Below are positions 1-64,000 of a stretch of DNA of 64,000 bases, one piece after another; within the stretch, counting starts at the first letter, position 1; every line of letters starts with the position of its first letter. A program made the translations under genes and the position numbers. The DNA comes from an uncultured Candidatus Saccharibacteria bacterium (GTDB lineage: Bacteria > Patescibacteriota > Minisyncoccia > Phycocordibacterales > UBA918), in contig CAZXUO010000001.1 in assembly GCA_964643955.1 (NCBI GenBank), forward strand, positions 171,828 through 235,827, in the 5' to 3' direction. The notes under the pieces were generated by a model. The model made no database searches. It saw only the letters and a list, made by a program, of their open reading frames with translations, and was not told the DNA's origin.

Positions 1-140
1 CGGTGCGTGACCAGGTCCCCATCGGCACCTTCATGGTCGGTGGCACGGGCGACACGCCGGACGTCGCCGGCAGTCGTCTCGCGGCCTGACGAGCAGTCGG
101 CGGCTTCTCGGCCAATCGGCCGGAAGGCCTCACCAACACC

Positions 141-168
141 GGGGCCGGCGCGCTTGCGCGCCGGCCCC
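141..168 (+). other. Perfect 13-bp GC-only hairpin (ggggccggcgcgc / gcgcgccggcccc) in a high-GC patch
   Basis: Inverted repeat read directly in the sequence. Local GC is far above the window average. Confidence 0.5.
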
Positions 169-175
169 CACTACC

Positions 176-197
176 CCACCTTCACCGGTGGTTTTTT
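176..197 (+). terminator. Rho-independent terminator-like hairpin (ccacc-ttcacc-ggtgg) followed by T6. A near-identical copy lies at 900-920.
   Basis: Stem-loop followed by a T-run. A 21-bp motif, ccaccttcaccggtggttttt, is repeated 720 bp downstream. Confidence 0.45.
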
Positions 198-311
198 GTT
201 TTCAAATCACACGATCGACATTGACCAGTACGAGCCCGTGTCCTAGAGTAAATCTCATTCGAGAGGACCCACAGTGGATGCTTCTCGATCGCTCTTAAGG
301 AGGAACGCATC

Positions 312-482
312 ATGCTGAAGGACAACAACGGCAAGCCGATCGCACCGCGCGACTGCCAAGGCGAGCAGCCGCCATACACCTATCCGGTACTGCGGGAGCT
401 TCCGTCCGACTATCCCGCCGCCAATCCCAGGGAGATCGCACACACGAACGGCGGCACCGTTCCTGTAAAGACGACGCCTTGA
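312..482 (+). CDS. Small hypothetical protein (56 aa, Pro-rich) with a strong Shine-Dalgarno. It falls under the ORF-track length cutoff.
   Basis: An AAGGAGG motif at 297-303 sits 8 nt upstream of the ATG. A tandem terminator follows immediately (491-543). The codon usage is high-GC and atypical for the rest of the window. Confidence 0.4.
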   Translation: MLKDNNGKPIAPRDCQGEQPPYTYPVLRELPSDYPAANPREIAHTNGGTVPVKTTP

Positions 483-490
483 AGCCGAAC

Positions 491-543
491 GGCGGGCGCT
501 CATTTGAGCGCCCGCCGTCACCCACTCATCCGAGTGGTTTTTT
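491..543 (+). terminator. Tandem terminator: an 11-bp GC stem at 491-517, then a ccactc/gagtgg hairpin followed by T6 at 521-543.
   Basis: Inverted repeats with a T-run, located directly after the stop codon of the small ORF. Confidence 0.6.
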
Positions 544-899
544 AATATTCAAATAGTGTATCTGATGCTCGAACATTGACTTTTTATATATCTGTACTAT
601 TATGTCCACCAGTAGTTCCGAATCGATGAGCGACCTAAGTTGCTCATCGAGCAGGAGCATGTGGTATTCAACGGGTATCCCCACCCGTGGTTCAATCTGC
701 CCATCGATCCCCGGGCGCCCCAAGAGCGAATCAAGACTGCCACATGTGCCCTGCACAAGAAGGCGTTAAAGGTCAAAAACCTTTGCGCGATGCTCCCAAA
801 CCTTCGACGCCTTCTGCTAAACGGCCACGAGGTCTACAGCCAATTCGCATGACCCCCCTCAGTGCGAAAAAGCAAGGCCTCGTGGCCGTCCCTACCAAC

Positions 900-920
900 C
901 CACCTTCACCGGTGGTTTTT
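900..920 (+). terminator. Second copy of the ccaccttcaccggtgg-T-run terminator module
   Basis: About 30 bp of similarity to 169-197, including its flanking sequence. Confidence 0.4.
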
Positions 921-1365
921 ATTTTTTTGTACAAGGATTGACAAACTAAAAAAATCGTACTATCGTTGCCTTTAGTCAGTTCCCCTTGGAGGAGACGTGT
1001 GAAACGGGTGCTGCCTTTGCCCCCAGAGCAGTTCACGCCACACTATTCTCCAGGCATGGAGCACCTCGTTGCTTTCAAGCCGCCGCTCGCCCACATGGGT
1101 TGTCTGCGGTCCCCCGACGATGTGTTCCGTGGCGGCGCACGGGAAAGCCATATGCCTCCTCTTGGCAGACCCGTGCGCCGCACCCATCCTTCCTCGCATT
1201 ACCTGCGGGGATTTTCTATACCAAGAACCTAGACGGATGCGCTTTTTTGTAGTACATTGGCCACGTTCCAATTTATTAGTTCTCGGAGCGTATCGAGTAA
1301 TCCCGCGCATATGCGCACGGCCACGAGTATCGGCTGCGCGGAGCGATACGTTTCAGAAAAAAATC

Positions 1366-2508
1366 ATGAACACCACAACAGACGAGCAAATGCTCGCCGC
1401 AGAAGAAGCGTTGGACGCGAAGGAAGAATTAAAGAAGAACAGCCCGATGCATGCACTCGTGGCTGAGAGCCCAATGCCGCCAAAAGTAGGCGACGTTGTC
1501 GAAGGTACCGTCGCAGCCATTGGCCGCGCACGTGTCTTTGTCGATTTGCCACCATTTGGCTCAGGTATTATCTACGGTCGCGAGTACATGAATGCGCGCG
1601 ACATTCTCCGCAAAGTATCGGTTGGAGATACGATTGCCGCAAAGATCGTAGACGCCGGCAATGCCGACGGACATATCGAGCTCTCCCTCAAGGAGGCACG
1701 ACAGGCGCTCATCTGGAGCGATGCTGAAGAGGCTGCAAAGAAGCAGACTGTCCTCAACCTCGCTGTAAAAGAAGCAAACAAGGGTGGTCTCATCCTTATG
1801 TGGCAGGGCGTGTCAGGATTCCTTCCTGCCTCACAGCTTTCCGCAGAACACTACCCACGCGTTGAAGATGGCGACAAGGACAAGATCTTTACCGAACTCC
1901 AGAAGCTCATCGGTACACATCTCAATGTCGTTGTAATCACGGCAGATCAGAAGGAAGGCAAGCTCATCTTCTCTGAAAAGGGTCCGCAGGAAAAAGAAGA
2001 GAAGGAAGAGAAAGTCAGCAAGTACTCAGTGGGTGATGTTCGCGAGGGCACGGTCACCGGCGCTGTCGACTTCGGTATCTTCGTGAAGCTCGAAGAAGGT
2101 CTCGAAGGTCTCGTCCACATCTCTGAACTCGACTGGGGACTCGTCGAAGATACACGCGCACTCTACAAGGTTGGCGACAAGGTAAAAGTGAAGATCATCG
2201 AAGTGAAGGACGACAAGATCTCACTCTCAATCAAGCAACTTGAAGAGAATCCATGGGTGTCAGCAGGCAAGAAGTACAAGAAGGATGAAATCGCACAAGG
2301 CGTTATCATCAAGTACAACAAGCACGGCGCACTCGCCTCAATCGAAGAAGGTGTTGCAGGTCTCGTCCACATTTCTGAGTTTGAATCTGAGCAACAGCTC
2401 AAGAGCACACTCGAACTTGGTAAGAGCTATCCATTCAAGATCACGCTCTTTGAACCAAAAGAACAGCGCATGACGCTCTCATACAAAGAGGCACTCGCTG
2501 CAAAGTAA
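1366..2508 (+). CDS. rpsA: 30S ribosomal protein S1 (short form with four S1 domains)
   Basis: S1-domain repeats are visible (VGDVVEGTV..., GLVHISE twice, VGDKVKVKI). The in-frame region upstream (1069-1365) is non-coding leader. Confidence 0.85.
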   Translation: MNTTTDEQMLAAEEALDAKEELKKNSPMHALVAESPMPPKVGDVVEGTVAAIGRARVFVDLPPFGSGIIYGREYMNARDILRKVSVGDTIAAKIVDAGNADGHIELSLKEARQALIWSDAEEAAKKQTVLNLAVKEANKGGLILMWQGVSGFLPASQLSAEHYPRVEDGDKDKIFTELQKLIGTHLNVVVITADQKEGKLIFSEKGPQEKEEKEEKVSKYSVGDVREGTVTGAVDFGIFVKLEEGLEGLVHISELDWGLVEDTRALYKVGDKVKVKIIEVKDDKISLSIKQLEENPWVSAGKKYKKDEIAQGVIIKYNKHGALASIEEGVAGLVHISEFESEQQLKSTLELGKSYPFKITLFEPKEQRMTLSYKEALAAK

Positions 2509-2523
2509 TCGGAAGTAAAAAAT

Positions 2524-2564
2524 AAAAACCGCGCGCCCCTTTCGGGGCGCGCGGTTTTTATTTT
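2524..2564. terminator. Bidirectional rho-independent terminator (ccgcgcgcccc tttc ggggcgcgcgg, with an A-run on one side and a T-run on the other)
   Basis: Perfect 11-bp stem located between the convergent rpsA and tyrS genes. Confidence 0.8.
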
Positions 2565-2568
2565 CACA

Positions 2569-3840
2569 CTACTCCATCTTCAAGAACGCAGTCTTCTTCC
2601 CTGCGCGCATAAAAAGAATGCCGCGCGTAAATGTATCGGCAGTAACCATGAAGTCAGGTCCGCTCACAGGCACACCATTGACCGACACCGCACCACTCTC
2701 CACGAGCCGTCGCGCTTCGGATTTTGAAGGCGCAAGCCCTGCATGCACGAGTGCGGAAGATATACCAAAGCCCTGTTCAAGCTCCGTGTTCGTAACACTA
2801 TTAGGGCGCAACGAATTGACGAGCGCATGCAAGTCATCATCTGAGAGATCAGTGACAGAGAAATCTCCGCCAAAAATAATATCTGAGATACGCTCCTCCC
2901 TCCCTGCAGCATCCGCACCATGGACGAGTGACGTTACTGCGCGTGCAAGCGCACGCTGGCCGACACGTTTCTGCGGTTCCTTCGCATGCTCAACCATGAT
3001 CTCGGCAATCTCCGTGCGGGACATCAGGGTAAATATGTTGAGGTACTCCTCGAGACCATCGTCGGGCAAGTTAAACCAAAATTGATAGAACGCGAATGGG
3101 GAAGTCTTCTCCGGATCGAGCCAAACCGCATTCCCTTCTGATTTTCCAAATTTCTTCCCTGTCCGTTTATCTTCAATAATCGGCGTCGTAAGCGCGTACG
3201 CAGATGCGCTTTCCTTCCGTCGGATGAGATCAACACCTGAGATGATATTCGCCCACTGATCAGACCCACCGACCTGCAGGTCGACACCTTCAGTTTTGTA
3301 GAGATGAAGAAAATCGTATCCCTGCAAGAGTGAGTACGAAAACTCCGTAAATGAGAGCGCATCTTCTGCCTCAAGGCGCTTCTTGATGATGTCGCGCTTC
3401 ACGAGCTGATTGACCGTGAAGTGTTTTGCAATGTCGCGCAAAAATTCAATGATGCCGAGCTTCGTAAGCCAATCGGCGTTGTTGAAAATCTCGTACTGTT
3501 TATCACCGAAGATGCCGCTCAATTGCTTTTTGATCGCACTCGTATTTTTTGCAACGGTCTCATCATCGAGGAGCACGCGTTCGCCGCTCTCGCGTGGATC
3601 GCCGATCATACCTGTGCCTCCACCAACGATAAACACAATCTCATGCCCCGCGTCTGCAAGGCGCTTCAAGAGTAATACGGGCACGAGATTACCGACCTGA
3701 AGAGAATCTGCAGTTGGATCGATACCGAGGTACGCCTTTCGCTTTTCAGCGAGAAAAGCATTTGCCTCACCACCCCCTTCCTGACTTATGAGACCTCGAT
3801 CACGGAGATCCTGTGCGATATTTTCGACTGACATAGTCAT
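2569..3840 (-). CDS. tyrS: Tyrosyl-tRNA synthetase
   Basis: Class I aaRS with a HIGH-like region, the motif KFGKSEGNAVWLD (the KMSKS equivalent) and a C-terminal S4 domain. The start is probably at MTMSVENIAQDLRDRGL. The ATG at 3864 is an alternative. Confidence 0.85.
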   Translation of the reverse strand: MTMSVENIAQDLRDRGLISQEGGGEANAFLAEKRKAYLGIDPTADSLQVGNLVPVLLLKRLADAGHEIVFIVGGGTGMIGDPRESGERVLLDDETVAKNTSAIKKQLSGIFGDKQYEIFNNADWLTKLGIIEFLRDIAKHFTVNQLVKRDIIKKRLEAEDALSFTEFSYSLLQGYDFLHLYKTEGVDLQVGGSDQWANIISGVDLIRRKESASAYALTTPIIEDKRTGKKFGKSEGNAVWLDPEKTSPFAFYQFWFNLPDDGLEEYLNIFTLMSRTEIAEIMVEHAKEPQKRVGQRALARAVTSLVHGADAAGREERISDIIFGGDFSVTDLSDDDLHALVNSLRPNSVTNTELEQGFGISSALVHAGLAPSKSEARRLVESGAVSVNGVPVSGPDFMVTADTFTRGILFMRAGKKTAFLKME

Positions 3841-3908
3841 ACTATAGAAGATATGCCGCACCACAGCAAGAAATCAGCCAGATGCTCCTGATGGTATAAT
3901 CGAAACCA

Positions 3909-4817
3909 ATGACTGCTTTTGTACGCCCCCTGAAGCTCGGATCGATCCTCCTCCTTGCCGTCCTCACCTTTTTTGCGTGGACGATCTCCGCCGCTGCCGC
4001 AGGCACTGCGCTTGAGGACGCAACCGTCAATCTCTACTGTCAATTCAAAACAGGGAACAAAACCTTTAGTTCAAGCGGCAGCGGCGTCTTTGTAAGCGAG
4101 CGCGGCGTCATCCTCACCAACGCCCATGTTGCAAAATACTTTCTTCTGCAAGGCAAAGAAGGGAAGACAACCGGCACGTGTTCGGTCCGCACCGGCTCTC
4201 CTGCAAAAGCCACCTACACTGCCTCGGTCCTCTACATCTCTCCACAGTGGCTCGCTTCCTCTGCAGCAAAGACAAGCGGCACTGGTGAGCACGACTTCGC
4301 GCTCCTCTATGTCACCGGCACAACAAAGGGCGCACTTCCCTCCTCATTTCCAAAACTTCTGATGGAGCTCTTTTCTGACGCGCGCGAAGGAGAGACGGTC
4401 GCCATCGCCGGATACCCAACCGAAAAGCTCGATTTCAAAAAAGTACAAAACAAGCTCGCATTTGTGACCGCGTCCTCGACCATCACGAGCATCCGCACCT
4501 TTAGCACAAACGCATCCGCTGATGTTCTCAGCATCGCATCGTCCGCTGCAGGAAGCGCCGGTGTCTCAGGCGGACCAATCATCAATAAGGCTTCAGAAAT
4601 CGTCGGCATTGCAACAGCGCTCAGTAGTGGAAAGAAAGATCGCACGCTTCGAGCGATTACGCTGCCGTACATAAATAAGACGATCCAATCAGAGACAGGA
4701 CTCCCCCTCAATCTCATTCTCTGGGGCGACCTCCACACACGCGCGCTAAAAACAAAAGATTCAATTTCGTCCGAAACCCTCAAAACTCTCCGCACCTCCC
4801 TCTTCAAGAAAAAATAA
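3909..4817 (+). CDS. Secreted trypsin-like serine protease (S1 family, Trypsin_2-like)
   Basis: N-terminal signal/TM segment. Catalytic triad contexts are present: TNAHV, DFALL, and SGVSGGPI (a GDSGGP-like motif). Confidence 0.65.
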   Translation: MTAFVRPLKLGSILLLAVLTFFAWTISAAAAGTALEDATVNLYCQFKTGNKTFSSSGSGVFVSERGVILTNAHVAKYFLLQGKEGKTTGTCSVRTGSPAKATYTASVLYISPQWLASSAAKTSGTGEHDFALLYVTGTTKGALPSSFPKLLMELFSDAREGETVAIAGYPTEKLDFKKVQNKLAFVTASSTITSIRTFSTNASADVLSIASSAAGSAGVSGGPIINKASEIVGIATALSSGKKDRTLRAITLPYINKTIQSETGLPLNLILWGDLHTRALKTKDSISSETLKTLRTSLFKKK

Positions 4818-4822
4818 TACGA

Positions 4823-5266
4823 CTAAAAATTCCCAGGAAAATCTTCTGGATTAAAGATCTCTACGAGAGGCGTCATTTGTCCGGCAAGTTTTAGTGTTTT
4901 CAATTCCTCAGGCAAAAAGAATCGAATTTCCGCACACTCCTCAGACGGAGTAAAATCAAGATGTTCAAGCTCAATGCGGTACGCGACCACAAACGAATAA
5001 AACCAATTTTCAGTACGTTCATTTTTATGACTCCACACATATACGGGAGATTTGGACATCTTCACCGTCTGCAAACCCATCTCTTCCTCAGTCTCTCGAT
5101 TAAAACCTTCTCGGATGTCTTCACCAAAATCCAAGCCGCCGCCCGGCAATTCCCACTGGTCCTTACGACGTGTCTCGCGAATCATGAGCAGCTTTCCATT
5201 ACGAACACACAAACCTTTGATAGTCACTCTATAGAAAGCATCAGGAAAGAGAGGTGATTGCGCCAT
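4823..5266 (-). CDS. NUDIX hydrolase
   Basis: Nudix box GGGLDFGEDIREGFNRETEEEMGL. Confidence 0.7.
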   Translation of the reverse strand: MAQSPLFPDAFYRVTIKGLCVRNGKLLMIRETRRKDQWELPGGGLDFGEDIREGFNRETEEEMGLQTVKMSKSPVYVWSHKNERTENWFYSFVVAYRIELEHLDFTPSEECAEIRFFLPEELKTLKLAGQMTPLVEIFNPEDFPGNF

Positions 5267-5271
5267 GAATA

Positions 5272-5847
5272 CTAGTTGAACTGATTCATCGCCTGTACGT
5301 GTCCTTCAGCCATGATGATGTCGATTGCTTCAGTGATCTTTTTTGAAACTTTTTTAAGAACGTCGAGCTCAGCTGTTTTGAAATCTCCCATAAGAAAATC
5401 AAGGATCTTCTGCTCACCTTTTGGCTTGCGGAGTTTCCCTGTCGGCGTCGCCGGACAAATACCCACGCGAATACGCACAAAGTCTTTTGTCTTCAGCGTC
5501 TTGATGATTGACTCCACGCCATTATGACCGCCCGAGCTACGCCCAAACGAAATCTTGATCGAGCCGAGTGGAAGATCCATGTCGTCGTATACGACGACGA
5601 GATTCTTTGCTTTTTTTGCGCTCGTCACTATTTTTGCGACCGCGCTCCCCGACTTATTCATAAATGTTTCAGGGAACATGAGAAAAGCGTCATCAGCTTC
5701 TGAAATAAGTGATACATATTTTGCAGACGCAACAGGCGCGGGCATATCATGCGCCTTGAGGAATGCCGCAAGGACAATCCTGCCGGCATTGTGACGCGTC
5801 ATTTCATATTTTTCTCCTGGATTTCCTAATCCAACGATGTAGTGCAT
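5272..5847 (-). CDS. pth: Peptidyl-tRNA hydrolase
   Basis: MHYIVGLGNPGEKY...HNAG...GGHNGV motifs. The start is set at the internal Met. Confidence 0.85.
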   Translation of the reverse strand: MHYIVGLGNPGEKYEMTRHNAGRIVLAAFLKAHDMPAPVASAKYVSLISEADDAFLMFPETFMNKSGSAVAKIVTSAKKAKNLVVVYDDMDLPLGSIKISFGRSSGGHNGVESIIKTLKTKDFVRIRVGICPATPTGKLRKPKGEQKILDFLMGDFKTAELDVLKKVSKKITEAIDIIMAEGHVQAMNQFN

Positions 5848-5920
5848 ATCCGAAACATTGTACCTCAAATGCCAAAAACTTGTCTCGATCAAAACTTAGG
5901 AATATACTAGTGCCAATCGT

Positions 5921-6559
5921 ATGGATAATCACTTCACATCGTCGCGTGATACCAACGTCCCTCCTCCTTCAGAGTCGCAGCCCGAACCAAAAAACAAGAA
6001 AAACGAAAGCTTCTGGGGCGAGCTCGCACGTTTTGCGATCATTGCTGTGATTGTCGTGTTTCCGATTCGCATGTTTATCGCGCAGCCGTTTATCGTCTCG
6101 GGCGCATCGATGGAGCCAACCTTCCAAAACGGCCAATACCTCATCGTTGATCAGATCAGCTACCGCATGGAAGCACCACAGCGCGGTGACGTCGTCATTT
6201 TCCGCTATCCGCGCGATACCTCAAAGTTTTTCATCAAGCGCATCATCGGCCTCCCGGGAGAAACGATAAAAATAGAAGGGGACAGCATGCTCATTTATAA
6301 TCTCGCGCATCCAAACGGATTTGCTATCGACGAAACGTACGTCGAGCACATGGAAAAAGAATCATTTGTGACCCAGACGCTCGGCCCTGACGAATATTTT
6401 GTGCTCGGCGACAATCGCGACGCGAGCTCGGATTCACGCATCTGGGGCATCTTGCCGCGCGAAAATATCGTCGGTCGCGCATTCATCCGGCTCTTCCCTG
6501 TCTCTGAACTTGAGGTGTTCCCGGGACACATCGTGCCCGAAGAAGTTAATCGCTCTTAG
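5921..6559 (+). CDS. lepB: Signal peptidase I (P-type, Ser/Lys dyad)
   Basis: GASMEPTF, KRIIGLPGE and GDNRDASSDSR boxes. Confidence 0.8.
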   Translation: MDNHFTSSRDTNVPPPSESQPEPKNKKNESFWGELARFAIIAVIVVFPIRMFIAQPFIVSGASMEPTFQNGQYLIVDQISYRMEAPQRGDVVIFRYPRDTSKFFIKRIIGLPGETIKIEGDSMLIYNLAHPNGFAIDETYVEHMEKESFVTQTLGPDEYFVLGDNRDASSDSRIWGILPRENIVGRAFIRLFPVSELEVFPGHIVPEEVNRS

Positions 6560-6571
6560 TTCCTGAAACAC

Positions 6572-7741
6572 ATGTCTACACTTTCTCCCGTCGATTTTCT
6601 TAAGCTTGCACACCAGACCGCATACCATTTTGGATTTACGCACATCCAATCACTCAAAAGTCCTGAGCGTGCAAAGAAAATGGCGCGTATCCCGAAAGTG
6701 GGTATGCAAGAGCGACGCATCGACGCATTTGGCGGAGCGCTTGTGTGTGGTGTGACGAACTACCTCGAGAAAGCACTCCATGCAAGCGAGCCTGCATTTT
6801 TCTTCTCAACACAAGAAATGCCGCGCACGAAAGAAATCGCGCTCAACCTCCAGATTGTCGGCGTTAAAAAGAGTATTGCAGAATCGATTCTCATCCAGAC
6901 CATTAGGTCGCTCATCCGTGACGCAGGGTATCCAAATACCTCTATTCGCATCAATTCTCTCGGCGACAACGACTCGACCACGCGCTACCTCCGCGAGCTT
7001 ACGAGTTTTTTCAAAAAACGGCTCGAAGACATGCCGCCGCACGCGCGCGAACTCATGAAAGAGAGTGTACTCACGACACTTCTATATCTGATCGAACACG
7101 ATCACGAGATTGCCGCAAAGAGCCCGAGCCCGCTCGAGTATCTGAGCGACGCGAGCCGCCGACACTTCCGCGAGATCATCGAGCATCTCGACATGACGGA
7201 AACTCCGTACGAGATTGACACGCGCCTCGTCGGACACAACCACTGCTACTCAGATGCGATCTTCTCGCTCGATGTACGAGATGAGGAAAACAACCCGATT
7301 GCCGAGGCACCATTTACCATCCGCGGCGGACGTATCGACGCATTCACCAAGCGCATCCTCAAAGTCGATGTCCCTGCAACGGGCGCCGTCATCATCTTGA
7401 ATAGCAAGAAAGCGCCTGCCCGTATGCCGCAGCCGAAGATCGCTGCATGCCCTTCGGTATTCCTCGTACAGCTCGGTTTTGGTCCAAAAATACGAAGCCT
7501 AATGCTCGTCGATACGCTCCGGCACGCCGGTATCCGCGCGCACCAGGCCTTTGCGAGCGATTCACTCGGTGAGCAGCTCCGCCAGGCAGAAACCCTCGGC
7601 GTGCCGTATTCTCTCATCCTCGGCCAGAAAGAATACGTCGAAAATAGCGTGATTGTGCGCGATATGACCTCCCGTTCCCAGGAACACGTCCCATTCCCCG
7701 ACCTCGTACCCCACCTCCGCCGCACCCTCAAAATACGCTAG
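6572..7741 (+). CDS. HisRS-like class II aaRS paralog. It has HisRS architecture with an anticodon-binding domain, but its motif 2 is degenerate.
   Basis: IRINSLGD matches the HisRS LELNSLG region. The C-terminal about 100 aa match the class II anticodon-binding fold (VFLVQLGFGPK...GVPYSLILGQKE...VIVRDM). The FRHERPQ.GR motif-2 arginines are replaced (FFFSTQEMPRTKE). Confidence 0.5.
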   Translation: MSTLSPVDFLKLAHQTAYHFGFTHIQSLKSPERAKKMARIPKVGMQERRIDAFGGALVCGVTNYLEKALHASEPAFFFSTQEMPRTKEIALNLQIVGVKKSIAESILIQTIRSLIRDAGYPNTSIRINSLGDNDSTTRYLRELTSFFKKRLEDMPPHARELMKESVLTTLLYLIEHDHEIAAKSPSPLEYLSDASRRHFREIIEHLDMTETPYEIDTRLVGHNHCYSDAIFSLDVRDEENNPIAEAPFTIRGGRIDAFTKRILKVDVPATGAVIILNSKKAPARMPQPKIAACPSVFLVQLGFGPKIRSLMLVDTLRHAGIRAHQAFASDSLGEQLRQAETLGVPYSLILGQKEYVENSVIVRDMTSRSQEHVPFPDLVPHLRRTLKIR

Positions 7742-7800
7742 AAACAGAGCCCTATCCCCGCTTGCAGGAGGCTGTACTTCGTGGTATTCTCGTTGGCACT

Positions 7801-8040
7801 ATGGCTATAAACGTAGAAGTAGCAAAAAACGGATCTGAAAGCACAGCGAACCTCATTCGCCGCTTTACGAAGCGCATGCAAGGCGCTGGTATTGTCCAAA
7901 AAATTCGCGGCGGTCGCTATTTCAAGCGCATCAAGTCTGAAAACGTAAACCGCAAGGCAAAGCTCATCAAGCTTTCAAAGCAGGAGAAATACGAAACACT
8001 CCTCAAGCTCGGCAAGATTCAGGATCCACGCAGTCGCTAG
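7801..8040 (+). CDS. rpsU: 30S ribosomal protein S21
   Basis: A MAINVEV start, then RRFTKR...G...KR..YF.K....R+ in a basic pattern typical of bS21. Confidence 0.65.
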   Translation: MAINVEVAKNGSESTANLIRRFTKRMQGAGIVQKIRGGRYFKRIKSENVNRKAKLIKLSKQEKYETLLKLGKIQDPRSR

Positions 8041-8041
8041 T

Positions 8042-8434
8042 TTGTGTCTCGTGATGCCTGGATTCTCCATCGCACATACGACCCGCAGCTACCCGCGACT
8101 CCCCTACGAAGCAATCAAAAACGACGTCCTCGGGACGTCGTATATGCTTTCTCTCGTCTTCGTCGGTCCACGTCGCGCACAGGCACTCAACAAGCGCACG
8201 CGCAACAAAGACTACGTTCCCAATGTCCTCTCATTTGAGATAGATAGCGATCACGGAGAAATCTATATCACTCCTGCAATTGCAAAAAAAGAAGCGCGTC
8301 TTCGCGGCATGACGGTGCGCGGATACATCGGTTTTTTATTTATCCACGGATTACTTCATTTGAAAGGAATGCCGCACGGAGATAGAATGGATGAAGCCGA
8401 GCAACACTATTGCACTCGGTACAACCTCGCGTAG
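8042..8434 (+). CDS. ybeY: rRNA maturation endoribonuclease YbeY
   Basis: HGLLHLKGMPHGD zinc-binding motif (H..H.....H). The start codon is uncertain (TTG at 8042 or ATG at 8054). Confidence 0.7.
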   Translation: MCLVMPGFSIAHTTRSYPRLPYEAIKNDVLGTSYMLSLVFVGPRRAQALNKRTRNKDYVPNVLSFEIDSDHGEIYITPAIAKKEARLRGMTVRGYIGFLFIHGLLHLKGMPHGDRMDEAEQHYCTRYNLA

Positions 8435-8485
8435 CATCGGCACGAGAGATACACCTCTCGTGCATGCTCGTATGTTCAACATCTC

Positions 8486-9655
8486 ATGGCAGATCGTACC
8501 ATCACAGGCATCGACGTCGGCACCTATCAGGTGAAGGTCGTTATTGCGCGCCACCCAAAAAAGGCGGGGCCGCAATCGCTCCCGCACATCATTGGTACCG
8601 GCTACGCAGAATCACGCGGCATGCGCCACGGGTACATTATTAATGAGAGTGATGTTGTAAAGAGTGTTCGTACCGCAGTCTCTCAAGCAGAAAAAGCCGC
8701 CGGTATCGAGGTGAAGCGCGCCTACCTCTCGATCGGCGGTATCGGACTCGATGAAATCCGTTCATATGGCGAGGTCATCACCTCGCGCGCTGACTCAGAA
8801 ATATCGCCGATCGACGTAGAAAAAGCGATGGCTGACAGTGAGGAGCGCATCCAAGAAAAGATCCCCAATCGTAAGGTCCTCCACGCAATCCCACTTTCCT
8901 TTTCAGTCGACAACGAAAAGGCGCTCGGTCGAGTCGTCGGCCTCAAAGGCACTAAGCTCGAAGTCGAATCACTTTTCATCACCTGTTTCGAGCAGCACTT
9001 GAATGACCTCGTGAGTGCAATCGAGTCGACCGGTATCGCAGTTGACGACGTCATGGCATCGCCACTTGCCGGAAGTCTTGTCATGCTGACCAAGGCTCAG
9101 AAACGTGCCGGCTGCGTACTCGCCAACATCGGCGCAGAGACCGTCTCGATCGTCGTGTTTGAAAACAACACACCGATCTCGATGAAAGTCTTTCCGATCG
9201 GATCAACCGATATCACCAACGACATCGCGCTCGGCCTCAAGATTCCACTCGAAGAAGCAGAGAAGCTGAAGCGCGGACATTCTGCCGGTGTCACCTACTC
9301 AAAGCGCAAACTCGATGAAATCGTCGGTGCGCGCCTTTCAGATATTTTTGAACTCATTGACGCACACCTCAAGAAGATCAAACGTGACGGACTCCTTCCT
9401 GCCGGCATCATCATCACTGGCGGCGGCTCAGGTATCGCCACTATCCAAGACCTTGCAAAAGCATCACTCCGCCTCCCCTCACGTATCGCTACACTCGATC
9501 CCGGACAAAACGGAAAGGTCCGCGATGCTTCATGGGCGGTCGCATACGGACTCTGCATGTGGGGCTTCAGCGGCGAAGAAGAAGAGAGCGGCATCCGCAT
9601 CGCGCGCAACACCGGAAGCTCGATCCTCACGTGGCTCAAGCAATTCCTCCCGTAA
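8486..9655 (+). CDS. ftsA: Cell division protein FtsA
   Basis: Actin-fold motifs ITGIDVGTYQVKVV, SIGGIGL and IITGGGSGIA. Its position immediately upstream of ftsZ supports the call. Confidence 0.85.
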   Translation: MADRTITGIDVGTYQVKVVIARHPKKAGPQSLPHIIGTGYAESRGMRHGYIINESDVVKSVRTAVSQAEKAAGIEVKRAYLSIGGIGLDEIRSYGEVITSRADSEISPIDVEKAMADSEERIQEKIPNRKVLHAIPLSFSVDNEKALGRVVGLKGTKLEVESLFITCFEQHLNDLVSAIESTGIAVDDVMASPLAGSLVMLTKAQKRAGCVLANIGAETVSIVVFENNTPISMKVFPIGSTDITNDIALGLKIPLEEAEKLKRGHSAGVTYSKRKLDEIVGARLSDIFELIDAHLKKIKRDGLLPAGIIITGGGSGIATIQDLAKASLRLPSRIATLDPGQNGKVRDASWAVAYGLCMWGFSGEEEESGIRIARNTGSSILTWLKQFLP

Positions 9656-9800
9656 CTACGCGGTTTTTCTAACACGAAAGCTTTAAAAGGCAAACACACG
9701 GAAGTGGATATCTGTCAACGCCATGACAGATATTTTTTGTTCCTGTATGATAGGCAACGAGACAGATTACGAGCCTTTGCGAGGTATTCTTACGACTTAT

Positions 9801-11030
9801 ATGGAACAGGTAAAATCAGAAGTTGAATCATTCGCACGCATCCGCGTGGTTGGTGTCGGCGGTTCTGGTAACAATGCCGTCAATCACATGATCGCAACAA
9901 AAGTGAGCGGCGTTGAATACATCGCGGTCAACAGCGATGCGCAAGATCTCCACCACTCGCTCGCAAAAAAGAAAATCCATATCGGAAAAAATCTTACCCG
10001 CGGACTTGGTGCTGGCGGCAATCCCGATATGGGACGACGCGCTGCAGATGAGACGCGTGAAGAAATCGCAAACGCGCTCAAAGGTTCTGACATGATTTTC
10101 ATTACCTGCGGCATGGGCGGCGGTACCGGTACTGGTGCAGCTCCTGTTGTTGCAAAGATTGCGCGCGACAGCGGCGCACTCACCGTCGGAGTCGTGACTA
10201 AACCATTCTCCTTTGAAGGACAAGAGCGTATGCGCCTCGCGCTCGCCGGCATCGAACAGCTCAAAGCTGAAGTAGATGCACTCATCACCGTTCCAAACGA
10301 TCGCCTCCTTGCCATCGTCGACAAACAAACGACCGTCCAGAGCGCATTTGCAATGTGTGACGATGTCTTGAAGCAAGCCGTCCAGGGTATCTCTGACCTC
10401 ATCACGATGCCTGGTATCATCAACGTCGACTTTGCCGACATCCGCTCTGTCATGGAAAACGCCGGCTCAGCACTCATGGGCGTCGGTGTTTCCGCAGGCG
10501 ACAAGCGCGCAGAAGAAGCTGCACAAGCTGCGATCAACTCCCCACTTCTTGAAGTATCAATCACTGGCGCAAAGGGCGTACTCTTTGCAATCGCCGGCAA
10601 CGACGACCTCGGCATGCTCGAAATCCAAGACGCTGCCCGCACTATTACTGAGTCGATCGATCCACACGCGAAAGTTATCTTCGGTGCTGTTCGTGACGAA
10701 AAACTCAAGAAAAACGAAGTTAAAGTCACCGTTATTGCAACCGGTTTCCCTGAAGTGGGACCACGCGGCGCGCATCACTCAGTCGTCTCTGCTCCGCACA
10801 TCGAAGAGTCGCCGATCGCTGAAGACGAGCCGGTCCGCGGTCGTATCTTCAATTCCCTTTCACTCCCTCGAAAAGAAGTCCGCGAGCCTGTTGAAGAGCC
10901 TGTCGTAGAAGACAAGCGCCCTCCAGCACCTGCTCCGCAGACCGATTCACGTCCCGTCGATGAGGATGAAGACGATGATGACGACTGGGGCGCCGTTCCT
11001 GCGTTCTTGCGACGATCAAAACTCAAGTAG
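9801..11030 (+). CDS. ftsZ: Cell division GTPase FtsZ
   Basis: [12 protein letters not shown] and [13 protein letters not shown] (tubulin signature) with an acidic C-terminal tail. The upstream ATG at 9723 is an alternative start. Confidence 0.9.
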
Positions 11031-11133
11031 CATTTCCTGATACGCGTCACTCCTTTTCGTGATTATTCACGAAGTATTTCTTTGATGTGGTATTCTGTAC
11101 GCACATCTTTGTTTTATTTATCGACCTTAATAC

Positions 11134-12066
11134 ATGACTGATATGTTGGATCTTATTATCATCGGCGGTGGTCCTGGTGGCGTTGCAGCAGGCGTATACG
11201 CATCGCGCAAGCAGCTCCAGACCGAATTTATTACGAAAGATTGGGGCGGTCAGAGTACCGTCTCAACCGATATCCAAAACTGGATCGGTACGATCTCAAT
11301 AAGCGGCGATGATTTTGCGAAATCACTGAAAGCGCATCTCGAGGCGTACGCAGGAGAATTTGTAAAAATTACTGAAGGCGTCCTCGCAACTAAAGTCGAA
11401 AAGGCCGCAGACGGTTTTACAGTCACGCTCGACAACGGCCAGACGCGCTCTGCGAAGACCGTCCTCATCACGACTGGCTCAGAGCGTCGCAAGCTCACCG
11501 TCCCGGGCGCGGCAGAATTTGATAACAAAGGTCTCACATATTGCGCATCATGTGACGGCCCACTCTTCTCTGGTATGGATGTCGCTGTGATTGGTGGCGG
11601 CAACGCAGGCTTTGAGACCGCCGCACAGCTCCTCGCATACACCAAGAGCGTCACACTCCTCAATCGCGGCGATGCATTTAAGGCAGATCCTTCGACCGTC
11701 GAGAAAGTTCTCTCGCATCCCAACATGAAAGCACTCATGAATGCAGAGCCAACGGCGATTATCGGAGACAAATTTGTATCAACACTCAAATATAAAGATG
11801 CGAGCACAAACGAAGAGAAAGAGCTCGCTGTAAACGGCATCTTCGTTGAGATTGGTCTCGTACCAAACACTGACTTTGTAAAAGACATTGTCAAAGTCGA
11901 TCAGTACGGCCGTATCGAAATTGATCCGTGGACGCAGCAGACGTCAGTACCCGGCATCTGGGCTGCGGGCGACTGTACCAATATCAAGTACCACCAAAAC
12001 AACATCTCTGCAGGAGATTCGGTGAAGGCACTTGAAGACATTTACGTTCATCTCCACGCAAAATAA
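11134..12066 (+). CDS. trxB: Thioredoxin-disulfide reductase-like flavoprotein
   Basis: FAD site GGGPGG, a CASC redox motif (canonical is CATC), NADPH site VIGGGNAG, and GDCT. Confidence 0.75.
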   Translation: MTDMLDLIIIGGGPGGVAAGVYASRKQLQTEFITKDWGGQSTVSTDIQNWIGTISISGDDFAKSLKAHLEAYAGEFVKITEGVLATKVEKAADGFTVTLDNGQTRSAKTVLITTGSERRKLTVPGAAEFDNKGLTYCASCDGPLFSGMDVAVIGGGNAGFETAAQLLAYTKSVTLLNRGDAFKADPSTVEKVLSHPNMKALMNAEPTAIIGDKFVSTLKYKDASTNEEKELAVNGIFVEIGLVPNTDFVKDIVKVDQYGRIEIDPWTQQTSVPGIWAAGDCTNIKYHQNNISAGDSVKALEDIYVHLHAK

Positions 12067-12087
12067 TTTATTGCACAGGGTACACAT

Positions 12088-12118
12088 AAAACCGCTCAAT
12101 TGAGCGGTTTTATGTGTA
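12088..12118 (+). terminator. Rho-independent terminator (aaaaccgctcaattgagcggtttt)
   Basis: Perfect hairpin followed by a T-run, located after trxB. Confidence 0.7.
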
Positions 12119-12205
12119 TAACTATGGGGATAACACTGTGGAAAACCACGGGATATTTCTGTGAATTATCGAAAAATATGATGCTTTTCAACCCTGCTAT
12201 ACTTT

Positions 12206-13015
12206 GTGTACATGAAAATTATCTCGCTTAATACGTGGGGTGGCAGGGGCGGAAAAGAAGGACTCCTCGACTTCTTTAAACATCATCGAGAAGATACTGA
12301 CGTATTTTGTCTGCAAGAAATATGGTCCGCTCCATATAAAGATCATGAGGGTCAGTATGCTGGCGGACGACCGATTGAGCATGCTGAGATACTCATAAAT
12401 GGTGTTCGTGATATTTCAGAAATTCTTTCCGATCACACACCTTTCTTTCACCCTCACTACCTCGACAACTACGGCCTTATGATGCTCGTCAAAAAGGAAT
12501 ACACGATTCGCGAGAGCGGTGACGTATTTGTGTACCACGAGCGCGGCTATATTCCCACGGGAGACGTCGGCAATCATGCGCGCAACATCCAGTATGCCAC
12601 CTGCACCGTGGATGGAAATGACATCACGTTCATCAATTTTCATGGTCTGTGGACCGACAAAGAAGAGGGTCGCGGGAAGCAAGACATTCCCGAGCGTATC
12701 AAACAATCTGAGAACATTCTCGCTTTTACTCGTACACTCAAAAATCCTTTCATACTCTGTGGTGACTTTAATCTCCTTCCGACCACCGAAAGCATCAAAA
12801 AAATTGAAGAAGCGGGTCTAAGAAATCTCATTAAGGAATACAACGTAAGCTCAACGCGCACGAGCCATTACACTAAGCCAGAAAAATTTGCAGACTACGC
12901 ATTTGTTTCTCATGGACTCACCGTCAACGATTTCAAGGTCTTGCCGGATGTTGTCTCAGATCACTCACCGCTCTTCATAGACATCGAATTTCCCAAAGCA
13001 ACTTCCCTTGCGTGA
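12206..13015 (+). CDS. Endonuclease/exonuclease/phosphatase (EEP) family protein
   Basis: Motifs ISLNTWGG, FCLQEI, CGDFN and SDHSPL. Confidence 0.6.
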   Translation: MYMKIISLNTWGGRGGKEGLLDFFKHHREDTDVFCLQEIWSAPYKDHEGQYAGGRPIEHAEILINGVRDISEILSDHTPFFHPHYLDNYGLMMLVKKEYTIRESGDVFVYHERGYIPTGDVGNHARNIQYATCTVDGNDITFINFHGLWTDKEEGRGKQDIPERIKQSENILAFTRTLKNPFILCGDFNLLPTTESIKKIEEAGLRNLIKEYNVSSTRTSHYTKPEKFADYAFVSHGLTVNDFKVLPDVVSDHSPLFIDIEFPKATSLA

Positions 13016-13027
13016 TAGAATCGCAGC

Positions 13028-13831
13028 ATGGCATATATTTTCTTTATTCTCCTTTTCGCGCTTTCATATGCGACAGCAACGCCCGGAGATGCGCCATACG
13101 AAGCACCTCGAGAGGAATCCCGAGAGACCGCTTCACAATCTCACCAAGAAGTATCCGTTAACCCAGTTCGTGAAGAACGTGAGGAGGCACCAGTCCCCAC
13201 TGGAGAGGTGTACGCGGTCATCCGCGCAATCGACGGCGACACCATCGAAGTACTCATCAACGGCGAGAAAAAGACGATTCGGTACATTGGCATCAACACA
13301 CCCGAGACCGTACATCCTTCAAAGCCTGCGGAATGTTTTGGAAAAGAAGCATCTGATAGAAATAAGGCGCTCGTTGAAGGGAAAGCTGTCAGACTTGAAA
13401 AAGATGTAAGCGAAACCGACAAGTACGGCCGGCTTTTGCGGTACGTGTATGTCGGCGACATGATGATAAATGAAGCGCTCGTTGAAGGAGGATACGCATT
13501 TGTCTCTACCTATCCACCAGATGTCGCACACACCGAAACATTTCGTGCAGCTGAAGTACGTGCGCGAGAAGCAGCACGCGGGCTATGGGGTGATACTTGT
13601 ATAGACACAACAACATCGAGCGCGCCGGTAAGCGCGCCCGCTTCAGAAGCAACACCTTCTGGTCAATGTACGATCAAAGGAAATATCAATGCCGAAGATG
13701 AAAAAATCTACCACGTCATCGGATGCCAGTCATACACAAAAACAGTGATCGACGAGAGTACCGGAGAGCAATGGTTTTGTACTGAAAAAGAAGCACTCGA
13801 CGCCGGTTGGCGCAAAGCACTTAATTGTTGA
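13028..13831 (+). CDS. Secreted thermonuclease (SNase-like) with a Cys-containing C-terminal domain
   Basis: Signal peptide. SNase core: IDGDTIEV...RYIGINTPE...YGRLLRYV. The C-terminus reads CTIKGNIN...IYHVIGCQSY...FCTEKEA..AGWR. Confidence 0.7.
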   Translation: MAYIFFILLFALSYATATPGDAPYEAPREESRETASQSHQEVSVNPVREEREEAPVPTGEVYAVIRAIDGDTIEVLINGEKKTIRYIGINTPETVHPSKPAECFGKEASDRNKALVEGKAVRLEKDVSETDKYGRLLRYVYVGDMMINEALVEGGYAFVSTYPPDVAHTETFRAAEVRAREAARGLWGDTCIDTTTSSAPVSAPASEATPSGQCTIKGNINAEDEKIYHVIGCQSYTKTVIDESTGEQWFCTEKEALDAGWRKALNC

Positions 13832-14218
13832 TTGACAAGATATAGGCGCTACTCTAATCTACTCCTGTTCTTTACGTTTATCAAAGAGGAGGCCAGTGTG
13901 ACCAAACACCATCCCTTCCATGAATCTCTCGTCATGGGAATTCACAACCTGAGACAGGAGCTGCCTCGCGATGTCGAGGAAGCACGCGTCTACAAGAAGC
14001 TTCTGGGGTGCACCGCGATTCCGCCTGAACAATTTCGCGTCGTTCGCACTGCACTGGACGACAAGATCAGGGAGCTCAACACCGACGGTGGATCGTTCGC
14101 AACATCAATGCGGATCGAGTTGGTCGGTGCTCGGGACGCGCTCGAGCTACAGATCGGAGAACACAGAATTCGCTACTCCGCTAGCGATCTTTCATGGAAG
14201 GGTCGTGCTGTATCCTAA
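13832..14218 (+). CDS. Hypothetical protein
   Basis: ORF only. A GTG near 13898 preceded by AAGAGGAGG is an alternative start. A hairpin follows the stop. Confidence 0.3.
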   Translation: MTRYRRYSNLLLFFTFIKEEASVTKHHPFHESLVMGIHNLRQELPRDVEEARVYKKLLGCTAIPPEQFRVVRTALDDKIRELNTDGGSFATSMRIELVGARDALELQIGEHRIRYSASDLSWKGRAVS

Positions 14219-14276
14219 GCTTTTCATTTGATGAACGCAGGCCGTCTCGGAACCACTTTTCCGGGGCGGCCTTTGC

Positions 14277-14996
14277 TTATTCACCTCTCATTTCTTCCAT
14301 CTCCAAAATCTCGTGGATTGAACTATTGCGATGAATGATCTCATCATTTCGTACCATACAGAAAAACTCATACTGATTGCGCGGATAGCGACCATACCAT
14401 TCAAGAAACTCACTACTCACCCGTCGATCCTTTAATTTTTCTTCATGCAACTTGAGAAACTCGCTGTATGAATCAAAGGCATGCTGTTCAAAGATATAAT
14501 TAAGCTCAAACGAATAGCGCGGATTGATGAAGTAAAGGATATACGACCACCAGAAATAAAAGAATGCGAAGAGGAGCGGGATGAAAGTGTGTCGAATGAA
14601 GCCTGCCTTCCCTGCTTCTTTCGCAAGATGCGAGATCACGACGACGTGCATGGTCTCATTGTCTTTTGCAAGTCGTGCAAATCGAGAAAGGTTTGAGAGA
14701 TCAATCGCTTTCTCTTCTTTTGTATAGAAAAACGTAAGGAGCGTAAACATCGCCGACTCCCATGAGTGATATGGGACACGCGCGATCACCTCAATAGCGC
14801 GGAATTTCAGATACGTGGGCGCGTGTCCATACACCACATTCCCTGCAGATACCAAAAACTTCCCGAGCATTCGAGGAACAAACGAAATGTGGTAATTGTC
14901 GTATGGCTCTTTGTATGCACGAAGCGCCTCATCGTCACAGAGCGCAGCCGCAAGCTCTTCAAACGCATCCTGATCTCGTCGATGTTCCATACGCAA
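14277..14996 (-). CDS. Alternative-oxidase-like di-iron carboxylate protein (AOX/PTOX family)
   Basis: Four AOX-like motifs appear in order: AIEVIARVP (compare LETVAGVP), DNETMHVV (compare NERMHL), FEQHAFDSY (compare LEEEA.HSY) and RNDEIIHRN (compare RADEAHHRD). Together they give the 2x(E...ExxH) iron ligand pattern. Confidence 0.55.
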   Translation of the reverse strand: MRMEHRRDQDAFEELAAALCDDEALRAYKEPYDNYHISFVPRMLGKFLVSAGNVVYGHAPTYLKFRAIEVIARVPYHSWESAMFTLLTFFYTKEEKAIDLSNLSRFARLAKDNETMHVVVISHLAKEAGKAGFIRHTFIPLLFAFFYFWWSYILYFINPRYSFELNYIFEQHAFDSYSEFLKLHEEKLKDRRVSSEFLEWYGRYPRNQYEFFCMVRNDEIIHRNSSIHEILEMEEMRGE

Positions 14997-15002
14997 AAGA
15001 GA

Positions 15003-15443
15003 CTACGCAGCAGATACTGCGCCACGAGCAGCGTGTACTTTACGCAAATAGATGTGCCCCAAATACGTACCAATAATAAAGACTGGAAGTCCGACGACAC
15101 TAAAGAGATAGTGGTGGCCGATCATGAGATTGTTCATGATGCCAAGGAGCGACAAAATAATACCTACCACAAACGAAAGTCGGTACGCGTGCTCTCGCGC
15201 AAGATATGTGGTTACGCATCCCGCTTTAAATGACCCAAACGCCCATCCCAAAAGAACGAGGATGTACGCAGTCCACGGGAGTGAATTGGTAAACGCCACC
15301 ACTGCATCTCGATCCATCACGTCGAGTCCTTCGGGAATTGGATATAGAAATGAATTTGCGTACTCAAAAACCATCATCACGATAAACGCTGTCAAAAGCC
15401 CGGCTACCACCGGCCACACCTTCCCCGTAAGAAAATTTCTCAT
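15003..15443 (-). CDS. Hypothetical multi-pass membrane protein, co-oriented with the AOX-like gene and ending 7 bp upstream of it
   Basis: Four predicted TM helices. No family recognised. Confidence 0.4.
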   Translation of the reverse strand: MRNFLTGKVWPVVAGLLTAFIVMMVFEYANSFLYPIPEGLDVMDRDAVVAFTNSLPWTAYILVLLGWAFGSFKAGCVTTYLAREHAYRLSFVVGIILSLLGIMNNLMIGHHYLFSVVGLPVFIIGTYLGHIYLRKVHAARGAVSAA

Positions 15444-15479
15444 AGCTTTATGATAGCACTTCAAAAGGATACTTTTACC

Positions 15480-15845
15480 TTAAAATTCTGTATATTTTGC
15501 GTTACTACCTTTTGCTTTCTCAATAGGATATTTCTTAGCACTTTTTTCAAGCTTCTTTTCAAATGACTGTGGGAGATTGATCTCCAAATCATGAGCCATA
15601 AGCAATACCCAGTACAAAACATCAGCAAGTTCATCGGCGATATCCTCTCGATGTGTACCAATATGTGCCTGCATCTCCACTTCGGACTTAAACAAAAAGT
15701 GCTCCATAACCTCGGCAGCTTCGAGAGCTAAACCTATAGAAGAGTCTTTTGGGTTATGAAATTTTTTCCAGTCTCTTTCCTCTCTAAACTTCAAAACCAT
15801 CTGTAATAAATCATCGAGTGTTTTGTGTTCTTTTGGTGTACCCAT
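15480..15845 (-). CDS. MazG-like nucleotide pyrophosphohydrolase
   Basis: EAAEVMEHF...EDIADELADVLYWVL motifs. Confidence 0.7.
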   Translation of the reverse strand: MGTPKEHKTLDDLLQMVLKFREERDWKKFHNPKDSSIGLALEAAEVMEHFLFKSEVEMQAHIGTHREDIADELADVLYWVLLMAHDLEINLPQSFEKKLEKSAKKYPIEKAKGSNAKYTEF

Positions 15846-15859
15846 ATCTTATTTTTATG

Positions 15860-15946
15860 CGGAGGAGGAGGGATTTGAACCCTCGATACGGTTTCCCGTA
15901 TGCCGGTTTTCGAAACCGGTGCCTTCAACCACTCAGCCACTCCTCC
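15860..15946 (-). tRNA. tRNA-Ser (anticodon CGA) with a long variable arm
   Basis: Acceptor GGAGGAG/CTCCTCC. D-arm GCTGAGTGGTTGAAGGC. Anticodon loop TTCGAAA. T-loop TTCAAAT. Confidence 0.8.
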
Positions 15947-16023
15947 CTTGGTTTGTAGACCCTAATAACCTAGCATTTTTGCGACTTTTTCGGTAGTATA
16001 GCAAGGTCCGAAAGGACTGTTTT

Positions 16024-16095
16024 GGCCCTATCGTCTAACGGTTAGGACGGAGGCTTTTCAAGCCTTAAATCGGGGTTCGATTCCCCGTAGGGTCA
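16024..16095 (+). tRNA. tRNA-Glu (anticodon TTC)
   Basis: D-loop TCGTCTAACGG (typical of Glu). Anticodon loop TTTTCAA. T-arm GGGGTTCGATTCCCC. Confidence 0.85.
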
Positions 16096-16106
16096 TGGGT
16101 TTAGGA

Positions 16107-16146
16107 AAATAGCTCTCAAACGTTTTGTTTGGGAGCTATTTTCGTA
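16107..16146 (+). terminator. Hairpin terminator after tRNA-Glu (aaaatagctc...gagctatttt)
   Basis: 10-bp outer stem with an inner caaac/gtttg stem, followed by a T-run. Confidence 0.55.
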
Positions 16147-16240
16147 GACCCAACTATGATGCCTGGGAGGCAAATCGAACGGCCGGAGGAGACTTGCTTT
16201 CCGAGGCGGGCTCGCGACCGAGCGAAGCGAGAGTTGTGAG

Positions 16241-16259
16241 TCGATTCCCCGTAGGGTCA
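16241..16259 (+). repeat. Perfect 19-bp direct repeat of the tRNA-Glu 3' end (tcgattccccgtagggtca; original at 16077-16095)
   Basis: Exact match. No cloverleaf can be folded around the copy. Confidence 0.8.
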
Positions 16260-16265
16260 CATGAG

Positions 16266-16300
16266 ACAAACAGACACTCCCTGCGGAGTGTCTGTTTGCG
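16266..16300 (+). terminator. Strong terminator hairpin (acaaacagacactcc ctgc ggagtgtctgtttg)
   Basis: 14-bp perfect stem. Confidence 0.7.
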
Positions 16301-16425
16301 TATGTGAAGGCGGAGCCATGTCGCTTCGCGACAGGCGAGCCGAGATCGACAAGTACTTAGTTAAAATCTGCCGGAGGACTGATTTTACTTAGTAACTTGT
16401 GACCACAAGGACAGCTGGAGAAAGC

Positions 16426-16443
16426 TTTTGTTATAATCAATCC
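16426..16443 (+). promoter_or_regulatory. Extended -10 promoter (TGtTATAAT) directly abutting the ATG at 16444, implying a leaderless transcript
   Basis: TATAAT at 16432-16437 with TGn immediately upstream. There are 6 nt between the -10 element and the start codon. Confidence 0.45.
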
Positions 16444-16974
16444 ATGAACTTTGAAAACCCCTCGGAAAGCATCCGTTTCCCAAAAATTGCACAGGAGCTA
16501 CAAGAGATGGTGACTGTTGATCAAGACATGCGCAAGCGCAGTCTTACTGAAGACTACTGGGACGAAACTGTTGATGCGAGGAACACCGAGCGGATGAAAG
16601 AAATAATCGCAGAGATTGGGTGGCCAACAGCATCAAAAGTCGGACCGCAAGGAGTAAGTGATGCATGGCTCTTAGTGCAGCACGCTGACCATGATGTCGA
16701 TTTTCAGGAACGATGTTTAGAATTGATGAAAAAAGCACCTGCGGGTGAGATCGATATGATTGATGTTGCCTACCTGACAGACCGAATACGTGTAAATCAA
16801 GGCAAAGGACAATTATACGGTACGCAATTCACGCAGGAAGACGGAAAGCACATCCCGCGGACAATCGAAGATGAAGCAAACATAGACGCGCGAAGGGCTG
16901 AAATGGGGATGGGTCCTTTATCGGAACAAGTACAGCTCATGTACGATCGGTACCCATTTGAGAAAGAGGTATGA
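16444..16974 (+). CDS. Hypothetical protein (176 aa)
   Basis: ORF with a leaderless-type start. The upstream ATG at 16399 is an alternative. No family recognised. Confidence 0.4.
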   Translation: MNFENPSESIRFPKIAQELQEMVTVDQDMRKRSLTEDYWDETVDARNTERMKEIIAEIGWPTASKVGPQGVSDAWLLVQHADHDVDFQERCLELMKKAPAGEIDMIDVAYLTDRIRVNQGKGQLYGTQFTQEDGKHIPRTIEDEANIDARRAEMGMGPLSEQVQLMYDRYPFEKEV

Positions 16975-17031
16975 TCCGTCGCTACGTGAGCCGCGAAACC
17001 AAATGGGCGTCTCCGTAGTTTCTATCGGTGT

Positions 17032-17586
17032 ATGCTAAAAAATAACTTTGTTCGAATCGCCATCGGAACGGTGCTTTTATTACTTATTCCCCTCGTACTC
17101 ACTCTCACCGGCAGCGGTGTAGACGGGATCGGCTGGCACTGGACCCTCATGGACTTTGTTTTTATGTTCGTGCTCATTTTCGGCACCGGATCGCTCTTTG
17201 AGCTTGCACGGACGCACTACACGGGAAACAGCACCTACACCATCGCCGCCGGCCTCGCGCTCGCAGACACCTTCCTACTCGTGTGGATCAATGCCGCAGT
17301 CGGCATCATTGGTGACAGTGACATTAATGCTCTCTATTGGCTTGTCGTAATTACGCTTTTTCTCGGAGGCGCTGCATCGCGCTTCAAGCCACAAGGCCTC
17401 TCCCTAACCCTCTTCGCTGCAGCGGGGGTACAAATGCTCATTCCCGTCATCGCATTCATCATCAACCAACCCGATTTCTCACCGGGAGTTGTACACGTAT
17501 TCATGATCAATGCGACCTTTGCTGCAGTCTTCATTGCGTCAGGACTTCTCTTTCGAGCACGTGCACAGGCACCGAAGATCGCATAG
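17032..17586 (+). CDS. Hypothetical integral membrane protein
   Basis: 5-6 hydrophobic helices. Confidence 0.4.
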   Translation: MLKNNFVRIAIGTVLLLLIPLVLTLTGSGVDGIGWHWTLMDFVFMFVLIFGTGSLFELARTHYTGNSTYTIAAGLALADTFLLVWINAAVGIIGDSDINALYWLVVITLFLGGAASRFKPQGLSLTLFAAAGVQMLIPVIAFIINQPDFSPGVVHVFMINATFAAVFIASGLLFRARAQAPKIA

Positions 17587-17631
17587 CAAATAGAATGTCG
17601 GCTCCACACCGATGCGCTACACTAGGGAGGT

Positions 17632-18135
17632 ATGGGAAAAATCATCGTTGTCCGCGACAGCATCCAAAAGGGATATCAGTACGAGCTTGCGGAGCCTATA
17701 GGAAAGCATTTTGATCCCAGCTTCAAGCCACAGCTTACTCCGAAAGAAATGCTCAAACTCGGTGTCTTCGATGGCCTCTACCTCAACGACTGCACCGACG
17801 AGTTTCCTGAAGACTGGTTTACCCACGCAAAACTTGCTGACGGAAAACCAGATCCCTCGCTCAACTATTTCGGCATCCACGCATCCCAACCGCTTTCCGT
17901 ATGGCAGAAAAATGGATGGATTCATCGCGATGATCCCCGCGGGTGGTTTCAGTGGTATTGCCGATATTATCTAGGGCGAAGACACAGCGATGATGAGCGA
18001 CAAATAAAACGCTGGCGCGCAATCCATCGCCACATCGCACAGATCATCAACAACTGCATGAAAGCGGATCTCACCTGTCGACCGCGCCAGCGACAAGCGG
18101 TCTTGCACTGGGCGTACGATAGTCGGAAGTTCTAG
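17632..18135 (+). CDS. Conserved hypothetical protein containing a GWFQWYCRYYLGRR motif
   Basis: ORF with a Trp/Tyr-rich conserved-looking block. Family not recognised with confidence. Confidence 0.4.
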   Translation: MGKIIVVRDSIQKGYQYELAEPIGKHFDPSFKPQLTPKEMLKLGVFDGLYLNDCTDEFPEDWFTHAKLADGKPDPSLNYFGIHASQPLSVWQKNGWIHRDDPRGWFQWYCRYYLGRRHSDDERQIKRWRAIHRHIAQIINNCMKADLTCRPRQRQAVLHWAYDSRKF

Positions 18136-18185
18136 CTCCACAGCCTCCCCTTTTATCACGCGCGTGAGTGATATGATGTACGCAT

Positions 18186-18845
18186 ATGCCAATAGCAGCA
18201 GATGAACAAAAAAACGTAGCGACGAGTAGCACACCAAATGGTGCGCCCATGAAAAGTATATTATTCGGTGTAATAGGTGTCCTCATCCTCGCAGGTATTG
18301 CGTTCTATTTTACAAGCATGAAAAATGACGGATCACCACTCATGCCAGGTGGCGGCTCCGAGGTCGTAGACGAAAATCAGAATGATCACATCATACTCGG
18401 ACAAACATTTGAAGGTCCCGTCGCGACAGTTGCGAAAGCCGAATTTCCCCGACCCGGCTTCGTCGTCATTTATCGACTCGACAATGACGGCGTCATCTAC
18501 CTCTCAGGCCGCTCGGACCTCCTCGATGTAGGTACTCACCAAAACATCATCATCCCGCTCAACCAGCCACTCACTGACGGCGAGTCAGTCGGCGCAGTAC
18601 CACACCTTGACGATGGTAATAGTGAATTTGAATTTCCCGGCAATGATCGTCCCGCTGCGATCGATGGCGCTGATATCTATGACATCAGTATCGTGAATGC
18701 CGCAGACGACATGGGCGATATGACCTTTGCGATGACACTCGAAGCATTCCTCGCTACCGGCGCACCGATCGATACCTCAATACAAGAAAATATGACCGCA
18801 GAAGAAGGAACTGAAGTCGACATGAGTAATGACATGATTGAGTAA
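18186..18845 (+). CDS. Hypothetical membrane-anchored acidic protein
   Basis: An N-terminal TM segment (MKSILFGVIGVLILAGIAF) and an Asp-rich C-terminus. The start may be the Met at 18249. Confidence 0.4.
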   Translation: MPIAADEQKNVATSSTPNGAPMKSILFGVIGVLILAGIAFYFTSMKNDGSPLMPGGGSEVVDENQNDHIILGQTFEGPVATVAKAEFPRPGFVVIYRLDNDGVIYLSGRSDLLDVGTHQNIIIPLNQPLTDGESVGAVPHLDDGNSEFEFPGNDRPAAIDGADIYDISIVNAADDMGDMTFAMTLEAFLATGAPIDTSIQENMTAEEGTEVDMSNDMIE

Positions 18846-18851
18846 TACTGA

Positions 18852-18890
18852 ATACAAAAAGAAAAAGCGCCGGCCTCTGGCCGGCGCTTT
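18852..18890. terminator. Bidirectional terminator (aaaaagcgccggcc tctg gccggcgcttttt)
   Basis: Perfect 11-bp stem located between convergent genes. Confidence 0.8.
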
Positions 18891-18903
18891 TTCTTTCCCC
18901 TCT

Positions 18904-20679
18904 TTACTCCTCCTGCAAAAATCCTCCCGCCTGATGCTGCCAAAGTCGGGCATACAATCCCTCAGACTTAAGAAGCTCATCGTGCGTTCCGTCCTCGACG
19001 ATCACTCCTTTATCGAGCACGATGATACGATCCATTTCGCGGAGCGTTGAGAGTCTATGCGCGATCGCAACCACTGTCTTACCCTCCATGAGCACCCGAA
19101 GTGCCTTCTGAATAGCGACCTCGCTCTCGCTATCGAGTGCTGAAGTCGCCTCGTCGAGGACAAGTATCGGAGCATCTTTCAGCATGGCTCGCGCGATTGC
19201 TATGCGCTGTCGCTGCCCGCCTGAGAGCTTCACACCGCGCTCGCCCACGAGCGTCTCATACCCCTCCGGCAGTGTCGTGACGAAGTCATGTATTTGTGCC
19301 ATCGCGGCAGCACGTTCAATTTCTTCCAATGTTGCATCCGGCTTTCCATACGCAATATTTTCTCGAATGGTGCGGTGAAAGAGCATCGGCTCCTGCGGCA
19401 CAATAGTGATTGCTTCGCGGAGCGAGTCCTGCGTAACTTCTGCAATATTTTGTCCGTCAATCTCAATCACTCCTCCATTGAGATCATGCTGACGCAACAT
19501 AAGCGAAACAAACGTCGTCTTACCTGCACCACTTGGGCCCACAAGCCCCACCCGCTGCCCTGCAGGAATCTGGAGCGAGAAATCTCGAAAGACATCTGCT
19601 TCACCGTATTTAAACACCACATCCTTCCATTTGACCTCACCACCTGAAGCCTGAAGCTTCTGCGCTCCAGCAACTTCTGTAATCTCGTGTGACGAAAGGA
19701 GGGCCTCAAGACCTTCTTTCATTTCACCATATGACTCCGCCGTACTGTTGAACGCTTGCGATATAAAGATAAGTGTTCCAGCGAGATTGGCGACGAGCGA
19801 AAGCACAAGTACAAACTGACCTGTTGAAATACTACCGGCACTCCATCCTGTAATAAGGAAATAGAGCATTCCTGAAGTAAAAAGAAAGAGCATTGTACAG
19901 TTTATAAAAAGCATGTACTCCGAATAGCGCCAGTTCATTTGTTGACGCTTTTTTCTATATTCAATACGTTCCTTTATCGCTGCAAATTCGCGCCCGCGCA
20001 TACTAAATTGTCTGACGGCGGACATGTTTGTGAGCACGTCGACCGTATGTCCGCGCAGTGCCGTCACCGCTGCAGCACTTTTTTCAGAAAGCCGTCGTTT
20101 TTGTGGGACTAAGTAGGTGTTCAATACCAGCAATACACCGATAAAGACCAAGAAGGTCAGGCCGACGCGCGTATCTACACTCATCAAAAGTCCACACGTC
20201 ACGACAAGCGAAACAATCGTCGAGAGATGAGTCCACAGATAATTCTCAACAAAACTGCCGGTGCTATCTATGACATTATTCATATTGCTCAACAGCGATC
20301 CTGCAAATCTGTTTGCAAAAAAATTATGGCTGTGGTCCAAAAGATATTTTGTAAGTTCTTCAGTCACATACGCCCTACTCGTCGTAGACCACCGCATACC
20401 CAAGAGACCCGACACACGCCAGAGAAGCTGGATAAAATAGACGACGAGCGGATAGCCGATTCCGAGAAGTATCACCAACGTCGTATTTCCGGTTCCGGCA
20501 GCATCAATGATTTTTTGAAAAATAATGTAGGAAAGTTGTCCTAGAGTCTCTGCGAGCACCACCACAAACGTCGCAAAAACTGCCCACCATTTAGCAGGTC
20601 CTGCCGCATAGAAAAAGAAGCCGAGCGGCTTCTTCGGCATTTCTCCTATCTGCTGTTTTGGAGGCATTTCTTTAGCCAT
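18904..20679 (-). CDS. ABC transporter, fused permease and ATP-binding protein (MsbA-like exporter)
   Basis: Six-TM N-terminal domain. Walker A GPSGAGKT. Signature LSGGQRQRIAIARA. Walker B ILVLDEATSALD. Confidence 0.85.
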   Translation of the reverse strand: MAKEMPPKQQIGEMPKKPLGFFFYAAGPAKWWAVFATFVVVLAETLGQLSYIIFQKIIDAAGTGNTTLVILLGIGYPLVVYFIQLLWRVSGLLGMRWSTTSRAYVTEELTKYLLDHSHNFFANRFAGSLLSNMNNVIDSTGSFVENYLWTHLSTIVSLVVTCGLLMSVDTRVGLTFLVFIGVLLVLNTYLVPQKRRLSEKSAAAVTALRGHTVDVLTNMSAVRQFSMRGREFAAIKERIEYRKKRQQMNWRYSEYMLFINCTMLFLFTSGMLYFLITGWSAGSISTGQFVLVLSLVANLAGTLIFISQAFNSTAESYGEMKEGLEALLSSHEITEVAGAQKLQASGGEVKWKDVVFKYGEADVFRDFSLQIPAGQRVGLVGPSGAGKTTFVSLMLRQHDLNGGVIEIDGQNIAEVTQDSLREAITIVPQEPMLFHRTIRENIAYGKPDATLEEIERAAAMAQIHDFVTTLPEGYETLVGERGVKLSGGQRQRIAIARAMLKDAPILVLDEATSALDSESEVAIQKALRVLMEGKTVVAIAHRLSTLREMDRIIVLDKGVIVEDGTHDELLKSEGLYARLWQHQAGGFLQEE

Positions 20680-20788
20680 TCTTCATGAAGACGTGCGGAT
20701 AGCTCAAACCTTTCTAAGCCTTAAACTAAGGGCTTGACTTTGTATATAAAATATATTATAGTTTTAACTGGTCTTAAAAGGAAGAGCA

Positions 20789-21007
20789 ATGAACGCTCAT
20801 CTGCTTCGGGAGCAATTCGCGGCCGAGATGGCCGCCATTTTCATCCTCAACCAAGAGCTGAAAGGGGCAGAGAAACTCCGCATATTCGAAACTGAAGAGT
20901 TCAAGCGAATCCTGGCGGCCATCAGAGCCGTGGATCGGCACGCACCGAAACTAACGGTGCTAAAGTTCATTCTAAGAGAGTACAGTGACATGCTTCGGCA
21001 TGTCTAA
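20789..21007 (+). CDS. Small hypothetical protein (72 aa)
   Basis: An AAGGAAG motif 7 nt upstream of the ATG. Confidence 0.35.
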   Translation: MNAHLLREQFAAEMAAIFILNQELKGAEKLRIFETEEFKRILAAIRAVDRHAPKLTVLKFILREYSDMLRHV

Positions 21008-21022
21008 GGGGGTGCCAGTTAC

Positions 21023-21811
21023 TTACTTGGCATCCCCTTTTGCGTTTTGTATCTGCTCAATTTCATCGATCTGACTATGGAGATTTACACTCACTGCCCA
21101 ATCTTGTATGAGACGTCGATCCGAAAGAAAACGTGGCGAAAATGTAATAAATGTTTTTGAACTAGCGCTTGGCATCGAAGTATCCTGACTTGGAAACCAC
21201 GCATACGCAGAAAAACCATCAAGTAAATCTTCTTTTTTAATCCACTCTAACGTCTGCGCATATACATTGAGCGACTCGATCAAACCATCGTGCGCCGTGC
21301 GCCGCCGTCGATCAATTTCTCCAATCTTTTCAGAAAATTCTTGAGGGTCCATTCGACTACGCCTTTGCGCAAGTGCATGAAATTGCGACAGGAGACCAAC
21401 GTACCGACGCACCGCGAGAGATATTTCTCGCCCACGAGAAGAAAGGAGGGCTAACTTCTTTGAAACTTCTTGTTTATATTCATCATCAAGTCCCTCAAGC
21501 TCTTTTTCTACAGATTGCCGCACGACTAAAATAGTTGCATCAATATCTGCAACCACTACTCCGCGATGCTCATGGATATGGTTGTACATTTCTGAAACTT
21601 CCGTCTCGCCCACGAGTGCATGCAGTGTCGATGGCTCCACTGGTACTGTATCAGGATGTGTCTTATGAAGCATGTGTATCTCATTAATTTTTGAGACCAC
21701 TTCTTCAACTGGCTTTAAACCCTTGCCTTCAGCCACCTCCTTCTGATCAGCCGGTACTGAAAAATTTTCATTCATATTCTCTATGATACGGCTCGAGACT
21801 CGACAGCTCAA
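21023..21811 (-). CDS. Hypothetical protein
   Basis: ORF only. The internal Met at 21775 is an alternative start. Confidence 0.4.
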   Translation of the reverse strand: MSCRVSSRIIENMNENFSVPADQKEVAEGKGLKPVEEVVSKINEIHMLHKTHPDTVPVEPSTLHALVGETEVSEMYNHIHEHRGVVVADIDATILVVRQSVEKELEGLDDEYKQEVSKKLALLSSRGREISLAVRRYVGLLSQFHALAQRRSRMDPQEFSEKIGEIDRRRRTAHDGLIESLNVYAQTLEWIKKEDLLDGFSAYAWFPSQDTSMPSASSKTFITFSPRFLSDRRLIQDWAVSVNLHSQIDEIEQIQNAKGDAK

Positions 21812-21856
21812 GACGGTGACTCGGGCAACTTTTTTTGATACTATGCGATTCTTAAT

Positions 21857-21932
21857 GCGCGGTTAGCTCAGCTGGTAGAGCATTACATTGACATTGTAAA
21901 GGCCATAGGTTCAAGTCCTATACCGCGCACCA
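21857..21932 (+). tRNA. tRNA-Val (anticodon GAC), CCA encoded
   Basis: GCGCGGT acceptor. TAGCTCAGCTGGTAGAGCA D-arm. Anticodon loop TTGACAT. GGTTCAAGTCC T-arm. Confidence 0.9.
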
Positions 21933-21992
21933 TTTAAATCCTAGCTTCGCTAGAATTTTGTACACAACACACTTACTCGTGAAATAAAAGCG

Positions 21993-22024
21993 AACCCCGA
22001 CGCTGGAAAGCGTCGGGGTTTCAG
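21993..22024. terminator. Hairpin terminator (ccccgacgc tggaaa gcgtcgggg ttt)
   Basis: 9-bp perfect stem followed by a T-run. Confidence 0.7.
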
Positions 22025-22038
22025 TTTGAGAGACAGAA

Positions 22039-22356
22039 TCATGGGCGGCGCAGTGCCCTCACGAGGCCAAGTGTCGTATAGCGGACTGCTTGGAGCGCAG
22101 TCTGTACTACGACCACGCCTTCGAGCAGGATCATTGCGCGATCGGCCATGAGGCCACCACGGAGCGCCGACTCGACGCGCGCTGCGTCTTGCGGCGAAAG
22201 GAAACTGCTGAGCCATTTGATGGCCCGTAGATTCCAGTCGAAGACCTCGACCAGCGTCTGCGGGTGGTAAAACCACGCGTAGACGACAACCACGATACCG
22301 ATGATGTTCACGAGGACAGTCCCCGTGAATTTGCCGACAAACTTTAAAAAGTTCAT
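22039..22356 (-). CDS. Small hypothetical membrane protein
   Basis: Two hydrophobic helices. Confidence 0.3.
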   Translation of the reverse strand: MNFLKFVGKFTGTVLVNIIGIVVVVYAWFYHPQTLVEVFDWNLRAIKWLSSFLSPQDAARVESALRGGLMADRAMILLEGVVVVQTALQAVRYTTLGLVRALRRP

Positions 22357-22448
22357 CCTGCGCCTCCTCTTATCCTGTATGTATTATGACATATTTTTTA
22401 CTCTAAATCAACTATCATTGCGTAGGGCTGTCGCGCATGTTTTGATAC

Positions 22449-23636
22449 GTGTGCATGATCATACTTTCTATCGAGACAAGCTGTGACGAGACCGCTGTGA
22501 GCATCGTGCGCGCCACGGGCGATTTCCCGCATGCCACATACGAGGTGCTCGGCAACGCCCTCTTCTCCCAGATCGACATCCATCGCGAGTTTGGCGGTGT
22601 CTTCCCTGCTGTCGCTAAGCGCGAGCACGCGAAGACCCTCGTCCCCATGCTCGAGCGCGCCCTCGAAGAATCAAAGCTCGAGTATCATCCTTCATCTCTT
22701 TCAGAATCGAAGACCGCGCTTCTTGAAGAAATCCTCTACCGCGAACCCGGTCTCACCGAAGCACTCCTCACTTTTTTAGGTAAACAAGGGACACCAGCTA
22801 TTGATCTCATCGCCGTTACCTCAGGACCCGGACTTGAGCCCGCGCTCTGGGTTGGTATCAATTTTGCAAAAGCACTCGCAGTCGCATGGGACATATCGCT
22901 TGCACCAATCAACCACATGGAGGGTCATATTTTTTCTTCACTGTTTGATGGAGAGCGATTTGGTCCACTCAAGTTTCCTGCGCTCGCACTCCTCATCTCA
23001 GGCGGCCACACTGAACTCGTCTTGATGCGCGACTGGTGCCAATACGAGCTCGTCGGACAGACCCGCGACGACGCAGTCGGCGAAGCCTTTGATAAAGTCG
23101 CGCGAACACTCGGACTGCCGTACCCAGGCGGCCCTGAAGTGTCAAAACTGGCCGAGGCGGGGCGCAGTGACGGGCTCGTGCCTTCGCTCACGCTCCCCAG
23201 ACCCATGCTCGCTACCGAGAGCTGTGACTTCTCTTTTTCTGGCATCAAAACCGCCGTGCTCACGGCAGTAAAAAAAGCAGAGGAACAGGGTGTGCCGCTC
23301 GAAAAGACCGCGCCTGAAGTTGCGCTTGATTTTGAAAATGCAGTTACTGAAGTACTGATTGCAAAAACAAAGCGCGCAATGGATCTCCATGATGTACAGA
23401 CCGTCATACTCGGTGGCGGCGTGTCAGCAAACACCAACATCCGCCGAGCTTTTAGAGAACTTTTTGAAACCGAATATCAGGATCGGGCGCTCTACCTCCC
23501 AGAACCAAAATTCACCACCGACAACGCCGTGATGATTGCACTTGCTGCACACGCACGCTTCTCGGTACTCAAAGAAGATGCGGTTGACGAGACACGTTCC
23601 TTCCGTGCCGACGGCAATCTCTCACTTCACTCGTAA
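22449..23636 (+). CDS. tsaD: tRNA N6-adenosine threonylcarbamoyltransferase
   Basis: LSIETSCDETAVS, NHMEGHI and GGGVSAN motifs (Kae1/TsaD family). Confidence 0.85.
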   Translation: MCMIILSIETSCDETAVSIVRATGDFPHATYEVLGNALFSQIDIHREFGGVFPAVAKREHAKTLVPMLERALEESKLEYHPSSLSESKTALLEEILYREPGLTEALLTFLGKQGTPAIDLIAVTSGPGLEPALWVGINFAKALAVAWDISLAPINHMEGHIFSSLFDGERFGPLKFPALALLISGGHTELVLMRDWCQYELVGQTRDDAVGEAFDKVARTLGLPYPGGPEVSKLAEAGRSDGLVPSLTLPRPMLATESCDFSFSGIKTAVLTAVKKAEEQGVPLEKTAPEVALDFENAVTEVLIAKTKRAMDLHDVQTVILGGGVSANTNIRRAFRELFETEYQDRALYLPEPKFTTDNAVMIALAAHARFSVLKEDAVDETRSFRADGNLSLHS

Positions 23637-23727
23637 ATTAGACAAAAGCTAGTCCGCTGCGAATTCCTGCTTTACATATTTAAGATTAATGTTATAGTGC
23701 CCGCGCATCTATTTTTTAAAATTTCTC

Positions 23728-24672
23728 ATGAAAGACCTCCAATCTGTGGCTTATTCTGTCGTAGTTCCTATATATAATGAGGAAGGCAATGTTGCTGAAC
23801 TCCATAACCGTATTAAGACAGCCTGCACTGCGCTAAATAAACCTTTCGAAATCATCTTTGTTGATGATGGTTCTACGGACAATACCCTTGCTGCATGTCG
23901 TGATCTCTCGCCTCTTGTACTTATTGAGCTGCGCAAAAATTTTGGCCAAACAGCGGCATTTGATGCAGGACTTAAACAAGCGCAAGGTGAAATTATTATC
24001 ACCCTTGATGGAGACCTCCAAAATGACCCCGCTGACATCCCACTCCTGCTCAAGAAACTGGACGAAGGATATGACGTGGTTTCAGGTTGGCGCTTTGACC
24101 GAAAGGATTCTCTGGGTAAACACATATCTTCCCGCATTGCGAATATGCTTCGCAAACTCCTTTTCAAAGATTCCATTCATGACTCTGGATGTGCGCTTAA
24201 AGCCTACCGACGTGAGTGTTTCGAATTTCTTGATTTGTACGGAGAAATGCATCGCTTCATCCCTGCACTCCTTGCGATTCAAGGTTTCAAAATCGGAGAA
24301 GTAAAAGTGAGTCATCACCCACGTACCCGCGGAAAGAGTAAATATAATTGGCGCCGTTATCTCAAAAGCATCGTCGATATGATATCGGTGTGGTTTTGGG
24401 GAAATTTCTCTCATCGACCACTCCACCTTTTTGGTAGTGCCGGATTTGTACTTATCGGCATCGGAGGAACATTTATTCTATGGATGGCGATCGAAAAAAT
24501 ATTTTTAGGTACTGAGCTTGCAAGTAAAATTTGGCCACTCATGGGAGTATTTATGGTAGTTGCAGGTCTTCAGCTCTTTACGGTGGGTATTATTACCGAT
24601 ATCCTGGTAAAGACATATTATCGTGGTCATAACCGGATGAACTACTCCGTCCGCACCACGAAAAACCAGTAA
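23728..24672 (+). CDS. GT2 polyprenol-phosphate glycosyltransferase (GtrB/ArnC-like)
   Basis: VVVPIYNEEGN, IIFVDDGSTDNT and DGDLQNDP motifs, plus two C-terminal TM helices. Confidence 0.8.
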   Translation: MKDLQSVAYSVVVPIYNEEGNVAELHNRIKTACTALNKPFEIIFVDDGSTDNTLAACRDLSPLVLIELRKNFGQTAAFDAGLKQAQGEIIITLDGDLQNDPADIPLLLKKLDEGYDVVSGWRFDRKDSLGKHISSRIANMLRKLLFKDSIHDSGCALKAYRRECFEFLDLYGEMHRFIPALLAIQGFKIGEVKVSHHPRTRGKSKYNWRRYLKSIVDMISVWFWGNFSHRPLHLFGSAGFVLIGIGGTFILWMAIEKIFLGTELASKIWPLMGVFMVVAGLQLFTVGIITDILVKTYYRGHNRMNYSVRTTKNQ

Positions 24673-24680
24673 AATATCAT

Positions 24681-24974
24681 ATGGAATTTGTAGTCAAAGT
24701 TTTTGCTGCGTTCCTTGATCCCTGGGTAATCTTTGGATTTGCTGCACAGTTTATATTCTTCGGCCGCTTTGTCATTCAATGGCTTGCGTCTGAACGAACA
24801 GGTGTCGTGACCATTCCTCGATCTTTTTGGCACCTCTCCATCGTCGGTGCCATCATGATTCTGATATACGCCATACACAGGGAGGATATCGTCTTTATAG
24901 CGGGCCAGCTTATTGCACTTGCAATTTACCTACGCAATCTCGTACTCGACAAAAAGCGCTCAAAATCTGTTTAG
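24681..24974 (+). CDS. Small membrane protein of the lipid-A-disaccharide-synthase N-terminal-like type (partner of GtrB-like GT2)
   Basis: 97 aa with three TM helices. It sits immediately downstream of the GT2, a common two-gene arrangement. Confidence 0.45.
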   Translation: MEFVVKVFAAFLDPWVIFGFAAQFIFFGRFVIQWLASERTGVVTIPRSFWHLSIVGAIMILIYAIHREDIVFIAGQLIALAIYLRNLVLDKKRSKSV

Positions 24975-25127
24975 ACCACAAAACTTTACGAGTATTGAAT
25001 AATGTGCTATAGTCACTCTCGTAAGAAAGCTCTGGTCACTGAACGACTCCAGCGTTGTTAAGCCTCACAAGCCCTAAACCCTGGAGTGCTTTTTTTTGTA
25101 AAAAAAGAAGAATTAAATAATTACAAT

Positions 25128-26339
25128 ATGAAGAAGTACACCCGCATACTCACCATACTTGTTGCAATCATAATATTTGTAGGAATAGTATTTTCTGCAT
25201 GGCTTTTCGTGTTCAAAGACGAGCGAAACTACTCATCGATATTTCTCAACACATACCGAGCTGCAGTAATTGACTCAATCTGGGTAGCGTATCGAGAAAC
25301 CATTCAGGAAGATGGGCGTACGATCGATCGTGGGCGAAATTACCTCACCACATCAGAAGGACAATCATATTCACTGCTTCGATCTGTCTGGATGGATGAC
25401 CGAGATACATTTGAACAGGTGTTAAAATGGACAAAGCATAATCTTCAAAAACGCGAAGAAGACCAACTTTTTGCTTGGCTGTGGGGACAGCAATCAAATG
25501 GTCGATGGGATATCATCACCGAAGAAGGCGGACGAAACAGTGCTTCAGATGCTGATCAAGATATTGCGCTCGCACTTATTTTCGCAGCTGTACGCTGGAA
25601 TGATAGTTACTATCTTGATGAGGCAAACGAAATTCTTGATGACATATGGCGACAGGAAGTTGTCCATATAGGAAATCGTCCGTATCTTGTTGCGGGTAAC
25701 TGGGCACGCGATGAGATTCGCCCAACGATAAATCCATCATATCTTTCTCCAGCATGGTATGAGATTTTTGCGCGCGTAGACACCGAGCATGACTGGCTCG
25801 CAGTCAAGGATACTTCGTATGAGGTATTAAACCGCGCTACATGGAATGAACTCGATCGCGGAACCGCAGTTGGACTTCCTCCTGACTGGGTCTCGATCGA
25901 TCGAACGACAGGCGCCATTGTCCCATCGATGCATGCAGACAAAACGACTAATTTCTCTGACGACGCATTTCGTACTTTTTGGCGAGTCGGCCTCGACTGG
26001 GAATGGCATCAAGATGAGCGCGCATACGAATATCTCAACCGCATAACATTTCTTAAGGATGAATGGGAAAAACGAGGACTTGTGTACGGAACATATGGTC
26101 ATGACGGCTCGCTCACAAAAACCGAGGAGAGCAGCTCTCTCTACGGAGTTTTACTTGCATATTTCTCAATCGTAGATAAGGAAATAGCACAAGAAATATA
26201 CGATAAAAAAATAGCAGAGTACTACGACACCGATACGGAGAATCTAAAAGACTATCTTGGATACTACCCACAAAACTGGGTATGGTTCGGCATGGCCTTT
26301 TACAATGACCGACTCCCCAACTTAGCGGATCCTGATTAA
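25128..26339 (+). CDS. Glycoside hydrolase family 8 (BcsZ-like endoglucanase), membrane-anchored
   Basis: TTSEGQSYSL and ASDADQDIALAL (GH8 catalytic region), with an N-terminal TM anchor. Confidence 0.65.
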   Translation: MKKYTRILTILVAIIIFVGIVFSAWLFVFKDERNYSSIFLNTYRAAVIDSIWVAYRETIQEDGRTIDRGRNYLTTSEGQSYSLLRSVWMDDRDTFEQVLKWTKHNLQKREEDQLFAWLWGQQSNGRWDIITEEGGRNSASDADQDIALALIFAAVRWNDSYYLDEANEILDDIWRQEVVHIGNRPYLVAGNWARDEIRPTINPSYLSPAWYEIFARVDTEHDWLAVKDTSYEVLNRATWNELDRGTAVGLPPDWVSIDRTTGAIVPSMHADKTTNFSDDAFRTFWRVGLDWEWHQDERAYEYLNRITFLKDEWEKRGLVYGTYGHDGSLTKTEESSSLYGVLLAYFSIVDKEIAQEIYDKKIAEYYDTDTENLKDYLGYYPQNWVWFGMAFYNDRLPNLADPD

Positions 26340-26347
26340 ACATACGT

Positions 26348-27940
26348 ATGGACGATTCGCGAACGACAAACATGTACTACATAAGCGCACAGGTGCCGCG
26401 AGTTCTTATACTTATCGCTGCTGCACTTTCGCTCTGGTACCTTACCTGGTGGTTTGACTTTTCTCGCGCGGGATCGATTACGTTGTTTGTACTCCTCTTT
26501 ATTGGTGAAATCTACCATGTATGGCAATCACTCGGTTTCCTCCATACCGTTTGGGATATGAAGAAAGTCGAACACAAAGTGAGCGTTACGAATCCTCTCG
26601 TCGATATTTTCATTACCGTCTGTGGTGAACCAGTTGATATTGTCGAGCAGACCGTACGTGGCGCACTTGCCATTAACTACCCAAATTTTACCGTTCACAT
26701 TCTTAACGATGGAAAAGTTGCTCGGAAAGAAAATTGGGAGGAAATTATCACGCTCGGAAAATCACTCGGGGTCAACGTTATTACACGCGAGATCCCTGGC
26801 GGTGCGAAAGCCGGAAATATCAACCACGCACTCAAGCTAACGTCAGCGCCATTTTTTGCGCTATTTGATGCTGACCACGTACCACACCCTGAGTTTCTTG
26901 AGCGCACCATGGGCCACCTTGAGGACCCAAAAATGGCTATCGTCCAATCGCCTCAATATTATATAAACAAGGGTGAAAATTTCTTGACGCGTGCGTCATG
27001 GGAACAGCAAGAACTTTTCTTTGGACCAATCTGTATTGGAAAGAATCGTCATAACGCTACCTTTTGGTGTGGCACCAATGCAGTCGTTCGTCGCACAGCC
27101 ATCGAAAGTATCGGAGGCGTTCCTGAGGACAATATTGCTGAAGATTTCTGCGCTTCGCTTTTCATTCATCAACGCGGATGGAAAACGCTTTTTATACCCG
27201 AGATCCTTGCAAAAGGCCTTGGTCCAACGGATCTAAAATCATTCTTCAATCAGCAATTCCGCTGGGCACGCGGATCTTTGGAGCTTGTATTTCGCTATAA
27301 CCCATTCTTTCGCAAAGGACTTACGTTTGCTCAGCGTTCACAATATCTCTACTCTGCCGGCTACTACCTAAGCGGCCTAATCATTTTGATCGATGCGGTC
27401 GTACCTCTCGTAGTACTTCTTACCGGTATTCGTCCTGTCGAAGACTCAACAGGAAACTTTATCATTTATTTCTTTCCATTCATCTTCATCACGCTCTATG
27501 TACTCATGCGTGCGACAAACTATTCGATAACATTCCGAGCTGTTCAGCTTTCAATGAGCTCGTTCTTCATCTTTATTCTTGCAGCTATCTCAACAATCAC
27601 TGGAAAAAAGTCTGCATTTAAAGTTACTGACAAACGTGCAGCGCAAGGAAACTACCTCATGTACGCACTCCCTAATATTATCTATACCGTTGCTACAGTA
27701 TTGATAATTGCATTTGCCCTATACATGCACGGACCAACTCCGCACGTCATCACAAACGCAGCGTGGGCAATCTTCAACGTTGTATTCTTCTTCCCATTCA
27801 TTGTTGTTGCGTATCCATGGCGAACTGAAGCAAACCACCTTTTGGAAAAAGCGAATCACCGCATAAACAGCACGACATTTGGTAAGTATGTAAATACTCA
27901 CACGATGATAATGCTCAATTCAGTAAAAAAACTATGGTAA
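26348..27940 (+). CDS. Cellulose-synthase-like processive GT2 (BcsA-like) with no recognisable PilZ domain
   Basis: D, DAD (FDADHVP), ED (NIAED) and QQFRWARG (QxxRW) motifs are present. The C-terminus is multi-TM and lacks the RxxxR/DxSxxG PilZ signature. Confidence 0.7.
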   Translation: MDDSRTTNMYYISAQVPRVLILIAAALSLWYLTWWFDFSRAGSITLFVLLFIGEIYHVWQSLGFLHTVWDMKKVEHKVSVTNPLVDIFITVCGEPVDIVEQTVRGALAINYPNFTVHILNDGKVARKENWEEIITLGKSLGVNVITREIPGGAKAGNINHALKLTSAPFFALFDADHVPHPEFLERTMGHLEDPKMAIVQSPQYYINKGENFLTRASWEQQELFFGPICIGKNRHNATFWCGTNAVVRRTAIESIGGVPEDNIAEDFCASLFIHQRGWKTLFIPEILAKGLGPTDLKSFFNQQFRWARGSLELVFRYNPFFRKGLTFAQRSQYLYSAGYYLSGLIILIDAVVPLVVLLTGIRPVEDSTGNFIIYFFPFIFITLYVLMRATNYSITFRAVQLSMSSFFIFILAAISTITGKKSAFKVTDKRAAQGNYLMYALPNIIYTVATVLIIAFALYMHGPTPHVITNAAWAIFNVVFFFPFIVVAYPWRTEANHLLEKANHRINSTTFGKYVNTHTMIMLNSVKKLW

Positions 27941-29676
27941 ACCTTCGTAACAACGCGCATTTCGCTTTTGCTTTTGCGGCCATCATACTCATTGGTATTT
28001 CCGTCCGACTTATCGGCATTTCTACCGAAAGTCTTCGTCTTGATGAGGCACAGAGTATTTGGCAAGCTTCTCATTCGATGGAGTTCATTCGGCAATACAT
28101 GCTGAAGAACGTGCACCTACCCCTCCACAACACACTTCTCCATGTATGGATGCAGTTCTTTGGCACAAGTGAAGCTTCGGTGCGCATGCTCGCGGCAATT
28201 CCAGGGATACTCTTTTTGCCTGCAATCTATCTCCTTGCTCGTGAATTTATGGCTCGACACTGGGCACTTGTTGCAATGACACTTGCCTCGATCGCCCCAA
28301 TCTTCGTTTGGTACAGTCGCGAAATTCGCATGTACTCTTTGCTTATCCTTATTGCTACCCTCTCGTTCTATCTCTATATCCGCATCCTTCGAGAGCCACG
28401 CATGCAATGGTATCTTCTCTACACAGCAGTAAACCTCATCGGCATTTACACACACTATTTCTTTATTTGGACACTTGTTGTTCAGCTCATTTTCTTTTTC
28501 GCAACGTGGAATATCGATTTTACGTCACACATTAAGAAAACGAAACGCCAGATCTTTATTGGACTTTCTGTTGTGGCAGGACTGCTCCTTATTGCATTTA
28601 GTCCGTGGCTTTATGGACTTTTTAGCAGCCACGGCTCCGGTTCGCTTGCTCCTGTCTTTGGTGCACCAAACAGCTTCAACATGGCGCTCACGCTGTTTGA
28701 ATTTCTGTTCGGTTTTCAGCCAGACATAATTACCGGAGGACTCTTTGCGCTCTGGCCACTTATTACGCTCTTTGGGTTTATTTTCCTCGCAAAACGAACT
28801 CCTATACCGCCCCTTGTATGGCTCCTTGTTATCGGTATCTTTCTACCCATAACGCTCACGTTCATCATTAGCGTTACAATCAAGCCGCTTTACCTCACAC
28901 GATATTTGATGATTGCCGCACCACTGGTCTTCGTGTTTATTACGTGGTTTATCAGCGAACTCCCTAAGTATCGAGTATTTTTTACTTTGGCTATTGCCAC
29001 AGTACTTGTATGTACCCTTTACACACAACAGTTCCATCCTGAAAGCCCCGCTAAAGAAAACTACCGCGATGTTGCAACATACATTAACGCAGAAGTCACC
29101 TCACGCGATATTGTTGTTCTTGCGCCTCCCTATCTTATTTACCCGTTCCAATACTATTACACGGGACAAGCTCATACGACGAGTATGCCTATTTGGGATA
29201 AACGCGAAGGCGCAATCCCGGTAATCACACCTGAACTTCTCGCGCGCGACGCCGAAATAATCAAAGGGAGTAGAAAGCGCATATTTCTTATCGTAGGATC
29301 AGATCTTGTTGGTGCAAACGAAGCAAAAGACTACTTTGACAGCAATCTTACAAAGATTGATAAAAAACAGTTTTCCAAAAATCTTTGGCTTCACGTCTAT
29401 CAAGCTGAATACCTCACCGATAATCAGGATGTTGTCACTATCCCGCCACCATCACCGTCATCAACACCTGTGCCCACCTCAGAACACACCACACAAACAC
29501 CTTCTAATTCTGTTTCAAACATCTCTGGAACATATGTTATTCAACAGGGAGACACACTAACTTCAATCTCGAAGAAGATTTATGGAGACTCGAGCAAATA
29601 CCTGTACATTGCTGAATTAAATGGCATAGTAGACCCCAACACCATTATTTTAGGCCGTACTTTGCTGACCCCGTAG
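27934..29676 (+). CDS. GT-C fold membrane glycosyltransferase (PMT_2/ArnT-like) with a C-terminal LysM domain
   Basis: N-terminus RLDEAQSIW...FGTSEASVRMLAAIPG matches the ArnT/PMT_2 signature. At least 10 TM helices. The C-terminus YVIQQGDTLTSISKKIYGD...IAELNGI is a LysM domain. Confidence 0.55.
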   Translation: MVNLRNNAHFAFAFAAIILIGISVRLIGISTESLRLDEAQSIWQASHSMEFIRQYMLKNVHLPLHNTLLHVWMQFFGTSEASVRMLAAIPGILFLPAIYLLAREFMARHWALVAMTLASIAPIFVWYSREIRMYSLLILIATLSFYLYIRILREPRMQWYLLYTAVNLIGIYTHYFFIWTLVVQLIFFFATWNIDFTSHIKKTKRQIFIGLSVVAGLLLIAFSPWLYGLFSSHGSGSLAPVFGAPNSFNMALTLFEFLFGFQPDIITGGLFALWPLITLFGFIFLAKRTPIPPLVWLLVIGIFLPITLTFIISVTIKPLYLTRYLMIAAPLVFVFITWFISELPKYRVFFTLAIATVLVCTLYTQQFHPESPAKENYRDVATYINAEVTSRDIVVLAPPYLIYPFQYYYTGQAHTTSMPIWDKREGAIPVITPELLARDAEIIKGSRKRIFLIVGSDLVGANEAKDYFDSNLTKIDKKQFSKNLWLHVYQAEYLTDNQDVVTIPPPSPSSTPVPTSEHTTQTPSNSVSNISGTYVIQQGDTLTSISKKIYGDSSKYLYIAELNGIVDPNTIILGRTLLTP

Positions 29677-29709
29677 AGACTACTTCGTTGCAGTGGTACC
29701 ATTGTCCGG

Positions 29710-31302
29710 ATGAGGAATACTCTTCTCTTTCTTGGACTTATATTCATTGGAACAATTTTTTATGCAGCACATACGTATGCGAATACTCAAAATGATCTAG
29801 GTGCGCTCTACAATGAATGGAAGGAAGAATTTGTCACGCATGAAGGTGCAGGTGGCCATGCGCGCGTACTTCAAAACAAGGATCGTCAAACCACCGTATC
29901 AGAAGGACAGGGATACGGAATGCTTCTTGCAATTTACAACAATGATCCAGAAACATTTGATAAGTTGTGGAAGTATACGAAACAGTACCTCAACGATCGC
30001 GGACTCATGCACTGGCAAATTGACAAGACGGGTGCTGTCATCGGCAGAAACGGTGCAACTGACGGCGATGAGGATATAGCCTTCGCATTACTCGCAGCAT
30101 ACAAACAATGGGGTATGTACGAGGAGGATGCTCGTGCCTATATCGATGCGATTTTTACTCACGAAGTTGAAGCGGAGACATACGTACTTAAGCCGGGTGA
30201 TGTATGGGGCGGCTCTCGCATTACAAATCCGTCATATTGTGCTCCTGCATATTACCGTGAATTCGCAGAATTTACCGGTGAGGAAAACTGGCTTCGTGTA
30301 CTCGACACTTGCTATTCAATTATTAAAAAAGCACGCAATATCAATACAGGTTTGTTACCTGAATGGACAACCATTGACGGCGGCATCGCGTACGATCTTA
30401 CACATAACAAGAATCGCGATAATTTTTCTTACAATGCAATTCGAGTACCTTGGCGTATCTCAGTTGATTGGGTATGGAACCGCGATCCCCGAGCATACTC
30501 AATCAACGACCGCATGACCAACTTTTTCGACAATGAACGAAAATTATATAGCGGGTACACGCTCTCAGGAAAACCAATTGTTATATACTTTGATGCAACG
30601 TTCGCTGCAGGAATTGCTGCAGGATCACTTGCTTCAGATAATACTAAGTTCAGGGAGGAGATGACCGAACGATTGATACAAACAACATCAAATAGCTACT
30701 ATGGTGCGACACTACGCTTGCTGTCACTCATGCTTGTCATGGAGAAATTTCCAAATCTTGCAATCGCGCCTGAAGCACCTCCTGAAAATGAGGAGGAGCA
30801 CAGCACGACTACACCTGAAGTAATCCCATCAGCTCCGCAAGAGCAAGAAATTATTCCCGATTCAGATTCTGTAGAAACAGAACCCATCCCCCAAGAAGAC
30901 CTTGCCGGAGAGGAAGCGAACGTCGGTTCGACAACTCCCGAGATACTCCCTCCTGAAGAACTAGAGGTACCTGAAATTGAGACATCCGTCATCGTTGAAC
31001 CTGAAGAAAATCATACGATAATAATCGACAGTCCTGAAGATAGCGCTACACTTTCTGGAGAGAAGAAGATTAAGGCATATATTGAGAATCTATCACTCGA
31101 CAGCTATACAATGATTTATTCTGTTGATGACAAAATGGAAGACCACATGCATGACGCCGCGGGAATGTTTAAGCAGGCAAAAATCCAATTCGATTCATGG
31201 ACATGGAATGAGAGCGGCCCCTACCGTGTCGACATCACTGCATATGATCTTTCAGGAAATACTCTTGCTACGACTCACATAGAAATCTACGTAAAACACT
31301 AG
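29710..31302 (+). CDS. Second GH8 glycoside hydrolase with an acidic linker and a C-terminal Ig-like domain
   Basis: TVSEGQGYGM and ATDGDEDIAFAL motifs. The C-terminal linker is Glu/Pro-rich. Confidence 0.65.
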   Translation: MRNTLLFLGLIFIGTIFYAAHTYANTQNDLGALYNEWKEEFVTHEGAGGHARVLQNKDRQTTVSEGQGYGMLLAIYNNDPETFDKLWKYTKQYLNDRGLMHWQIDKTGAVIGRNGATDGDEDIAFALLAAYKQWGMYEEDARAYIDAIFTHEVEAETYVLKPGDVWGGSRITNPSYCAPAYYREFAEFTGEENWLRVLDTCYSIIKKARNINTGLLPEWTTIDGGIAYDLTHNKNRDNFSYNAIRVPWRISVDWVWNRDPRAYSINDRMTNFFDNERKLYSGYTLSGKPIVIYFDATFAAGIAAGSLASDNTKFREEMTERLIQTTSNSYYGATLRLLSLMLVMEKFPNLAIAPEAPPENEEEHSTTTPEVIPSAPQEQEIIPDSDSVETEPIPQEDLAGEEANVGSTTPEILPPEELEVPEIETSVIVEPEENHTIIIDSPEDSATLSGEKKIKAYIENLSLDSYTMIYSVDDKMEDHMHDAAGMFKQAKIQFDSWTWNESGPYRVDITAYDLSGNTLATTHIEIYVKH

Positions 31303-31316
31303 CACTTGTTTTTTGT

Positions 31317-32537
31317 TTACCGCAACTCAACATCTTCCTCGATCTCTTCGTCATCACGTGACGGCATAAAAAGCAAATGTGAAATAAAGAACCAAATGAC
31401 AGAAAGAATTGTGGCAATCAACATCGGGAGGAAAAGACAATCGTACCAGAAGAAATATGAGAGTACCGCAACGACTGCATACCAACCCATATGCCAGTAG
31501 TGGTACGCCGACGGATTCCATGGGCGCATATCATGGTATCGCTCGCGGAAATCGAAGAAGAACCAGCCGATCATAAAGAGAAGTGCGAGGAGCCACCAGT
31601 CGCACAAGAGTAATAACTTATTGAGGAGCACCAGCACCACAACCATGAGTGCGGCAAAAATCGAGTTGCGTGAAAATGCACGGCGAGAGCCATACACTTC
31701 GTTTCGCAATCGCAGATCACGGATGAGAACCCAGCCATAAAAGATACCGAGCACGATGAGAAGTATCGGCATCACGCAGGCACAGTCAACCGAGATAATG
31801 TCAGAAACTCCTGCGACGATTCCGTCTGGCAACGTCGTGCTCCCTGTGCCCGTTGCTTCACCGAGCACCTGCGGCTCACCCGCACCTTCTGCTCCTGCTA
31901 CGCTTCCTGAAGGGACAAGTGGAACTGCAAACGGAAATCCGCCGCCAGTACCGAAGTCTTCAGGAGTTCCCGTGTCACCATCCCCGTCACCATCGCCGTC
32001 CCCGCTTGAGCGCGAACCACCGCCCCCTGTACTACCCCCTCCGTCACCATCCCCATCTCCGTCGCCATCACCACCCGAAGTTTCGCCATCGTCACATTCA
32101 AAATTCCCACCTGCAAACCCTATACAAAGATCAAACGAGAGCGATGCATACTGGTATTCATTTCCCGATTCAGGGAAGAATGTCATGCGATAGGTATAGA
32201 CCGTCGATGCGCCGTTTGAAAGTGTACTGAGCCCTACTTTTCCTGCTGTATCGAAATCGACAAATGATCCCGTGAAAAAATCTCCATTGTTGATGATGAC
32301 TCCCATTGCGTCGCCGAGTCCGTCGTCGTCAACCACATTGATAAGTTCGGTATATACACTCTTATCTTCACCGCTATTATTGGTGACCGTCACCGTCTTT
32401 GTGATGGTATCGCCCGGAAGAAAATTAGACTCACCGAAAAGCGGTACGGTCTCGAACTGCACCTCAAGTGGCGCGGCCTGCACACTGCCCGCAAAAAAGA
32501 AGAGTGAGACTGCGCAGATTGTAAGAAAATATTTCAT
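31317..32537 (-). CDS. Secreted and membrane-anchored protein: signal peptide, beta-rich domain, (GD)n linkers, an EPQVLGE motif and a C-terminal multi-TM domain
   Basis: GDGDGDGDGDGGG and GDGDGDGDGDTG low-complexity linkers. At least 5 C-terminal TM helices. Confidence 0.4.
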   Translation of the reverse strand: MKYFLTICAVSLFFFAGSVQAAPLEVQFETVPLFGESNFLPGDTITKTVTVTNNSGEDKSVYTELINVVDDDGLGDAMGVIINNGDFFTGSFVDFDTAGKVGLSTLSNGASTVYTYRMTFFPESGNEYQYASLSFDLCIGFAGGNFECDDGETSGGDGDGDGDGDGGGSTGGGGSRSSGDGDGDGDGDTGTPEDFGTGGGFPFAVPLVPSGSVAGAEGAGEPQVLGEATGTGSTTLPDGIVAGVSDIISVDCACVMPILLIVLGIFYGWVLIRDLRLRNEVYGSRRAFSRNSIFAALMVVVLVLLNKLLLLCDWWLLALLFMIGWFFFDFRERYHDMRPWNPSAYHYWHMGWYAVVAVLSYFFWYDCLFLPMLIATILSVIWFFISHLLFMPSRDDEEIEEDVELR

Positions 32538-32548
32538 AAATAAAATAA

Positions 32549-34633
32549 TTATTCGACCGGTGGCTCTGGCTCCGTCGTAGGTTCAGGCTCTGCGGGCGTC
32601 TCCTCTTCAGCAGGCGCTTCTTCGACTTCTTCTACAACATCTTCAACGACCATAAGATCATCTTCTGGCTGGACCTCGACAATTGGTTCTTCCTGCTCTT
32701 GCTCAACGGGTTCTACCACTGGCTCCGGCGGAAGAATATCTTCTTCACGCACGTCTCCAAGATCAGTAGAGCCGCCGGTCGATTGCTCATCGGTAGGTGG
32801 TGTCGCTTCAAGCACCGGCGCTGTCGACGATGCAGTTGAAGATGCCGTCGGCGTGACCGGTGCAATCTCCGGCGTAATCACTTCCTCTTCTGCAATGAGA
32901 AGCGCTTCAATTTCAGCATCAGTCATTTCAGGAAGTTCCTCAAGTCCTTCTGATATAGGAGCGACCTCAACACCTTCCATAGTGAAGCGAAGAATCTCGA
33001 TATCGTCTGATCCCGGATTGGTACCTGGATTTGGTGTCGCATTGAAAATCCAATCAGAAGCCGCGTCAGTGTCCCAGCCTTTCACCACGCGCGCGATCGA
33101 CTTGCCATCGAGTCCCGTGATGCCGACCGAAGGATTAAGCGCGACGGTATCGGTACCATAGCTTACTTGATCGACGACGACATCAGCGCCATCGCGGAGA
33201 ATCACGCGATCACCACCATCAGCGAGCCCATTGCCGAGCGATACGCCGAGCGCGATTTTAACCGCTGAAGCTGGGATGTCAGTCCAGTGGAGCGCAAATG
33301 TACTCGAGGCATTCGTGACGACCGCAAATCCATATGCAGGGATCGGTGTCGTAAGAAGCGGAATCATGTCGCAGCTCGTATTGTCACAAATATCCCATCC
33401 CGAAATATCAATCGGTGCAGCCGTCGGATTGTAAAGCTCTACCCACTCATTGTTTGTATCAGAGCCATGACCCGAATCTACATCATAGAAAACCTCGTTC
33501 ACGACCATGTGCGTGGTTGGTGCGACCGGCGCATCGATCGCCACCTCGAGGACTGGTCGTACATCGCTCTGACTTTGGTGCTCTGAGCTGCGGAACTTTC
33601 CCGAGCGGCTTCCGCTCTCAGGAAGCGCGTCGACATCCGCAAGCTTCCATCCATAGTTTGAGAAACTTCCATTTACAAAACCTGCGACATCACTCGTGAC
33701 ATCCCAGGACATCCACTTCGCATTCCCATCACCCGTACTCTCAGTGTCGGTCGGCGCAACCACCGCAGGCTTGCTATTCCACGTCACACTTCCCTCGCTC
33801 CACACTGCTGTCGCACGCGAGACTGCGTAATTGGTATTTGGCGTTGGTGCGGTGTAAAGATACGCCTTTAATTGTGCATCAGTGATGATCGAGCCGGGAG
33901 GAAGTGCGAAGTTGAATCCAACGAGCGCCTCAGAGTCCTTCGCACCAGACTGTCGACGAAGCTCAAGCTGCTGACTCGTGCCATTGTTGGTATTTGGCTG
34001 CTGCTCGTTTACATCAGTATCCATAATCGCTGCGATGTCAATCGTCGAAGTGCTTGTGTCGGACATGTTTTCCCACTGCGCTGTGGTGACGGCAAACGAT
34101 TCAGTCTCGACATCGTGATATGCCTTTCCTGAAGCAAAGCCAAACTGCCAACCATCAAACGTAATATCAAAATCGCAGGTCAGATTTGCGTATGAGCTGT
34201 CGACCGGCGGAAGCGAGGTGATGAAATCCCATGAGTTACCATCACCGGGGAAACTTGAGGTGCTGTGTGAGAAGCTTGCGAGCGGCCCCGTGTACACCGT
34301 GCTCGTTGCACGTTTTGCTTCGAGATTGAGTACGCCACAGAGTGGGCTCGTCGTCGCTGAAGTGAAAACGCGATATTCAAATGGCAATGAGTCGGTCGTG
34401 GTCGAAAGCGAGACAGGAAATGCCGGTGCACTGTTTTCAGGTGTGAGTCCGATGAATTCAGTCGTTGTGGTTGCGAGCATAAAATCAAGCTCTGCAGCAT
34501 CAAAAGAATTCTCTTCAGAAATTTCCGTATCGCTATAGTACGCCTGTGTGACACCCACTTGTGCGCAGCCGACCGTCGCAATGAGCGCGAATGCGAGTAC
34601 TTTTATTCCAAATTTATTTCTGAAGTTATGCAT
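32549..34633 (-). CDS. Large secreted protein (694 aa) with a SipW-cognate (TasA/camelysin-type) N-terminal signal
   Basis: The N-terminus ...GVTQAYYSDTEISEENSFDAAELDF matches the A[FY][FY]SDTE..(x)N.F.AG.LDL signature of SipW substrates. The C-terminal tail is Glu/Pro/Thr-rich. Confidence 0.55.
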   Translation of the reverse strand: MHNFRNKFGIKVLAFALIATVGCAQVGVTQAYYSDTEISEENSFDAAELDFMLATTTTEFIGLTPENSAPAFPVSLSTTTDSLPFEYRVFTSATTSPLCGVLNLEAKRATSTVYTGPLASFSHSTSSFPGDGNSWDFITSLPPVDSSYANLTCDFDITFDGWQFGFASGKAYHDVETESFAVTTAQWENMSDTSTSTIDIAAIMDTDVNEQQPNTNNGTSQQLELRRQSGAKDSEALVGFNFALPPGSIITDAQLKAYLYTAPTPNTNYAVSRATAVWSEGSVTWNSKPAVVAPTDTESTGDGNAKWMSWDVTSDVAGFVNGSFSNYGWKLADVDALPESGSRSGKFRSSEHQSQSDVRPVLEVAIDAPVAPTTHMVVNEVFYDVDSGHGSDTNNEWVELYNPTAAPIDISGWDICDNTSCDMIPLLTTPIPAYGFAVVTNASSTFALHWTDIPASAVKIALGVSLGNGLADGGDRVILRDGADVVVDQVSYGTDTVALNPSVGITGLDGKSIARVVKGWDTDAASDWIFNATPNPGTNPGSDDIEILRFTMEGVEVAPISEGLEELPEMTDAEIEALLIAEEEVITPEIAPVTPTASSTASSTAPVLEATPPTDEQSTGGSTDLGDVREEDILPPEPVVEPVEQEQEEPIVEVQPEDDLMVVEDVVEEVEEAPAEEETPAEPEPTTEPEPPVE

Positions 34634-35186
34634 GCGTATCAGTCTTTTCTGGTTCCTCTTTTGCTTCTTTTTTTGTTCGCAACTTTCTCAATTCATTCCA
34701 GAGTGCGACTCCCTCATCAAAAAGGACAAATCCTGCGGGAATGCCGATGAGTAATACGAAACCGAGCGGCTTCTTAGCAAAATCGAGGATGAATCCCATG
34801 TACGGAATCGAGAAGAAGACTTCTCCAAGTACCTGAGTACGCGGTATCGGCCGCGGATCAGGCGCGTTGTTGGCATCGCCTTTCGTGAGATACGAGATGC
34901 CACGACCGATCTCATCTACCTCGACGATGCGGTGCGTCGTCGGCACCTGATCGCCACGTTCAAAGTAGAAGGTGATGATATCACCCACTTGATAATCACC
35001 CGTTGGTCGCATCACAATGAGCGAGCCCGTCTTGATCTCAGGCTCCATCGAGCCGGACTGCACAATCTTTACTTCGAAGTTGCCTGGTACGGGCACGAGC
35101 GGCATGAGCAGCAGAAGACCAAGGAGAACCACTCCCACGATGAGTCCGTAATAGAGAATTGCGAAGAACTTTCCGATCATAAGCAT
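34626..35186 (-). CDS. sipW: Signal peptidase I, ER/archaeal type (SipW)
   Basis: SGSMEP box, a His-containing TTHRIV box (no Lys general base) and a TKGDANNAPD box. This differs from the P-type lepB at 5921. Confidence 0.75.
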   Translation of the reverse strand: MLMIGKFFAILYYGLIVGVVLLGLLLLMPLVPVPGNFEVKIVQSGSMEPEIKTGSLIVMRPTGDYQVGDIITFYFERGDQVPTTHRIVEVDEIGRGISYLTKGDANNAPDPRPIPRTQVLGEVFFSIPYMGFILDFAKKPLGFVLLIGIPAGFVLFDEGVALWNELRKLRTKKEAKEEPEKTDTHA

Positions 35187-35270
35187 ATCGAGGCTTAAAG
35201 ACTTAAGGCCTCATCCCTCCCCGCGATACTTCGCAGGGAGGGTGAGCCATCAAGACTTTAAAGAATTTCT

Positions 35271-37145
35271 TTAAAAGCCGAGAACGTCTCCGTTCAACAT
35301 GACGTCATCTACTTCAACAACCTGAGCTTTGTTGTACGTACCCATTCCTACTGATATACCGACAACTTTTGCTCCTGGATAAGCCGCAGCAAGCTGCTGA
35401 AGTGTGAAGTTGGTTGCGTATGCGCCACCTCCACCACTCACTCCGGCAGCTGTGGTAACTCCACTTGCCCACCACTTACCTTTTGTTTGATCGGCGCTCC
35501 ATGTCTGCTCAACACCAGTCATGATTGATGGTGGGTTGAGGTCATTGTGAGCGAAGATGTTGTAGTACGGTTCAAAGGTGATGTCCTTTGTAGTCGTACC
35601 CACACCATCTCCGTCGAGGTCAACAATGAGGCGAAGGCTCGCGTTTCCGTTTATAGGATCAAACGCTGAAACTTGCTTTGAGTCATACCTCACCATCGTG
35701 ACATCCTCTACATCGATATCTACACCGTAGTTGGTATAGCGAACGCGTGAGTTTACATCATCTGCAGTAACGAGCGTGATGAATCCATCCTCAACAACCA
35801 CATCTCCACCAGCTGATGATGTCTCAATCCACTCGTCCTCTTCTTCACCACCACCATTGTATTCTGCGATCACATCGGCGCATGAGAAGTCTGCGTTGTT
35901 GCGCTGCTGTACTGCGTATGCAGTGATGTCCGCAATGAGTGAGTCTGACTGTGATGCGTTGTCTACCGTAGAGCCATCACATTCGATCTCTCCATCATTG
36001 TTTGTCTGTGTACCTGCGCACCATGCGAGACCGAGGTATGCAGTTGTTGATGCAGTAAGACTGATCTCTTCTGGATTCCATGCATCTGCAAATGATGCGC
36101 CAGGACCAGCAATCACCGTCTCATCTCCTGCATCATATTCTCCATCTCCATTATCAACCCACGCGAAGAATTCAAGGACGCTGCCGAGCTCTCCAGTTGT
36201 AAGTCCATCTTCATCATCCTGTGATTCTGGCTCCGTCTGTGTATTGTCATCTTCCTCAATGTTATATGGGAAGACACACGCAAACGCATCATTGTCGAAC
36301 ACATGGAGTGAAATCACGTTTGTACCCCAGTCACCCGGCTTAATGTCGTTGAAGTTGAAGAACTTGTCTCCATCCGCAAGATCTTTTTCAGCCCAAAGGC
36401 GGCACATATTTTGGAAGTCTGTATCTGCAGCACATTCCTGTTCTGGACGTTCAATATTCAATTTGAACATCAAGCCTGCAGGGTTTGCTTCTGGTGTGCC
36501 GCCCTGTACTGCTTTGTTGCGAACGGTGATTTCAAGCACGTTCTCGCCAGTCTGTACCTCGGCCTGAAGTGCAGCTTGGAATGGCGCAGTATTTACAAGG
36601 TCGCCATAATTAAATTCAGTACCAAGATTGTTCACAATTTCTGTACCGTTGAGGACAATCTTGTAACCATTGTCAGCCGCAAGCGCAAGCGTAAGCGAGA
36701 TACCCGAAACGCCGCCATTCCACTGAAACTTGTTTTGGAATGTGTACTCTGCGTCTGTTGTGGTATCTGCCTGAAGCACTGGATTGGTTACCCAAATCCA
36801 CTGAGCAGGTGCAGCAGAAGCCTCTGGCTCCCATGCAGGGTGAACAAAACTCAACTCGACTGCATCCGTAGGAATTGGTCCTGCGTATGCACCATTGTCT
36901 GCAACAACGTCAGTACTTGCAGCAGACGAAAATACCGTCACGCTACATGTCTCACAGTCTGCGCCATTATACGTTTGCATTGCATGGTCTACCTTAAGAT
37001 CAATCGATCCAGCGGTAAACACGTTTCCTGCTGATGTCTCTGTATCACTGAAGAATGCGCCCGTTCCTGAGATCACAATCGCTGCGATTGCAGTGATGAG
37101 TCCGAGGCTCAAGAGCACTCGCTTTGTGTTAATAACTCCTGTCAT
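35271..37145 (-). CDS. Large secreted protein (624 aa) with a SipW-cognate signal (TasA-like)
   Basis: N-terminus ISGTGAFFSDTETSAGNVFTAGSIDLKVD is a near-canonical match to the SipW-cognate class. Confidence 0.6.
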   Translation of the reverse strand: MTGVINTKRVLLSLGLITAIAAIVISGTGAFFSDTETSAGNVFTAGSIDLKVDHAMQTYNGADCETCSVTVFSSAASTDVVADNGAYAGPIPTDAVELSFVHPAWEPEASAAPAQWIWVTNPVLQADTTTDAEYTFQNKFQWNGGVSGISLTLALAADNGYKIVLNGTEIVNNLGTEFNYGDLVNTAPFQAALQAEVQTGENVLEITVRNKAVQGGTPEANPAGLMFKLNIERPEQECAADTDFQNMCRLWAEKDLADGDKFFNFNDIKPGDWGTNVISLHVFDNDAFACVFPYNIEEDDNTQTEPESQDDEDGLTTGELGSVLEFFAWVDNGDGEYDAGDETVIAGPGASFADAWNPEEISLTASTTAYLGLAWCAGTQTNNDGEIECDGSTVDNASQSDSLIADITAYAVQQRNNADFSCADVIAEYNGGGEEEDEWIETSSAGGDVVVEDGFITLVTADDVNSRVRYTNYGVDIDVEDVTMVRYDSKQVSAFDPINGNASLRLIVDLDGDGVGTTTKDITFEPYYNIFAHNDLNPPSIMTGVEQTWSADQTKGKWWASGVTTAAGVSGGGGAYATNFTLQQLAAAYPGAKVVGISVGMGTYNKAQVVEVDDVMLNGDVLGF

Positions 37146-37214
37146 AACAGTTTGTAAAATTAATCTTTAAATAAATTTGATAAACCCACGCGCAGCTCTG
37201 GTGCTGAGCTGGTC

Positions 37215-37262
37215 TGGGTATAGAAAAAACGCCCCGCGCACGAATTACGTGCGAGAGGCGTT
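37215..37262. terminator. Long imperfect hairpin terminator (aacgccccgcgcacg aatta cgtgcgagaggcgtt) with A- and T-runs, embedded in a longer imperfect palindrome
   Basis: Located downstream of the sortase gene and upstream of the 624-aa gene. Confidence 0.55.
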
Positions 37263-37389
37263 TTTCCATACATCCAAACCAGACCAGCAGTACTTCAGAG
37301 TCATTATCATAGCTGTGGTAATCGCATACTAGCGCACCGCAACCGAATGTACATATTGACGTGTGGACTAGTTTGTATCGTGCCGCTCT

Positions 37390-38022
37390 TTATTTATCCT
37401 TGAGCGCCGCGTAAACAACCAGATTATGGCTGTATCGCTGCACGCCACGATCAAACGTACCCGTGCAGGTCACGAGGCGCAAACCCGCATGGTCGATGTC
37501 TCCATAGACTAATTGTGTCGGAAAATTTTCCTGCGCATATCGCTCCAGCGCAGTGACTTCAAATACTGCAATACTGCCGTCCTCTCGCACAATCTCAATC
37601 TCATCGCCGAGCGAGAGTTGTCCGAGTGAATAAAAGACTGCAGGACCCGCAACTGAGTCCACGTGCCCGAGCACAACCGCAGGACCAAGCTCACCGGGCG
37701 TCGGACCATGTTTGTACCATCCGACTTCCTCATAGCCTTTTGGCACTTCCACTTCACCATTTTCTGAGAGGCCGAGCGGGTCGGTAAATGATGCATCGAG
37801 ATCAATCGCAGGAATACGCAATTGAACTGGGAGAGACTCCTCGAGGTACGCGGCACTCGAAGATGCATATGGATCACCCATCTGTTCAGGTGAATACGCT
37901 GGCGCAGGGAGAAAAAGGTACATCACCAATGCGCCTATTACGAGGCCACATACGGCATACGCCGCCACGGTACCGTGGCGGCGTATGCATGATCCGAGTC
38001 GTTGTCTTGGATCAATACTCAT
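37390..38022 (-). CDS. Sortase (class E/F-like transpeptidase)
   Basis: An N-terminal TM anchor, a VVLGHVD His motif and an LVTCTG catalytic Cys motif (TLxTC). Confidence 0.7.
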   Translation of the reverse strand: MSIDPRQRLGSCIRRHGTVAAYAVCGLVIGALVMYLFLPAPAYSPEQMGDPYASSSAAYLEESLPVQLRIPAIDLDASFTDPLGLSENGEVEVPKGYEEVGWYKHGPTPGELGPAVVLGHVDSVAGPAVFYSLGQLSLGDEIEIVREDGSIAVFEVTALERYAQENFPTQLVYGDIDHAGLRLVTCTGTFDRGVQRYSHNLVVYAALKDK

Positions 38023-38027
38023 AAGTC

Positions 38028-39815
38028 CTAGTTGGCGAATCGTCGGAGTGCGAAGCCTGCGCCAAGAATTGCGAGGAGTGCGAAGACTGATACAAGTGAT
38101 GTATCACCTGAAGTGCCTCCTGCACCCGCATTTGGTGCGCCAATCGGCATAATTTCCGTCTGCACGCCGAGAACCTGCGGTACTGGCTCGTCATCGTCAG
38201 AGCTTGAAGACGAGCGACGTGAACCTCCACCCCCACCTCCTCCGCCGCCACCTGAGTCATTGAGACCAAAGTGTGCAACGAGGTCAATATTTCCGCTCAT
38301 AACCACCGTACATGGCGTCGTATTGCCGATGCAGGTACCTGAGCCCGTTGTCCAGCTATTATCGAAGTTTGAGCCTTCGTTTGGAGTCACCACAAGCGTA
38401 ACTTCGGTTCCTTCTGGGTATGTTTCAGAGCAGTCATTCTCTTCATTTTCGCCCGTAAGACAGAAGATTGTCGTCGTCGCCACTTCGGTCTCATTACCCT
38501 CGATTTTTCCGTGACCATCGCCCGTTGTCGTAATCGTGAGTGTATAGCGACCATCACCGTCTCCATCACCGTCTCCATCTCCGTCGCCACCACCGTTTGT
38601 TGGCACCTCAGTACAGTCTACTTCGGTATTGCCGGTAAGTGTCATCTTGTAGAGGAGACCTGCTGGATTTGATTCAGTTGTCCCCCCTTCAAGCGCCCAG
38701 TTTTTCACTTCGATTGAGAGCGTATTTTCGCCCATAATTATTTCGCCACCAAATCCAGTGTAATTGGTCGATGTTCCGAAGTTATCTTCAACGCCACTCG
38801 ATGCAATCTCTGTACCATTAAGCTTCACCGAGTATGAGTTGTCAGCTGCTATATCGAGCACAGAGGCTGTCACGGGACCGTTCCAATCGAAGGTTTTCGT
38901 AAATGTCTGAATCGTCTCGTTGACCGGATCGACAACGGGATCATCACCCCAGATCCATGATGCACCATCGATTACTGCGTCCCATGCATCGTGGATGAAT
39001 GAAACAAGTACTGCCGCAGCACCATCTTCAGTATTTGTCGTGTCACTCACGATCGTGACCGAACACATCTGTGGTTCTGGATCGGTGTCATCAGGCTGTG
39101 CAATGAGACAAAGTTCGACATGATCAAGCAATGTACCCGATGCATTTGATACACCCTGATCCTCAAACGCGATCTCAGTTGACAAGCCGTCAGCAACAAA
39201 CGTCTCCTCATAGAATGACCAATCTGTATCAGAATTACCGGTACCGTCTGCTGTTATTGAGTTTTTCTCAATACCATCTATAAATACACCGAGAATGTTT
39301 TCACTCTCATCCGTTCCGGGTAGTGGAGAAAAAAAGAATTTCAATGCATACGTACCACCCAAAATCGTAGGGACGTCTTGCATAATTCGAACCGATGGCT
39401 GCTCATTCGGACCGTCATCAATACCGGGACCACTCCAATCTGAATCAAGTTCAGTGTAGTAATCACCATGATATGCGCTCCACCAACCTGTATTCCCATT
39501 GTCGATCTCAATATTTGCGGTCTCCGGTGCGCCATCAACATCATGCACCCATCCTGCCTCCCACTCGACACCGTTAGTACCTGATGGTATTACCTCCCAC
39601 TCCTCAATCAAAATATCATCGTCATCAAATGTCTGATCTTCAAAAGAACCGTTTTTGATAAGATTCTCTCCATACACGAGACACTGTGTGCCTTCGGTCT
39701 CGTGCTGCACGCCGGCGTAAACCGGATTAGAGAAAGTACCAGAAAAGACCATCGCAGATACCAGTAAAAATACTCCTACCTTCCGGACTCCAGAGGAAAT
39801 CATAACCGTATTCAT
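38028..39815 (-). CDS. Cell-surface protein (595 aa) carrying a (GD)n linker, a poly-Gly/Ser tract, a PQVLG motif, and a C-terminal hydrophobic anchor followed by a basic RRFAN tail
   Basis: The C-terminal architecture (hydrophobic segment followed by RR) resembles a sortase sorting signal, but no canonical LPXTG is present. Confidence 0.5.
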   Translation of the reverse strand: MNTVMISSGVRKVGVFLLVSAMVFSGTFSNPVYAGVQHETEGTQCLVYGENLIKNGSFEDQTFDDDDILIEEWEVIPSGTNGVEWEAGWVHDVDGAPETANIEIDNGNTGWWSAYHGDYYTELDSDWSGPGIDDGPNEQPSVRIMQDVPTILGGTYALKFFFSPLPGTDESENILGVFIDGIEKNSITADGTGNSDTDWSFYEETFVADGLSTEIAFEDQGVSNASGTLLDHVELCLIAQPDDTDPEPQMCSVTIVSDTTNTEDGAAAVLVSFIHDAWDAVIDGASWIWGDDPVVDPVNETIQTFTKTFDWNGPVTASVLDIAADNSYSVKLNGTEIASSGVEDNFGTSTNYTGFGGEIIMGENTLSIEVKNWALEGGTTESNPAGLLYKMTLTGNTEVDCTEVPTNGGGDGDGDGDGDGDGRYTLTITTTGDGHGKIEGNETEVATTTIFCLTGENEENDCSETYPEGTEVTLVVTPNEGSNFDNSWTTGSGTCIGNTTPCTVVMSGNIDLVAHFGLNDSGGGGGGGGGGSRRSSSSSDDDEPVPQVLGVQTEIMPIGAPNAGAGGTSGDTSLVSVFALLAILGAGFALRRFAN

Positions 39816-39891
39816 ACAGAAATATTATAAGTGGTTAACCCAAACGTGACGCCGTTCTAGCATATTTTGGGTTAACCCGCAACACCAAGGA

Positions 39892-41292
39892 TCAGATGTC
39901 GAAAAGACGCTCGACCAAACCGCGATTTGAAAGCGACACGAGGTATACAGTATCAGGATCAACAAAAATACCCGCTAGACCCATGTATTGCCAGCGATAC
40001 GAATCTTGGATGGTACGACGCATGGTAATTGAACTACGGGTAAGGTCGTAGACAATCAGGCCAGTTGGCGCCGTCGCTTGTACGACCGTTGAGCCACGTA
40101 CAACTGAGTCTGATTCCCGCACAATAGAGGGAAGATCAGTACGCGCTACGATGGTGCTTCCCGAATTATTTATTACATACCCGAAACCACCACCTGCTGC
40201 GTATGATCCCTGCACAAAAAATGCATCGATACCAGGGACGTACGCGACGTTATAAGTGTAATACTTCACTCCCGAAGTAATCTTTGTTGGAGCTTTTGTA
40301 AGCATACCGGTTGCAGGATCAAGTGCTGCAACATAGAGATCAACTGCAGTCGACCCAGGGACGAATCGTTGCCAGACAAGTAGGGCAGTTTGAGGTGATC
40401 CTGCAACAACAGGCCACCAATCACGTTCGTTACCAACAGAAACATTCACGGTGCGCTCAAGAGAACCATCGTTCTTTATGATTGCCGCATAGACGTCGTC
40501 TCCTGAACCGAGCCCATCGACACCTCCACCATCTACCCATCCTTCAGAGAAAAATACGACAAATTTATTACCGACTGCAGAGACGTGCCCCGAATGACCT
40601 CCCTCCATTACTGTTTGCGGGTATGATTTACGTACTCCAAGTTCCGAATCAAAAACCGCGTATCGTTGAGAAACTTCATACGAAGTATCCCACCCATCTT
40701 CGGTTGTAACGAGAATATTCCCATTTTGTGCAATGGCTGCGCTTGCTGGCTCCTGTGCTTCAGGCTTTGAGATGAGTGTTTGGGGAATAATTACTGGAGC
40801 ACGAGGATCAATAATGGACGCGTATATATCGTGAGTCCAATTCCAATCCTGTTTCGGATCTGCTCCTTTCGGAGGATTCCCCGAACTCGACCAAATGAGA
40901 TAGTGAGTTCCATCTGATCGAGGAAGAAAAGAAATTCCATGCTGAAACTCTCGAAGATCATCAGATGAAGGAGCGTCTTTTGCATTGTTGTAATAAGAAC
41001 TATTGTTACTGAGCTTTACCGAGATATGTGAGCCTGCAGCATCGGGCATGACATTAGGCGCAGCTTCTTCGGTATCTGATGTTTCCGTCATAATAACTTC
41101 CGTAGGATTCTCTACATTTTCCTCGACCTCAGTTTCAATCTCGCTCTCTGGAAGAATCGGTACAACCACAGACAAATCTTCTGCCGTATCTACATACTCC
41201 TCTCCCGGTGCATTCAATCTCTCATAATATGCAAAGGCACCCACCAAAACAGTGGATGCCAATACAATGCCGAGTGCTGCTTTTCGTACCAT
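39892..41292 (-). CDS. Hypothetical secreted or membrane-anchored protein (466 aa)
   Basis: An N-terminal TM segment with a Gly/Ser/Thr-rich body. No family recognised. Confidence 0.4.
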   Translation of the reverse strand: MVRKAALGIVLASTVLVGAFAYYERLNAPGEEYVDTAEDLSVVVPILPESEIETEVEENVENPTEVIMTETSDTEEAAPNVMPDAAGSHISVKLSNNSSYYNNAKDAPSSDDLREFQHGISFLPRSDGTHYLIWSSSGNPPKGADPKQDWNWTHDIYASIIDPRAPVIIPQTLISKPEAQEPASAAIAQNGNILVTTEDGWDTSYEVSQRYAVFDSELGVRKSYPQTVMEGGHSGHVSAVGNKFVVFFSEGWVDGGGVDGLGSGDDVYAAIIKNDGSLERTVNVSVGNERDWWPVVAGSPQTALLVWQRFVPGSTAVDLYVAALDPATGMLTKAPTKITSGVKYYTYNVAYVPGIDAFFVQGSYAAGGGFGYVINNSGSTIVARTDLPSIVRESDSVVRGSTVVQATAPTGLIVYDLTRSSITMRRTIQDSYRWQYMGLAGIFVDPDTVYLVSLSNRGLVERLFDI

Positions 41293-41339
41293 GAGTACTT
41301 ACGATACCGCACCTGTAGGTATCGTCAACGGAGTAGGTC

Positions 41340-43286
41340 CTATTCAACAAACATTTCCACACCATCAATATACGCATGCCCAACTGAACCTGCAGTGAGG
41401 TACACCTGGAGGGAAGCCTGAGTGACTTCTGCAGATGTCGGAGTATACACGTACGATTCATCAATGGTGAAACTGGTGCCTGTCTGACCGAGCCATTTTC
41501 CAGAAATCCAGTTGTCGTCCATATCGTATTCATCCATGTAGAATCCGAGTTCTCCTGACGTAAGATCGTTTGCGTTCGTGACGAAACGGACACCGTAGCG
41601 CGTGTTGAAGTCAACATCAATCTTCTTGCCGAAGACATGCGTCGCAGCATCATTACCTGTCATTTTTAATGCTGCATCCGGAGTTGGATATGCACCATTG
41701 CGTCCCATATCTATTTCAGCAAAATCAGCGTCACTCACCATCCATGAATCAGAGAGTCCATCCTCAAAACTTCCGTTCTCTACCATATTTGACCCAAACT
41801 CAAGCATCTCCTTCACTGTCTTTGCCTTAATACCGCGTGCTTCAAAAGCCTCCATGAGTGTCTCGAGCTTCTCAGTCGTCCATACATACTCGTATAGATT
41901 CTCCTCAGGAACAGTCACCGCAAATTCATGGAAGACAAGGACGAGCCAATGATCATTCTCAACGGCCGCATCAATGTGTACTTCAATCTCTTCAACTGTC
42001 GTACTGGTATGTACAGGGACAACATGGAGAAGATACTTATTGAACGGCCATTTGTTGAGGGAAACATGATTGAACGTTCGGTGGGAGTTGAAATTCTTTA
42101 TGACTTCAGCGAGCACATTTATGTCATATGCCCCATATGGTGAAGCGAAATTTTCTCCCAAAAATCCGTGATCTTCAAGATCCTCAATACTTTGCTCAAG
42201 TTCCTGGGTCACCTCTTCGGGCGATAGTGTCGGCAATTCCGCATGGGTGACGGTATGTGCACCCATTTCGACGTCAATCATGTGGAGACTGTCGAGGTCT
42301 GCCCATGTCATATGCCCTTCGGTACCGATTTGGCCTGTTGGAACATAAAGTGTCGCCTTCTGCTTGAACTGCTGAAGAACCGGAGCTGCGTACAGATATT
42401 GCGAAATGACCGCATCGTCGAACGTCAATGTGACGCCACCCTTTACAAACGGATTCTCAACAGGATCTACGTCAGGCGTATTGTCGAACGTAAGTGTAAC
42501 AATAGACGTCGTTGCCACATTAAGCGCATGATCGATTGCTGAAGCGTAAATAGTGTACTCACCGTCCGCAAAGAAAGCGGTATCAAGCGAAACGCTTGAT
42601 GGAGACGTGGTAGCAGCATCCCCAAAAGTAACTCCACCGACGAAGAATTGAATCTCTTTAAGGCCGCTCGTCACCTGACCAAGTACCACTGGATCAGTCG
42701 AAGACGCTTCGAGCGAAATAACTCCCGAGACCGTAGCACTTACCGAAGGAGCGATAAGTGTAATGATAGGTGTGGTCGTATCAGCATCATCAGTAGGGAC
42801 AGGCTCTTCTTCACCGCCAGAGTCAGTTGTTGTGCCGGTATTAACCTCTTCATTTGAACTTGAGCCACCACCTCCACCCGAACGTCGGCGCGGCTTCTTT
42901 TCCCCGGTCGTATCATCAGAAGTATCACCCGCATCCGCTACTGTCGTTGTTCCTGCAACCGTAGGAACGGGAGAATTCGCAAAAAAATCAAAAGGTTCTT
43001 CAAAAAGTGGACCATTCAATAGCGTAGACGAAACGTCAGACGGATTTGAAGACTCTTGTTCTTCTTCCACATCTTCATCGTCTGTTTCTTCTGAAGCTGG
43101 ATCTACATCGTTAACATCTGAAAATTCAACTGAAGCAGTCTGATCATCCGACCTCTCGAACATACCTGCATTAAGAAACAGGAAACCTACAAAAAACAGT
43201 ATCGCGACAGAGAGTGCTCCTGCCGTATACCACAACTTCTTATTATCTTCTTTTTTAAAAATATTATTCATAGCTTCTTTGTACAC
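41340..43286 (-). CDS. Polysaccharide deacetylase (CE4, NodB homology; IcaB/PgaB-like) with an N-terminal TM segment and a C-terminal beta-sandwich domain
   Basis: NodB motifs TLTFDDA, HTVTHAEL and ASPYG. The acidic linker near the N-terminus is rich in Asp and Thr. Confidence 0.7.
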   Translation of the reverse strand: MYKEAMNNIFKKEDNKKLWYTAGALSVAILFFVGFLFLNAGMFERSDDQTASVEFSDVNDVDPASEETDDEDVEEEQESSNPSDVSSTLLNGPLFEEPFDFFANSPVPTVAGTTTVADAGDTSDDTTGEKKPRRRSGGGGGSSSNEEVNTGTTTDSGGEEEPVPTDDADTTTPIITLIAPSVSATVSGVISLEASSTDPVVLGQVTSGLKEIQFFVGGVTFGDAATTSPSSVSLDTAFFADGEYTIYASAIDHALNVATTSIVTLTFDNTPDVDPVENPFVKGGVTLTFDDAVISQYLYAAPVLQQFKQKATLYVPTGQIGTEGHMTWADLDSLHMIDVEMGAHTVTHAELPTLSPEEVTQELEQSIEDLEDHGFLGENFASPYGAYDINVLAEVIKNFNSHRTFNHVSLNKWPFNKYLLHVVPVHTSTTVEEIEVHIDAAVENDHWLVLVFHEFAVTVPEENLYEYVWTTEKLETLMEAFEARGIKAKTVKEMLEFGSNMVENGSFEDGLSDSWMVSDADFAEIDMGRNGAYPTPDAALKMTGNDAATHVFGKKIDVDFNTRYGVRFVTNANDLTSGELGFYMDEYDMDDNWISGKWLGQTGTSFTIDESYVYTPTSAEVTQASLQVYLTAGSVGHAYIDGVEMFVE

Positions 43287-43295
43287 TTGGTAATG

Positions 43296-43538
43296 TTATT
43301 GATTTATCTGTAAACCCAGGTCGTGTATGCTCACCTGACGCAACGCACCCTTATATTTCCTGAGATTTATAAAAAATCTGATGAGCATGAGTACTGAGAG
43401 CCCAAACGAGATTATTGTAAAGATTAGAAATATCCGTGCCAAAATGATATTGCCGGAAGAGTTTAGCAAAAAAGCCGTCGCGACCGCGAGCGGCATCGAT
43501 GACAAAGTTGAGATCACTGTCCCTCCGTGCAGATTCAT
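43296..43538 (-). CDS. Small two-TM membrane protein, positioned like IcaD/PgaD
   Basis: 80 aa with two hydrophobic helices, lying between the processive GT2 and the CE4 deacetylase. Confidence 0.35.
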   Translation of the reverse strand: MNLHGGTVISTLSSMPLAVATAFLLNSSGNIILARIFLIFTIISFGLSVLMLIRFFINLRKYKGALRQVSIHDLGLQINQ

Positions 43539-43607
43539 AGTCGTACCGAATTACTACACGACCTGTGTATCATGCTTTCTTGGCTTTGGCAAGTTTTAGA
43601 AAGTATT

Positions 43608-44846
43608 TTACCCACTTCGTGTGCCCCATCCTTTTGTATATCCCACTTTAAGGAACATCTTCCTAAGACCACGCATAAATGACGTATCCGGGATTGATAC
43701 GCTCACTACATTAAACAACCAAAATAGATATGACCCCAGTAACACAAGCGTTAATAAATTCGCATATATAAATTCCGGCACGAGTGATATTCGAAGCAAC
43801 CAATCTATACGATCCTTATCAGCATAAAACTTCATGAGCCAAAGCTGGAAACTATACCAAAGAATAACTTGAGCGAGTGAGAGCGCAATAATACATTGAA
43901 ATATCACATGTGACATCACCCCTCTTTCTGCAAACATATACGACACGATAATAAGAAAGAGTGTCCCCACAAACATGACATGCCCGATAATATCCTGGAT
44001 GATACCCGGTGCGAACTTCATCTCCGACACAACGGTTACACCTCCATAGACCCATCGTGTGCGTTGTCTCCATAGATGGGAAAATCTTGCAGGCACTTCA
44101 GTCCATGCGTATGCATGTGGCGCAAGGCGGACATGCCAACCGAGAGACTTAATACGAGAAGTAATCTCATAATCCTCGATAAGGTGCCCTTCTTTAAAGC
44201 CTCCGACCGCATAGAGCACGTCCGCACGAAATGCCGTAAGCATACCGTGCATAACGAGCGGACCATAAAAAAATCCTTCGTCGGCAAGGCGTGTTGCGTT
44301 AAAACCAAGGTATTCAAGCCCCTGAAGGCGGGTCAAGAAATTAGCATTCTTATTGAGCACGCGACATTGCGAACATGCTGCGCCGATACGCTCATCGGAA
44401 AGCACGCCATGTACGAGTGCCTTCACTGTGTTTCTATCGACAACGACATCATCATCGAGTGTAAGAATAATATCGGGACGCACGCCGGCATCTCGCATAG
44501 AAAAAAGTGCATAATTTATTGCACCTGCCTTCATCTTATTAACAGGAGTCCGAAGCAATGTCACCCGATCCGACATCTTTGCTATTGAAGCAAAATAAGC
44601 GTACTCATGTTCATACGACTCTGGAGTACAGTCATCAACAACGTAAATGCACAATTCGTCGTTCCAACGAAGAAGGTCAGAAACGAGCTTTACAGTGAGT
44701 GGACCGGGCTTAAATGAAGGAATGATGGCGACAACAGCACAAGGATGTGATGTTGCTGACTGCACCTTGTTTTGAAATCGGTGAGGAACAACAAAACTCG
44801 CAATATGCTGCATTGACGAAATTGAGTTTTGTGAAAAATCACCCAT
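43608..44846 (-). CDS. Processive GT2 polysaccharide synthase (IcaA/PgaC/NodC-like)
   Basis: VVDDC, LDDDVVV, EDYEIT and RQRTRW (QxxRW-type) motifs, plus C-terminal TM helices. Confidence 0.7.
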   Translation of the reverse strand: MGDFSQNSISSMQHIASFVVPHRFQNKVQSATSHPCAVVAIIPSFKPGPLTVKLVSDLLRWNDELCIYVVDDCTPESYEHEYAYFASIAKMSDRVTLLRTPVNKMKAGAINYALFSMRDAGVRPDIILTLDDDVVVDRNTVKALVHGVLSDERIGAACSQCRVLNKNANFLTRLQGLEYLGFNATRLADEGFFYGPLVMHGMLTAFRADVLYAVGGFKEGHLIEDYEITSRIKSLGWHVRLAPHAYAWTEVPARFSHLWRQRTRWVYGGVTVVSEMKFAPGIIQDIIGHVMFVGTLFLIIVSYMFAERGVMSHVIFQCIIALSLAQVILWYSFQLWLMKFYADKDRIDWLLRISLVPEFIYANLLTLVLLGSYLFWLFNVVSVSIPDTSFMRGLRKMFLKVGYTKGWGTRSG

Positions 44847-44966
44847 ATAAATATAGATAAAAGAAAGATTGGCTTCGACACGACGGTACAGATTTTTTTG
44901 TAAAAGTCAAGAGACGGTGTCGGAAAATACTGACAAATTGGCGCTCATACAAAGAGCGAAGGAGGT

Positions 44967-47210
44967 ATGCTACTATCGAGAAATATGGACGAAAAAAATA
45001 CGCTGGCAACTCCGCCAATCCCCGAAGAATTCCTCAAACCGTACGATGCACGTGCGCTTGAAGATGCCACCTATGTTGCATGGGAAGAGAGCGGGTACTT
45101 CAACCCTGATATTTGTATTGAAAAAGGCGTGACAAAGCCCGACGCCGAGCCATTTGCGATTGTCCTCCCTCCTCCAAATGTCACTGGAATCCTCCACATG
45201 GGACATGCAGCGATGCTCGCGGTCGAAGATATTTTCATCCGTTTCGCGCGCATGCAGGGTAAGCGCACGCTCTGGATTCCTGGTACCGACTCCGCGGCAA
45301 TCGCTACCCAGTCGAAAGTTGAAAGCATCATATATAAAGAGGAAAACAAGACCCGCTACGATTACGGTCGCGAGGAATTTCTCAAGAAAGTAAATGCTTT
45401 TGCGCTCGAAAGCCAGAGTATGATCTTGAGCCAGCTCCGCAAGATGGGCTCATCGCTTGATTGGTCGCGCCTCGCGTACACACTTGACGACACCCGCTAC
45501 AAAGCGGTAATGGAGGCGTTTGTTCGAATGTACAACGCCGGGCTCATCTACCGCGGCATGCGCATCGTCAACTGGGATCCAAAAATGCAAACGACCGTCT
45601 CTGACGATGAGGTTGATCATGAGGAAGTCACTGAGTCCCTCTACTATCTAAAATACGGACCATTTACGATCGCGACCGCGCGACCTGAAACAAAGTTTGG
45701 AGACAAGTATGTCGTGATGCACCCAGAGGACGAGCGCTATAACGCATGGGAGCATGGCCAAAAAATAGAACTCGAGTGGATTAACGGCCCCATTACCGCA
45801 ACCGTCATAAAAGACGCGGCGATTGATATGGAATTTGGTACGGGCGTCATGACGATCACCCCTTGGCACGACCTCGCTGACTTTGAAATTGCTGAACGTC
45901 ACAAACTTGAAAAAGAGCAGGTGATCGACTACAACGGCAAGCTGCTTCCCATTGCAGGAGAAGAATTTGCAGGGCTCCACATCAAGAAAGCGCGGCCACT
46001 CATTGTCGAAAAGCTCAAGGAAAAAGGCCTCGTTGAGAAAATCGATGAGAAATACACGCACAACGTAGCGACCAACAGTCGCGGCGGTGGCATGATCGAA
46101 CCACAAATCAAAATGCAGTGGTTTGTTGCGGTTGATAAAGAGTTCACTATTCCCCATTCTGAAATCGCAGGAATCGAGAGTGGTTCGATGACCACACTCA
46201 AGCGCCTCATGCGCGCTGCAGTAGAAGGGGGACAAGTAAAAATCACGCCGGACAATTTTGAAAAAATCTACTATCACTGGATAGAAAACCTGCACGACTG
46301 GTGCATCTCACGCCAGATTTGGTTTGGACACCGCATCCCGGTGTGGTATCGCGGTGATGAGATCTTCTGCGGAACAGGAGCGCCCGATGGCGACGGATGG
46401 GAGCAAGACTCCGACACGCTCGATACGTGGTTCTCCTCTGGTCTTTGGACATTCTCGACACTCGGCTGGCCAGAAAAAACACTTGATCTTGAGACCTATC
46501 ACCCGACCGCGATCCTTGAGACCGGCCACGATATTCTTTTCTTCTGGGTTGCACGCATGGTCCTTATGTCGGGCTTTCACCTTGGTACCGTACCGTTTAA
46601 AGATGTGTACCTCCACGGCATGGTGCGCGACGGACAAGGACGCAAGATGTCGAAATCCCTCGGTAACATCATCGACCCTGTCGATATGATCACAAAGTAT
46701 GGCGCTGACGCGACCCGCCTCTCGCTCATTATTGGCGCGACGCCCGGCACGGACATCAAACTTTCTGAAGACAAAGTCCGCGGCTACAAACATTTTGCAA
46801 ACAAGCTCTGGAATATCACACGCTTTGTTCTCACCAATACCGCCGGTGCCTCACTTCAAAAACCTGCGGCACTTCCGGCACGCGATGAAGAAATACTTGC
46901 GACACTTGGCGCAACAGTTGCTGAAATCACTAAAGACATCGAGGAATATCGCCTCTACATGGCAGGAGAAAAAGCGTATCACTATGTCTGGCACGAATTT
47001 GCCGACATCATCCTCGAAGAATCAAAGGCGATCCTTCAGAGCGAAGATGCAAATGCAAAAGCTGCGCGCCAGTATGTGCTCTACACATGTCTTACCACCT
47101 CACTCAAACTCCTCCACCCTTTCATGCCGTTTGTGACCGAAGCAATCTGGCAACGACTTCCCAAAAAAGACGCCGACATGCTCATTGTTGCGCCGTGGCC
47201 AAAAGCCTAG
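44967..47210 (+). CDS. valS: Valyl-tRNA synthetase (short form, lacking the C-terminal coiled-coil)
   Basis: PPPNVTGILHMGHA (HIGH) and RKMSKSLGN (KMSKS) motifs. The CP1 insertion between the two motifs has typical ValRS length. Confidence 0.75.
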   Translation: MLLSRNMDEKNTLATPPIPEEFLKPYDARALEDATYVAWEESGYFNPDICIEKGVTKPDAEPFAIVLPPPNVTGILHMGHAAMLAVEDIFIRFARMQGKRTLWIPGTDSAAIATQSKVESIIYKEENKTRYDYGREEFLKKVNAFALESQSMILSQLRKMGSSLDWSRLAYTLDDTRYKAVMEAFVRMYNAGLIYRGMRIVNWDPKMQTTVSDDEVDHEEVTESLYYLKYGPFTIATARPETKFGDKYVVMHPEDERYNAWEHGQKIELEWINGPITATVIKDAAIDMEFGTGVMTITPWHDLADFEIAERHKLEKEQVIDYNGKLLPIAGEEFAGLHIKKARPLIVEKLKEKGLVEKIDEKYTHNVATNSRGGGMIEPQIKMQWFVAVDKEFTIPHSEIAGIESGSMTTLKRLMRAAVEGGQVKITPDNFEKIYYHWIENLHDWCISRQIWFGHRIPVWYRGDEIFCGTGAPDGDGWEQDSDTLDTWFSSGLWTFSTLGWPEKTLDLETYHPTAILETGHDILFFWVARMVLMSGFHLGTVPFKDVYLHGMVRDGQGRKMSKSLGNIIDPVDMITKYGADATRLSLIIGATPGTDIKLSEDKVRGYKHFANKLWNITRFVLTNTAGASLQKPAALPARDEEILATLGATVAEITKDIEEYRLYMAGEKAYHYVWHEFADIILEESKAILQSEDANAKAARQYVLYTCLTTSLKLLHPFMPFVTEAIWQRLPKKDADMLIVAPWPKA

Positions 47211-47265
47211 GGATATCCTCCATTGATCCATATCCCGCACAAACCCTCTGCTACAATACTAGTGC

Positions 47266-47949
47266 ATGGACTGGTTCTATATCTCAATTGCACTTGCTGC
47301 AGGTTTAGTTCCTGCGCTTTTTTGGCTCTGGTTTTGGCTTCGTGAAGATAAAGCACGACCCGAGCCGCGCACACTCATTATTTCCTCATTCCTCGCAGGC
47401 ATGCTCGTCGTTCCTGCAGTGTTGCCACTACAAAAATTTGCCACACAACGTTTCTCGGGTGACGAACTGATTTTTGTATGGGTCGTTATCGAAGAAGTGC
47501 TGAAATACAGCGCAGCGCTCATTGTTGTGCTTTGGAACAAAGCGGTCGATGAGCCAATCGACGCAATTATCTACATGATTACGATTGCACTCGGCTTCTC
47601 TGCACTTGAGAATGCGCTCTTCATTTTCAATCCATTGGTCGCCGGACAATTTATCGAGTCAATCATCACCGGACATTTCCGTTTTCTTGGTGCAACTTTG
47701 CTTCACGTACTCGCATCCGGCACCGTTGGTGTGTTGATGGCATTTGCATTTTATAAACGAAAAGCGGTGCGTATTGCGTATGCAACGTTTGGGTTATTCA
47801 TAGCCATTGCATTGCATGCGCTATTCAACTTTTCTATAATGGGAGCACGCGGAGAGACTATACTTTCGGTCTTCCTACTTGTCTGGATTGGCATCATCAT
47901 ACTCTTCCTTATTTTTGAAAAAGTTAAGCGCATCGCGCGACCTCGATAA
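47266..47949 (+). CDS. PrsW-family intramembrane protease-like protein
   Basis: A multi-TM protein with an EEVLKY (EExxK) motif and a conserved His-containing helix. Confidence 0.45.
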   Translation: MDWFYISIALAAGLVPALFWLWFWLREDKARPEPRTLIISSFLAGMLVVPAVLPLQKFATQRFSGDELIFVWVVIEEVLKYSAALIVVLWNKAVDEPIDAIIYMITIALGFSALENALFIFNPLVAGQFIESIITGHFRFLGATLLHVLASGTVGVLMAFAFYKRKAVRIAYATFGLFIAIALHALFNFSIMGARGETILSVFLLVWIGIIILFLIFEKVKRIARPR

Positions 47950-47956
47950 CATAGCT

Positions 47957-48442
47957 ATGGCTCGAAAACCTTCATTCATCCAACGTCTCACTGGTGCAGT
48001 GTCTATTCGTGAATATGACGATGAGATAGAAGATGACCTCGATGAGGATATGCGCGACGATGACGCGCGCGAAAGTGCATGGCAAGAGCCTGCACAAGTC
48101 CAAGAAGAAGGTGAACTCCCTATCGATATGTACCAGACCGGAGAAAAGATTGTCATTCGCGCACTCATTGCCGGTGTAAGTCCAGATGACCTCGATATAG
48201 CGATCACACGCGACATGGTGACTATCAAAGGAGGACGCGAGGAAAACCGCGAGGCACCGGACGAAGACTATTACCATCGCGAGCTCTACTGGGGTGGATT
48301 TTCACGCACCATTCTCCTTCCCGAAGAGATTTTGATTGACGAAGCAGAAGCAAAAGAGAAGCACGGTATGCTCGAAATTATTTTGCCAAAAGTAGACAAG
48401 GACCGCAGTACGAGACTCAAGGTAAAGACAAAGGCGGGATAA
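47957..48442 (+). CDS. Hsp20/alpha-crystallin small heat-shock protein
   Basis: Alpha-crystallin domain (DMYQTGEKIVIRA...GMLEIILPK) with an acidic N-terminus. Confidence 0.8.
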   Translation: MARKPSFIQRLTGAVSIREYDDEIEDDLDEDMRDDDARESAWQEPAQVQEEGELPIDMYQTGEKIVIRALIAGVSPDDLDIAITRDMVTIKGGREENREAPDEDYYHRELYWGGFSRTILLPEEILIDEAEAKEKHGMLEIILPKVDKDRSTRLKVKTKAG

Positions 48443-48447
48443 GAAAT

Positions 48448-48482
48448 AATAAAACCGCCGGCCTAAAGGCCGGCGGTTTTTT
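48448..48482 (+). terminator. Terminator (aaaaccgccggcc taaa ggccggcggtttttt)
   Basis: Perfect 11-bp stem. Confidence 0.8.
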
Positions 48483-48483
48483 G

Positions 48484-48502
48484 GTGCTTGGGGCCGGGTT
48501 CG
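48484..48502 (-). repeat. 19-bp direct copy of the tRNA-Phe 3' end (gtgcttggggccgggttcg; original at 48670-48688)
   Basis: Exact repeat lying 168 bp beyond the tRNA 3' end. Confidence 0.8.
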
Positions 48503-48670
48503 GTCACGAATCACTAAGTCTTTTGTTCACTTCGTTCCAAAAGACTAAGTGTTCGCGACCCCACCTTGGCGCTTCATCCCGCAACGCGGGCGCACCTCCG
48601 GCTTTCTCACCCAGCCAGCAATACATGAGAATAAAAAAGGCCTGCTCGAAGCAGGTCTTTTTTATTCTTG

Positions 48671-48743
48671 TGCTTGGGGCCGGGTTCGAACCGGCGACCC
48701 CTTCCTCTTCAGGGAAGTGCTCTACCAACTGAGCTACCCAAGC
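48671..48743 (-). tRNA. tRNA-Phe (anticodon GAA)
   Basis: Reverse complement is GCTTGGGTAGCTCAGTTGGTAGAGC...CTGAAGA...GGTTCGAACCCGGCCCCAAGCA. Confidence 0.85.
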
Positions 48744-48796
48744 GTCGCTCTATGCTATCGCAAAAAGAGCCTCTAAACAAGGCAAAAAAGCCTTAT

Positions 48797-49087
48797 TTAC
48801 TCCATCATCGAGTCAAAAGCCTTGAACCCCGGCAATTCCCCTATTCCGAGACGAAACTGCTCGTACGAGCCTCCAAAGGCCTCAAAATAGGGCTCAAGGA
48901 CGTAGAAGTAGACTGCAAATGGCAGACCGATGAGGAGCGCAAACCAGATGATCCTGATCCAAAAATCAATAATGCTATTACGGTAGAGTTTCTTAACGAG
49001 AGCAGTGTTCTCGCGCACCAAATCGCTGTTCTCCTTGATTAAACGACCAAGCTCACTGTGAATATCAGATTCCATAGTGCTATTCAT
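48797..49087 (-). CDS. Small hypothetical membrane protein
   Basis: ORF with two TM helices. Confidence 0.3.
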   Translation of the reverse strand: MNSTMESDIHSELGRLIKENSDLVRENTALVKKLYRNSIIDFWIRIIWFALLIGLPFAVYFYVLEPYFEAFGGSYEQFRLGIGELPGFKAFDSMME

Positions 49088-49217
49088 TATATCAAAGCAG
49101 CTCTCATTTAAGCCAAAAGTTGTTCAGTAGCATTGTTAAAAAGCAGATACTTGACTTTTCTTGAAATTTATAGTTAAATCCTCGACAGGAAACGCACCTA
49201 TACACGGAGGATCTCGC

Positions 49218-49916
49218 GTGGAAACATCACGCATCTATGGGTCGAAGAGCAATCTGCGACCCATCTACGTCATGCATGAGGAGGGTCTGGAGTCATCACA
49301 TCTCCAGGCCGTCCTCGATGGTGTCTCTGCGGTCTGCAGGATCGCGGGCGTCGCCGACAAGGTCGGGATCCACAATCTCGGCGCTTGGAGGGGTTCCGGT
49401 TGGCGCGCGGGCAACACGCTCACCAGCTGGAACAGCATCGACTGGTATCTTGCGCATACGCGCAACGCCAGTCGGAACGACCGCCAGCTCCACGGCGGCC
49501 ATCTCATGCAACTGCTCTACAACGAGCCGTGGCAGGAGCTTGCGCCGCACTACGATATCGTGGTGACCCATTCGGATCTGTACGACGACGGGTGCAACTT
49601 CTGCATCGGTCTCGCGATCCGTGGGCTCGGCACGGTCATCTCGACCAACCGGTTCATGGGGCTGGATGCCCGCGCCGCGCGCGAGTGCATCATCACAGAG
49701 ACAATGCACGAGGTCGGTCACGTCTTCGGGCTCGTTCCCGAAGATCGCACCGACAACGTGGAGATGTCGCTTGGGTTGCACTGCACCAACCGGTGCATCA
49801 TGCGGCAGGGGCTCTCGGTGCCCCATGACTGGGTCACGATTACGAACGATCGGCTTGCGGGACATGAGTTCTGCTCGACCTGTCGTCGTGATCTCCGTCG
49901 TTTCTTCTGTACCTAG
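49218..49916 (+). CDS. Archaemetzincin-like zinc metallopeptidase (M54-like), high-GC
   Basis: HEVGHVFG, then GLHCTNRCIM (GxHCxxxCxM), then CSTC about 23 aa later. Upstream is CNFCIGLAIRGLGTVISTNRF. A GTG start is preceded by GGAGGA. Local GC is about 65% against about 48% for the flanks. Confidence 0.55.
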   Translation: METSRIYGSKSNLRPIYVMHEEGLESSHLQAVLDGVSAVCRIAGVADKVGIHNLGAWRGSGWRAGNTLTSWNSIDWYLAHTRNASRNDRQLHGGHLMQLLYNEPWQELAPHYDIVVTHSDLYDDGCNFCIGLAIRGLGTVISTNRFMGLDARAARECIITETMHEVGHVFGLVPEDRTDNVEMSLGLHCTNRCIMRQGLSVPHDWVTITNDRLAGHEFCSTCRRDLRRFFCT

Positions 49917-49974
49917 CGAGCTTCGGCTCAACCCGCTACGTCTTCGGACCTCTGGCGGGCTTTCTTTTGTCTTA

Positions 49975-49996
49975 GTGCCCTCGGCAGGAATCGAAC
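49975..49996 (-). repeat. 22-bp direct copy of the tRNA-Arg 3' end (gtgccctcggcaggaatcgaac; original at 50116-50137)
   Basis: Exact repeat lying 118 bp beyond the tRNA 3' end. Confidence 0.8.
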
Positions 49997-50113
49997 ATTA
50001 CATGTTCAGTACAGGTTGCCGATAATTTTTTCACACGTTCAAAATTATCTGGCAACCTTTTCGATTCCGTGCGACCAACACAAAAAGCCGGACGGGAGTC
50101 CGACTCTTTATGT

Positions 50114-50188
50114 TGGTGCCCTCGGCAGGAATCGAACCTACATCTTTCCCTTAGGACGGGACTGCTCTATCCATTGAGCTACGAAGGC
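50114..50188 (-). tRNA. tRNA-Arg (anticodon CCT), CCA encoded
   Basis: Acceptor GCCTTCG/CGAGGGC with one G-U pair. D-arm GCTCAATGGATAGAGC. Anticodon loop GTCCTAA. T-arm GTAGGTTCGATTCCTGC. The anticodon stem has one mismatch. Confidence 0.7.
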
Positions 50189-50221
50189 AAAACATCGCTC
50201 GGTGGTTCGTTCAAGCGTACT

Positions 50222-50262
50222 TTAGCACAAAACCGCCTCGCGGATGCGAGGCGGTTTTGTGC
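50222..50262. terminator. Bidirectional terminator (aaaaccgcctcgc ggat gcgaggcggtttt)
   Basis: Perfect stem. Confidence 0.8.
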
Positions 50263-50267
50263 GTACC

Positions 50268-50504
50268 TTATGCCATTCCGAGCAGCTCTTTTACCTTTCC
50301 CTGATCAAAACCAACCACCACATCATCACCAATCTTGATGACGGGTACGCCCATTTGTCCGGTCATCTCGATCATCTCCTTTCGTTTTTCAAGATCCGAA
50401 GCAACATCGAAATCCTGAAATGATACGTTATTTTCGGTGAAAAATTCTTTAGCAGCGTGGCAGAAGTGACAAGATGGCGTGCTGTAGATAGTTACTTGTT
50501 CCAT
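50268..50504 (-). CDS. Glutaredoxin-like protein (NrdH/thioredoxin fold, CHFC active site)
   Basis: TIYSTPSCHFCHAAKEFF...GVPVIKIGD motifs. Confidence 0.65.
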   Translation of the reverse strand: MEQVTIYSTPSCHFCHAAKEFFTENNVSFQDFDVASDLEKRKEMIEMTGQMGVPVIKIGDDVVVGFDQGKVKELLGMA

Positions 50505-50585
50505 ATGATGTGGGCTAAAACTCGTAAGTGCACCGTAGTATACCAAATGAATGCACGCTGGGAAATAAAATGTAGGGCTGCGTTT

Positions 50586-50945
50586 TCACGCAGCCCTGTC
50601 GAAAAACATTTTTGCATGCGGTCCATTGATGAGCATGCCGCGACGCCCCTCCCAGTATCCTGGGATCACTGCCCACATGACTATCGCGATCGGAATCGCT
50701 CCGTGTCGCTCCACATTCAGAACCTCAACTTCAAGACGCGTATCGGGGTAGCAAATGAATAGGTCGGCGCCGCGAGTCTCAAAGAGCACTCTCTGTAGGA
50801 GTGTAGACTTTCGGCGAAACCAAAAAGCCCACACTGATTGCCGCTTCTGCATCTCCGTTTCAAACGCCATGTATTCACGCACGCGCCATTCTGGCTGCGG
50901 TGCTGCACGACGGATGAATGGTTCATCCGTAAAAATGTCATTCAT
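50586..50945 (-). CDS. Hypothetical protein
   Basis: ORF only. Confidence 0.3.
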   Translation of the reverse strand: MNDIFTDEPFIRRAAPQPEWRVREYMAFETEMQKRQSVWAFWFRRKSTLLQRVLFETRGADLFICYPDTRLEVEVLNVERHGAIPIAIVMWAVIPGYWEGRRGMLINGPHAKMFFDRAA

Positions 50946-51029
50946 TCTCTCCTCCCGAGAACAGATCAAAGCATACTATTGCACGGAATATATCGGTATT
51001 CAATATATGTCACGCACAAAATGTCTGCC

Positions 51030-51413
51030 CTACCGCCAAAAAAGTAAACGTGAGAAAAAACCTCGTTCCTCTTCTGGTGGCGGCGGGAGCGGAGTGGTTG
51101 TCGCCTTCTCTTCATCCATAATAATGACTGCACGCTCGCCTTCCTTTACGACATCATACCGATGCCGAATCTCGTCTTCGATGCCGCGCGTACTTTGCAT
51201 GTATGCAACCTTCGTCTCAAGTGCCGCGGCGCGCGCATTGAGCTCAACGAGCTCAGCCGAACGTTCAGCGTACTTCACCGCCGTCTCTCGCTCCTTCTGA
51301 TACCGCTCAAATACACTTACACTCAAAAGTCCTGACGCGACGAGGAGAAGCGCAATCGAGGTGCGCGAAAACAACCAACTCTTAATTTTTCTTTTTTCGT
51401 GAAAGTCGAACAC
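51030..51413 (-). CDS. Septum-formation-initiator-like protein (FtsB/DivIC-type: TM segment plus coiled coil)
   Basis: An N-terminal TM segment is followed by a coiled coil (ELNARAAALETKVAYMQ). Confidence 0.45.
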   Translation of the reverse strand: MFDFHEKRKIKSWLFSRTSIALLLVASGLLSVSVFERYQKERETAVKYAERSAELVELNARAAALETKVAYMQSTRGIEDEIRHRYDVVKEGERAVIIMDEEKATTTPLPPPPEEERGFFSRLLFWR

Positions 51414-51579
51414 GTATGATATTATAGCCCCTGAAACGGCCCCTCAGGCCTTGTCCATAATACCAACGCACTATGCTTTTTCATAAAAACACCAAGACTG
51501 CCGTGAAGTGGATCTGGATTATCCTTTCAATCCTGATCATCATCAGTATGGTCTTTGCGTACTCCGCAGGCTACTAGCG

Positions 51580-53376
51580 CTATTCTGAGCGCACCATCTT
51601 CATAAAGACATCCTGCGGGATGTTTACCTTTCCCATTTCTTTCATACGCTTCTTTCCTTTCTTCTGCTTTTCACGGAGTTTCATTTTTCGCGTAATATCG
51701 CCGCCGTAGAGATAGCCGGTCACATCCTTTTTAAGCGCAGAAAGCGTGCGTGAGGAAATAATGCGACCACGCGCTCTTCCTTGAATCTTTGTAACAAACA
51801 TCTGACGAGGGAGAATGGTATAAAGCTTTTCAACCACCGCTTGTGCCTCGAGCTCCGTGCGGCGCGCACCAACAACACGCGCAAACGCAGGGACGATCTC
51901 GTCAGCAACAAGTATGTCGAGTCGCTCCACGTCCGCAGGACGCATACCGGTAATCTCATACGAAAGCGAAGCATACCCTGAGGTCGCATTTTTGAGCTTA
52001 TCGAAAAATGTACGCATGAGTTCACGGAGTGGCATGTCGACATGAAGCAAAGTACGTCCGTCGCCAAACACTTCTGTGTTGGTGATCTCTCCTTCGTGGT
52101 CATAGAGAAGCGTCATGGTCGGACCGAGATAATCCGGTGGAACAATGATCTGCACATCGACCCACGGCTCACGCACCGATGTGGCTGCGCCATGATCAGG
52201 AAAACGCGACGGCGCATAGATGAGCTCGGTATTGCCCTGCGGCCACGTGACCTCGTACGCGATCGATGGCGAGGTGATCACAAGCTCAATATCAAACTCA
52301 CGCTTCAGACGCTCGGTAATAATCTCGAGGTGGAGCATACCGAGGAAACCGCAGCGGAAGCCACGCCCGAGTACACCCGAAGATTCTTCTTCATATGAGA
52401 GCGAAGAATCAGAGAGCTTGAGACGATCGAGCGCTTGGCGGAGCATCGTAAAATCATCCTGACTCTCAGGAAAGACTGACGCCCACACCACGGGCTTCGG
52501 TTCGAAATATCCTGCGAGCGCTTCGGAGCCGCTCTTCGTGCCGATGAGCGTGTCTCCGACTGAGGCAACGCCCGGCTCTTTGATACCCGTCACAATGTAC
52601 CCGATCTCTCCTGCGCCGAGCTTTGGTACCGGATTTTCTTCGGGCGAAAGCATGCCCACTTCAAGCGCGGTAAATGATTTCTTCGCAGCGGCGAACGAAA
52701 GCTGATCACCTTTTTTCACTGCGCCATCAAACACGCGCAAGAACACGATAATGCCGCGATGATTTGAATATTGAAAATCAAAAATGAGACCTCGAAATGC
52801 GTCAACACTCGGCGCGCGTGGCGGCGGAATGGTCGCGCAGATATAATCCAAAAGTTCTGAGACGCCCTCGCCTGTTTTTCCCGACACGCGGCGGACATCT
52901 TCTTTTGCACATCCAAGCAGCGTCACGAGCTCACTCGTCACCTCGTCAATGCGCGCATGCGGCACATCAATTTTTGAAAGCACCGGGATGATCGTGAGGC
53001 CTTCGTCACGTGCCATCTGGAGCGTGGTGAGTGTCTGTGCCTGCACGCCTTGCGTAGAGTCAACGAGCAGGATCACGCCCTCGACAGCTTTGAGTGCACG
53101 CGAAACCTCGTAGGAGAAATCGATGTGTCCCGGCGTGTCGATGAGATTGAGTTCATACTCACCTTTTGCCATAGAGCCCACGGGCGTATACCGCATACGA
53201 ACCGGCTGCATCTTGATCGTGATGCCGCGTTCGCGCTCGAGCTCCATAGAGTCGAGCACCTGCTCTTTCATCTTGCGCGCCTCGACAGTCTTTGTGACCT
53301 CAAGCATGCGGTCAGCCAAGGTCGACTTGCCGTGGTCGATGTGCGCAATAATACTGAAATTACGAATGTGTTCCAT
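51580..53376 (-). CDS. lepA: Elongation factor 4 (LepA)
   Basis: NFSIIAHIDHGKSTLADR, DTPGHIDF and the C-terminal LepA domain. Confidence 0.9.
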   Translation of the reverse strand: MEHIRNFSIIAHIDHGKSTLADRMLEVTKTVEARKMKEQVLDSMELERERGITIKMQPVRMRYTPVGSMAKGEYELNLIDTPGHIDFSYEVSRALKAVEGVILLVDSTQGVQAQTLTTLQMARDEGLTIIPVLSKIDVPHARIDEVTSELVTLLGCAKEDVRRVSGKTGEGVSELLDYICATIPPPRAPSVDAFRGLIFDFQYSNHRGIIVFLRVFDGAVKKGDQLSFAAAKKSFTALEVGMLSPEENPVPKLGAGEIGYIVTGIKEPGVASVGDTLIGTKSGSEALAGYFEPKPVVWASVFPESQDDFTMLRQALDRLKLSDSSLSYEEESSGVLGRGFRCGFLGMLHLEIITERLKREFDIELVITSPSIAYEVTWPQGNTELIYAPSRFPDHGAATSVREPWVDVQIIVPPDYLGPTMTLLYDHEGEITNTEVFGDGRTLLHVDMPLRELMRTFFDKLKNATSGYASLSYEITGMRPADVERLDILVADEIVPAFARVVGARRTELEAQAVVEKLYTILPRQMFVTKIQGRARGRIISSRTLSALKKDVTGYLYGGDITRKMKLREKQKKGKKRMKEMGKVNIPQDVFMKMVRSE

Positions 53377-53430
53377 AGATACGATAGGTACCCACTGTAC
53401 CGAAAAGAACGCCTCTTTACCAGCGTCGAG

Positions 53431-55104
53431 CTATTCGGTCTCCTGTGGAGCGATCGGACGACTCTTCCAAAATCGATGATGAAGTGAGGTGCTTACTTCC
53501 GTCAATTCTGGGCTTCGCGCACTTGCGAGGAATGCAATTCCGGCAGCAATTCCGATAAGTCCTGCAATCACTCCCTGCATAAAGATACCCATGAAGGTCT
53601 CTACACGGAAACCATCAACGAGTGCGTTGAGTGCGATATATGCTGCGGCAGACGCGGTGATTGCGCCACCCACTGAGCGCAAAAATACACCACCGAGATC
53701 GCTCGCGATGCCACGCCCGTACTGATATACAAAAAGACCCGTAAGCACAAATCCATGGATAAGGAATACTGAAGAAAATGCGAGCGGAATGATAAGAATT
53801 TCTGTTCCGGCAACATCCTCAACACGGAAGAAGTCACTGAGGAAGCGTGCAAATGCCGGATGTTGTTCGTAGAAAATAAAGAGGTACCCTGCAAGGAAAA
53901 TAGTGAGTGTCGAAGAAAGCGCGGTTACTAAAAGTGGTGTACGCGTATTGCCTGCCGCGTAGTATGCGCGCACCACAAGTAGATGAACCGCTTGAGACGC
54001 GAGCGCGACGATGAAGAGCGCAAGCGCAGCAGCAGTGAGGCGCGTATCATCCCAATCAAATGCGCCTGAGCCAAGCACGACGCGCACGAGCTGTGCGCGC
54101 AGTACAACGACGAGCGCAAGCGCAGGAATTGACCAAAAGATAATGTGCCTAAGTGCCGTGTAGACGTGCTGCACAAACGCAACACGATCTCCTTCAGAAA
54201 AAAGTCGCGCGAGCGTAGGGAACGCCGCAACTGAGTACGACACGCCGATGATTGCGAGCGGCACAGATTGTAGATTGTACGCAAACTGCATGACCGCGAC
54301 CGAGCCGGTCGCCATAAATGTCGCGAGGCCCGTGAGCGCAAGCAGTACGAATTGCTGCAGCATGAGCGTGAGTGCACGCGGCACCGACACCTTGAGAATC
54401 CTGCCGAGAAGCTCGGTATCAATCTGCATAAGCAAGCGTGGCGAAAGTCCGCTGTGGTGTACAAATGGAATCTGCACGGCCATGTGTGCGAATGCACCAG
54501 CTACCACACCGATTGCCAATCCTTGAATACCCCAAATCGGATAGAGCCACGCGATTCCGACAATAATACCGACGTTGTAGAGGAGCGGACTGATCGCGTA
54601 CAGTACAAACTTTCTATGGAGCTGGGTCACGACACCAAACAAGCTCGAGAGGCTGAGCAGGAATGGCTGTATAAGCATGATGCGCATCATGCTTACGAGG
54701 TGTTGTTGCTCAAGCGGCGAAAAGCCCGGAAAGAACACGTGGCTGATGAGCGGCGCAAACATAAAGATAACGAGTGCAACCGTTGCGTACCAAATGAGAA
54801 ACCACGTGAAGACCGTCGAGATCAGCTCGCGCGCACGCTCAGTGCCTTCGAGGATTCGATCGGCAACAAACGGAATCAATACGTACACCGAGAGCATCGA
54901 CGCAAACGCAACAAACAAAAGATCAGGAATGCGAAACGCAGCGTAGTACACGTCGAGCGTCGCATCAGCACCAAACTGATGCGCCATCAATCGATCTCGA
55001 ATGAGCGCGAGGATTTGAGATCCAAATGCAAAGAGTGCCAAGATATACGCTGCCTCATGGAGGCCACGTATTTCTCGGTACAACACTTGCAGTACGCCGC
55101 GCAC
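53431..55104 (-). CDS. murJ: Lipid II flippase MurJ (MviN)
   Basis: 14-TM MOP-family protein whose N-terminus is conserved with MurJ. Confidence 0.8.
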   Translation of the reverse strand: MRGVLQVLYREIRGLHEAAYILALFAFGSQILALIRDRLMAHQFGADATLDVYYAAFRIPDLLFVAFASMLSVYVLIPFVADRILEGTERARELISTVFTWFLIWYATVALVIFMFAPLISHVFFPGFSPLEQQHLVSMMRIMLIQPFLLSLSSLFGVVTQLHRKFVLYAISPLLYNVGIIVGIAWLYPIWGIQGLAIGVVAGAFAHMAVQIPFVHHSGLSPRLLMQIDTELLGRILKVSVPRALTLMLQQFVLLALTGLATFMATGSVAVMQFAYNLQSVPLAIIGVSYSVAAFPTLARLFSEGDRVAFVQHVYTALRHIIFWSIPALALVVVLRAQLVRVVLGSGAFDWDDTRLTAAALALFIVALASQAVHLLVVRAYYAAGNTRTPLLVTALSSTLTIFLAGYLFIFYEQHPAFARFLSDFFRVEDVAGTEILIIPLAFSSVFLIHGFVLTGLFVYQYGRGIASDLGGVFLRSVGGAITASAAAYIALNALVDGFRVETFMGIFMQGVIAGLIGIAAGIAFLASARSPELTEVSTSLHHRFWKSRPIAPQETE

Positions 55105-55115
55105 GGTATGGATGA

Positions 55116-57587
55116 TTATTCGACCGGAGCTCCTTCACTCGGTGTATTTACGGGTGTAACGAGCGGCGTGTCGGTATCTTCATCGGTCGTGACTGATCCA
55201 TTCTCTTCGCTGACCTGTGGTTCTTCTGGTACTGCTTGCACTGCAGTATCCACGGTATTTACCAGACGTTCACCACGATCAAGTTTGCCGAGTAGCTCCG
55301 TTACGAGCGCATTGTCAGAATTTGTTTCAAGAAGCGTATTGAGCTCAGCGCGTGCGTCTCCCGCTCTATTGAGCTCACTATAGGTGAGTGCAAGGTAGTA
55401 ACGCGCATTTGCATACTGTGCATCAAGCGCTAGTGCCTGCTCAAGATTGGCTGCTGCATCAGCATATCGACGATCCGAGAACTGGAGGAGTCCGAGCTGG
55501 AAAAAGCGAAGCGGATTTTGCGGCTCAAGAATAGTGATTGCGCGCGCTGCATCAATCGCTCCAGCAATATTTCCCGCATCGACATCGAGCTGTGCGAGGA
55601 AGAATATCGCGTCGCTGTAGTTACGCTTCATCGCAAGTGATTCTTCAGTAAACGGACGCGCCTCGTCTTTTCGATCAGCAGCAAACGCGAGCTGTCCGAG
55701 TGAGAGTACTCGGAGCGGATTGTGTGGATCAAACTCGCGTGCCTTATCGAGCGCTTCACGCGCACGATCGTACGAACCCTCTACTTTTGCAGGCACGAGC
55801 GCAGCGTACATATTTGCAAGTACATTCCAGTTGCGCGGATCAGTCTTGTCGGCATTCACTGCTACCTGCGCTGCGTTGATACCGGTGCTAAATGCGTTGC
55901 TAAATTGCTGGCGTTGCTCTTCGGTTGGCTCAGGCACACCCATGAGCGCCTCCATGCGCGCGACTTGATATTCGGCGAGCCGTCGAGCAAAAAGATCATC
56001 GCGAGAAAACTCAAACGCTGCGACTGCTTTTTGCTCAACTTGTTCGAGCGAGCCACCGCTCACCATCGCAACTAATCCCTGATTGAAGGTGTACACGCCT
56101 ACGTAGTGTCGTCCTACAGTATAGAGCGTAAACACTGAGCCTAAGATCAGCACGAGAAATCCCACGACAAAGACAAATGCCATGCGACGATTACCACGCG
56201 TAGCCAGCTCACGCACGCGCTGCGGCATCAAGACATGCGACGACGCAGCAACGAGTCCTGTACAGAGCGCGGCCGTAAGCAGCAGTACCGCACCCGGAAC
56301 ATACACCACCGTCATACACCATATATAGAAGCCTCCGACAAAAGATGCAGTACCAATGAAATACCACGTACGGTCCGTCATGGTCGTACGCAACAGCATA
56401 CGTAATCCCGTAAAGAGATACATGCCAAAAAATACAAGCCACATGATGCCTCCCAAGATGCCGGTGGTCACGAAGAATGTCGGTACGTACCCGAAACCTG
56501 AAGGAAAGTCAGTTGCCCAGAAAATACTATCGTTGATTGAGGCATCCTTGTGAAGTCGCCACGCGTCAGTAAATCGATTTGGTCCGATACCAAAGAGTGC
56601 TTCTGAAGCGTACACGTTGCGTGTGATATCAACCGTTGCTGTAAAGGAAGGACGGACTTCGGTATACGTAATGCCCGTCATGCGCGAGACAGCACCACCA
56701 ATCGTTGCTCCACCGAGCACAAAGACGATCGACGCAACGAGTACTGCGAGCGAGATACCGATAGAGACACCTGAGACAGCCGGACGCATCTCAGTATGTG
56801 CTGCGGCAAATCGATCTTTCGTGAGGCCATAAATAAGTACCGCAAGCGAGATGAGTCCGAGGATGACCCATACTGCAAAAAAATTGATTACAGCAAGCAT
56901 GATGAGCGCGACCGCTACAACGAGACCGAAAAGCGTTTTACCAACCGTTGTAAGTCGTAGTTGCTCAAGCGCAACAAGCGAGAGGATGATGACGAGACCG
57001 AAGAAAATACCGAGGTCATTCCAGCTGCCAAGTGGTGAGAGAAGCGCACTTCCGTCAAAGACACCAAACGAGAGAAATCCTTGACCAAAGACGAGTCGCA
57101 ACACATGGAAGAATGAGAGTACGAAGGTGCTGAGCGCGAGCACAATGAAAAGGTGCATGATTGCTGCGCGGTTATCAACAAGATATGTCCATGCAGATGC
57201 TGCGAGCGCCATGAGCGCAAGAAACGCCACCGTATGTACCTCAAAAGCTTCTCCGACGAGCGCATCACGTATATCACCCGAGAGGAGTGCTGAGACAAGT
57301 GCAATAAATGTCGTCATCCAAAGCGTGACCGGAAGCCATGAAAACCACAACCGCACATTCCCACTCCGAAGTAGTGCAAAACCTGAAAGGAAGAGCGCTG
57401 CAAAGACACCGATGACCACCAAAAATATCTTTGAGTAAATAAACGGCGCAGCGGCAGTTGGGATGAAAAATACTGGGAGGAGACCAAAGACTCCGACAAG
57501 CACGTACTGAGCGATTAATGTAAACTTTGCGCCAAGCGCATCAGCAGCAGCTCCACGTTCGTGTGATGACATATGCAATGAACCCAC
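55116..57587 (-). CDS. O-antigen-ligase-like polytopic membrane protein with C-terminal TPR repeats
   Basis: At least 12 TM helices, a Wzy_C-like loop, and about 6 TPR-like repeats (ALDAQYANARYYLALTY...). Confidence 0.5.
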   Translation of the reverse strand: MGSLHMSSHERGAAADALGAKFTLIAQYVLVGVFGLLPVFFIPTAAAPFIYSKIFLVVIGVFAALFLSGFALLRSGNVRLWFSWLPVTLWMTTFIALVSALLSGDIRDALVGEAFEVHTVAFLALMALAASAWTYLVDNRAAIMHLFIVLALSTFVLSFFHVLRLVFGQGFLSFGVFDGSALLSPLGSWNDLGIFFGLVIILSLVALEQLRLTTVGKTLFGLVVAVALIMLAVINFFAVWVILGLISLAVLIYGLTKDRFAAAHTEMRPAVSGVSIGISLAVLVASIVFVLGGATIGGAVSRMTGITYTEVRPSFTATVDITRNVYASEALFGIGPNRFTDAWRLHKDASINDSIFWATDFPSGFGYVPTFFVTTGILGGIMWLVFFGMYLFTGLRMLLRTTMTDRTWYFIGTASFVGGFYIWCMTVVYVPGAVLLLTAALCTGLVAASSHVLMPQRVRELATRGNRRMAFVFVVGFLVLILGSVFTLYTVGRHYVGVYTFNQGLVAMVSGGSLEQVEQKAVAAFEFSRDDLFARRLAEYQVARMEALMGVPEPTEEQRQQFSNAFSTGINAAQVAVNADKTDPRNWNVLANMYAALVPAKVEGSYDRAREALDKAREFDPHNPLRVLSLGQLAFAADRKDEARPFTEESLAMKRNYSDAIFFLAQLDVDAGNIAGAIDAARAITILEPQNPLRFFQLGLLQFSDRRYADAAANLEQALALDAQYANARYYLALTYSELNRAGDARAELNTLLETNSDNALVTELLGKLDRGERLVNTVDTAVQAVPEEPQVSEENGSVTTDEDTDTPLVTPVNTPSEGAPVE

Positions 57588-58042
57588 TTCGATTACTTAT
57601 ACCTCGTAATACATATCAGCATATCATGAACGAACAACAGCCCCCGAAGGGGCTGTTGTTTTCTGGTGCCGATAAGCCGAATTCTGTACGCAGATATACT
57701 CTGCGTGATAGTCATTTATCTGGGATGATTGTTACCAATCACCTCAAGCGGCACTTCTTTTGTAGGCATATGCTGCTACAAAAGACACGGCCTTGCGCGC
57801 AGGTAGGAATTTAGCCGTTTCACCTCGCACGTCGCCATGCAAGCTCATCTCATCATTGCTGATGAGATGCTCTCATCCTTTCGTAGAGAGCGTCTCTGCT
57901 CGCATCCCGAAGATTTCTCTCGATGGGCGTTACCCACTACCGTCCTCCTCTATTGCTAGAGGGCGTGTTCGGACTTTCCTCCCGCACCCATATTAGGTAC
58001 GAGCGACTATCTGGCACAACAATATTATACAATACGAAACAA

Positions 58043-58531
58043 TTATCGCAAGTCTTCAGGAATGAGGTACTGCGGAAGAGTAAGCGTATCCCCTATCTTA
58101 ATTCCAAATGATTCTGCGTACGTGCCGTTGGTCTCAATCACGAAGCGTGCGGGTGTGCGCGGCTCAAATGCTTGTGGAAATGTATCAGGACGCATCTCGC
58201 TTTTTATATCAACCACTTTGAAATTTTCATCAATCCAAATAACATCAATCACGATCAGCATGTCTTTCATCCAGATGCGATGATAATCGCTTTCATCAAA
58301 AATAAAGAGCATGCCCTCAGTCGGTCCGAGCGCTGTGCGGCCACTAAGACCTTGCGCACGCAACTCAGGTGTATCAGCAATCGATACTCGTATCGGAACA
58401 TTCTCAATACGAATCACTGGATTTTCACTATTTGAAGGAGGTGTCACAAACGGTATTGTCCCACCAGAAAAATAAACAAACGCACCACCAATAACAACTA
58501 AAACGACGACGAGAATAAGTGCCTTCTGCAT
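58043..58531 (-). CDS. DUF192 family protein (COG1430)
   Basis: GLSGR...GMLFIFD...IWMKDMLIVIDVIWID signature. The Met at 58579 falls inside the terminator hairpin, so the internal Met is used as the start. Confidence 0.6.
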   Translation of the reverse strand: MQKALILVVVLVVIGGAFVYFSGGTIPFVTPPSNSENPVIRIENVPIRVSIADTPELRAQGLSGRTALGPTEGMLFIFDESDYHRIWMKDMLIVIDVIWIDENFKVVDIKSEMRPDTFPQAFEPRTPARFVIETNGTYAESFGIKIGDTLTLPQYLIPEDLR

Positions 58532-58575
58532 ACCCCTCAATAATAGCACGTGTATTTTGGTGGTGCGCAAACTAT

Positions 58576-58608
58576 ACACAAAAGCGCCCGTACGGGCGCT
58601 TTTGTGTA
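58576..58608. terminator. Terminator (acacaaaagcgcccg tac gggcgcttttgtgt)
   Basis: Perfect 15-bp stem. Confidence 0.8.
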
Positions 58609-58622
58609 TCTACGCATCAAAC

Positions 58623-61600
58623 CTACGGACACGAGTACGAGAAGGTCGACCCTGCAAACGCTTCGTGTACAAGGTTGTAGAGATTAAGATCGTATTGCTG
58701 CAACTCGGACTTTGTATTTACGTAATTGTGAATACCATTTGGATTTGTTGCTTGGAGATTTGTGTTGAAGTACGACTGCACACCCTCTGCCCAATATTCT
58801 TCGTGATTAGTGCGTGCGTACGTATTTGCCCACAAGCCTGCTGACATTGCTACCTGGTATGCCTGCTGTACTCGACCGACAAATGATCCATCGAGACCGA
58901 GATTGAGAATTGAGTGTGCAAATTCGTGCACAAAGACGCTCTCTCCGCGGTATCGATCAGCGGTATAACAGAGGAGATTTTCTTCAGCTGCTGTTGAGTA
59001 CGGCATAAACGTGGTGCCGCCGAGACCACGTGCGCGGTTGTCCCAATCCGTTCCTGGGAACTGCGAGTAGAGATTGCGGTGCTCTGGAATATCAGTCGTC
59101 ACTTCATTCTTTGACATGATACCCACGCGATGTCCGTTTCCGTTCATCGTGACAAATACATCAGCGCGCTTCTCGAGCATACGTGACGCAAGTCGAGCGG
59201 CTTCAGCAACCGCAGCATTTGGCGTAGCCGAAGATGCGGCAAAACGCATACCCTTATAATCGCAATACTTGTCGTACCACGGATCAAGTCCGAGACCCTG
59301 TGCTTCACTATCACTAATCGTTCTCACCGTACACACTGCTGATGCCTGCGGTGTCTGTGGTTGCGTCGGAGTGGTTGGTGTCGTTGGTTGTGTTGGTACC
59401 GTCGGCTGCGTGACCACGGGTGCAGTTACCTTAAACGAGATCGAGCTACAGTTATTATTTTCGTTTGACTCTCCGACAAGATTGGTCACATCTGCGCAGA
59501 AATAGACGCGATGATCTCCAGCGGTCGGCGACCATACGATAGACACCGGTGCCGAGAGACCTCCTGCGGTAATTCCGGTTACAAGCGGATCAATTCCACC
59601 AATACGACCACTCGAAGATGTACATGATTCATTGTTGAGACAGAACCGTGTGTAGAAGACATCCGCAATACCCCCTGTGTTACGCACATTCGCCATAAAT
59701 GTGATTGGCGTACCTGCAACGAGCGTGTTCGTGAGTCGTGTAAGACCTTCAGGACGAAGTTCTGGCAATACTGGTGCCTGAACGGGTGGTACATAGATTG
59801 GCTGCTGCGGCGTCTGCGGTTGTTGTGGTGCTGATGGCGCTCCTACTCCCGTACCATTTCCTGAAAGATAATTCATGACCGGCGTGTACGCAGGCTTTCG
59901 TGAATCACCTCCCTGACGCACCAGACCAAAACTATTTTCGGTGGTCTCAAAGTCAGCATTACCAATACCCGACCAATCAGAATCACGATATTCGTATACA
60001 AGCACTGGCGAGATACCAACTGCTGAGATTGCCTGCACTGACTTCAAGATAATGTCAGTCTGCTGCGATTCACTTCTTCCTGGACCTTGTGATGCCATTC
60101 CCGTCTCAGCGGTGTAGATACGCTTTTCAGGATAGCGATTCTTTAGTTGGCCAAAGAATGACGGAATCTGATCGAATGCGCGCTGATAGTTTGCGTCAAT
60201 TCCCTGCCCAGGCAGATACACGTCCATACCGATCCAGTCGATTGAAGGACGTACTGCGTCAATAAATGCGAAGAGTCGATTGAGATTTTGTGCGGTCATT
60301 GCCTCAGTGACGCCAGGTGCGCCTGAGATAGACATCGTGATTGGCGCACTGCTGTGAGCGCGGATAGCCGAGCGAGCAACCGCCATCGTCTCACCAAGCT
60401 CTGAGAGATACGACGTGCGCATCGCGAGCGTGTCGGCAGAATCCCAATTTGAGAAGGTGCGATTTGCGAGTGCACCAGGACGGAGATCAGGGAGTGTCCA
60501 ATTTGGCTCCCACAGATGATTACCCGTTCGATAGTCGGTGATGTTTGCTTCGTTGGTCACCTGCCAGAGATCGACATTGCCCGCAAACTGTCGCGCGAGG
60601 TAGTCCATGTGTGTACGCGTGAGTTCAAGATATTCACTATGAGTGAATTGTTGTGAACGCGCATTCAAACGCGGAATAAGGTTGAGCTGTACTTTAAGTC
60701 CTTTTGATTTTGCGTACGCAACGGCTTCCTTGTATCGATCGATGTGCGCTTGATTGAAGGTGATGTTTGTTGGACTTGCGATGTTGAGCATCGTGTCCCA
60801 CTCCTGTACATAGAGACGCACCCACGCAACCTCACCTGCGATATCATCGATTGCGCGCTTGAAGTCAGCAAGTACGGGGCCGTCTGCGGTATTACTTGAG
60901 CCTTGCATCTGTACTGTAAATCCAAATTCTGCGCTACCTCCAACAACCGGAGGAATCACCGGCTCAACAGGAACAACCGGTACTACAGGCACGACAGGAG
61001 GAACGACAGCTCCTGAGACCTCAAGCTCGATTGAAGCGCAGTTATTGTCTCGATTTACCTCAGGCACATCATCGTCTGTGTTTACACAGAAATAAAGTGT
61101 GTGGTCTCCCGCTTCTGCAGTCCATGTGCGCGATACTGGCAACGACGTCTCTCCTGACTGGAGTGGCAAACCTTGTGCAGAGACACGATGACCCGGATTA
61201 AGTCGGCCATTTGCATTCGTCAAACAATTTGGATTGTCGATACAGAAACGCGCCCATGAGTCTGGTGCAGGAGCATTACCGATATTTCGAATGTACGCGA
61301 TAAATGTCACGTACGAACCTGTCGTGATTGGCCCCGTGCCAATACGAGCAACTCCTGTTGGTACAAGATCGTGCTGGCCTATCGGCGTTGGAATGATTGG
61401 TGTTTCAATATCAGGAACTTCTATCGGATACGTAGGGACGACTGGGACCGTCGGCGTCACGGGTACGATCGGCACTTGAGCAGCAGTTCCCTCCACATAC
61501 ACCGGAAATGAGGTGCAGTTGTTGTCTTCGTTTGATTCAGTGACTGCCCTGCTTACATCTGCACAGAAATAAATCGTATGTGTACCTCCGGTCGCAGTCC

Positions 61601-63953
61601 ACGTGGCTGCAACCGGAGTTGAGACGGTGTTTTGACTCATTATTCCGATCGTATGGCTTGAACCGATCGTACCTGCTGAACTATCGAGACACTCGTCGTT
61701 GTCAACGCAAAAACGTGCCTGCGATGTACCTGCGACGCCGCCGAGATTGCGCACATTTGAGAGAAATGTCACGGGATCGCCTGCGCGAATAATGCCTGTG
61801 CCTAGGCGTGTGAAATTGACTGGATTGAGATCAGGCTGGATGGTAGTAACCGGAGGTACTACCTGTGTTTGAGAGACAACCGTAACAGTAACGTGCGCGC
61901 AGTTGTTATTTTCGTTTGATTCACTAAGTGCTCGAGTAACATCGGTACAGAAATATACCGTGTACGTTCCTGCGCTCGAAGGGACCCAGCTACGAGTTAC
62001 GAGGCCATGAGTCTGAGATTGCTGGAGTGATGGGATGCTCTGATCAGTACCAAGACGTCCAGACGTACTTGTCGTGCAGTTTTCATTATCAACGCATATA
62101 CGTGCGAATGATGAATTTGCAACTCCACCAGCATTCCCGACATATCCCATCACACTAATCGGTGTACCGAGGTACACCGCACCCGCAGGTGACGCAGAGA
62201 ATCCAGAAACATAGAGATCGGGCTGGATCGTCGTTACCGGAGGTACGATAGGCTCAGAAACAGTCGCCGCGTTTACACTAAAAGTGAGTGACGTACAGTT
62301 GTTGTCTTCGTTTGATTCAGTCACCTGTGCACTTGGACTTGGATCTGCGCAGAAATAAATCGTGTGCGTACCCGCGGTCGCAGCCCACGTACTTGAAGTC
62401 ATCGTGCGACTCGTTTGATTGCTTCCGAGCGATCCACCTGAAGTCGAGAGTCGATGTCCGTCGCCAAGTCGCGTATTTGCCGAACCATAGCAATCTCCTT
62501 CCCCTCGACTATCGATACAAAAGCGCGCCCACGAGTCAGGGGCTGTTGCATTACCGTAGTTGCGGACTGCAGCAGAAAATACGACCGGCTGCCCCGCAGT
62601 AATTGCTCCCGATGGCGAACGCATGAGGTTGATCGGAATAAGATCCGCACGCAATGTCGGCGCTTCTACCGGCGCATTCACGCTGAAAGAAAGTGACGTA
62701 CAGTTGTTTGAAAGGGATCCTTCTGCTACGCGCGGGTTACCAGTATTGGCACACATATAGACCGTGTGATTGCCTGCGACTGCTGTCCACGTGCGTGCTT
62801 GTGACGCAGAACTATTTGGATCGAGCGCGGGAATAGTCTGATCTGAACCGATGTACCCTGCGTCATTGTTAAGACAATCTGCATTGTTGAGACAGAAACG
62901 CACCCACGGCCCACCCACCGAACGAGTCGCGCCTACGTTGCGCACTGAACCAGAGAAGGTCATGAGCTGGCCAGCGGTTATCGTCCCTGATGGCGAACGC
63001 GTGAGATTGATCGCAGAAAAATCAGCAGGAGTTGCGACAGGTGCAGTGCCTACGCTAAACGTCATTGACGTACAGTTGTTACTTTCGTTTGACTCATTGA
63101 CCTGCGGACTTGGACTTGGGTCTGCACAGAAATAAATCGTGTGCGTGCCTTGCGTTGCGGTCCATGTACGTGATGCAGACGAGGACGTCTGACCTGCGGG
63201 GAGCGGACTTCCCGATTCAGAAAGTCGATGACCAGGATCGAGACGGCCGTTTGTTGACGTGAGACAGCTTGAATTATCGATACAGAAGCGTGCCCATGAG
63301 TCGGGTGCTTCTGCGGTACCTTGGTTGCGCACCGCCGCGGTAAAGGTTACTTCTGTACCCGCAGTCAATGTGCCTGATGGTGAGCGCGAGAGACCAACAG
63401 GAATGAGGTCTGCACGCGCTGAAGAAGACGTATCGGTTGCTGCATTCACGGTAAACGTGAGCGAAGCACAGTTGTTGTTGAGTGTACTTTCTGGTACAGG
63501 AGGGTTACCAGTGTTTACACAAAAGTATGCCGTATGAGTACCGGCAGTCGCATTCCATGCACGCGTGTATGTATCTGACACCTGATCAGCATTGAGTGCC
63601 GTTGTCGACGGATCAAAACCTATGTGACCCGTATCGCTCGTCAAACAATTTGGATTATCGATACAGAAGCGTGCCCATGGTGCGTATGGATTGTCACCAC
63701 CTTGATTGCGTACTGCCGCAGAAAAATAAACCTGCGACCCTTCAGTGATCGTGCCCGAAGGATTGCGTGAGAAGTTTGCAGGCACAAGATCAGGTGTACC
63801 TGATGTCTGCGCCACCATACTTCCCTGCAACAGCTGCACCAAACGCTCAAGAAGCGACACCTGCGTCACGAGTGACGACGATGTCTGTGCGAACGCAGGC
63901 ATTGCGATAGCAAAAGCGAGTGTGAGCGAAAGGATTCCGGTAGTTAATCTCAT
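58623..63953 (-). CDS. Giant secreted surface protein (1776 aa): signal peptide, about 10 CARDB-like repeat domains, a clan GH-A-like glycoside hydrolase domain, further CARDB repeats and a C-terminal HEFAH zincin-like domain
   Basis: The repeated unit reads DL.P.....P.G.I..G..V.F...VRN.G...A.....ARFC.DN..C...(T/S)G..TIYFC.D....V.ES.E.NNC. The GH domain contains WQVTNEAN. The zincin-like motif is VHEFAHSIL. Confidence 0.7.
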   Translation of the reverse strand: MRLTTGILSLTLAFAIAMPAFAQTSSSLVTQVSLLERLVQLLQGSMVAQTSGTPDLVPANFSRNPSGTITEGSQVYFSAAVRNQGGDNPYAPWARFCIDNPNCLTSDTGHIGFDPSTTALNADQVSDTYTRAWNATAGTHTAYFCVNTGNPPVPESTLNNNCASLTFTVNAATDTSSSARADLIPVGLSRSPSGTLTAGTEVTFTAAVRNQGTAEAPDSWARFCIDNSSCLTSTNGRLDPGHRLSESGSPLPAGQTSSSASRTWTATQGTHTIYFCADPSPSPQVNESNESNNCTSMTFSVGTAPVATPADFSAINLTRSPSGTITAGQLMTFSGSVRNVGATRSVGGPWVRFCLNNADCLNNDAGYIGSDQTIPALDPNSSASQARTWTAVAGNHTVYMCANTGNPRVAEGSLSNNCTSLSFSVNAPVEAPTLRADLIPINLMRSPSGAITAGQPVVFSAAVRNYGNATAPDSWARFCIDSRGEGDCYGSANTRLGDGHRLSTSGGSLGSNQTSRTMTSSTWAATAGTHTIYFCADPSPSAQVTESNEDNNCTSLTFSVNAATVSEPIVPPVTTIQPDLYVSGFSASPAGAVYLGTPISVMGYVGNAGGVANSSFARICVDNENCTTSTSGRLGTDQSIPSLQQSQTHGLVTRSWVPSSAGTYTVYFCTDVTRALSESNENNNCAHVTVTVVSQTQVVPPVTTIQPDLNPVNFTRLGTGIIRAGDPVTFLSNVRNLGGVAGTSQARFCVDNDECLDSSAGTIGSSHTIGIMSQNTVSTPVAATWTATGGTHTIYFCADVSRAVTESNEDNNCTSFPVYVEGTAAQVPIVPVTPTVPVVPTYPIEVPDIETPIIPTPIGQHDLVPTGVARIGTGPITTGSYVTFIAYIRNIGNAPAPDSWARFCIDNPNCLTNANGRLNPGHRVSAQGLPLQSGETSLPVSRTWTAEAGDHTLYFCVNTDDDVPEVNRDNNCASIELEVSGAVVPPVVPVVPVVPVEPVIPPVVGGSAEFGFTVQMQGSSNTADGPVLADFKRAIDDIAGEVAWVRLYVQEWDTMLNIASPTNITFNQAHIDRYKEAVAYAKSKGLKVQLNLIPRLNARSQQFTHSEYLELTRTHMDYLARQFAGNVDLWQVTNEANITDYRTGNHLWEPNWTLPDLRPGALANRTFSNWDSADTLAMRTSYLSELGETMAVARSAIRAHSSAPITMSISGAPGVTEAMTAQNLNRLFAFIDAVRPSIDWIGMDVYLPGQGIDANYQRAFDQIPSFFGQLKNRYPEKRIYTAETGMASQGPGRSESQQTDIILKSVQAISAVGISPVLVYEYRDSDWSGIGNADFETTENSFGLVRQGGDSRKPAYTPVMNYLSGNGTGVGAPSAPQQPQTPQQPIYVPPVQAPVLPELRPEGLTRLTNTLVAGTPITFMANVRNTGGIADVFYTRFCLNNESCTSSSGRIGGIDPLVTGITAGGLSAPVSIVWSPTAGDHRVYFCADVTNLVGESNENNNCSSISFKVTAPVVTQPTVPTQPTTPTTPTQPQTPQASAVCTVRTISDSEAQGLGLDPWYDKYCDYKGMRFAASSATPNAAVAEAARLASRMLEKRADVFVTMNGNGHRVGIMSKNEVTTDIPEHRNLYSQFPGTDWDNRARGLGGTTFMPYSTAAEENLLCYTADRYRGESVFVHEFAHSILNLGLDGSFVGRVQQAYQVAMSAGLWANTYARTNHEEYWAEGVQSYFNTNLQATNPNGIHNYVNTKSELQQYDLNLYNLVHEAFAGSTFSYSCP

Positions 63954-64000
63954 ACGAAAATTATTAAATGGTTATGCTGATCATGTATCTTCTTCTACTT

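What the first reader, a model, noticed from the sequence alone, without database searches (positions are those of the whole stretch)
14277..15845. Alternative-oxidase-like di-iron protein with a dedicated membrane partner, next to a MazG-like hydrolase
14277-14996 carries four AOX-family motifs, including ExxH twice, in the correct order. A four-TM protein ends 7 bp upstream, implying translational coupling. AOX/PTOX homologs are rare in bacteria and need a quinol substrate. This is surprising in a genome whose other content looks reduced. It may be a quinol- or O2-detoxifying di-iron oxidase, or a different four-helix-bundle hydroxylase.
Basis: partly seen in the sequence, partly recalled or inferred. 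Interest (0 to 1): 0.6.

Follow-up and report, generated by a model that had tools for sequence, protein, structure and literature searches.

The report
AOX/PTOX-type di-iron oxidase in Patescibacteria
The gene encodes a real but divergent alternative-oxidase/plastid-terminal-oxidase-type di-iron enzyme, conserved across one class of ultra-small, metabolically reduced bacteria that are not known to make quinones; the neighbouring membrane protein and MazG-like gene are chance neighbours, not partners.

Summary
On the minus strand, 14277-14996 encodes a 237-239 aa protein that passes the Pfam AOX threshold (36.8 bits against 22.7). It carries E...ExxH...E...ExxH in the right order. All six metal ligands, the catalytic Tyr and three second-sphere residues map onto trypanosome AOX. 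A confident AlphaFold model matches only AOX structures.

It belongs to a tight clade specific to Patescibacteria (Paceibacteria). I found at least 736 proteins and 242 species genomes, with about 64% mean identity. That is as conserved as ribosomal protein L19. The clade is closer to cyanobacterial and cyanophage PTOX and to a large uncharacterised soil-bacterial clade than to mitochondrial AOX.

The "dedicated membrane partner" reading fails. The 4-TM gene is adjacent in only 1 of 80 related genomes, and the MazG-like gene is absent even from the 94%-identical relative. No neighbour is conserved.

Most likely this is a non-energy-conserving membrane quinol:O2 oxidoreductase running on scavenged quinone. 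That would add it to the known puzzle of orphan bo3 and bd quinol oxidases in these bacteria. The substrate is inferred, not shown.

It is a new member of a known kind, of moderate interest. One archaeal contig also carries a CPR-type copy.

The parts
14277..14996 (-). AOX/PTOX-family di-iron carboxylate protein. 239 aa from the TTG at 14996; probable start is the ATG at 14990, giving 237 aa.
   Evidence: PF01786 at 36.8 bits against GA 22.7. PHROG PTOX model E=5.8e-9. At least 736 homologues. AF2 model pLDDT 85, pTM 0.85. Top 14 Foldseek hits in the PDB are all trypanosome AOX, probability 1.0, TM about 0.5-0.55.
14769..14807 (-). Motif 1, KFRAIEVIARVPY. E69 is ligand 1 (TAO E123). K64 corresponds to TAO R118.
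   Evidence: E69, A72, R73, P75 and Y76 are invariant across CPR, soil-bacterial and PTOX clades. TAO mapping. Coordinates.
14643..14663 (-). Motif 2, DNETMHV. N113 (TAO N161), E114 (E162) and H117 (H165).
   Evidence: Invariant in A1 and A2. Mapping.
14526..14600 (-). Hydrophobic, aromatic-rich helix (residues 133-157, FIRHTFIPLLFAFFYFWWSYILYFI). Probable interfacial membrane anchor, aligned with the hydrophobic stretch IIITQAIMYLFLLVAYVISPRF of TAO.
   Evidence: It is the only segment with Kyte-Doolittle mean >=1.5. Helix 133-157 in the model. Aligned to the hydrophobic TAO stretch.
14466..14501 (-). Motif 3, NYIFEQHAFDSY. E170 (TAO E213), H172 (E215), A173 (A216) and Y177 (Y220, the catalytic Tyr).
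   Evidence: E170, H172, A173 and Y177 are invariant across all clades aligned. Mapping.
14325..14351 (-). Motif 4, RNDEIIHRN. D218 (TAO D265), E219 (E266) and H222 (H269).
   Evidence: Invariant. Mapping.
14239..14272 (.). 14-bp-stem GC-rich hairpin, 5 nt beyond the AOX-like stop codon, between convergent genes. Terminator-like 3' boundary.
   Evidence: This is a consensus scan only.
15003..15464 (-). Patescibacteria-specific 4-TM protein of unknown function (probable start ATG 15443, 146 aa). It is adjacent here but is not a conserved partner.
   Evidence: No Pfam or NCBIfam hit. 85 homologues. Model pLDDT 91 with no significant PDB fold match. Adjacent to the AOX-like gene only in the window and L011.
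15480..15845 (-). MazG-like nucleotide pyrophosphohydrolase. A strain-variable insertion between tRNA-Ser and the 4-TM gene, not part of the unit.
   Evidence: PF12643 E=1.3e-15. PHROG pyrophosphatase. Absent from the syntenic relative L011 and from all 80 related loci.
15859..15946 (-). tRNA-Ser(CGA), immediately upstream of the MazG-like gene. It marks the conserved edge of the variable insertion.

Best explanation
The gene encodes a membrane-associated di-iron carboxylate oxidase of the AOX/PTOX family.

Structure. The model has a four-helix bundle. Its helices carry E69, E114-x-x-H117, E170 and E219-x-x-H222, which would bind two irons. Y177 and an N113/Y201/D218 hydrogen-bond shell sit in the same sequence positions as in trypanosome AOX. 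A very hydrophobic helix (133-157) would anchor the protein in one leaflet of the membrane.

Inferred function. By analogy with AOX and PTOX, the enzyme takes electrons from a membrane quinol and reduces O2 to water without pumping protons. Paceibacteria are reported to lack quinone biosynthesis. The quinone would therefore be scavenged from a host or from the environment, along with lipids. The physiological role would be O2 removal and/or re-oxidation of reducing equivalents, for example through a type-II NADH dehydrogenase where one is present.

Gene organisation. The gene acts alone. In this organism it may be co-transcribed with the upstream 4-TM and MazG-like genes, but that arrangement is local and recent.

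Shown: family membership, ligand and second-sphere conservation, fold, strong purifying selection, mainly vertical inheritance, and the absence of a conserved partner.

Inferred: metal content, quinol substrate, O2 reduction, quinone source and physiological role.

The confidence of 0.6 is for the whole statement: about 0.9 for AOX/PTOX-family di-iron membership and about 0.5 for the quinol:O2 activity and the physiological role.
For: Family and active site:
- Pfam AOX is above threshold and is the only hit. The PHROG PTOX model also hits.
- Six ligands plus Y177 are invariant in 24 CPR sequences. They are also invariant across CPR, soil-bacterial, cyanobacterial, cyanophage and eukaryote-like PTOX sequences.
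- A broad profile hits TAO at E=3.4e-8. The mapping is E69=E123, E114=E162, H117=H165, E170=E213, E219=E266, H222=H269, Y177=Y220, N113=N161, Y201=Y246, D218=D265 and K64=R118.
- The AF2 model has pLDDT 85. The ligands lie on helices 62-72, 113-128, 159-183 and 208-238. Only TAO chains match in the PDB (probability 1.0); ferritins and COQ7 score E>1.

Selection and inheritance:
- Mean pairwise identity is 63.5%, minimum 51.5%. Between the same genome pairs this equals L19 and TrxB and exceeds RuvA, UppS, RuvX and Tmk.
- AOX-like identity tracks L19 identity, rho=0.67.
- 242 species genomes carry it.

Context:
- Parcubacteria from oxic groundwater carry bo3 or bd quinol oxidases without quinone biosynthesis genes (PMC4508563). 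Soil CPR show the same pattern (PMC8407418).
- Genome C7867-001 from that study (bd oxidase, no quinone genes) also carries this AOX-like gene (L066).
Against: No quinone biosynthesis gene, quinone reductase or other respiratory gene appears in the 64-kb window. None appears among the polytopic membrane proteins (>=6 predicted TM segments) in about 2 Mb flanking 160 AOX-like loci (10 were scanned with Pfam, the rest classified by eye). The proposed electron donor therefore has no genomic support here.

The family profile alone does not reach TAO by sequence. Identity to PTOX is only 25-28%. TAO T219 is replaced by S or Q, and E215 by H. Substrate specificity could therefore differ.

Whole genomes could not be screened.
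Confidence: 0.6

Rival explanations
1. The protein has the AOX fold and di-iron site but acts on a non-quinol substrate. Because the host lacks a quinone pool, the enzyme would oxidise or hydroxylate some other lipophilic or soluble reductant, or simply act as an O2/ROS-scavenging di-iron protein.
For: Quinone biosynthesis is reported absent in Parcubacteria (PMC4508563; PMC8407418). No quinone-linked gene lies nearby. The clade is divergent: its profile gives no sequence hit to TAO, and pocket residues differ (T219 to S/Q, E215 to H).
Against: E215 to H is shared with bona fide PTOX. The counterpart of quinol-contacting R118 is a conserved basic residue (K64). A216 and Y220 are invariant. The hydrophobic membrane helix is kept. 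Other quinol oxidases (bo3, bd) also occur in these quinone-less genomes, which favours scavenged quinone as a general solution.
Confidence: 0.2
2. MazG-like, 4-TM and AOX-like genes form a dedicated three-gene module. The 4-TM protein would be the membrane dock or electron donor for the oxidase, with translational coupling.
For: The genes are co-directional with short gaps: about 36 nt, then 6-12 nt. The 4-TM/AOX pair is kept in the 94%-identical relative L011. Only a weak hairpin separates the two genes.
Against: Adjacency occurs in 1 of 80 related genome loci. An HMM of the 4-TM family finds nothing in the other 79. None of 4 loci centred on the 4-TM gene holds an AOX-like gene. The MazG-like gene is absent in L011 and in all 80 loci. 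Immediate neighbours of the AOX-like gene differ widely from locus to locus; the commonest is a convergent PduO-type gene, adjacent in 13 of 76. The reading frames do not overlap.
Confidence: 0.05
3. It is a different ferritin-like di-iron enzyme (Coq7-, MiaE-, AurF- or R2-type hydroxylase/oxygenase) that the AOX model picks up by chance.
For: All these families share an ExxH-containing four-helix bundle. Identity to any characterised AOX or PTOX is low, at most 28%.
Against: AOX is the only Pfam family at E<=1, and NCBIfam finds none. Foldseek gives TAO probability 1.0 but COQ7 E=3.3, TM 0.34, with ferritins at TM about 0.3. AOX-specific second-sphere residues and the catalytic Tyr are invariant.
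Confidence: 0.03
4. The gene is a bin contaminant or a decaying horizontally acquired gene with no function in these bacteria.
For: A published survey attributed its single CPR AOX hit to transfer from Proteobacteria (PMC9540462).
Against: The gene is embedded among housekeeping genes in contigs up to 831 kb from many independent studies. Conservation matches ribosomal-protein levels, all catalytic residues are invariant, and identity covaries with L19. It forms its own clade, with 100% NJ bootstrap for the core and 91% with divergent members, away from the TAO outgroup. tblastn finds only cyanobacterial and cyanophage relatives and no proteobacterial plasmid hits.
Confidence: 0.02

Closest known systems
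Plastid/plastoquinol terminal oxidase (PTOX; plant IMMUTANS, cyanobacterial and cyanophage PTOX)
   Same: These are the only annotated relatives that direct search finds: Nostoc and Acaryochloris plasmid genes at 25-28% identity, E about 1e-9 to 1e-10, and cyanophage PTOX. Shared signatures are ARVPY after ligand 1, N-E-x-x-H, E-x-H-A-x-x-x-Y (His where AOX has Glu215), D-E-x-x-H, and a hydrophobic helix before motif 3.
   Different: It forms a separate clade in the NJ tree. It lacks the 15-20-residue insertion that cyanobacterial and plant-type PTOX carry before motif 4 (alignment columns 326-345). It has a conserved about 38-residue N-terminal two-helix extension of its own. It occurs in non-photosynthetic bacteria with no plastoquinone pool.
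Mitochondrial-type alternative oxidase (Trypanosoma brucei TAO, PDB 3VV9/3VVA; also proteobacterial AOX)
   Same: It is the best and only significant structural match. All six iron ligands, Y220 and N161/Y246/D265 are conserved positionally. The monotopic-type hydrophobic helix is kept.
   Different: No detectable pairwise sequence similarity, and none from the family profile. Identity in the structural alignment is about 15%. The LET / NERMHL / LEEEA / RADEAHH contexts are replaced. The protein is about 230 aa, with no targeting peptide or regulatory Cys region. From established knowledge, TAO uses ubiquinol within a full respiratory chain.
Uncharacterised soil-bacterial AOX-like clade ('group B': Acidobacteria, Rokubacteria and others; annotated alternative oxidase / ubiquinol oxidase)
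   Same: These give the highest-scoring non-CPR hits to the CPR profile, at about 100-130 bits. Length is the same (about 220-250 aa), the ARVPY and E-D-H-A-E-H-E-Y motifs are shared, and the PTOX insertion is absent.
   Different: 23-29% identity. The signatures differ (QDNEQWHLL, G-x-DER-x-HK). The organisms are larger-genome and presumably respiring. At least 4352 proteins. None has been characterised, so it offers no functional anchor.
Orphan quinol oxidases of CPR bacteria (cytochrome bo3 Cyo operon, cytochrome bd CydAB)
   Same: The biological puzzle is the same: O2-reducing quinol oxidases in genomes without quinone biosynthesis, seen in oxic groundwater and soil and proposed to serve O2 tolerance (PMC4508563; PMC8407418). 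One such genome (C7867-001) also carries the AOX-like gene (L066).
   Different: These are unrelated haem enzymes that conserve energy, and they were acquired sporadically by lateral transfer. The AOX-like gene is a single-subunit, non-haem, non-pumping enzyme. It is widespread and looks mostly vertically inherited within Paceibacteria.

Membership tests
AOX/PTOX di-iron oxidase family (Pfam PF01786) | Scores above the curated family HMM threshold | tested here: met
   36.8 bits against gathering score 22.7, E=4.2e-9, covering profile positions 53-210 of 216. PF01786 is precomputed for all listed homologues.
AOX/PTOX di-iron oxidase family (Pfam PF01786) | Six metal ligands, four Glu and two His, as E ... 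ExxH ... E ... ExxH in this order | tested here: met
   E69, E114, H117, E170, E219 and H222 are invariant in A1 and A2. They align one-to-one with TAO E123, E162, H165, E213, E266 and H269.
AOX/PTOX di-iron oxidase family (Pfam PF01786) | Catalytic Tyr (TAO Y220) and second-sphere H-bond residues (TAO N161, Y246, D265) | tested here: met
   Y177, N113 and D218 are invariant across all clades aligned. Y201 is invariant in the CPR clade and aligns with Y246.
AOX/PTOX di-iron oxidase family (Pfam PF01786) | AOX-type helical fold with ligands on four bundle helices, and the ligands converging on a two-metal site | tested here: inconclusive
   Fold: the AF2 model (pLDDT 85) matches only TAO chains, probability 1.0, TM 0.48-0.55. 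The ligands lie on four separate long helices.
AOX/PTOX di-iron oxidase family (Pfam PF01786) | Interfacial (monotopic) membrane association through hydrophobic helices | tested here: met
   A single strongly hydrophobic helix at 133-157 (Kyte-Doolittle mean 1.72) aligns with the hydrophobic TAO stretch IIITQAIMYLFLLVAYVISPRF. The topology itself was not tested.
AOX/PTOX di-iron oxidase family (Pfam PF01786) | Quinol:O2 oxidoreductase activity, cyanide-insensitive and SHAM/gallate-sensitive | not testable with these tools
   Needs biochemistry or complementation of an oxidase-deficient E. coli strain.
AOX/PTOX di-iron oxidase family (Pfam PF01786) | A quinone pool and a quinone reductase present in the same organism | tested here: inconclusive
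   None in the 64-kb window. None among the polytopic membrane proteins in about 2 Mb flanking 160 loci. The literature reports no quinone biosynthesis in Parcubacteria. Whole genomes could not be screened.
PTOX subfamily | PTOX sequence signatures: ARVPY after ligand 1, and E-x-H-A...Y in motif 3 | tested here: met
   Shared with cyanobacterial, cyanophage and eukaryote-like PTOX sequences in A2.
PTOX subfamily | PTOX-specific insertion before the fourth motif (the 'exon 8' region of plant PTOX), and grouping inside the PTOX clade | tested here: not met
   The insertion is absent (columns 326-345 of A2). The CPR sequences form their own clade, separate from the PTOX clade, which has 76-99% bootstrap support.
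Mitochondrial/proteobacterial AOX subfamily | Detectable sequence similarity to characterised AOX, with LET / NERMHL / LEEEA / RADEAHH contexts | tested here: not met
   phmmer and the family profile give no hit to TAO at E<=1. Only the ligands and a few second-sphere residues are shared.
Coq7 / MiaE-type di-iron hydroxylases | Better match to these families than to AOX | tested here: not met
   No Pfam hit at E<=1. COQ7 (7sss_E) scores Foldseek E=3.3, TM 0.34.
Operon with a dedicated membrane partner | Conserved adjacency of the 4-TM gene and the AOX-like gene across genomes | tested here: not met
   1 of 80 genome loci. 0 of 4 loci centred on the 4-TM gene.
MazG-like NTP pyrophosphohydrolase (PF12643), gene 15480-15845 | Scores above the family HMM threshold | tested here: met
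   57.9 bits against 27, E=1.3e-15. PHROG pyrophosphatase E=2.3e-13.

The most novel reading that the evidence does not exclude
Paceibacteria, regarded as quinone-less obligate fermenters, carry a vertically inherited, ribosomal-protein-level conserved O2-reducing di-iron oxidase. It would run on host-derived quinol, or on an entirely different reductant. It would then define a third major lineage of the AOX/PTOX family, one that has also reached archaea (one contig). That would extend a family that recent surveys restrict to Proteobacteria, Cyanobacteria and eukaryotes, and would make oxygen handling part of the core biology of these episymbionts.
Probability: 0.25. Interest if true: 0.7.

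Novelty: new member of a known kind. Interest (0 to 1): 0.45.

Why it matters
A 2025 survey of oxygen reductases still places AOX only in Alpha-, Beta- and Gammaproteobacteria and PTOX only in Cyanobacteria. That survey excluded MAGs (PMC7618691). This gene represents a large, tightly conserved lineage outside that picture, in bacteria thought to lack respiration and quinones.

It sharpens an existing open question: what feeds the orphan quinol oxidases of CPR bacteria? It also offers a simple handle on that question. The enzyme is a single subunit of about 230 aa, and an established E. coli complementation assay exists for its family.

If active, it would show that many Paceibacteria consume O2. 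That bears on their ecology in oxic groundwater and soil, and on attempts to cultivate them.

Tried and rejected
- Direct PDB sequence search with the protein, and with the CPR-only profile, gave only spurious GPCR hits on the hydrophobic helix. A broader profile (A2) was needed to reach TAO.
- An exact look-up of the window protein found nothing on record.
- Cluster look-ups for divergent representatives returned no names.
- I searched for a conserved partner: ORF clustering of 80 loci, neighbour tables and a 4-TM HMM. None was found. The commonest neighbour is a convergent PduO-type adenosyltransferase, in 13 of 76 loci. Being convergent, it is not operonic. The rest are housekeeping genes.
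- The 4-TM model has no PDB fold match. PADLOC gives no defence assignment for the three genes.
- A metagenome scan for closer relatives of the archaeal copy returned only CPR-type genes.
- I looked for UbiA/MenA-, CydA- or CyoB-like membrane proteins in the flanks of 160 loci and found none. Only flanks could be searched, not genomes.
- Literature searches for AOX or PTOX in CPR, Patescibacteria, Parcubacteria or DPANN found only a one-line mention.
Full report
**What is there**

On the minus strand, downstream of tRNA-Ser(CGA) (15859-15946), lie three co-directional ORFs:
- a MazG-like gene (15480-15845),
- a 4-TM gene (15003-15464; probable ATG at 15443),
- an AOX-like gene (14277-14996; probable ATG at 14990).

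The 4-TM stop codon lies 6 nt before the TTG and 12 nt before the ATG of the AOX-like gene. A 14-bp-stem hairpin follows the AOX-like stop.

Pfam gives PF01786 (AOX) as the only hit for the 239 aa protein, at 36.8 bits against a threshold of 22.7, E=4.2e-9. It gives PF12643 (MazG-like) for the 121 aa protein and nothing for the 4-TM protein. The PHROG model for plastoquinol terminal oxidase also hits the AOX-like protein, E=5.8e-9.

**The organism**

The window carries housekeeping genes: FtsA, FtsZ, TrxB, tRNA synthetases, LepA, MurJ and RNase P RNA. It also carries a large cell-surface glycan cluster. None of the ORFs scanned is a respiratory or quinone gene. All close homologues of the AOX-like and 4-TM proteins come from Patescibacteria (Paceibacteria, Parcubacteria) MAGs.

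**The protein family**

The word-indexed search finds 736 homologues at E<=1e-3. The best 120 listed are 62-94% identical, and all named ones are CPR (Adlerbacteria, Yonathbacteria, Kaiserbacteria, Paceibacterota, Minisyncoccota). Where they are named at all, PGAP calls them 'alternative oxidase' and JGI calls them 'ubiquinol oxidase'. A pattern-limited scan of one genome per species finds 242 species carrying it.

In 24 diverse members, E69, E114, H117, E170, E219 and H222 are invariant. So are Y177, N113, D218 and Y201.

Between the same pairs of genomes the protein is as conserved as ribosomal protein L19 or TrxB, at about 64-68% identity. It is more conserved than RuvA, UppS, RuvX or Tmk. 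Its divergence covaries with that of L19, rho=0.67. The pairs are not independent and the loci were chosen by similarity, so this is indicative only. It points to strong purifying selection and mainly vertical descent.

**Relation to known enzymes**

Neither the protein nor the CPR-only profile reaches any PDB sequence. tblastn against annotated phages and plasmids finds only two groups:
- cyanophage 'plastoquinol terminal oxidase',
- cyanobacterial plasmid 'alternative oxidase' genes of PTOX type, at 25-28% identity and E down to 3e-10.

No proteobacterial plasmid was hit.

An exhaustive profile search of 1.8 billion representatives gives 490 clusters. There is a tight CPR core, then a large group scoring about 100-130 bits ('group B'), then PTOX-like sequences. 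Group B holds at least 4352 proteins from soil bacteria such as Acidobacteria and Rokubacteria.

In an alignment of all these clades, fifteen positions are invariant: E69, A72, R73, P75, Y76, N113, E114, H117, E170, H172, A173, Y177, D218, E219 and H222.

The profile built from that alignment hits trypanosome AOX at E=3.4e-8. It gives a residue-by-residue mapping of all six ligands. It also maps Y220, N161, Y246, D265 and A216, and places a basic residue (K64) at the position of quinol-contacting R118.

A rough NJ tree puts the CPR sequences in their own clade, with 100% bootstrap for the core and 91% with divergent members. That clade is separate from PTOX and far from the TAO outgroup.

**Structure**

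The AlphaFold model is confident (pLDDT 85.3, pTM 0.85) and all-helical. The ligands lie on four different long helices. Foldseek against the PDB returns 14 TAO chains at probability 1.0 (TM 0.48-0.55). Everything after that, including ferritins and COQ7, scores E>0.8. Coordinates are not exposed, so ligand convergence could not be measured.

The single strongly hydrophobic helix (133-157) aligns with the hydrophobic TAO stretch IIITQAIMYLFLLVAYVISPRF.

**The supposed partner**

The 4-TM protein belongs to a small Patescibacteria-only family of 85 proteins. It has a confident model of four long helices plus one short one, and no PDB fold match.

- In four genomes with long contigs it is not near an AOX-like gene.
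- Among 80 genome loci centred on the AOX-like gene, tblastn and a family HMM find it only in L011, the 94%-identical relative.

Synteny with L011 shows three stretches specific to the window:
- the MazG-like gene,
- 12169-14295, holding an EEP nuclease, a secreted SNase and a 128 aa ORF,
- 16262-17628.

Immediate neighbours of the AOX-like gene differ widely from locus to locus and are mostly housekeeping genes. The commonest is a convergent PduO-type adenosyltransferase, adjacent in 13 of 76 loci. The gene is thus a stand-alone unit, and the three-gene arrangement is a local accident.

**Mechanism**

*Shown.* This is an AOX/PTOX-family protein with an intact di-iron ligand set, the catalytic Tyr, the second-sphere network and a membrane-binding helix, all under strong selection.

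*Inferred from the known chemistry of AOX and PTOX.* The enzyme performs four-electron reduction of O2 to water using electrons from membrane quinol, without proton translocation.

*The gap.* The electron donor is unidentified. Parcubacteria are reported to lack quinone biosynthesis, yet some carry bo3 or bd quinol oxidases (PMC4508563; PMC8407418). One such genome (C7867-001, from oxic groundwater) also carries this gene (L066). No UbiA/MenA-, CydA- or CyoB-like protein appears among the polytopic membrane proteins (>=6 predicted TM segments) in about 2 Mb flanking 160 loci.

The most economical reading is a scavenged quinone serving a minimal, uncoupled chain for O2 removal and/or NAD+ regeneration. 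A non-quinol substrate cannot be excluded.

**Novelty**

Automated pipelines already label the family. I found no paper that analyses it.
- One AOX phylogeny mentions a single CPR hit and ascribes it to transfer from Proteobacteria (PMC9540462).
- A 2025 survey that excluded MAGs limits AOX to Proteobacteria and PTOX to Cyanobacteria (PMC7618691).

This is therefore a new, well-defined member lineage of a known enzyme family in an unexpected host group. It is not a new kind of system.

**Side finding**

A 46%-identical CPR-type copy (P0206) lies on a 14.8-kb contig. One flank carries Dus and an archaeal RNA-polymerase operon (RpoH, split RpoB, RpoA'). The other carries an A/V-type ATPase subunit D gene. 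The contig is archaeal by these markers. A metagenome scan found no closer relatives, so this looks like a rare transfer.

Noticed in passing
L094 7001-7696 (ENA ERZ27301260:k141_793987): A CPR-type AOX-like gene (P0206; 46% identical to the window protein, all ligands present) sits in an archaeal contig. One flank carries Dus and RpoH / split RpoB / RpoA', whose best PDB hits are archaeal RNAP at 610-646 bits. The other flank carries an A/V-type ATPase subunit D gene. A 2025 survey that excluded MAGs lists no archaeal AOX or PTOX. No closer relatives turned up in the metagenome scan, so the case seems rare.
   Followed up: partly
P0220-P0488 (no window coordinates): A very large uncharacterised AOX-like clade, with at least 4352 proteins at E<=1e-10. 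Signature motifs are QDNEQWHLL and FEDHAEHEY. It occurs in soil bacteria such as Acidobacteria and Rokubacteria, outside the published AOX/PTOX distribution.
   Followed up: partly
window 12169-14295, 15463-15853 and 16262-17628: Three stretches are absent from the syntenic 94%-identical relative L011. The first holds an EEP-family nuclease, a secreted staphylococcal-type nuclease (PADLOC 'SNc+LTD' model, E=1e-37) and a 128 aa ORF. The second holds the MazG-like gene next to tRNA-Ser. The third holds a DUF6624 protein and a membrane protein. These are strain-variable islets that flank the AOX-like gene. GC is about 0.46-0.47, against about 0.50-0.53 in the adjacent blocks.
   Followed up: partly
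L015, L024, L027, L028, L050, L053, L056, L057, L064, L070, L073, L084 (downstream of the AOX-like gene): A PduO-type cobalamin adenosyltransferase gene (PF01923) is the commonest immediate neighbour, in 13 of 76 loci. It is usually convergent and often overlaps the AOX-like stop by 4 nt. This may be lineage synteny rather than a functional link.
   Followed up: partly
L122 21-1085 and L034 16455-17552: A DoxX-domain membrane protein (PF07681, weak hits at E about 1.5e-5) occurs in two clusters of two loci each. In L122 it is divergently adjacent to the AOX-like gene, about 190 bp away. In L034 it lies about 6 kb away. The DoxX/DoxD family includes subunits of a thiosulfate:quinone oxidoreductase.
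   Followed up: no
L014 994-1701, L038, L039 (upstream, same strand, gaps 38-41 nt): A 6-TM protein with a CxxP-type motif that looks like CcdA/DsbD (thiol-disulfide electron transfer) directly precedes the AOX-like gene in three loci. The assignment is by eye only.
   Followed up: no
L092 617-3675 (Acaryochloris marina S15 plasmid): The PTOX-type 'alternative oxidase' lies immediately downstream of a nitric-oxide reductase large subunit, with a Crp/Fnr regulator gene upstream. The pairing of an O2 reductase with an NO reductase may be worth a look.
   Followed up: no
window 25086-44846 and 58623-63953: There is a long cell-surface and glycan cluster: two GH8 hydrolases, cellulose-synthase-like GT2s, a PMT_2/LysM protein, a polysaccharide deacetylase, a CBM96+LTD protein and several large secreted proteins with no family match. 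There is also a 1776 aa ORF at the window end.
   Followed up: no

Follow-up and report, generated by a model that had tools for sequence, protein, structure and literature searches.

A candidate family of folded mini-elements with target-matched arms behind tRNA genes in Patescibacteria

Repeated tRNA ends and the inserts that carry them

The window (the whole 64,000-nucleotide stretch of Saccharibacteria DNA that was analysed) contains an intact tRNA-Glu(UUC) gene, without an encoded CCA and identical at 72/72 nt to that of a relative (L026), the last 19 nucleotides of which are repeated downstream. The repeated sequence, TCGATTCCCCGTAGGGTCA, spans T-loop position 55 to the discriminator in its first copy and has exactly two occurrences in the window, 16077-16095 and 16241-16259, each of them on the + strand; the spacer between the tRNA and the second copy measures 145 nt (16096-16240). 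Among 100 dinucleotide-preserving shuffles, none contained the sequence even once with up to two mismatches allowed. The preliminary description of this DNA had reported the exact duplicate as the first of three such instances, and it was right on both counts: the 3' end of tRNA-Phe is recopied at 48484-48502 (19 nt) and that of tRNA-Arg at 49975-49996 (22 nt), with the same layout, and the tRNA-Ser and tRNA-Val genes of the window have no such downstream copy. Its concern that the repeat might be an assembly artefact is ruled out by an independent Logan assembly from another run (L283), which spans window positions 16066-19449, including the spacer and the second repeat copy, with only two mismatches, both far downstream. 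The features of the tRNA-Glu locus are as follows.

16024-16095, + strand: tRNA-Glu(UUC), target gene of the insert (ARAGORN; Rfam tRNA, 64.8 bits)
16096-16152, + strand: trailer, a long element-borne hairpin directly 3' of tRNA-Glu (57-nt hairpin in the fold; 51/57 nt identical to L026)
16144-16179, + strand: 5' arm of the Glu element (complementarity read from the sequence; MFE fold)
16172-16246, + strand: type-A core, a conserved three-way junction (covariance model R1, 53.7 bits, E 1.5e-15)
16241-16259, + strand: 3' arm, an exact 19-nt copy of the tRNA-Glu end from T55 to the discriminator (19/19 in L026)
16267-16298, + strand: hairpin beyond the 3' arm, 14 bp, loop CTGC (read from the sequence)
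16300-16408, + strand: second core copy, 'armless' (R1, 39.7 bits, E 5.6e-11)

With moderate confidence, we take the 19-nt repeat to be the right-hand edge of a non-coding insert of about 165 nt (16096-16259) behind tRNA-Glu, in which a hairpin trailer, a 5' arm, a three-way-junction core of about 75 nt and a 3' arm (the repeat itself) follow one another. For the 145-nt spacer, the folding energy is -70.8 kcal/mol (z = -6.9); the fold begins with the 57-nt trailer hairpin, the 3' strand of which overlaps the 5' arm; equivalent trailer hairpins are present at other loci. Within the 5' arm, GTAGACCCAAC complements the acceptor 3' strand with one mismatch, AAATCGAA complements the T-loop sequence TTCGATT, and a small hairpin, GCCTGGGAGGC, is inserted at 16161-16171. 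The MFE structure of 16140-16262 is closed by a helix in which the 5' arm pairs with 16250-16261, and the arm pairing of this copy is weak (duplex z -1.24), whereas other copies reach z values down to -7.7. In the core, helix P2 reads GCC[GGA]GGA...TCC[GA]GGC with a tandem G·A internal loop, and P3 reads GCTCGCG...GTTGTGAG, a hairpin tipped by cGAAg.

Homology between the window and L026 stops directly after the 3' arm, and the hairpin at 16267-16298 is not homologous to the L026 hairpin in the equivalent position; it probably represents a terminator, either that of the tRNA flank as it was before insertion or that of the next unit. Hairpin terminators had been described both between the two repeat copies and after the second; hairpins do lie at 16096-16152 and 16267-16298, but neither was scored by a consensus terminator scan because their U-tracts are weak. 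The armless core that follows is closed by a TGTG/CACA helix and has a right end in which GTGAC is followed by CAC, and cores of this type also follow tRNAs in L045, L110, L011, L176, and L252. A DUF6624 gene is found downstream, for which an exact-protein look-up matched the same strain only. The two sister loci comprise the following features.

48670-48743, - strand: tRNA-Phe(GAA), second instance (ARAGORN; Rfam)
48484-48669, - strand: element behind tRNA-Phe (R1, 57.8 bits; fold z -5.9)
50114-50188, - strand: tRNA-Arg(CCU), third instance (ARAGORN; Rfam)
49975-50113, - strand: element behind tRNA-Arg, with a 'type B' core unlike type A (fold z -5.35; R1 only 12 bits)

The Phe element consists of a terminator (48641-48655), a degenerate 5' arm, a type-A core (48498-48611) and the 19-nt 3' arm (48484-48502), after which come CCA, an A-run and a terminator (48451-48480). 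The displaced copy retains a native-looking CCA, A-run and terminator, and the functional tRNA-Phe copy in the window has no encoded CCA. In the Arg element, a terminator-like hairpin (about 50085-50104) is followed by the 5' arm GTGTTGGTCGCACGGAATCGAA (50060-50081), a long hairpin (50014-50057), the motif TGTACTGAACATGTAAT (49997-50013) and the 22-nt 3' arm (49975-49996); GAACATGTAATGTTCGA is common to this type-B element and to the element behind tRNA-Ser in L056. All three inserts of the window, at 139-186 nt, have a common layout, and the Glu and Phe cores give a hint of clustering together.

A covarying core with exchangeable arms

Scanned against the window, 119 genome loci and metagenome loci, the covariance model of the core (R1) matched 3, 30, and 22 cores, respectively. 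Across the 47 core copies that underlie the covariation analysis (from the window and from Patescibacteria genome and metagenome loci), 91.1% of cells pair, compared with 71.4% in shuffles (0/500 shuffles), the covariation score is 0.518 versus 0.169 in shuffles and at most 0.085 with the partners slid, and 16 of the 18 pairs show double-sided changes. Because the variable helices show compensatory changes, double-stranded protein-binding sites fail as an explanation. A near-invariant G·U pair, kept in 44 of the 47 copies, is strand-specific, and P3 carries strand information; the arms are uninformative in this respect, since their mean duplex energy is equal on both strands (-18.1 vs -17.9 kcal/mol). 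At the level of sequence comparison, the core is demonstrably a folded single strand with the polarity of the tRNA sense strand. Its tandem G·A pairs and conserved G·U give it an RNA-like look; the terminators that lie between tRNA and core, together with the lack of an evident promoter, argue against an RNA intermediate.

The fold matches nothing in the RNA collections searched. Rfam 15, run over the whole window at the gathering threshold, returned only five tRNAs and RNase P, E-value scans of the Glu, Phe, and L117 elements gave only sub-threshold hairpin or terminator matches or none, and ARAGORN found no second tRNA in the spacer. On these grounds we dismiss the possibility, raised in the preliminary description, that the spacer is a second tRNA or another known ncRNA, and likewise a tmRNA; what the spacer holds is a conserved fold absent from Rfam. 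A hammerhead-like reading of the CGAAA and CYGAGGC motifs was also rejected, because the order of helices and conserved strands at the junction does not fit and Rfam ribozyme models are unmatched.

A search for the spacer in related genomes, proposed in the same description, showed that the covarying core recurs at many tRNAs in many genomes. Among 121 hits, 15 Patescibacteria tRNA-Glu loci have a downstream copy with the same architecture; further diverged copies were recognised by eye. Wherever an upstream gene can be identified it lies on the same strand and encodes a tRNA of one of 9-10 amino-acid types (Glu, Val, Phe, Arg, Leu, Lys, Ala, Ser, Asp, Met), tmRNA or, once, rplL; some cores are armless, and for a few there is no upstream gene in view. 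In arm-bearing copies, the 3' arm equals the last 14-21 nt of the upstream gene, mostly 18-21 nt. Over all loci, a downstream 3'-end copy was found at 37 of 190 tRNAs, three of the 37 being tandem tRNA genes in Bacteroidota loci, versus an upstream copy at 5; the genome and metagenome samples were picked by element- or tRNA-Glu-derived patterns, so that the frequencies are biased. Units are 125-300 nt long, and the repeat ranges from 14 to more than 30 nt, sometimes taking in the trailer (in L098 and L076-E3, the duplication extends 13-17 nt beyond the tRNA end). The L255 core sits behind the stop codon of rplL, and the final codons of that gene recur after it with synonymous differences; at the tmRNA gene, 12+12 nt of the 5' arm agree with the tmRNA end and the 3' arm is poor. 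Units occur in tandem in L178, L194, and L273. A single cargo ORF lies between target and core in L246 (179 aa) and L076 (107 aa), neither with a Pfam match; the insert in L030 carries a GIY-YIG domain protein as cargo, but has no type-A core. Full-text literature searches turned up no description of such elements, and a family of folded mini-elements behind many tRNA genes in Patescibacteria has apparently gone undescribed so far.

Arm sequences usually match whichever gene stands upstream, so that the paired segments change from locus to locus (AATCG/CGATT, AATTG/CAATT, ATTTG/CAAAT, AGTCG/CGACT). The arms form a near-perfect helix of 17-20 bp in L117, L016, L076-E2, and L273-Met and pair weakly in many other copies, that of the window tRNA-Glu included; only 15 of the 47 copies show strong pairing (z < -2), which means either that the P1 helix is not a general requirement or that many copies have decayed. 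The 5' arms are often degenerate and the 3' arms remain exact. In L023, the 3' arm carries a G-to-T change for which the 5' arm compensates, and the 5' arm there follows the 3' arm and not the tRNA. The 5' arm has a motif complementary to the T-loop over its full length, with T54-T55, which are missing from the 3' arm, covered as well; the motif is GGA rather than GAA in the two elements with TCC in the tRNA (L218, L272). The 5' arm also contains segments resembling the 5' strands of the acceptor and the T-stem, in the right order and sometimes with a hairpin in the place of the D and anticodon arms; a minihelix of acceptor and T-stem ending at the discriminator is present in tRNA-linked copies and absent from armless and rplL-linked ones. 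A retroviral-type primer-binding site was considered for the 5' arm, which complements the tRNA end, and was rejected as the CCA-pairing bases are unconserved (TTG, GCGG, others).

In L246, L276, and L255, the displaced copy and the end of the target itself disagree at 2-3 positions. The tRNA's own end in L246 fits its 5' acceptor strand, with which the displaced copy would not pair, so that it is the displaced copy that looks foreign. This is the opposite of what a crossover in the T-loop predicts.

Mobility is inferred from presence and absence among species-level relatives rather than from within-population variation. Comparison with relatives that lack the duplication, another suggestion of the preliminary description, turned up empty sites: L005 is empty where L031 is filled, with a shared flank, and L022 is empty where the window tRNA-Phe site is filled. 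The recombinase that it had proposed to look for did not appear, either in the window ORFs, which gave no integrase, transposase or RT domain against Pfam and no IS110-type or tnpA/tnpB gene, or in 150 ORFs neighbouring about 45 elements, where none of these was among the 25 most frequent of 118 Pfam families. Those 25 families are housekeeping; RmuC recurs 4 times, which is probably synteny. Neither an excised or circular form nor a copy located away from a target came to light. A scan of viral contigs with the 5' core motif gave 43 loci, all chance matches without a real element (L132 is a coincidence within coding sequence), and a phage attP origin was rejected.

A probable mobilised insert and its rivals

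We consider it moderately probable that a non-autonomous insertion element, mobilised in trans and acting as a folded single strand, lies immediately 3' of tRNA-Glu. The arrangement of an intact tRNA, then the insert, then a displaced copy of the 3' end fits insertion into or at a tRNA gene, as the preliminary description had proposed; a classical tyrosine integrase that targets tRNA genes is a conjectural agent of it. Of the two origins it offered, a miniature non-autonomous insert is supported by the empty sites in relatives and by the lack of a recombinase gene inside or near the element, while a remnant left by deletion sits badly with a spacer whose structure is conserved, covaries and is found behind many tRNAs across many genomes. 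The strand mobilised in trans would be either folded ssDNA or a folded RNA, in which the two arms pair and so rebuild a duplex copy of the target end beside the conserved junction, much like an integron attC site or the folded attP of CTX phage. A host- or helper-encoded enzyme may then join the outer end of this helix to the target gene's 3' end by recombination, which would leave the intact gene, the element, the arm and the old flank in that order, the element bringing a replacement trailer with a hairpin. The three copies in the window are probably resident, partly decayed insertions, because the Glu 5' arm pairs only weakly.

Alternatively, insertion could be guided by base pairing, the 5' arm serving as guide to the target sense strand, the core as scaffold for a trans-acting recombinase, nuclease or RT, and the 3' arm being a target-site duplication left, for example, by staggered nicks or target-primed synthesis. 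One core with at least 12 target sequences, including a protein-coding gene end, 3' arms that are mostly exact copies, and a duplication of variable length that sometimes includes the trailer are all consistent with such guidance, as are the 5' motif that complements the entire T-loop with its GGA where the tRNA has TCC, and the tmRNA copy in which the 5' arm is the better match. However, no candidate effector gene is linked among the window ORFs or the 25 most frequent of the 118 neighbouring Pfam families, the arms that are off by 2-3 positions in L246, L276, and L255 require later drift, the 5' arm of L023 tracks the 3' arm, and the GGA/TCC correlation comprises two cases, with an ACC in the element itself as another possible partner for GGA. 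We regard this mechanism as unlikely. It is a tentative idea that the elements are programmable non-autonomous units, each a three-way-junction scaffold with exchangeable arms that base-pair with the 3' end of a highly expressed gene (tRNA, tmRNA, rplL), served by an enzyme that is widespread in Patescibacteria and has so far had no connection with mobility; equally tentative is the notion that a natural guide-directed system of this kind would differ from CRISPR-associated transposons, IS110 bridge RNAs, and group II introns.

The core could instead be a small RNA encoded by a host ncRNA gene, whose closing helix imitates the acceptor and T-stem of the neighbouring tRNA and is trimmed by RNase P, RNase Z, and the CCA-adding enzyme, the repeat having arisen by partial tandem duplication of the tRNA, with parallels in tRNA-snoRNA dicistrons and mascRNA. 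Strong covariation, the tandem G·A motifs, the conserved G·U, and sense-strand polarity all speak for such an RNA, and further points in its favour are the hairpin or terminator usually found 3' of the 3' arm, the tRNA-like segments of the 5' arm in their right order with the occasional hairpin between them, and the position directly behind tRNAs, which recalls RNase-Z-processed dicistrons (cited in PMC12045711). Nevertheless, we find a host gene improbable: armless cores and the rplL-associated copy lack the tRNA-like helix, terminators split tRNA and core with no promoter seen, the distribution is patchy with empty sites in close relatives, some units are identical in tandem or carry ORFs, and 5' arms are often degenerate next to exact 3' arms.

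Integrase-mediated integration classically leaves a direct repeat of the tRNA 3' end that starts in the T-loop, and the geometry confirmed here would suit an attL/attR scar, that is, an integrase-carrying island or prophage in tRNA-Glu that lost its interior and left about 145 bp. Such a scar is very improbable, as independent deletions cannot produce a core of about 75 nt with compensatory changes at 47 sites, the window holds no integrase remnant, and its three inserts share both layout and the 139-186 nt size range. A chance repeat or assembly artefact has nothing beyond the short length of the repeat to recommend it and deserves practically no weight in view of the shuffles, the three instances in one window, the identical independent assembly, and the arrangement conserved in L026.

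Relation to known systems and implications

The elements share features with several known systems and coincide with none of them. Like the islands and prophages of tyrosine integrases that target tRNA and tmRNA genes, they use the 3' part of the gene, leave it intact, mark their far boundary with a copy of its 3' end, accumulate by successive or tandem insertion, and supply a new trailer and terminator. Unlike these islands, they are 125-300 nt long without an integrase, have a covarying single-strand structure and a complementary 5' arm in place of arm-type protein sites, can have a foreign-looking displaced copy (L246), and in one case target the end of a protein-coding gene. With integron cassettes and their attC sites, they have in common that they are non-autonomous, carry 0-1 ORF, form arrays, and have at their end an imperfect inverted repeat acting as a folded single strand, with a crossover apparently near the outer end of the 3' arm and a recombinase that would act in trans. 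The elements differ in having no R''/R' boxes (RYYYAAC...GTTRRRY), arms whose sequence is set by the target gene and changes between tRNAs, and a centre conserved in sequence where attC conserves structure only; their arrays begin at a tRNA gene, with no attI platform and no IntI in the window or among the 25 commonest Pfam families nearby. In the folded single-stranded attP of CTX phage and other Xer-exploiting elements (IMEX), two inverted arms mimic the chromosomal target duplex, which the arms here may also do in the copies with a near-perfect helix, and the enzyme is one that the element does not encode, as would hold here too; but there the target is dif rather than the 3' ends of tRNA, tmRNA, and rplL, and the unit is a phage genome rather than about 150 nt.

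As in the bridge or seek RNAs of IS110/IS1111, the tigRNAs of TIGR systems, and the omega RNAs of TnpB and IscB, one structured scaffold goes with many targets, and short segments matching both target strands are joined to it. Here, however, there is no neighbouring DEDD, Tas, TnpB or IscB gene, the arms pair together over the same target stretch rather than lying unpaired at one end or in internal loops (in bridge RNAs, the guides are exposed in two such loops), and a 14-22-nt target duplication results. The stem arrays of TIGR-Tas in CPR bacteria (PMC12045711) differ from the elements described here in that their dual spacers are unpaired and a Tas gene lies next to them. The 14-22-nt duplication and the lack of tnpA/tnpB genes also set the elements apart from IS200/IS605 elements and PATEs, which make no target duplication; MITEs have terminal inverted repeats of their own and a duplication of fixed length, whereas the inverted arms here are derived from the target and the repeat varies from 14 to more than 30 nt. 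Plant tRNA-snoRNA dicistrons and mascRNA resemble the elements as small structured units lying 3' of a tRNA or ending in a mimic of acceptor and T-stem (here confined to tRNA-linked copies) that enzymes of tRNA processing could cut, and differ from them in the intervening terminators, the armless and rplL-linked copies, and the insertion-type distribution.

One scaffold with a dozen target-matched arms and no linked enzyme points to a structure-dependent or base-pair-guided single-strand mechanism, which has not been described for tRNA targets. With the covariance model, the pairs of empty and filled sites, and cultivable Saccharibacteria, the choice between RNA and ssDNA and the question of the enzyme become experimentally accessible. 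In the sampled loci, roughly one tRNA in five is trailed by a pseudo-3'-end, a feature that can break assemblies and mislead predictors of tRNAs and islands. If our reading is true, the genomes of Patescibacteria would hold a widespread, unannotated family of tiny structured inserts that remodel the 3' flanks of tRNA genes, tmRNA, and at least one ribosomal-protein gene, swapping terminators and sometimes importing a gene.

Copied tRNA 3' ends and a conserved structured core

The sequence TCGATTCCCCGTAGGGTCA occurs at only two places in the window, 16077-16095 and 16241-16259, and has no match in window shuffles, so the exact duplication of the tRNA-Glu 3' end claimed in the preliminary description is real. 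The first copy starts at T-loop position 55 and ends at the tRNA-Glu(UUC) discriminator, and the spacer between the tRNA and the second copy is 145 nt long. A k-mer search for 3'-end copies, with all window tRNAs as queries, recovered the other two of the three instances that had been announced, behind tRNA-Phe and tRNA-Arg, and found none in the window for tRNA-Ser or tRNA-Val (in the tRNA-Val region, 21857-22356, the tRNA is followed by a terminator and then by a 105-aa opposite-strand ORF with 57.9% GC and no Pfam match). An assembly artefact is excluded because an independent Logan assembly, from a different sequencing run, contains the same spacer and second copy.

Features of the window
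16024-16095: tRNA-Glu(UUC); 3'-end copy at 16241-16259
48670-48743, minus strand: tRNA-Phe; 19-nt 3'-end copy at 48484-48502
50114-50188, minus strand: tRNA-Arg; 22-nt 3'-end copy at 49975-49996
16300-16408, plus strand: armless type-A core; closing helix TGTG/CACA, right end GTGAC-CAC, no tRNA-derived arms
16444-16974: DUF6624 gene, in a segment absent from the related locus L026
17032-17586: 184-aa ORF, in the same segment

The 3' half of tRNA-Glu has 121 genomic matches, mostly in CPR MAGs, and a second 3'-end copy lies 106-297 nt downstream in 18 of them. Three of the 18 are in Bacteroidota (tandem tRNA-Glu genes in L073 and L088, and the Leadbetterella locus L064 with partial repeats; L numbers denote compared genome and metagenome loci). 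The other 15, in Patescibacteria or unclassified MAGs, share one architecture, and additional, more diverged copies of the element were recognised by eye.

Layout of the element, 5' to 3' on the tRNA strand
1. Trailer bearing a hairpin or terminator
2. 5' arm, the reverse complement of the tRNA 3' end (e.g. GTGACCCTACGGGGAATCGAA), occasionally interrupted by a hairpin at the position matching the tRNA D and anticodon arms
3. Motif AAAG(A/C)CGGAG
4. P2, a variable hairpin
5. Motif GAG(G/T)CGGGGTCGCG
6. P3, a variable hairpin
7. YGTGAC
8. 3' arm, the repeat

A covariance model of the type-A core (R1, trained on 17 cores) scored 57.8 bits on the Phe element, 53.7 bits on the Glu element and 39.7 bits on the core at 16300-16408, with a partial, weak match of 12 bits on the Arg element. 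Across 119 genome loci R1 gave 30 matches, all from MAGs that are labelled CPR or are unclassified, and no Bacteroidota or Proteobacteria locus having the same tRNA-Glu 3' half gave one; a further 22 matches came from 120 metagenome loci retrieved by a core 14-mer. In a 47-copy alignment, standard pairs fill 91.1% of pair cells vs 71.4% after shuffling (0 of 500 shuffles as high), the covariation score is 0.518 (0.169 for shuffles, no more than 0.085 with partners slid), and both partners change in 16 of 18 pairs. A particular G·U is conserved in 44 of the 47 copies, and the neighbouring pair is G·U in 21 and G-C in 20. This strand-specific G·U pattern, together with the covariation, indicates that the molecule folds as a single strand, with the polarity of the tRNA sense strand. 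P2 contains a GGA/GA internal loop (tandem G·A), and P3 tips are commonly cGAAg or GA-rich. Nothing in Rfam 15 matches the element, which leaves the spacer and repeat without a known ncRNA counterpart, and the proposed remnant of a deletion is at odds with a spacer that is a conserved, covarying element recurring in other genomes. Different CPR genomes have two other conserved trailers behind tRNA-Glu, CCAACTCGTGCTAGCACGAGAAGCATAC... and CATTCAGAAACTT...GCGCGCCGAAGGCGCG (first ~70 nt; L069, L053, L051, L081 and L099; L067, L068, L084 and L097), neither of them related to the type-A element.

Arms, targets and core variants

An identifiable upstream gene always lies directly 5' of the element on the same strand: tRNA-Glu, Val, Phe, Arg, Leu, Lys, Ala, Ser, Asp or Met, or tmRNA; for several R1 matches (L010, L198, L282) the available flank shows no upstream gene. 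In arm-bearing copies the 3' arm repeats the last 14-21 nt of that gene, mostly 18-21 nt, and usually starts at C56 of the T-loop. The inner 5' arm co-varies with it (AATCG/CGATT, AATTG/CAATT, ATTTG/CAAAT, AGTCG/CGACT), and L023 combines a G-to-T substitution in the 3' arm with a matching change in the 5' arm. Arm-arm pairing is strong (z < -2 vs shuffles) in 15 of 47 copies, moderate in the window Phe copy (z -2.58) and weak in the Glu copy (z -1.24). Among 190 tRNAs with adequate downstream sequence in all loci, the last 16 nt recur within 1.5 kb downstream in 37 (three being tandem tRNA genes), upstream in five and as an exact inverted copy in none; part of the 37 lack a type-A core. Targets are not limited to tRNA-like genes, since in L255 a core follows the rplL stop codon (protein end GGKVTLK), and after the core the last rplL codons recur with synonymous differences only.

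The window Arg element has a "type B" core, AAGGTGTACYGAACATGTAATGTTCGA, common to elements behind tRNA-Ser in L056 and L111. "Armless" cores, with closing YTTGTG/CACAAR and the end GTGAC-CAC, also occur behind tRNAs, for example in L045, L110, L011, L176 and L252 and at window 16300-16408, directly 3' of the hairpin that trails the Glu 3' arm.

Individual loci add further variants. GAA in the 5' motif, normally invariant, is replaced by GGA in L218 (2326-2399) and L272 (391-493), exactly the two elements whose upstream tRNA T-loop has TCC, not TTC; these two cases hint that the 5' arm may correspond to the tRNA beyond the duplicated part. Behind the tmRNA gene of L165 (3110-3681, minus strand), the 3' arm is a poor copy, and the 5' arm consists of two 12-nt blocks complementary to the tmRNA 3' end with a hairpin inserted between them. 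In the Campbellbacteria MAG locus L030 (2061-2350), a 79-aa ORF with a GIY-YIG domain starts immediately 3' of tRNA-Val and is followed by a ~35-nt copy of the 3' part of the tRNA (variable loop, T-arm and acceptor), a different kind of tRNA-3'-end-duplicating insert without a type-A core.

Filled and empty sites

Comparison with relatives that lack the duplication, as the preliminary description had proposed, yielded two empty sites. The 118 nt after the 3' arm of the filled locus L031 are 83% identical to the sequence right after tRNA-Glu in the empty locus L005. In the empty locus L022, the DNA after tRNA-Phe consists of CCA, an A-run and a terminator, and an HSP20 gene lies at a distance of 76 nt; the window has this arrangement behind the 3' arm (48484-48502) and not behind the tRNA, and the functional tRNA-Phe (copied end 48670-48688, minus strand) continues with AAG and has no encoded CCA, indicating that insertion stripped the gene of its CCA. 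These comparisons identify the element as an insertion, placed at the 3' end of its target with that end duplicated.

Of the loci found, the closest is L026, which carries the label uncultured Candidatus Saccharibacteria; it is identical to the window in 72/72 positions of the tRNA, 51/57 of the trailer hairpin, 61/69 of the core and 19/19 of the 3' arm. Homology stops immediately after GGGTCACA, and the next shared gene (window 17632-18135) begins ~50 nt past the arm in L026 and 1.36 kb past it in the window. The window-only segment (16260-17620), containing a hairpin, the armless core and two ORFs, is thus a ~1.36-kb indel adjoining the outer end of the Glu 3' arm. Other loci, too, bear marks of insertion: the entire unit, from trailer to arm, is tandemly repeated (L178, L194, L273), three elements stand in succession with a 107-aa ORF separating the first two (L076), a 179-aa ORF separates tRNA-Lys from the core (L246), and near-identical units lie behind two different tRNA-Glu genes of one genome (L001, L042).

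The source of the window belongs to the Patescibacteria (CPR) and is probably a Saccharibacterium, in line with the mostly CPR matches of the tRNA-Glu 3' half and with the label of L026. The window carries ordinary chromosomal genes, among them S1, TyrRS, Pth, FtsA/FtsZ, TsaD, LepA, MurJ, RNase P RNA and a class I aminoacyl-tRNA synthetase. Its class A RNase P RNA (134 bits; 57657-58022, minus strand) adjoins a 1776-aa protein with six CARDB repeats (58623-63953, minus strand). Between the Arg 3' arm and tRNA-Phe, a gene at 49161-49916 (plus strand) with a weak peptidase M54 (archaemetzincin-like) match has a GC content of 59.5% vs 49.4% for the window and may have been acquired horizontally.

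Proposed mobilisation and related systems

Pfam searches of the window ORFs were negative for integrase, transposase, HUH nuclease and reverse transcriptase domains, and none of these is among the 25 most frequent of 118 Pfam families in 150 ORFs within 3.5 kb of ~45 elements. A viral-contig scan found no element. These results point to non-autonomous elements and, with the empty sites, bear out the earlier suggestion of a miniature non-autonomous insert. RmuC-family genes occur in 4 of the ~45 element-bearing loci, probably through synteny around tRNA-Glu; inverted repeats are the presumed substrate of RmuC.

The comparative evidence shows a folded single strand, target-matched arms and no self-encoded enzyme. 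We favour a model in which the unit would be mobilised in trans as that folded strand: the arms would pair, beside the conserved junction, into a duplex copy of the target end, in the manner of integron attC sites and of the folded CTX-phage attP, and recombination would take place at the outer end of the arm helix. Consistent with an outer-end crossover, the 5' acceptor strand of the L246 tRNA is perfectly complementary to the gene's own 3' end but would not pair with the displaced arm, the arms of L276 and L255 look like functional ends of another lineage, and the synteny of the window and L026 breaks off exactly at the outer end of the arm. Duplication of trailer sequence as well in L098 and L076-E3, and the native-looking CCA flank behind the Phe arm, argue against one simple crossover point. 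As for the nature of the strand, the tandem G·A pairs and the conserved G·U would favour RNA; terminators lie between tRNA and core and no promoter was found, which argues against expression from the tRNA promoter, and mini-hairpins of the cGAAg type are characteristic of stable hairpins in DNA.

An alternative in which the 5' arm is a guide and the 3' arm a target-site duplication would also account for the wide range of targets and for 3' arms being such exact copies; we consider it unlikely. Armless copies, the rplL copy, empty sites, arrays and cargo all weaken a purely host-ncRNA reading, in which the element would mimic a tRNA minihelix and be processed by RNase P/Z.

The element shares its geometry with tRNA-targeting integrative elements and its single-strand hairpin logic with integron attC and CTX attP, and its use of one scaffold for many targets is reminiscent of IS110 and TIGR guide RNAs (PMC12045711 for TIGR); each of these has defining features that we tested for and did not find here. 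A full-text literature search found no description of such elements, and the structured core of the family appears to be undescribed so far. We classify the element as a miniature, non-autonomous, target-end-duplicating insertion element, and give a small chance to its representing a new, base-pair-programmed insertion mechanism. The three window copies are, most probably, resident elements in partial decay; their direct consequence is that the tRNA trailer and terminator have been replaced and that tRNA-Phe is, in addition, left without an encoded CCA.

What the first reader, a model, noticed from the sequence alone, without database searches (positions are those of the whole stretch)
23728..31302. 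Cellulose-synthase-like cluster lacking PilZ and BcsB, with two GH8 hydrolases and a LysM-bearing GT-C glycosyltransferase
Gene order: a GtrB-like GT2 with its small membrane partner; GH8; a BcsA-like synthase with a QQFRW motif and no C-terminal PilZ domain; a PMT_2/ArnT-like protein with at least 10 TM helices ending in a LysM domain; and a second GH8 with an Ig-like domain. There is no recognisable BcsB and no c-di-GMP receptor. The PMT_2-LysM protein may substitute as the periplasmic or peptidoglycan-binding partner. This suggests a c-di-GMP-independent beta-glucan system tethered to peptidoglycan.
Basis: partly seen in the sequence, partly recalled or inferred. Interest (0 to 1): 0.55.

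Follow-up and report, generated by a model that had tools for sequence, protein, structure and literature searches.

The report
Cellulose-type synthase paired with GT-C enzyme
This Patescibacteria (CPR) genome carries a cellulose-synthase-like operon that lacks the usual BcsB subunit and c-di-GMP sensor; instead the synthase is always paired with, and in some lineages fused to, a lipid-sugar-dependent GT-C glycosyltransferase, an arrangement I could not find described in the papers I searched.

Summary
Six co-directional genes at 23728-31302 encode an ArnC/GtrB-like GT2, a LAB_N protein, a BcsZ-like GH8, a 530-aa BcsA homologue, a GT-C (PMT_2) protein ending in LysM, and a CelA-like GH8 with a C-terminal domain. 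No PilZ, BcsB, GGDEF or EAL domain was found in any ORF scanned across the 64-kb window.

In 80 Patescibacteria loci the triad GH8 / BcsA-like / GT-C is present wherever the contig extends far enough. At least 7 protein clusters (50% identity) are natural BcsA::GT-C fusions. The GT-C has a confident GT-C fold (closest in TM-score to ArnT) and an invariant Asp-Glu pair after TM1, so it is probably an enzyme and not only a scaffold.

A polyprenyl-phosphate-sugar GT2 with a small membrane module recurs next to the triad. That module is LAB_N here, LPG_synthase_TM in close relatives, and a fused GtrA/DPMS domain elsewhere. LAB_N models as a SemiSWEET fold and sits in GT2/GT-C operons of Proteobacteria. 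The extra hydrolase slot holds GH6, GH113 or GH8.

Best reading: a c-di-GMP-independent, β-1,4-glucan-type synthase physically coupled to a three-component lipid-sugar glycosylation system. The LysM peptidoglycan tether is confined to this small subclade. Verdict: new variant of a known kind.

The parts
23671..23698 (+). Promoter-like site (TTTACA-16-TATAGT, with TG) 30 nt upstream of the GT2 start codon
   Evidence: 10 of 12 matches. The total number of such sites in the region is not above the shuffled expectation, so this is weak evidence.
23728..24672 (+). Polyprenyl-phosphate glycosyltransferase of the ArnC/GtrB/DPMS type (GT2, 314 aa, two C-terminal TM helices). Inferred to make the lipid-linked sugar donor.
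   Evidence: Glycos_transf_2 1.8e-33; ArnC structures 9e-49 over residues 9-308; GtrB 3e-30; DPMS 1e-20. The sugar it transfers is unknown.
24681..24974 (+). LAB_N protein (97 aa, three TM helices) with a SemiSWEET-like fold. Candidate transporter or flippase for the lipid-linked sugar.
   Evidence: PF07578 9e-28. AF2 pLDDT 88.7. The top 14 Foldseek hits are all SemiSWEET, best 4x5m with TM 0.77/0.85 and rmsd 1.8 A. Homologues sit in GT2/PMT_2 operons in Massilia and Pararhizobium. Absent from all 80 related loci.
25128..26339 (+). Membrane-anchored BcsZ-like GH8 endoglucanase (403 aa from the ATG at 25128; an alternative GTG start lies at 25086)
   Evidence: PF01270 8e-45; BcsZ-type structures 7f81 7.5e-30 and 3qxf 7e-28. 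The acid Glu (TSEGQ) and the base Asp (DDAFR) are conserved in 75-77 of 78 aligned sequences. Lies directly upstream of the synthase in every untruncated locus.
26348..27940 (+). BcsA-like processive GT2 synthase and translocon, 530 aa, without a PilZ domain
   Evidence: CelA TIGR03030 4e-83; BcsA 4hg6 6e-53 (query 14-481 to BcsA 62-566); the catalytic and gating-loop (FxVTxK) motifs are conserved in 80 orthologues, with their key residues (near-)invariant; family median length 521 aa.
27934..29418 (+). GT-C glycosyltransferase core: about 13 TM helices (residues 1-367) plus an extracytoplasmic alpha/beta domain (residues 377-495). Overlaps the synthase stop codon by 7 nt.
   Evidence: PMT_2 2.3e-12. 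AF2 pLDDT 91.9 and pTM 0.83. Foldseek hits are STT3/PglB/AglB, ArnT (TM 0.53/0.57) and PMT. D37 and E38 are invariant in 98 sequences. Fused to the synthase in at least 7 protein clusters.
29533..29673 (+). C-terminal LysM domain of the GT-C protein, preceded by a disordered Ser/Thr/Pro linker (residues ~500-530)
   Evidence: PF01476 7e-6, above the Pfam cutoff. pLDDT is about 90 for residues 531-580 and below 50 for 509-530. Found only in the closest relatives.
29710..31302 (+). Secreted CelA-like GH8 (catalytic domain residues 30-349, nt 29797-30756), an acidic Pro/Glu/Thr-rich linker, and a C-terminal ~90-aa Ig-like domain (residues ~442-529, nt 31033-31296)
   Evidence: 1cem 7e-74. The acid Glu65 is kept, but CelA's base Asp278 aligns with Asn242. 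In relatives this gene slot holds GH6 or GH113 proteins carrying the same small domain.

Best explanation
The cluster is the local version of a module conserved across Patescibacteria. That module combines a synthase-dependent polysaccharide pathway with a three-component, lipid-carrier glycosylation pathway.

1. **Polymer synthesis.** The 530-aa BcsA homologue polymerises a UDP-sugar, most likely UDP-glucose into a beta-1,4-glucan, and threads the chain through its own TM channel. It has no PilZ domain and no BcsB partner, so it works without c-di-GMP gating. *The homology and the absence of PilZ and BcsB are shown. The substrate and linkage are inferred.*
2. **Partner enzyme.** The GT-C protein sits against the synthase in the membrane. 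*This is shown indirectly, by invariant adjacency and by natural fusions.*
3. **Donor supply.** The ArnC/GtrB-like GT2 loads a sugar onto polyprenyl phosphate at the cytoplasmic face. The SemiSWEET-fold LAB_N dimer helps move this lipid-sugar to the outer face. In relatives an LPG_synthase_TM protein or a GtrA/DPMS domain occupies the same place. *Inferred.*
4. **Transfer.** The GT-C, using its invariant Asp-Glu pair, transfers that sugar outside the membrane. The most likely acceptor is the emerging glucan, giving a decorated or branched chain. Less likely acceptors are a wall or protein acceptor of the same machinery. *Inferred.*
5. **Trimming.** The TM-anchored BcsZ-like GH8 trims or releases chains, as BcsZ does. 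*Inferred.*
6. **Lineage-specific additions.** In this subclade a LysM tail holds the GT-C and synthase complex against peptidoglycan. A second, CelA-like GH8 with an Ig-like domain and an Asn in place of the catalytic base acts as a secreted glucan-processing or glucan-binding accessory. *Inferred.*
For: **Synthase identity and missing regulators:**

**No BcsB, PilZ, GGDEF or EAL in the window:**

**Conserved triad.** tblastn and phmmer over 80 loci cover Parcubacteria/Paceibacteria, WWE3, Saccharibacteria, Microgenomates, Gracilibacteria and Doudnabacteria. GT-C is found in 76 loci and GH8 in 76; the four loci lacking each are all cut by contig ends. Two distant GT-C homologues (about 33% identity) sit in the same module.

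**Fusions.**
- L030 (995 aa), L065 (997 aa) and P0234 (1009 aa) are 60-69% identical to one another.
- A phmmer scan of 1.84 billion representatives followed by Pfam gives P0301, P0302, P0303, P0324, P0332, P0315 and P0329. Each has Cellulose_synt/GT2 followed by PMT_2 in one chain.

**GT-C looks like an enzyme.** The model is confident and the fold matches GT-C enzymes. RLDEAQS and about 30 other columns are invariant.

**Donor supply.**
- The GT2 aligns full-length to ArnC, GtrB and DPMS.
- A GT2 related to the window's ArnC/GtrB-like GT2 lies within 10 kb in 39 of 80 loci.
- Where checked, that GT2 is followed by LPG_synthase_TM (L003) or is fused to GtrA_DPMS_TM (L024, L044, L054, L086).
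- LPG_synthase_TM and GH8 form one continuous ORF in L002 and L005.
- LAB_N lies in GT2/PMT_2 operons of Massilia and Pararhizobium and has a SemiSWEET fold.

**Beta-1,4-glucan product.**
- The GH8 is BcsZ-like with intact catalytic residues.
- The second hydrolase slot is GH6 in many lineages. As far as I know, GH6 is a family with only beta-1,4-glucanase activities.
- The window's second hydrolase is CelA-like.
Against: - No biochemical data exist for any member of the family.
- The sugar nucleotide, the linkage, the lipid-linked sugar and the GT-C acceptor are all unknown.
- Only about half of the loci show a polyprenyl-phosphate GT2 within 10 kb, so the donor supply is not proven to be universal.
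- LAB_N is absent from all 80 related loci. Its role rests on gene position, its fold, and two proteobacterial operons.
- Some lineages carry mannanase-family hydrolases instead (GH113; GH26 next to a divergent fusion). A mannose-containing backbone, or a different polymer in those lineages, is therefore possible.
- The GT-C resembles protein O-mannosyltransferases as much as it resembles ArnT, so a protein acceptor is not excluded.
- The 80 loci were selected by similarity to this synthase. The adjacency statistics therefore describe this subfamily only.
Confidence: 0.5

Rival explanations
1. Scaffold model. The GT-C/LysM protein has lost or never uses transferase activity. It replaces BcsB as the structural partner that stabilises the synthase and guides the chain. 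Through LysM it ties the complex or the polymer to peptidoglycan.
For: No BcsB anywhere in the window. Invariant adjacency and fusions imply physical contact. From my own knowledge, BcsA needs the membrane anchor of BcsB for activity, so some partner is expected. LysM is present here.
Against: Asp37-Glu38 lie directly after TM1, where GT-C enzymes carry their catalytic acidic residues, and they are invariant along with many loop residues in 98 sequences. Polyprenyl-phosphate-sugar synthases and flippase-like modules co-localise with the triad. LysM is missing from most family members.
Confidence: 0.12
2. Protein O-glycosylation model. The GT-C is a PMT-like enzyme that glycosylates Ser/Thr/Pro-rich segments of exported proteins of the same module. 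Candidates are the linkers of the second hydrolase and of the GT-C itself, and the small S/T/P-rich anchored proteins encoded upstream of GH8 in relatives. Its link to the synthase is one of location only.
For: The Pfam family is PMT_2, NCBI names it GT39, and PMT structures are among the fold hits. S/T/P-rich linkers are visible in the GT-C and the second GH8. S/T/P-rich bitopic proteins are encoded just upstream of GH8 in many loci.
Against: It does not explain why the enzyme is fused to a polysaccharide synthase in at least 7 clusters. It also does not explain why this GT-C subfamily is never seen away from the synthase in the loci examined. The window itself has no small S/T/P-rich gene in the cluster.
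Confidence: 0.13
3. Lipid-primed glucan with en-bloc transfer. The GT2 makes polyprenyl-phosphate-glucose as a primer and the BcsA homologue elongates and exports it. The GT-C then acts like an oligosaccharyltransferase or ligase, moving the whole chain from the lipid onto a wall, lipid or protein acceptor. LysM positions it at the peptidoglycan.
For: The best Foldseek E-values are to STT3, PglB and AglB, which transfer glycans en bloc. The tight synthase/GT-C coupling and the LysM tail fit this model.
Against: No BcsA-type synthase is known to elongate a polyprenyl-linked primer (my own knowledge). The best TM-score is to ArnT, a single-sugar transferase. The model leaves LAB_N, LPG_synthase_TM and GtrA-like modules without a role. 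There is no direct evidence.
Confidence: 0.1
4. The polymer is not a beta-1,4-glucan. The synthase makes another beta-linked chain such as mannan, glucomannan, a mixed-linkage or beta-1,3-glucan, or an amino-sugar polymer. The GH8 enzymes match that polymer instead. This rival concerns the product only and is compatible with any of the models above.
For: The synthase scores far below the CelA equivalog cutoff (280 against 699 bits). GH8 also contains chitosanases, lichenases and xylanases. GH113 or GH26 mannanase-family genes occupy the accessory slot in some lineages.
Against: The best matches by a wide margin are cellulose synthases, not PgaC, NodC or HpnI. The conserved GH8 is closest to BcsZ-type enzymes. 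The window's second GH8 is closest to cellulase CelA. GH6 is the commonest accessory hydrolase.
Confidence: 0.2

Closest known systems
Proteobacterial Bcs cellulose synthase (BcsA-BcsB core with BcsZ; types I-III)
   Same: A BcsA-type GT2 with all catalytic and gating-loop motifs and an 8-TM channel region that aligns to solved BcsA. A BcsZ-like GH8 is encoded next to it with intact catalytic residues.
   Different: There is no PilZ domain, so no c-di-GMP switch. There is no BcsB and no outer-membrane BcsC. The obligate partner is a GT-C enzyme. The host is a Patescibacteria lineage.
Phosphoethanolamine-cellulose system of E. coli/Salmonella (BcsG with BcsE/F)
   Same: The same logic: a membrane transferase associated with the synthase that uses a lipid-borne donor to modify the chain as it emerges outside the membrane. 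This comparison rests on my own knowledge.
   Different: BcsG is an alkaline-phosphatase-type enzyme that uses phosphatidylethanolamine. Here the enzyme is a GT-C that would use a polyprenyl-phosphate sugar. The modification itself is only inferred.
Streptomyces CslA-GlxA-CslZ
   Same: A PilZ-less, BcsB-less BcsA homologue in a single-membrane bacterium, with an accompanying secreted glucanase. That glucanase is GH6 in Streptomyces as I recall. GH6 is also the usual accessory hydrolase in relatives of this cluster.
   Different: The Streptomyces partner is the copper radical oxidase GlxA. No such gene is present here, and Streptomyces has no GT-C partner.
Three-component lipid-carrier glycosylation systems (GtrA/GtrB/GtrC, CsbB/GtcA/YfhO, ArnC/ArnEF/ArnT, Ppm1/Pmt)
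   Same: A GT2 that aligns full-length to ArnC, GtrB and DPMS, a small membrane protein, and a GT-C transferase with a conserved acidic motif.
   Different: The small protein is a SemiSWEET-fold LAB_N, not GtrA or ArnE/F. The GT-C is locked to a processive polysaccharide synthase and is sometimes fused to it. Known systems decorate O-antigen, teichoic acids, lipid A or proteins.
Firmicute GH8-plus-synthase operons (B. subtilis ydaJKLMN, Listeria pssA-E/pssZ, clostridial ccsABZ)
   Same: A processive GT2 with a dedicated glycoside hydrolase in a monoderm (my own knowledge).
   Different: Those systems keep a BcsB-like subunit and/or a c-di-GMP receptor, and they have no GT-C partner.

Membership tests
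BcsA/CesA-type processive GT2 synthases | Catalytic motifs D, DxD, (T/A)ED and Q(Q/R)xRW, plus the FxVTxK gating-loop motif | tested here: met
   LNDG, FDADHVP, AED, QQFRW and FKVTDK are present, and their key residues are (near-)invariant in 80 orthologues.
BcsA/CesA-type processive GT2 synthases | Alignment across the TM channel and GT domain of a solved cellulose synthase | tested here: met
   Query residues 14-481 align to residues 62-566 of BcsA 4hg6 at E 6e-53. Plant CesA structures also match, at 1e-10.
Canonical bacterial cellulose synthase complex (Bcs) | C-terminal PilZ domain on BcsA that binds c-di-GMP | tested here: not met
   No PF07238 hit at E<=0.01. Only 49 residues follow the last aligned helix. 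The CelA model is matched only over positions 59-577 of 714. No PilZ in any of the 120 listed homologues.
Canonical bacterial cellulose synthase complex (Bcs) | BcsB subunit encoded with BcsA | tested here: not met
   No BcsB Pfam hit in any ORF of 150 aa or more scanned in the 64-kb window. None in the precomputed annotations of L083, L085 and L086. Very divergent BcsB-like proteins cannot be excluded.
Canonical bacterial cellulose synthase complex (Bcs) | BcsZ-type GH8 endoglucanase in the operon | tested here: met
   NCBIfam BcsZ 1.6e-43 (below the equivalog cutoff). Structures 7f81 and 3qxf are the best PDB hits. The catalytic Glu and Asp are conserved.
Canonical bacterial cellulose synthase complex (Bcs) | Product is beta-1,4-glucan made from UDP-glucose | not testable with these tools
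   Supported only by the associated GH8, GH6 and CelA-like hydrolases.
GT-C glycosyltransferases (ArnT/PMT/STT3-like class) | Multi-TM GT-C fold | tested here: met
   AF2 pLDDT 91.9 and pTM 0.83. There are 32 PDB matches at E<=1e-3, including STT3, PglB, AglB, ArnT (TM 0.53/0.57), PMT, ALG9, AftD and AftA. A sequence-profile search of the PDB found nothing.
GT-C glycosyltransferases (ArnT/PMT/STT3-like class) | Conserved acidic catalytic residues in the first extracytoplasmic loop | tested here: met
   R35-L36-D37-E38 lie directly after TM1. D37 and E38 are invariant in 98 sequences. Equivalence to the PMT 'DE' motif is inferred from position, not from a residue-level superposition.
GT-C glycosyltransferases (ArnT/PMT/STT3-like class) | Use of a polyprenyl-phosphate-linked donor | not testable with these tools
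   Indirect only: co-located homologues of ArnC, GtrB and DPMS.
Three-component Gtr-like glycosylation system | GtrB/ArnC-type polyprenyl-phosphate GT2 | tested here: met
   Full-length alignment to ArnC (9e-49) and GtrB (3e-30), with two C-terminal TM helices.
Three-component Gtr-like glycosylation system | GtrA-family (or ArnE/F) small flippase component | tested here: not met
   The small protein is LAB_N (PF07578) with a SemiSWEET fold, not GtrA. It works like one at most, judging by its position and its recurrence in GT2/GT-C operons.
GH8 glycoside hydrolases (second copy, 29710-31302) | Proton donor Glu and proton acceptor Asp (CelA Glu95 and Asp278) | tested here: inconclusive
   The Glu is kept (VSEGQ). 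The Asp278 position is Asn242, both here and in its three true orthologues. The role of Asp278 is taken from PMC5407803. An alternative base, as in subfamily GH8b, was not examined.
LysM peptidoglycan-binding domain | Match to PF01476 above the gathering score | tested here: met
   26.3 bits against a cutoff of 20.9, residues 534-580. The region is confidently modelled, with pLDDT about 90.

The most novel reading that the evidence does not exclude
Patescibacteria use a previously unrecognised class of synthase-dependent pathway. A BcsB-less, PilZ-less cellulose synthase is obligatorily coupled, and in some lineages fused, to an active GT-C transferase that glycosylates or anchors the nascent beta-glucan with a lipid-carried sugar. 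This yields a decorated or wall-linked glucan that is a major envelope or attachment polymer of these episymbionts. A corollary is that many GH6, GH8 and GH113 genes in CPR genomes are biosynthetic accessories and not evidence of cellulose or hemicellulose degradation.
Probability: 0.35. Interest if true: 0.78.

Novelty: new variant of a known kind. Interest (0 to 1): 0.62.

Why it matters
- **Mechanism.** It would show a third way to complete a bacterial cellulose synthase. BcsB with PilZ is one and CslA with GlxA is another. Here the partner is an enzyme of the GT-C class.
- **Testable question.** The natural single-chain fusions offer a ready-made target for cryo-EM. They make it directly testable how a polymer synthase hands its product to a lipid-sugar-dependent transferase.
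- **CPR biology.** The module spans many Patescibacteria lineages, which have small genomes and depend on attachment to hosts. A conserved surface glucan is a plausible attachment or envelope component.
- **Ecology.** Glycoside hydrolases in CPR metagenome bins tend to be read as evidence of polysaccharide degradation. The GH8, GH6 and GH113 genes embedded in this module suggest that some of them belong to biosynthesis.
- **LAB_N.** This family has no assigned function. The analysis links it, by fold and by gene context, to lipid-carrier glycosylation.

Tried and rejected
- **GT-C profile against PDB sequences.** A profile of 98 sequences gave no hit even at E<=1. Only the fold comparison placed the protein.
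- **LAB_N in the 80 related loci.** tblastn and phmmer found nothing. LAB_N is therefore not part of the conserved module. Its role was instead approached through its own homologues; one of the three contexts examined (L089) showed no GT2/GT-C pair.
- **Literature.** Eight full-text searches were run. Six looked for a CPR/Patescibacteria cellulose synthase or a BcsA/GT-C pairing and found no description. One on LAB_N/PF07578 returned only unrelated papers. One retrieved the GH8 catalytic-residue reference. The library lacks most subscription journals, so absence there is weak evidence.
- **Taxonomy of divergent fusions.** The listing of cluster members gave no organism names. No cultured host was identified.
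- **Promoters and terminators.** The number of hits was not above the shuffled expectation. The two promoter-like sites before the GT2 and before GH8 are suggestions only.
- **Independent neighbouring systems.** I considered that the GT2/LAB_N and GT-C genes form a system that merely neighbours the synthase. I rejected this because of the invariant adjacency and the fusions.
- **GH8 genes as foraging cellulases.** I rejected this for the upstream copy. It is TM-anchored and sits immediately upstream of the synthase in all untruncated loci.
- **Folding a natural fusion.** I considered this to test docking of the two halves. I did not do it because the tool returns no coordinates or PAE, and I used the last structure job on LAB_N instead.

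Full report
**1. What is in the window**

Region 23728-31302 holds six co-directional genes with operon-like spacing: 8 nt, 153 nt, 8 nt, a 7-nt overlap, and 33 nt. Their products are as follows.

- **GT2, 314 aa.** Glycos_transf_2 1.8e-33. It aligns over its full length to solved ArnC (9e-49), GtrB (3e-30) and DPMS (1e-20), and it ends in two TM helices.
- **LAB_N, 97 aa.** PF07578 9e-28.
- **GH8 with an N-terminal TM helix.** PF01270 8e-45. Its closest structures are BcsZ-type glucanases.
- **BcsA homologue, 530 aa.** CelA TIGR03030 4e-83. Residues 14-481 align to residues 62-566 of BcsA 4hg6 at 6e-53.
- **PMT_2 protein ending in LysM, 580 aa**.
- **Second GH8, 530 aa.** Closest to C. thermocellum CelA at 7e-74, followed by an acidic linker and a C-terminal domain.

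The window comes from a Patescibacteria (CPR) genome. The nearest homologues are named Parcubacteria, Yonathbacteria, WWE3 and Saccharibacteria.

**2. Missing parts**

- The synthase stops 49 residues after the last helix that aligns to BcsA.
- It has no PilZ hit, and none of the 120 listed homologues (495-574 aa) carries PF07238.
- I scanned the non-overlapping ORFs of 150 aa or more in the 64-kb window, taken as the likely genes, against Pfam. None had a BcsB, PilZ, GGDEF or EAL domain.
- The catalytic motifs (LNDG, FDADHVP, AED, QQFRW) and the gating-loop motif FxVTxK are conserved across 80 orthologues, with their key residues (near-)invariant.

**3. The conserved core is GH8 / synthase / GT-C**

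A scan of one genome per species returned 80 loci, nearly all titled as Patescibacteria lineages and spanning many of them. Mapping the six window proteins onto these loci gave these results.

- The GT-C is present in 76 loci and the upstream-type GH8 in 76.
- The four loci lacking each are all truncated by a contig end at that side.
- The gene order is GH8/synthase/GT-C in most loci and GH8/GT-C/synthase in nine.
- Two GT-C homologues only about 33% identical to the window protein lie in the same module.
- A bin labelled Chloroflexi shows it too.

**4. Natural fusions**

- Single ORFs encoding synthase followed by GT-C occur in L030 (995 aa), L065 (997 aa) and P0234 (1009 aa). These are 60-69% identical to each other, so the fusion has been kept through substantial divergence.
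- Searching P0234 against 1.84 billion representative proteins, then running Pfam, found seven 50%-identity clusters with Cellulose_synt/GT2 followed by PMT_2 in one chain: P0301, P0302, P0303, P0324, P0332, P0315 and P0329. Their identity to P0234 falls as low as about 29%.
- From my own knowledge of the BcsA and GT-C topologies, the cytoplasmic C-terminus of BcsA and the cytoplasmic N-terminus of a GT-C are topologically compatible.

Together with the 7-nt overlap of the two genes in the window, this argues that the two proteins work as one membrane complex.

**5. The GT-C looks like an enzyme**

- With a 98-sequence alignment, AF2 gives pLDDT 91.9 and pTM 0.83.
- The model has about 13 TM helices, an extracytoplasmic alpha/beta domain (residues 377-495), a disordered S/T/P linker, and a well-modelled LysM domain.
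- Foldseek returns STT3/PglB/AglB, ArnT (best TM-score, 0.53/0.57), PMT, ALG9 and Aft/Emb enzymes. A sequence profile alone found no PDB relative.
- Asp37-Glu38, in RLDEAQS directly after TM1, and about 30 other positions are invariant. From my own knowledge, this is where PMT- and ArnT-type enzymes carry their catalytic acidic residues.
- A pure scaffold would not be expected to preserve these residues.

**6. A lipid-sugar supply line travels with the triad**

- A GT2 related to the window's ArnC/GtrB-like GT2 lies within 10 kb in 39 of 80 loci.
- In the closest relatives it is followed by an LPG_synthase_TM protein (PF03706, 4e-28), which occupies exactly the position of LAB_N. As I recall, NCBI annotates this family as "flippase-like".
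- In two Yonathbacteria that protein and the GH8 form one continuous ORF.
- In other lineages the GT2 is fused to a GtrA/DPMS TM domain: L024, L044, L054 and L086.
- LAB_N itself is absent from all 80 loci.
- Its homologues in Pararhizobium (epimerase, GT2, LAB_N, PMT_2) and Massilia (GT2, PMT/PMT_2, PAP2, LAB_N) sit in the same kind of operon.
- Its AF2 model (pLDDT 88.7) superposes on SemiSWEET transporters at TM 0.77/0.85 and rmsd 1.8 A. The top 14 hits are all SemiSWEET.

Three non-homologous small membrane modules therefore occupy the same place beside a polyprenyl-phosphate GT2. This is the pattern expected for the carrier-handling or flipping step of a three-component glycosylation system. 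That function is inferred and not shown.

**7. What polymer?**

- The upstream GH8 keeps its acid Glu and base Asp in 75-77 of 78 aligned sequences and is closest to BcsZ-type enzymes.
- The accessory hydrolase slot is variable. It holds GH6 in many Paceibacteria-type loci, GH113 in some, and a CelA-like GH8 in the window and three relatives. All of these share a ~90-aa domain that in one homologue matches PKD/Ig-like models.
- GH6 and BcsZ/CelA-like GH8 point to a beta-1,4-glucan.
- GH113, and GH26 next to a divergent fusion, leave room for mannose-containing polymers or side chains in some lineages.
- The window's second GH8 has Asn242 where CelA has its proton acceptor Asp278 (the role of Asp278 is from PMC5407803). 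It may be a binding protein or may use another base.

**8. Most likely mechanism**

| Step | Status |
|---|---|
| BcsA-type synthase without PilZ or BcsB | shown |
| Synthase in obligate genomic association with, and sometimes fused to, a GT-C with conserved catalytic-type residues | shown |
| BcsZ-like GH8 in the module | shown |
| GT2 of the polyprenyl-phosphate class | shown |
| LAB_N with a SemiSWEET fold | shown |
| GT2 makes a lipid-linked sugar | inferred |
| LAB_N helps present that sugar outside the membrane | inferred |
| GT-C transfers it, most likely onto the emerging beta-1,4-glucan | inferred |
| GH8 trims the chain | inferred |
| LysM holds this subclade's complex at the peptidoglycan | inferred |

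I put about 0.5 on this model as a whole. The rivals are a scaffold-only GT-C, protein O-glycosylation, a lipid-primed glucan with en-bloc transfer, and a non-glucan product. Each is listed with its evidence and a refuting experiment.

**9. Comparison with known systems**

- **Bcs.** The system works like a Bcs synthase core with BcsZ, but it fails the Bcs membership tests for PilZ and BcsB.
- **Streptomyces CslA/GlxA/CslZ.** It shares the absence of PilZ and BcsB and the link to GH6, but the partner protein is different.
- **Gtr/Arn/Pmt three-component systems.** It shares their logic, but a SemiSWEET-fold protein replaces GtrA, and the GT-C is tied to a polymer synthase.
- **pEtN-cellulose BcsG.** In concept it resembles this system, with a lipid-donor transferase coupled to the synthase.

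Six full-text searches aimed at a CPR cellulose synthase or a BcsA/GT-C pairing found no description of this module. The library is incomplete, so this is not proof of novelty.

**10. Verdict**

The finding is best described as a new variant of a known kind: a Patescibacteria-wide, c-di-GMP-independent cellulose-type synthase module whose defining partner is a GT-C glycosyltransferase. The LysM tether, LAB_N and the second GH8 are local embellishments. Interest is 0.62.

Noticed in passing
window 41340-44846 (- strand): A second synthase-dependent polysaccharide pair. One gene encodes a 412-aa processive GT2 (Glyco_trans_2_3 1.2e-23, with a weak Chitin_synth_2 hit). The adjacent gene encodes a 648-aa protein with a polysaccharide deacetylase domain (5e-16). 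The pair resembles a PNAG-type PgaC/IcaA plus deacetylase system.
   Followed up: no
window 31317-39815 (- strand): A surface-protein cluster converges on the GH8 gene. It comprises:
- a 406-aa protein with no Pfam hit, made of a signal peptide, a GD-repeat region and a multi-TM tail;
- a CBM96/DNRLRE plus lamin-tail-domain protein;
- a SipW-type signal peptidase;
- a 624-aa protein with a SipW-dependent, camelysin-like signal;
- a sortase;
- a 595-aa protein with an InlB B-repeat-like domain.

The cluster is not seen in the related loci whose annotations I read.
   Followed up: partly
L020:8229-8768, L053:8127-8792, L025:650-1315, L066:8091-8786 and about 20 other loci: Many relatives encode a small protein (110-230 aa) immediately upstream of the GH8. 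It has a signal peptide, a long Ser/Thr/Pro-rich low-complexity region, a short semi-conserved juxtamembrane motif (Y..(G)L(S/N)....T..L(Y/L)) and a C-terminal TM anchor. It has no Pfam match. It could be a glycosylation substrate or a minimal BcsB-anchor analogue. The window has no such gene in its cluster.
   Followed up: partly
window 29710-31302, residue Asn242 (nt 30433-30435): The CelA-like GH8 has Asn at the position of CelA's proton acceptor Asp278. Its three true orthologues (L002, L005, L016) have the same. The upstream GH8 keeps Asp there.
   Followed up: partly
L090:1689-9635: A divergent synthase::GT-C fusion (P0324, 1057 aa) sits after a GT2, a CDP-alcohol phosphatidyltransferase-like gene, a GT4 and an LPG_synthase_TM gene. 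It converges on a GH26 (mannanase-family) gene. This hints at a related module that makes a different, possibly mannose-containing, polymer.
   Followed up: no
L002:7787-9973 and L005:1421-3646: The LPG_synthase_TM protein and the BcsZ-like GH8 are encoded as one continuous ORF (728 and 741 aa) in two Yonathbacteria genomes. This is an apparent fusion, although an internal start codon was not excluded.
   Followed up: partly
window 24000-30000: GC content drops to about 0.44 across the cluster, against about 0.50 in the flanks. LAB_N's nearest relatives outside the immediate subclade are from Proteobacteria and other phyla. Both points are compatible with lateral acquisition of part of the cluster.
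   Followed up: no
window 14277-14996 (- strand): A 239-aa ORF matches the alternative oxidase family (PF01786, 4e-9). That is unexpected in a Patescibacteria genome, which usually lacks a respiratory chain.
   Followed up: no
window 58623-63953 (- strand): A 1776-aa protein with at least 7 CARDB repeats (2.4e-74). It lies next to the RNase P RNA gene at 57657-58022.
   Followed up: no
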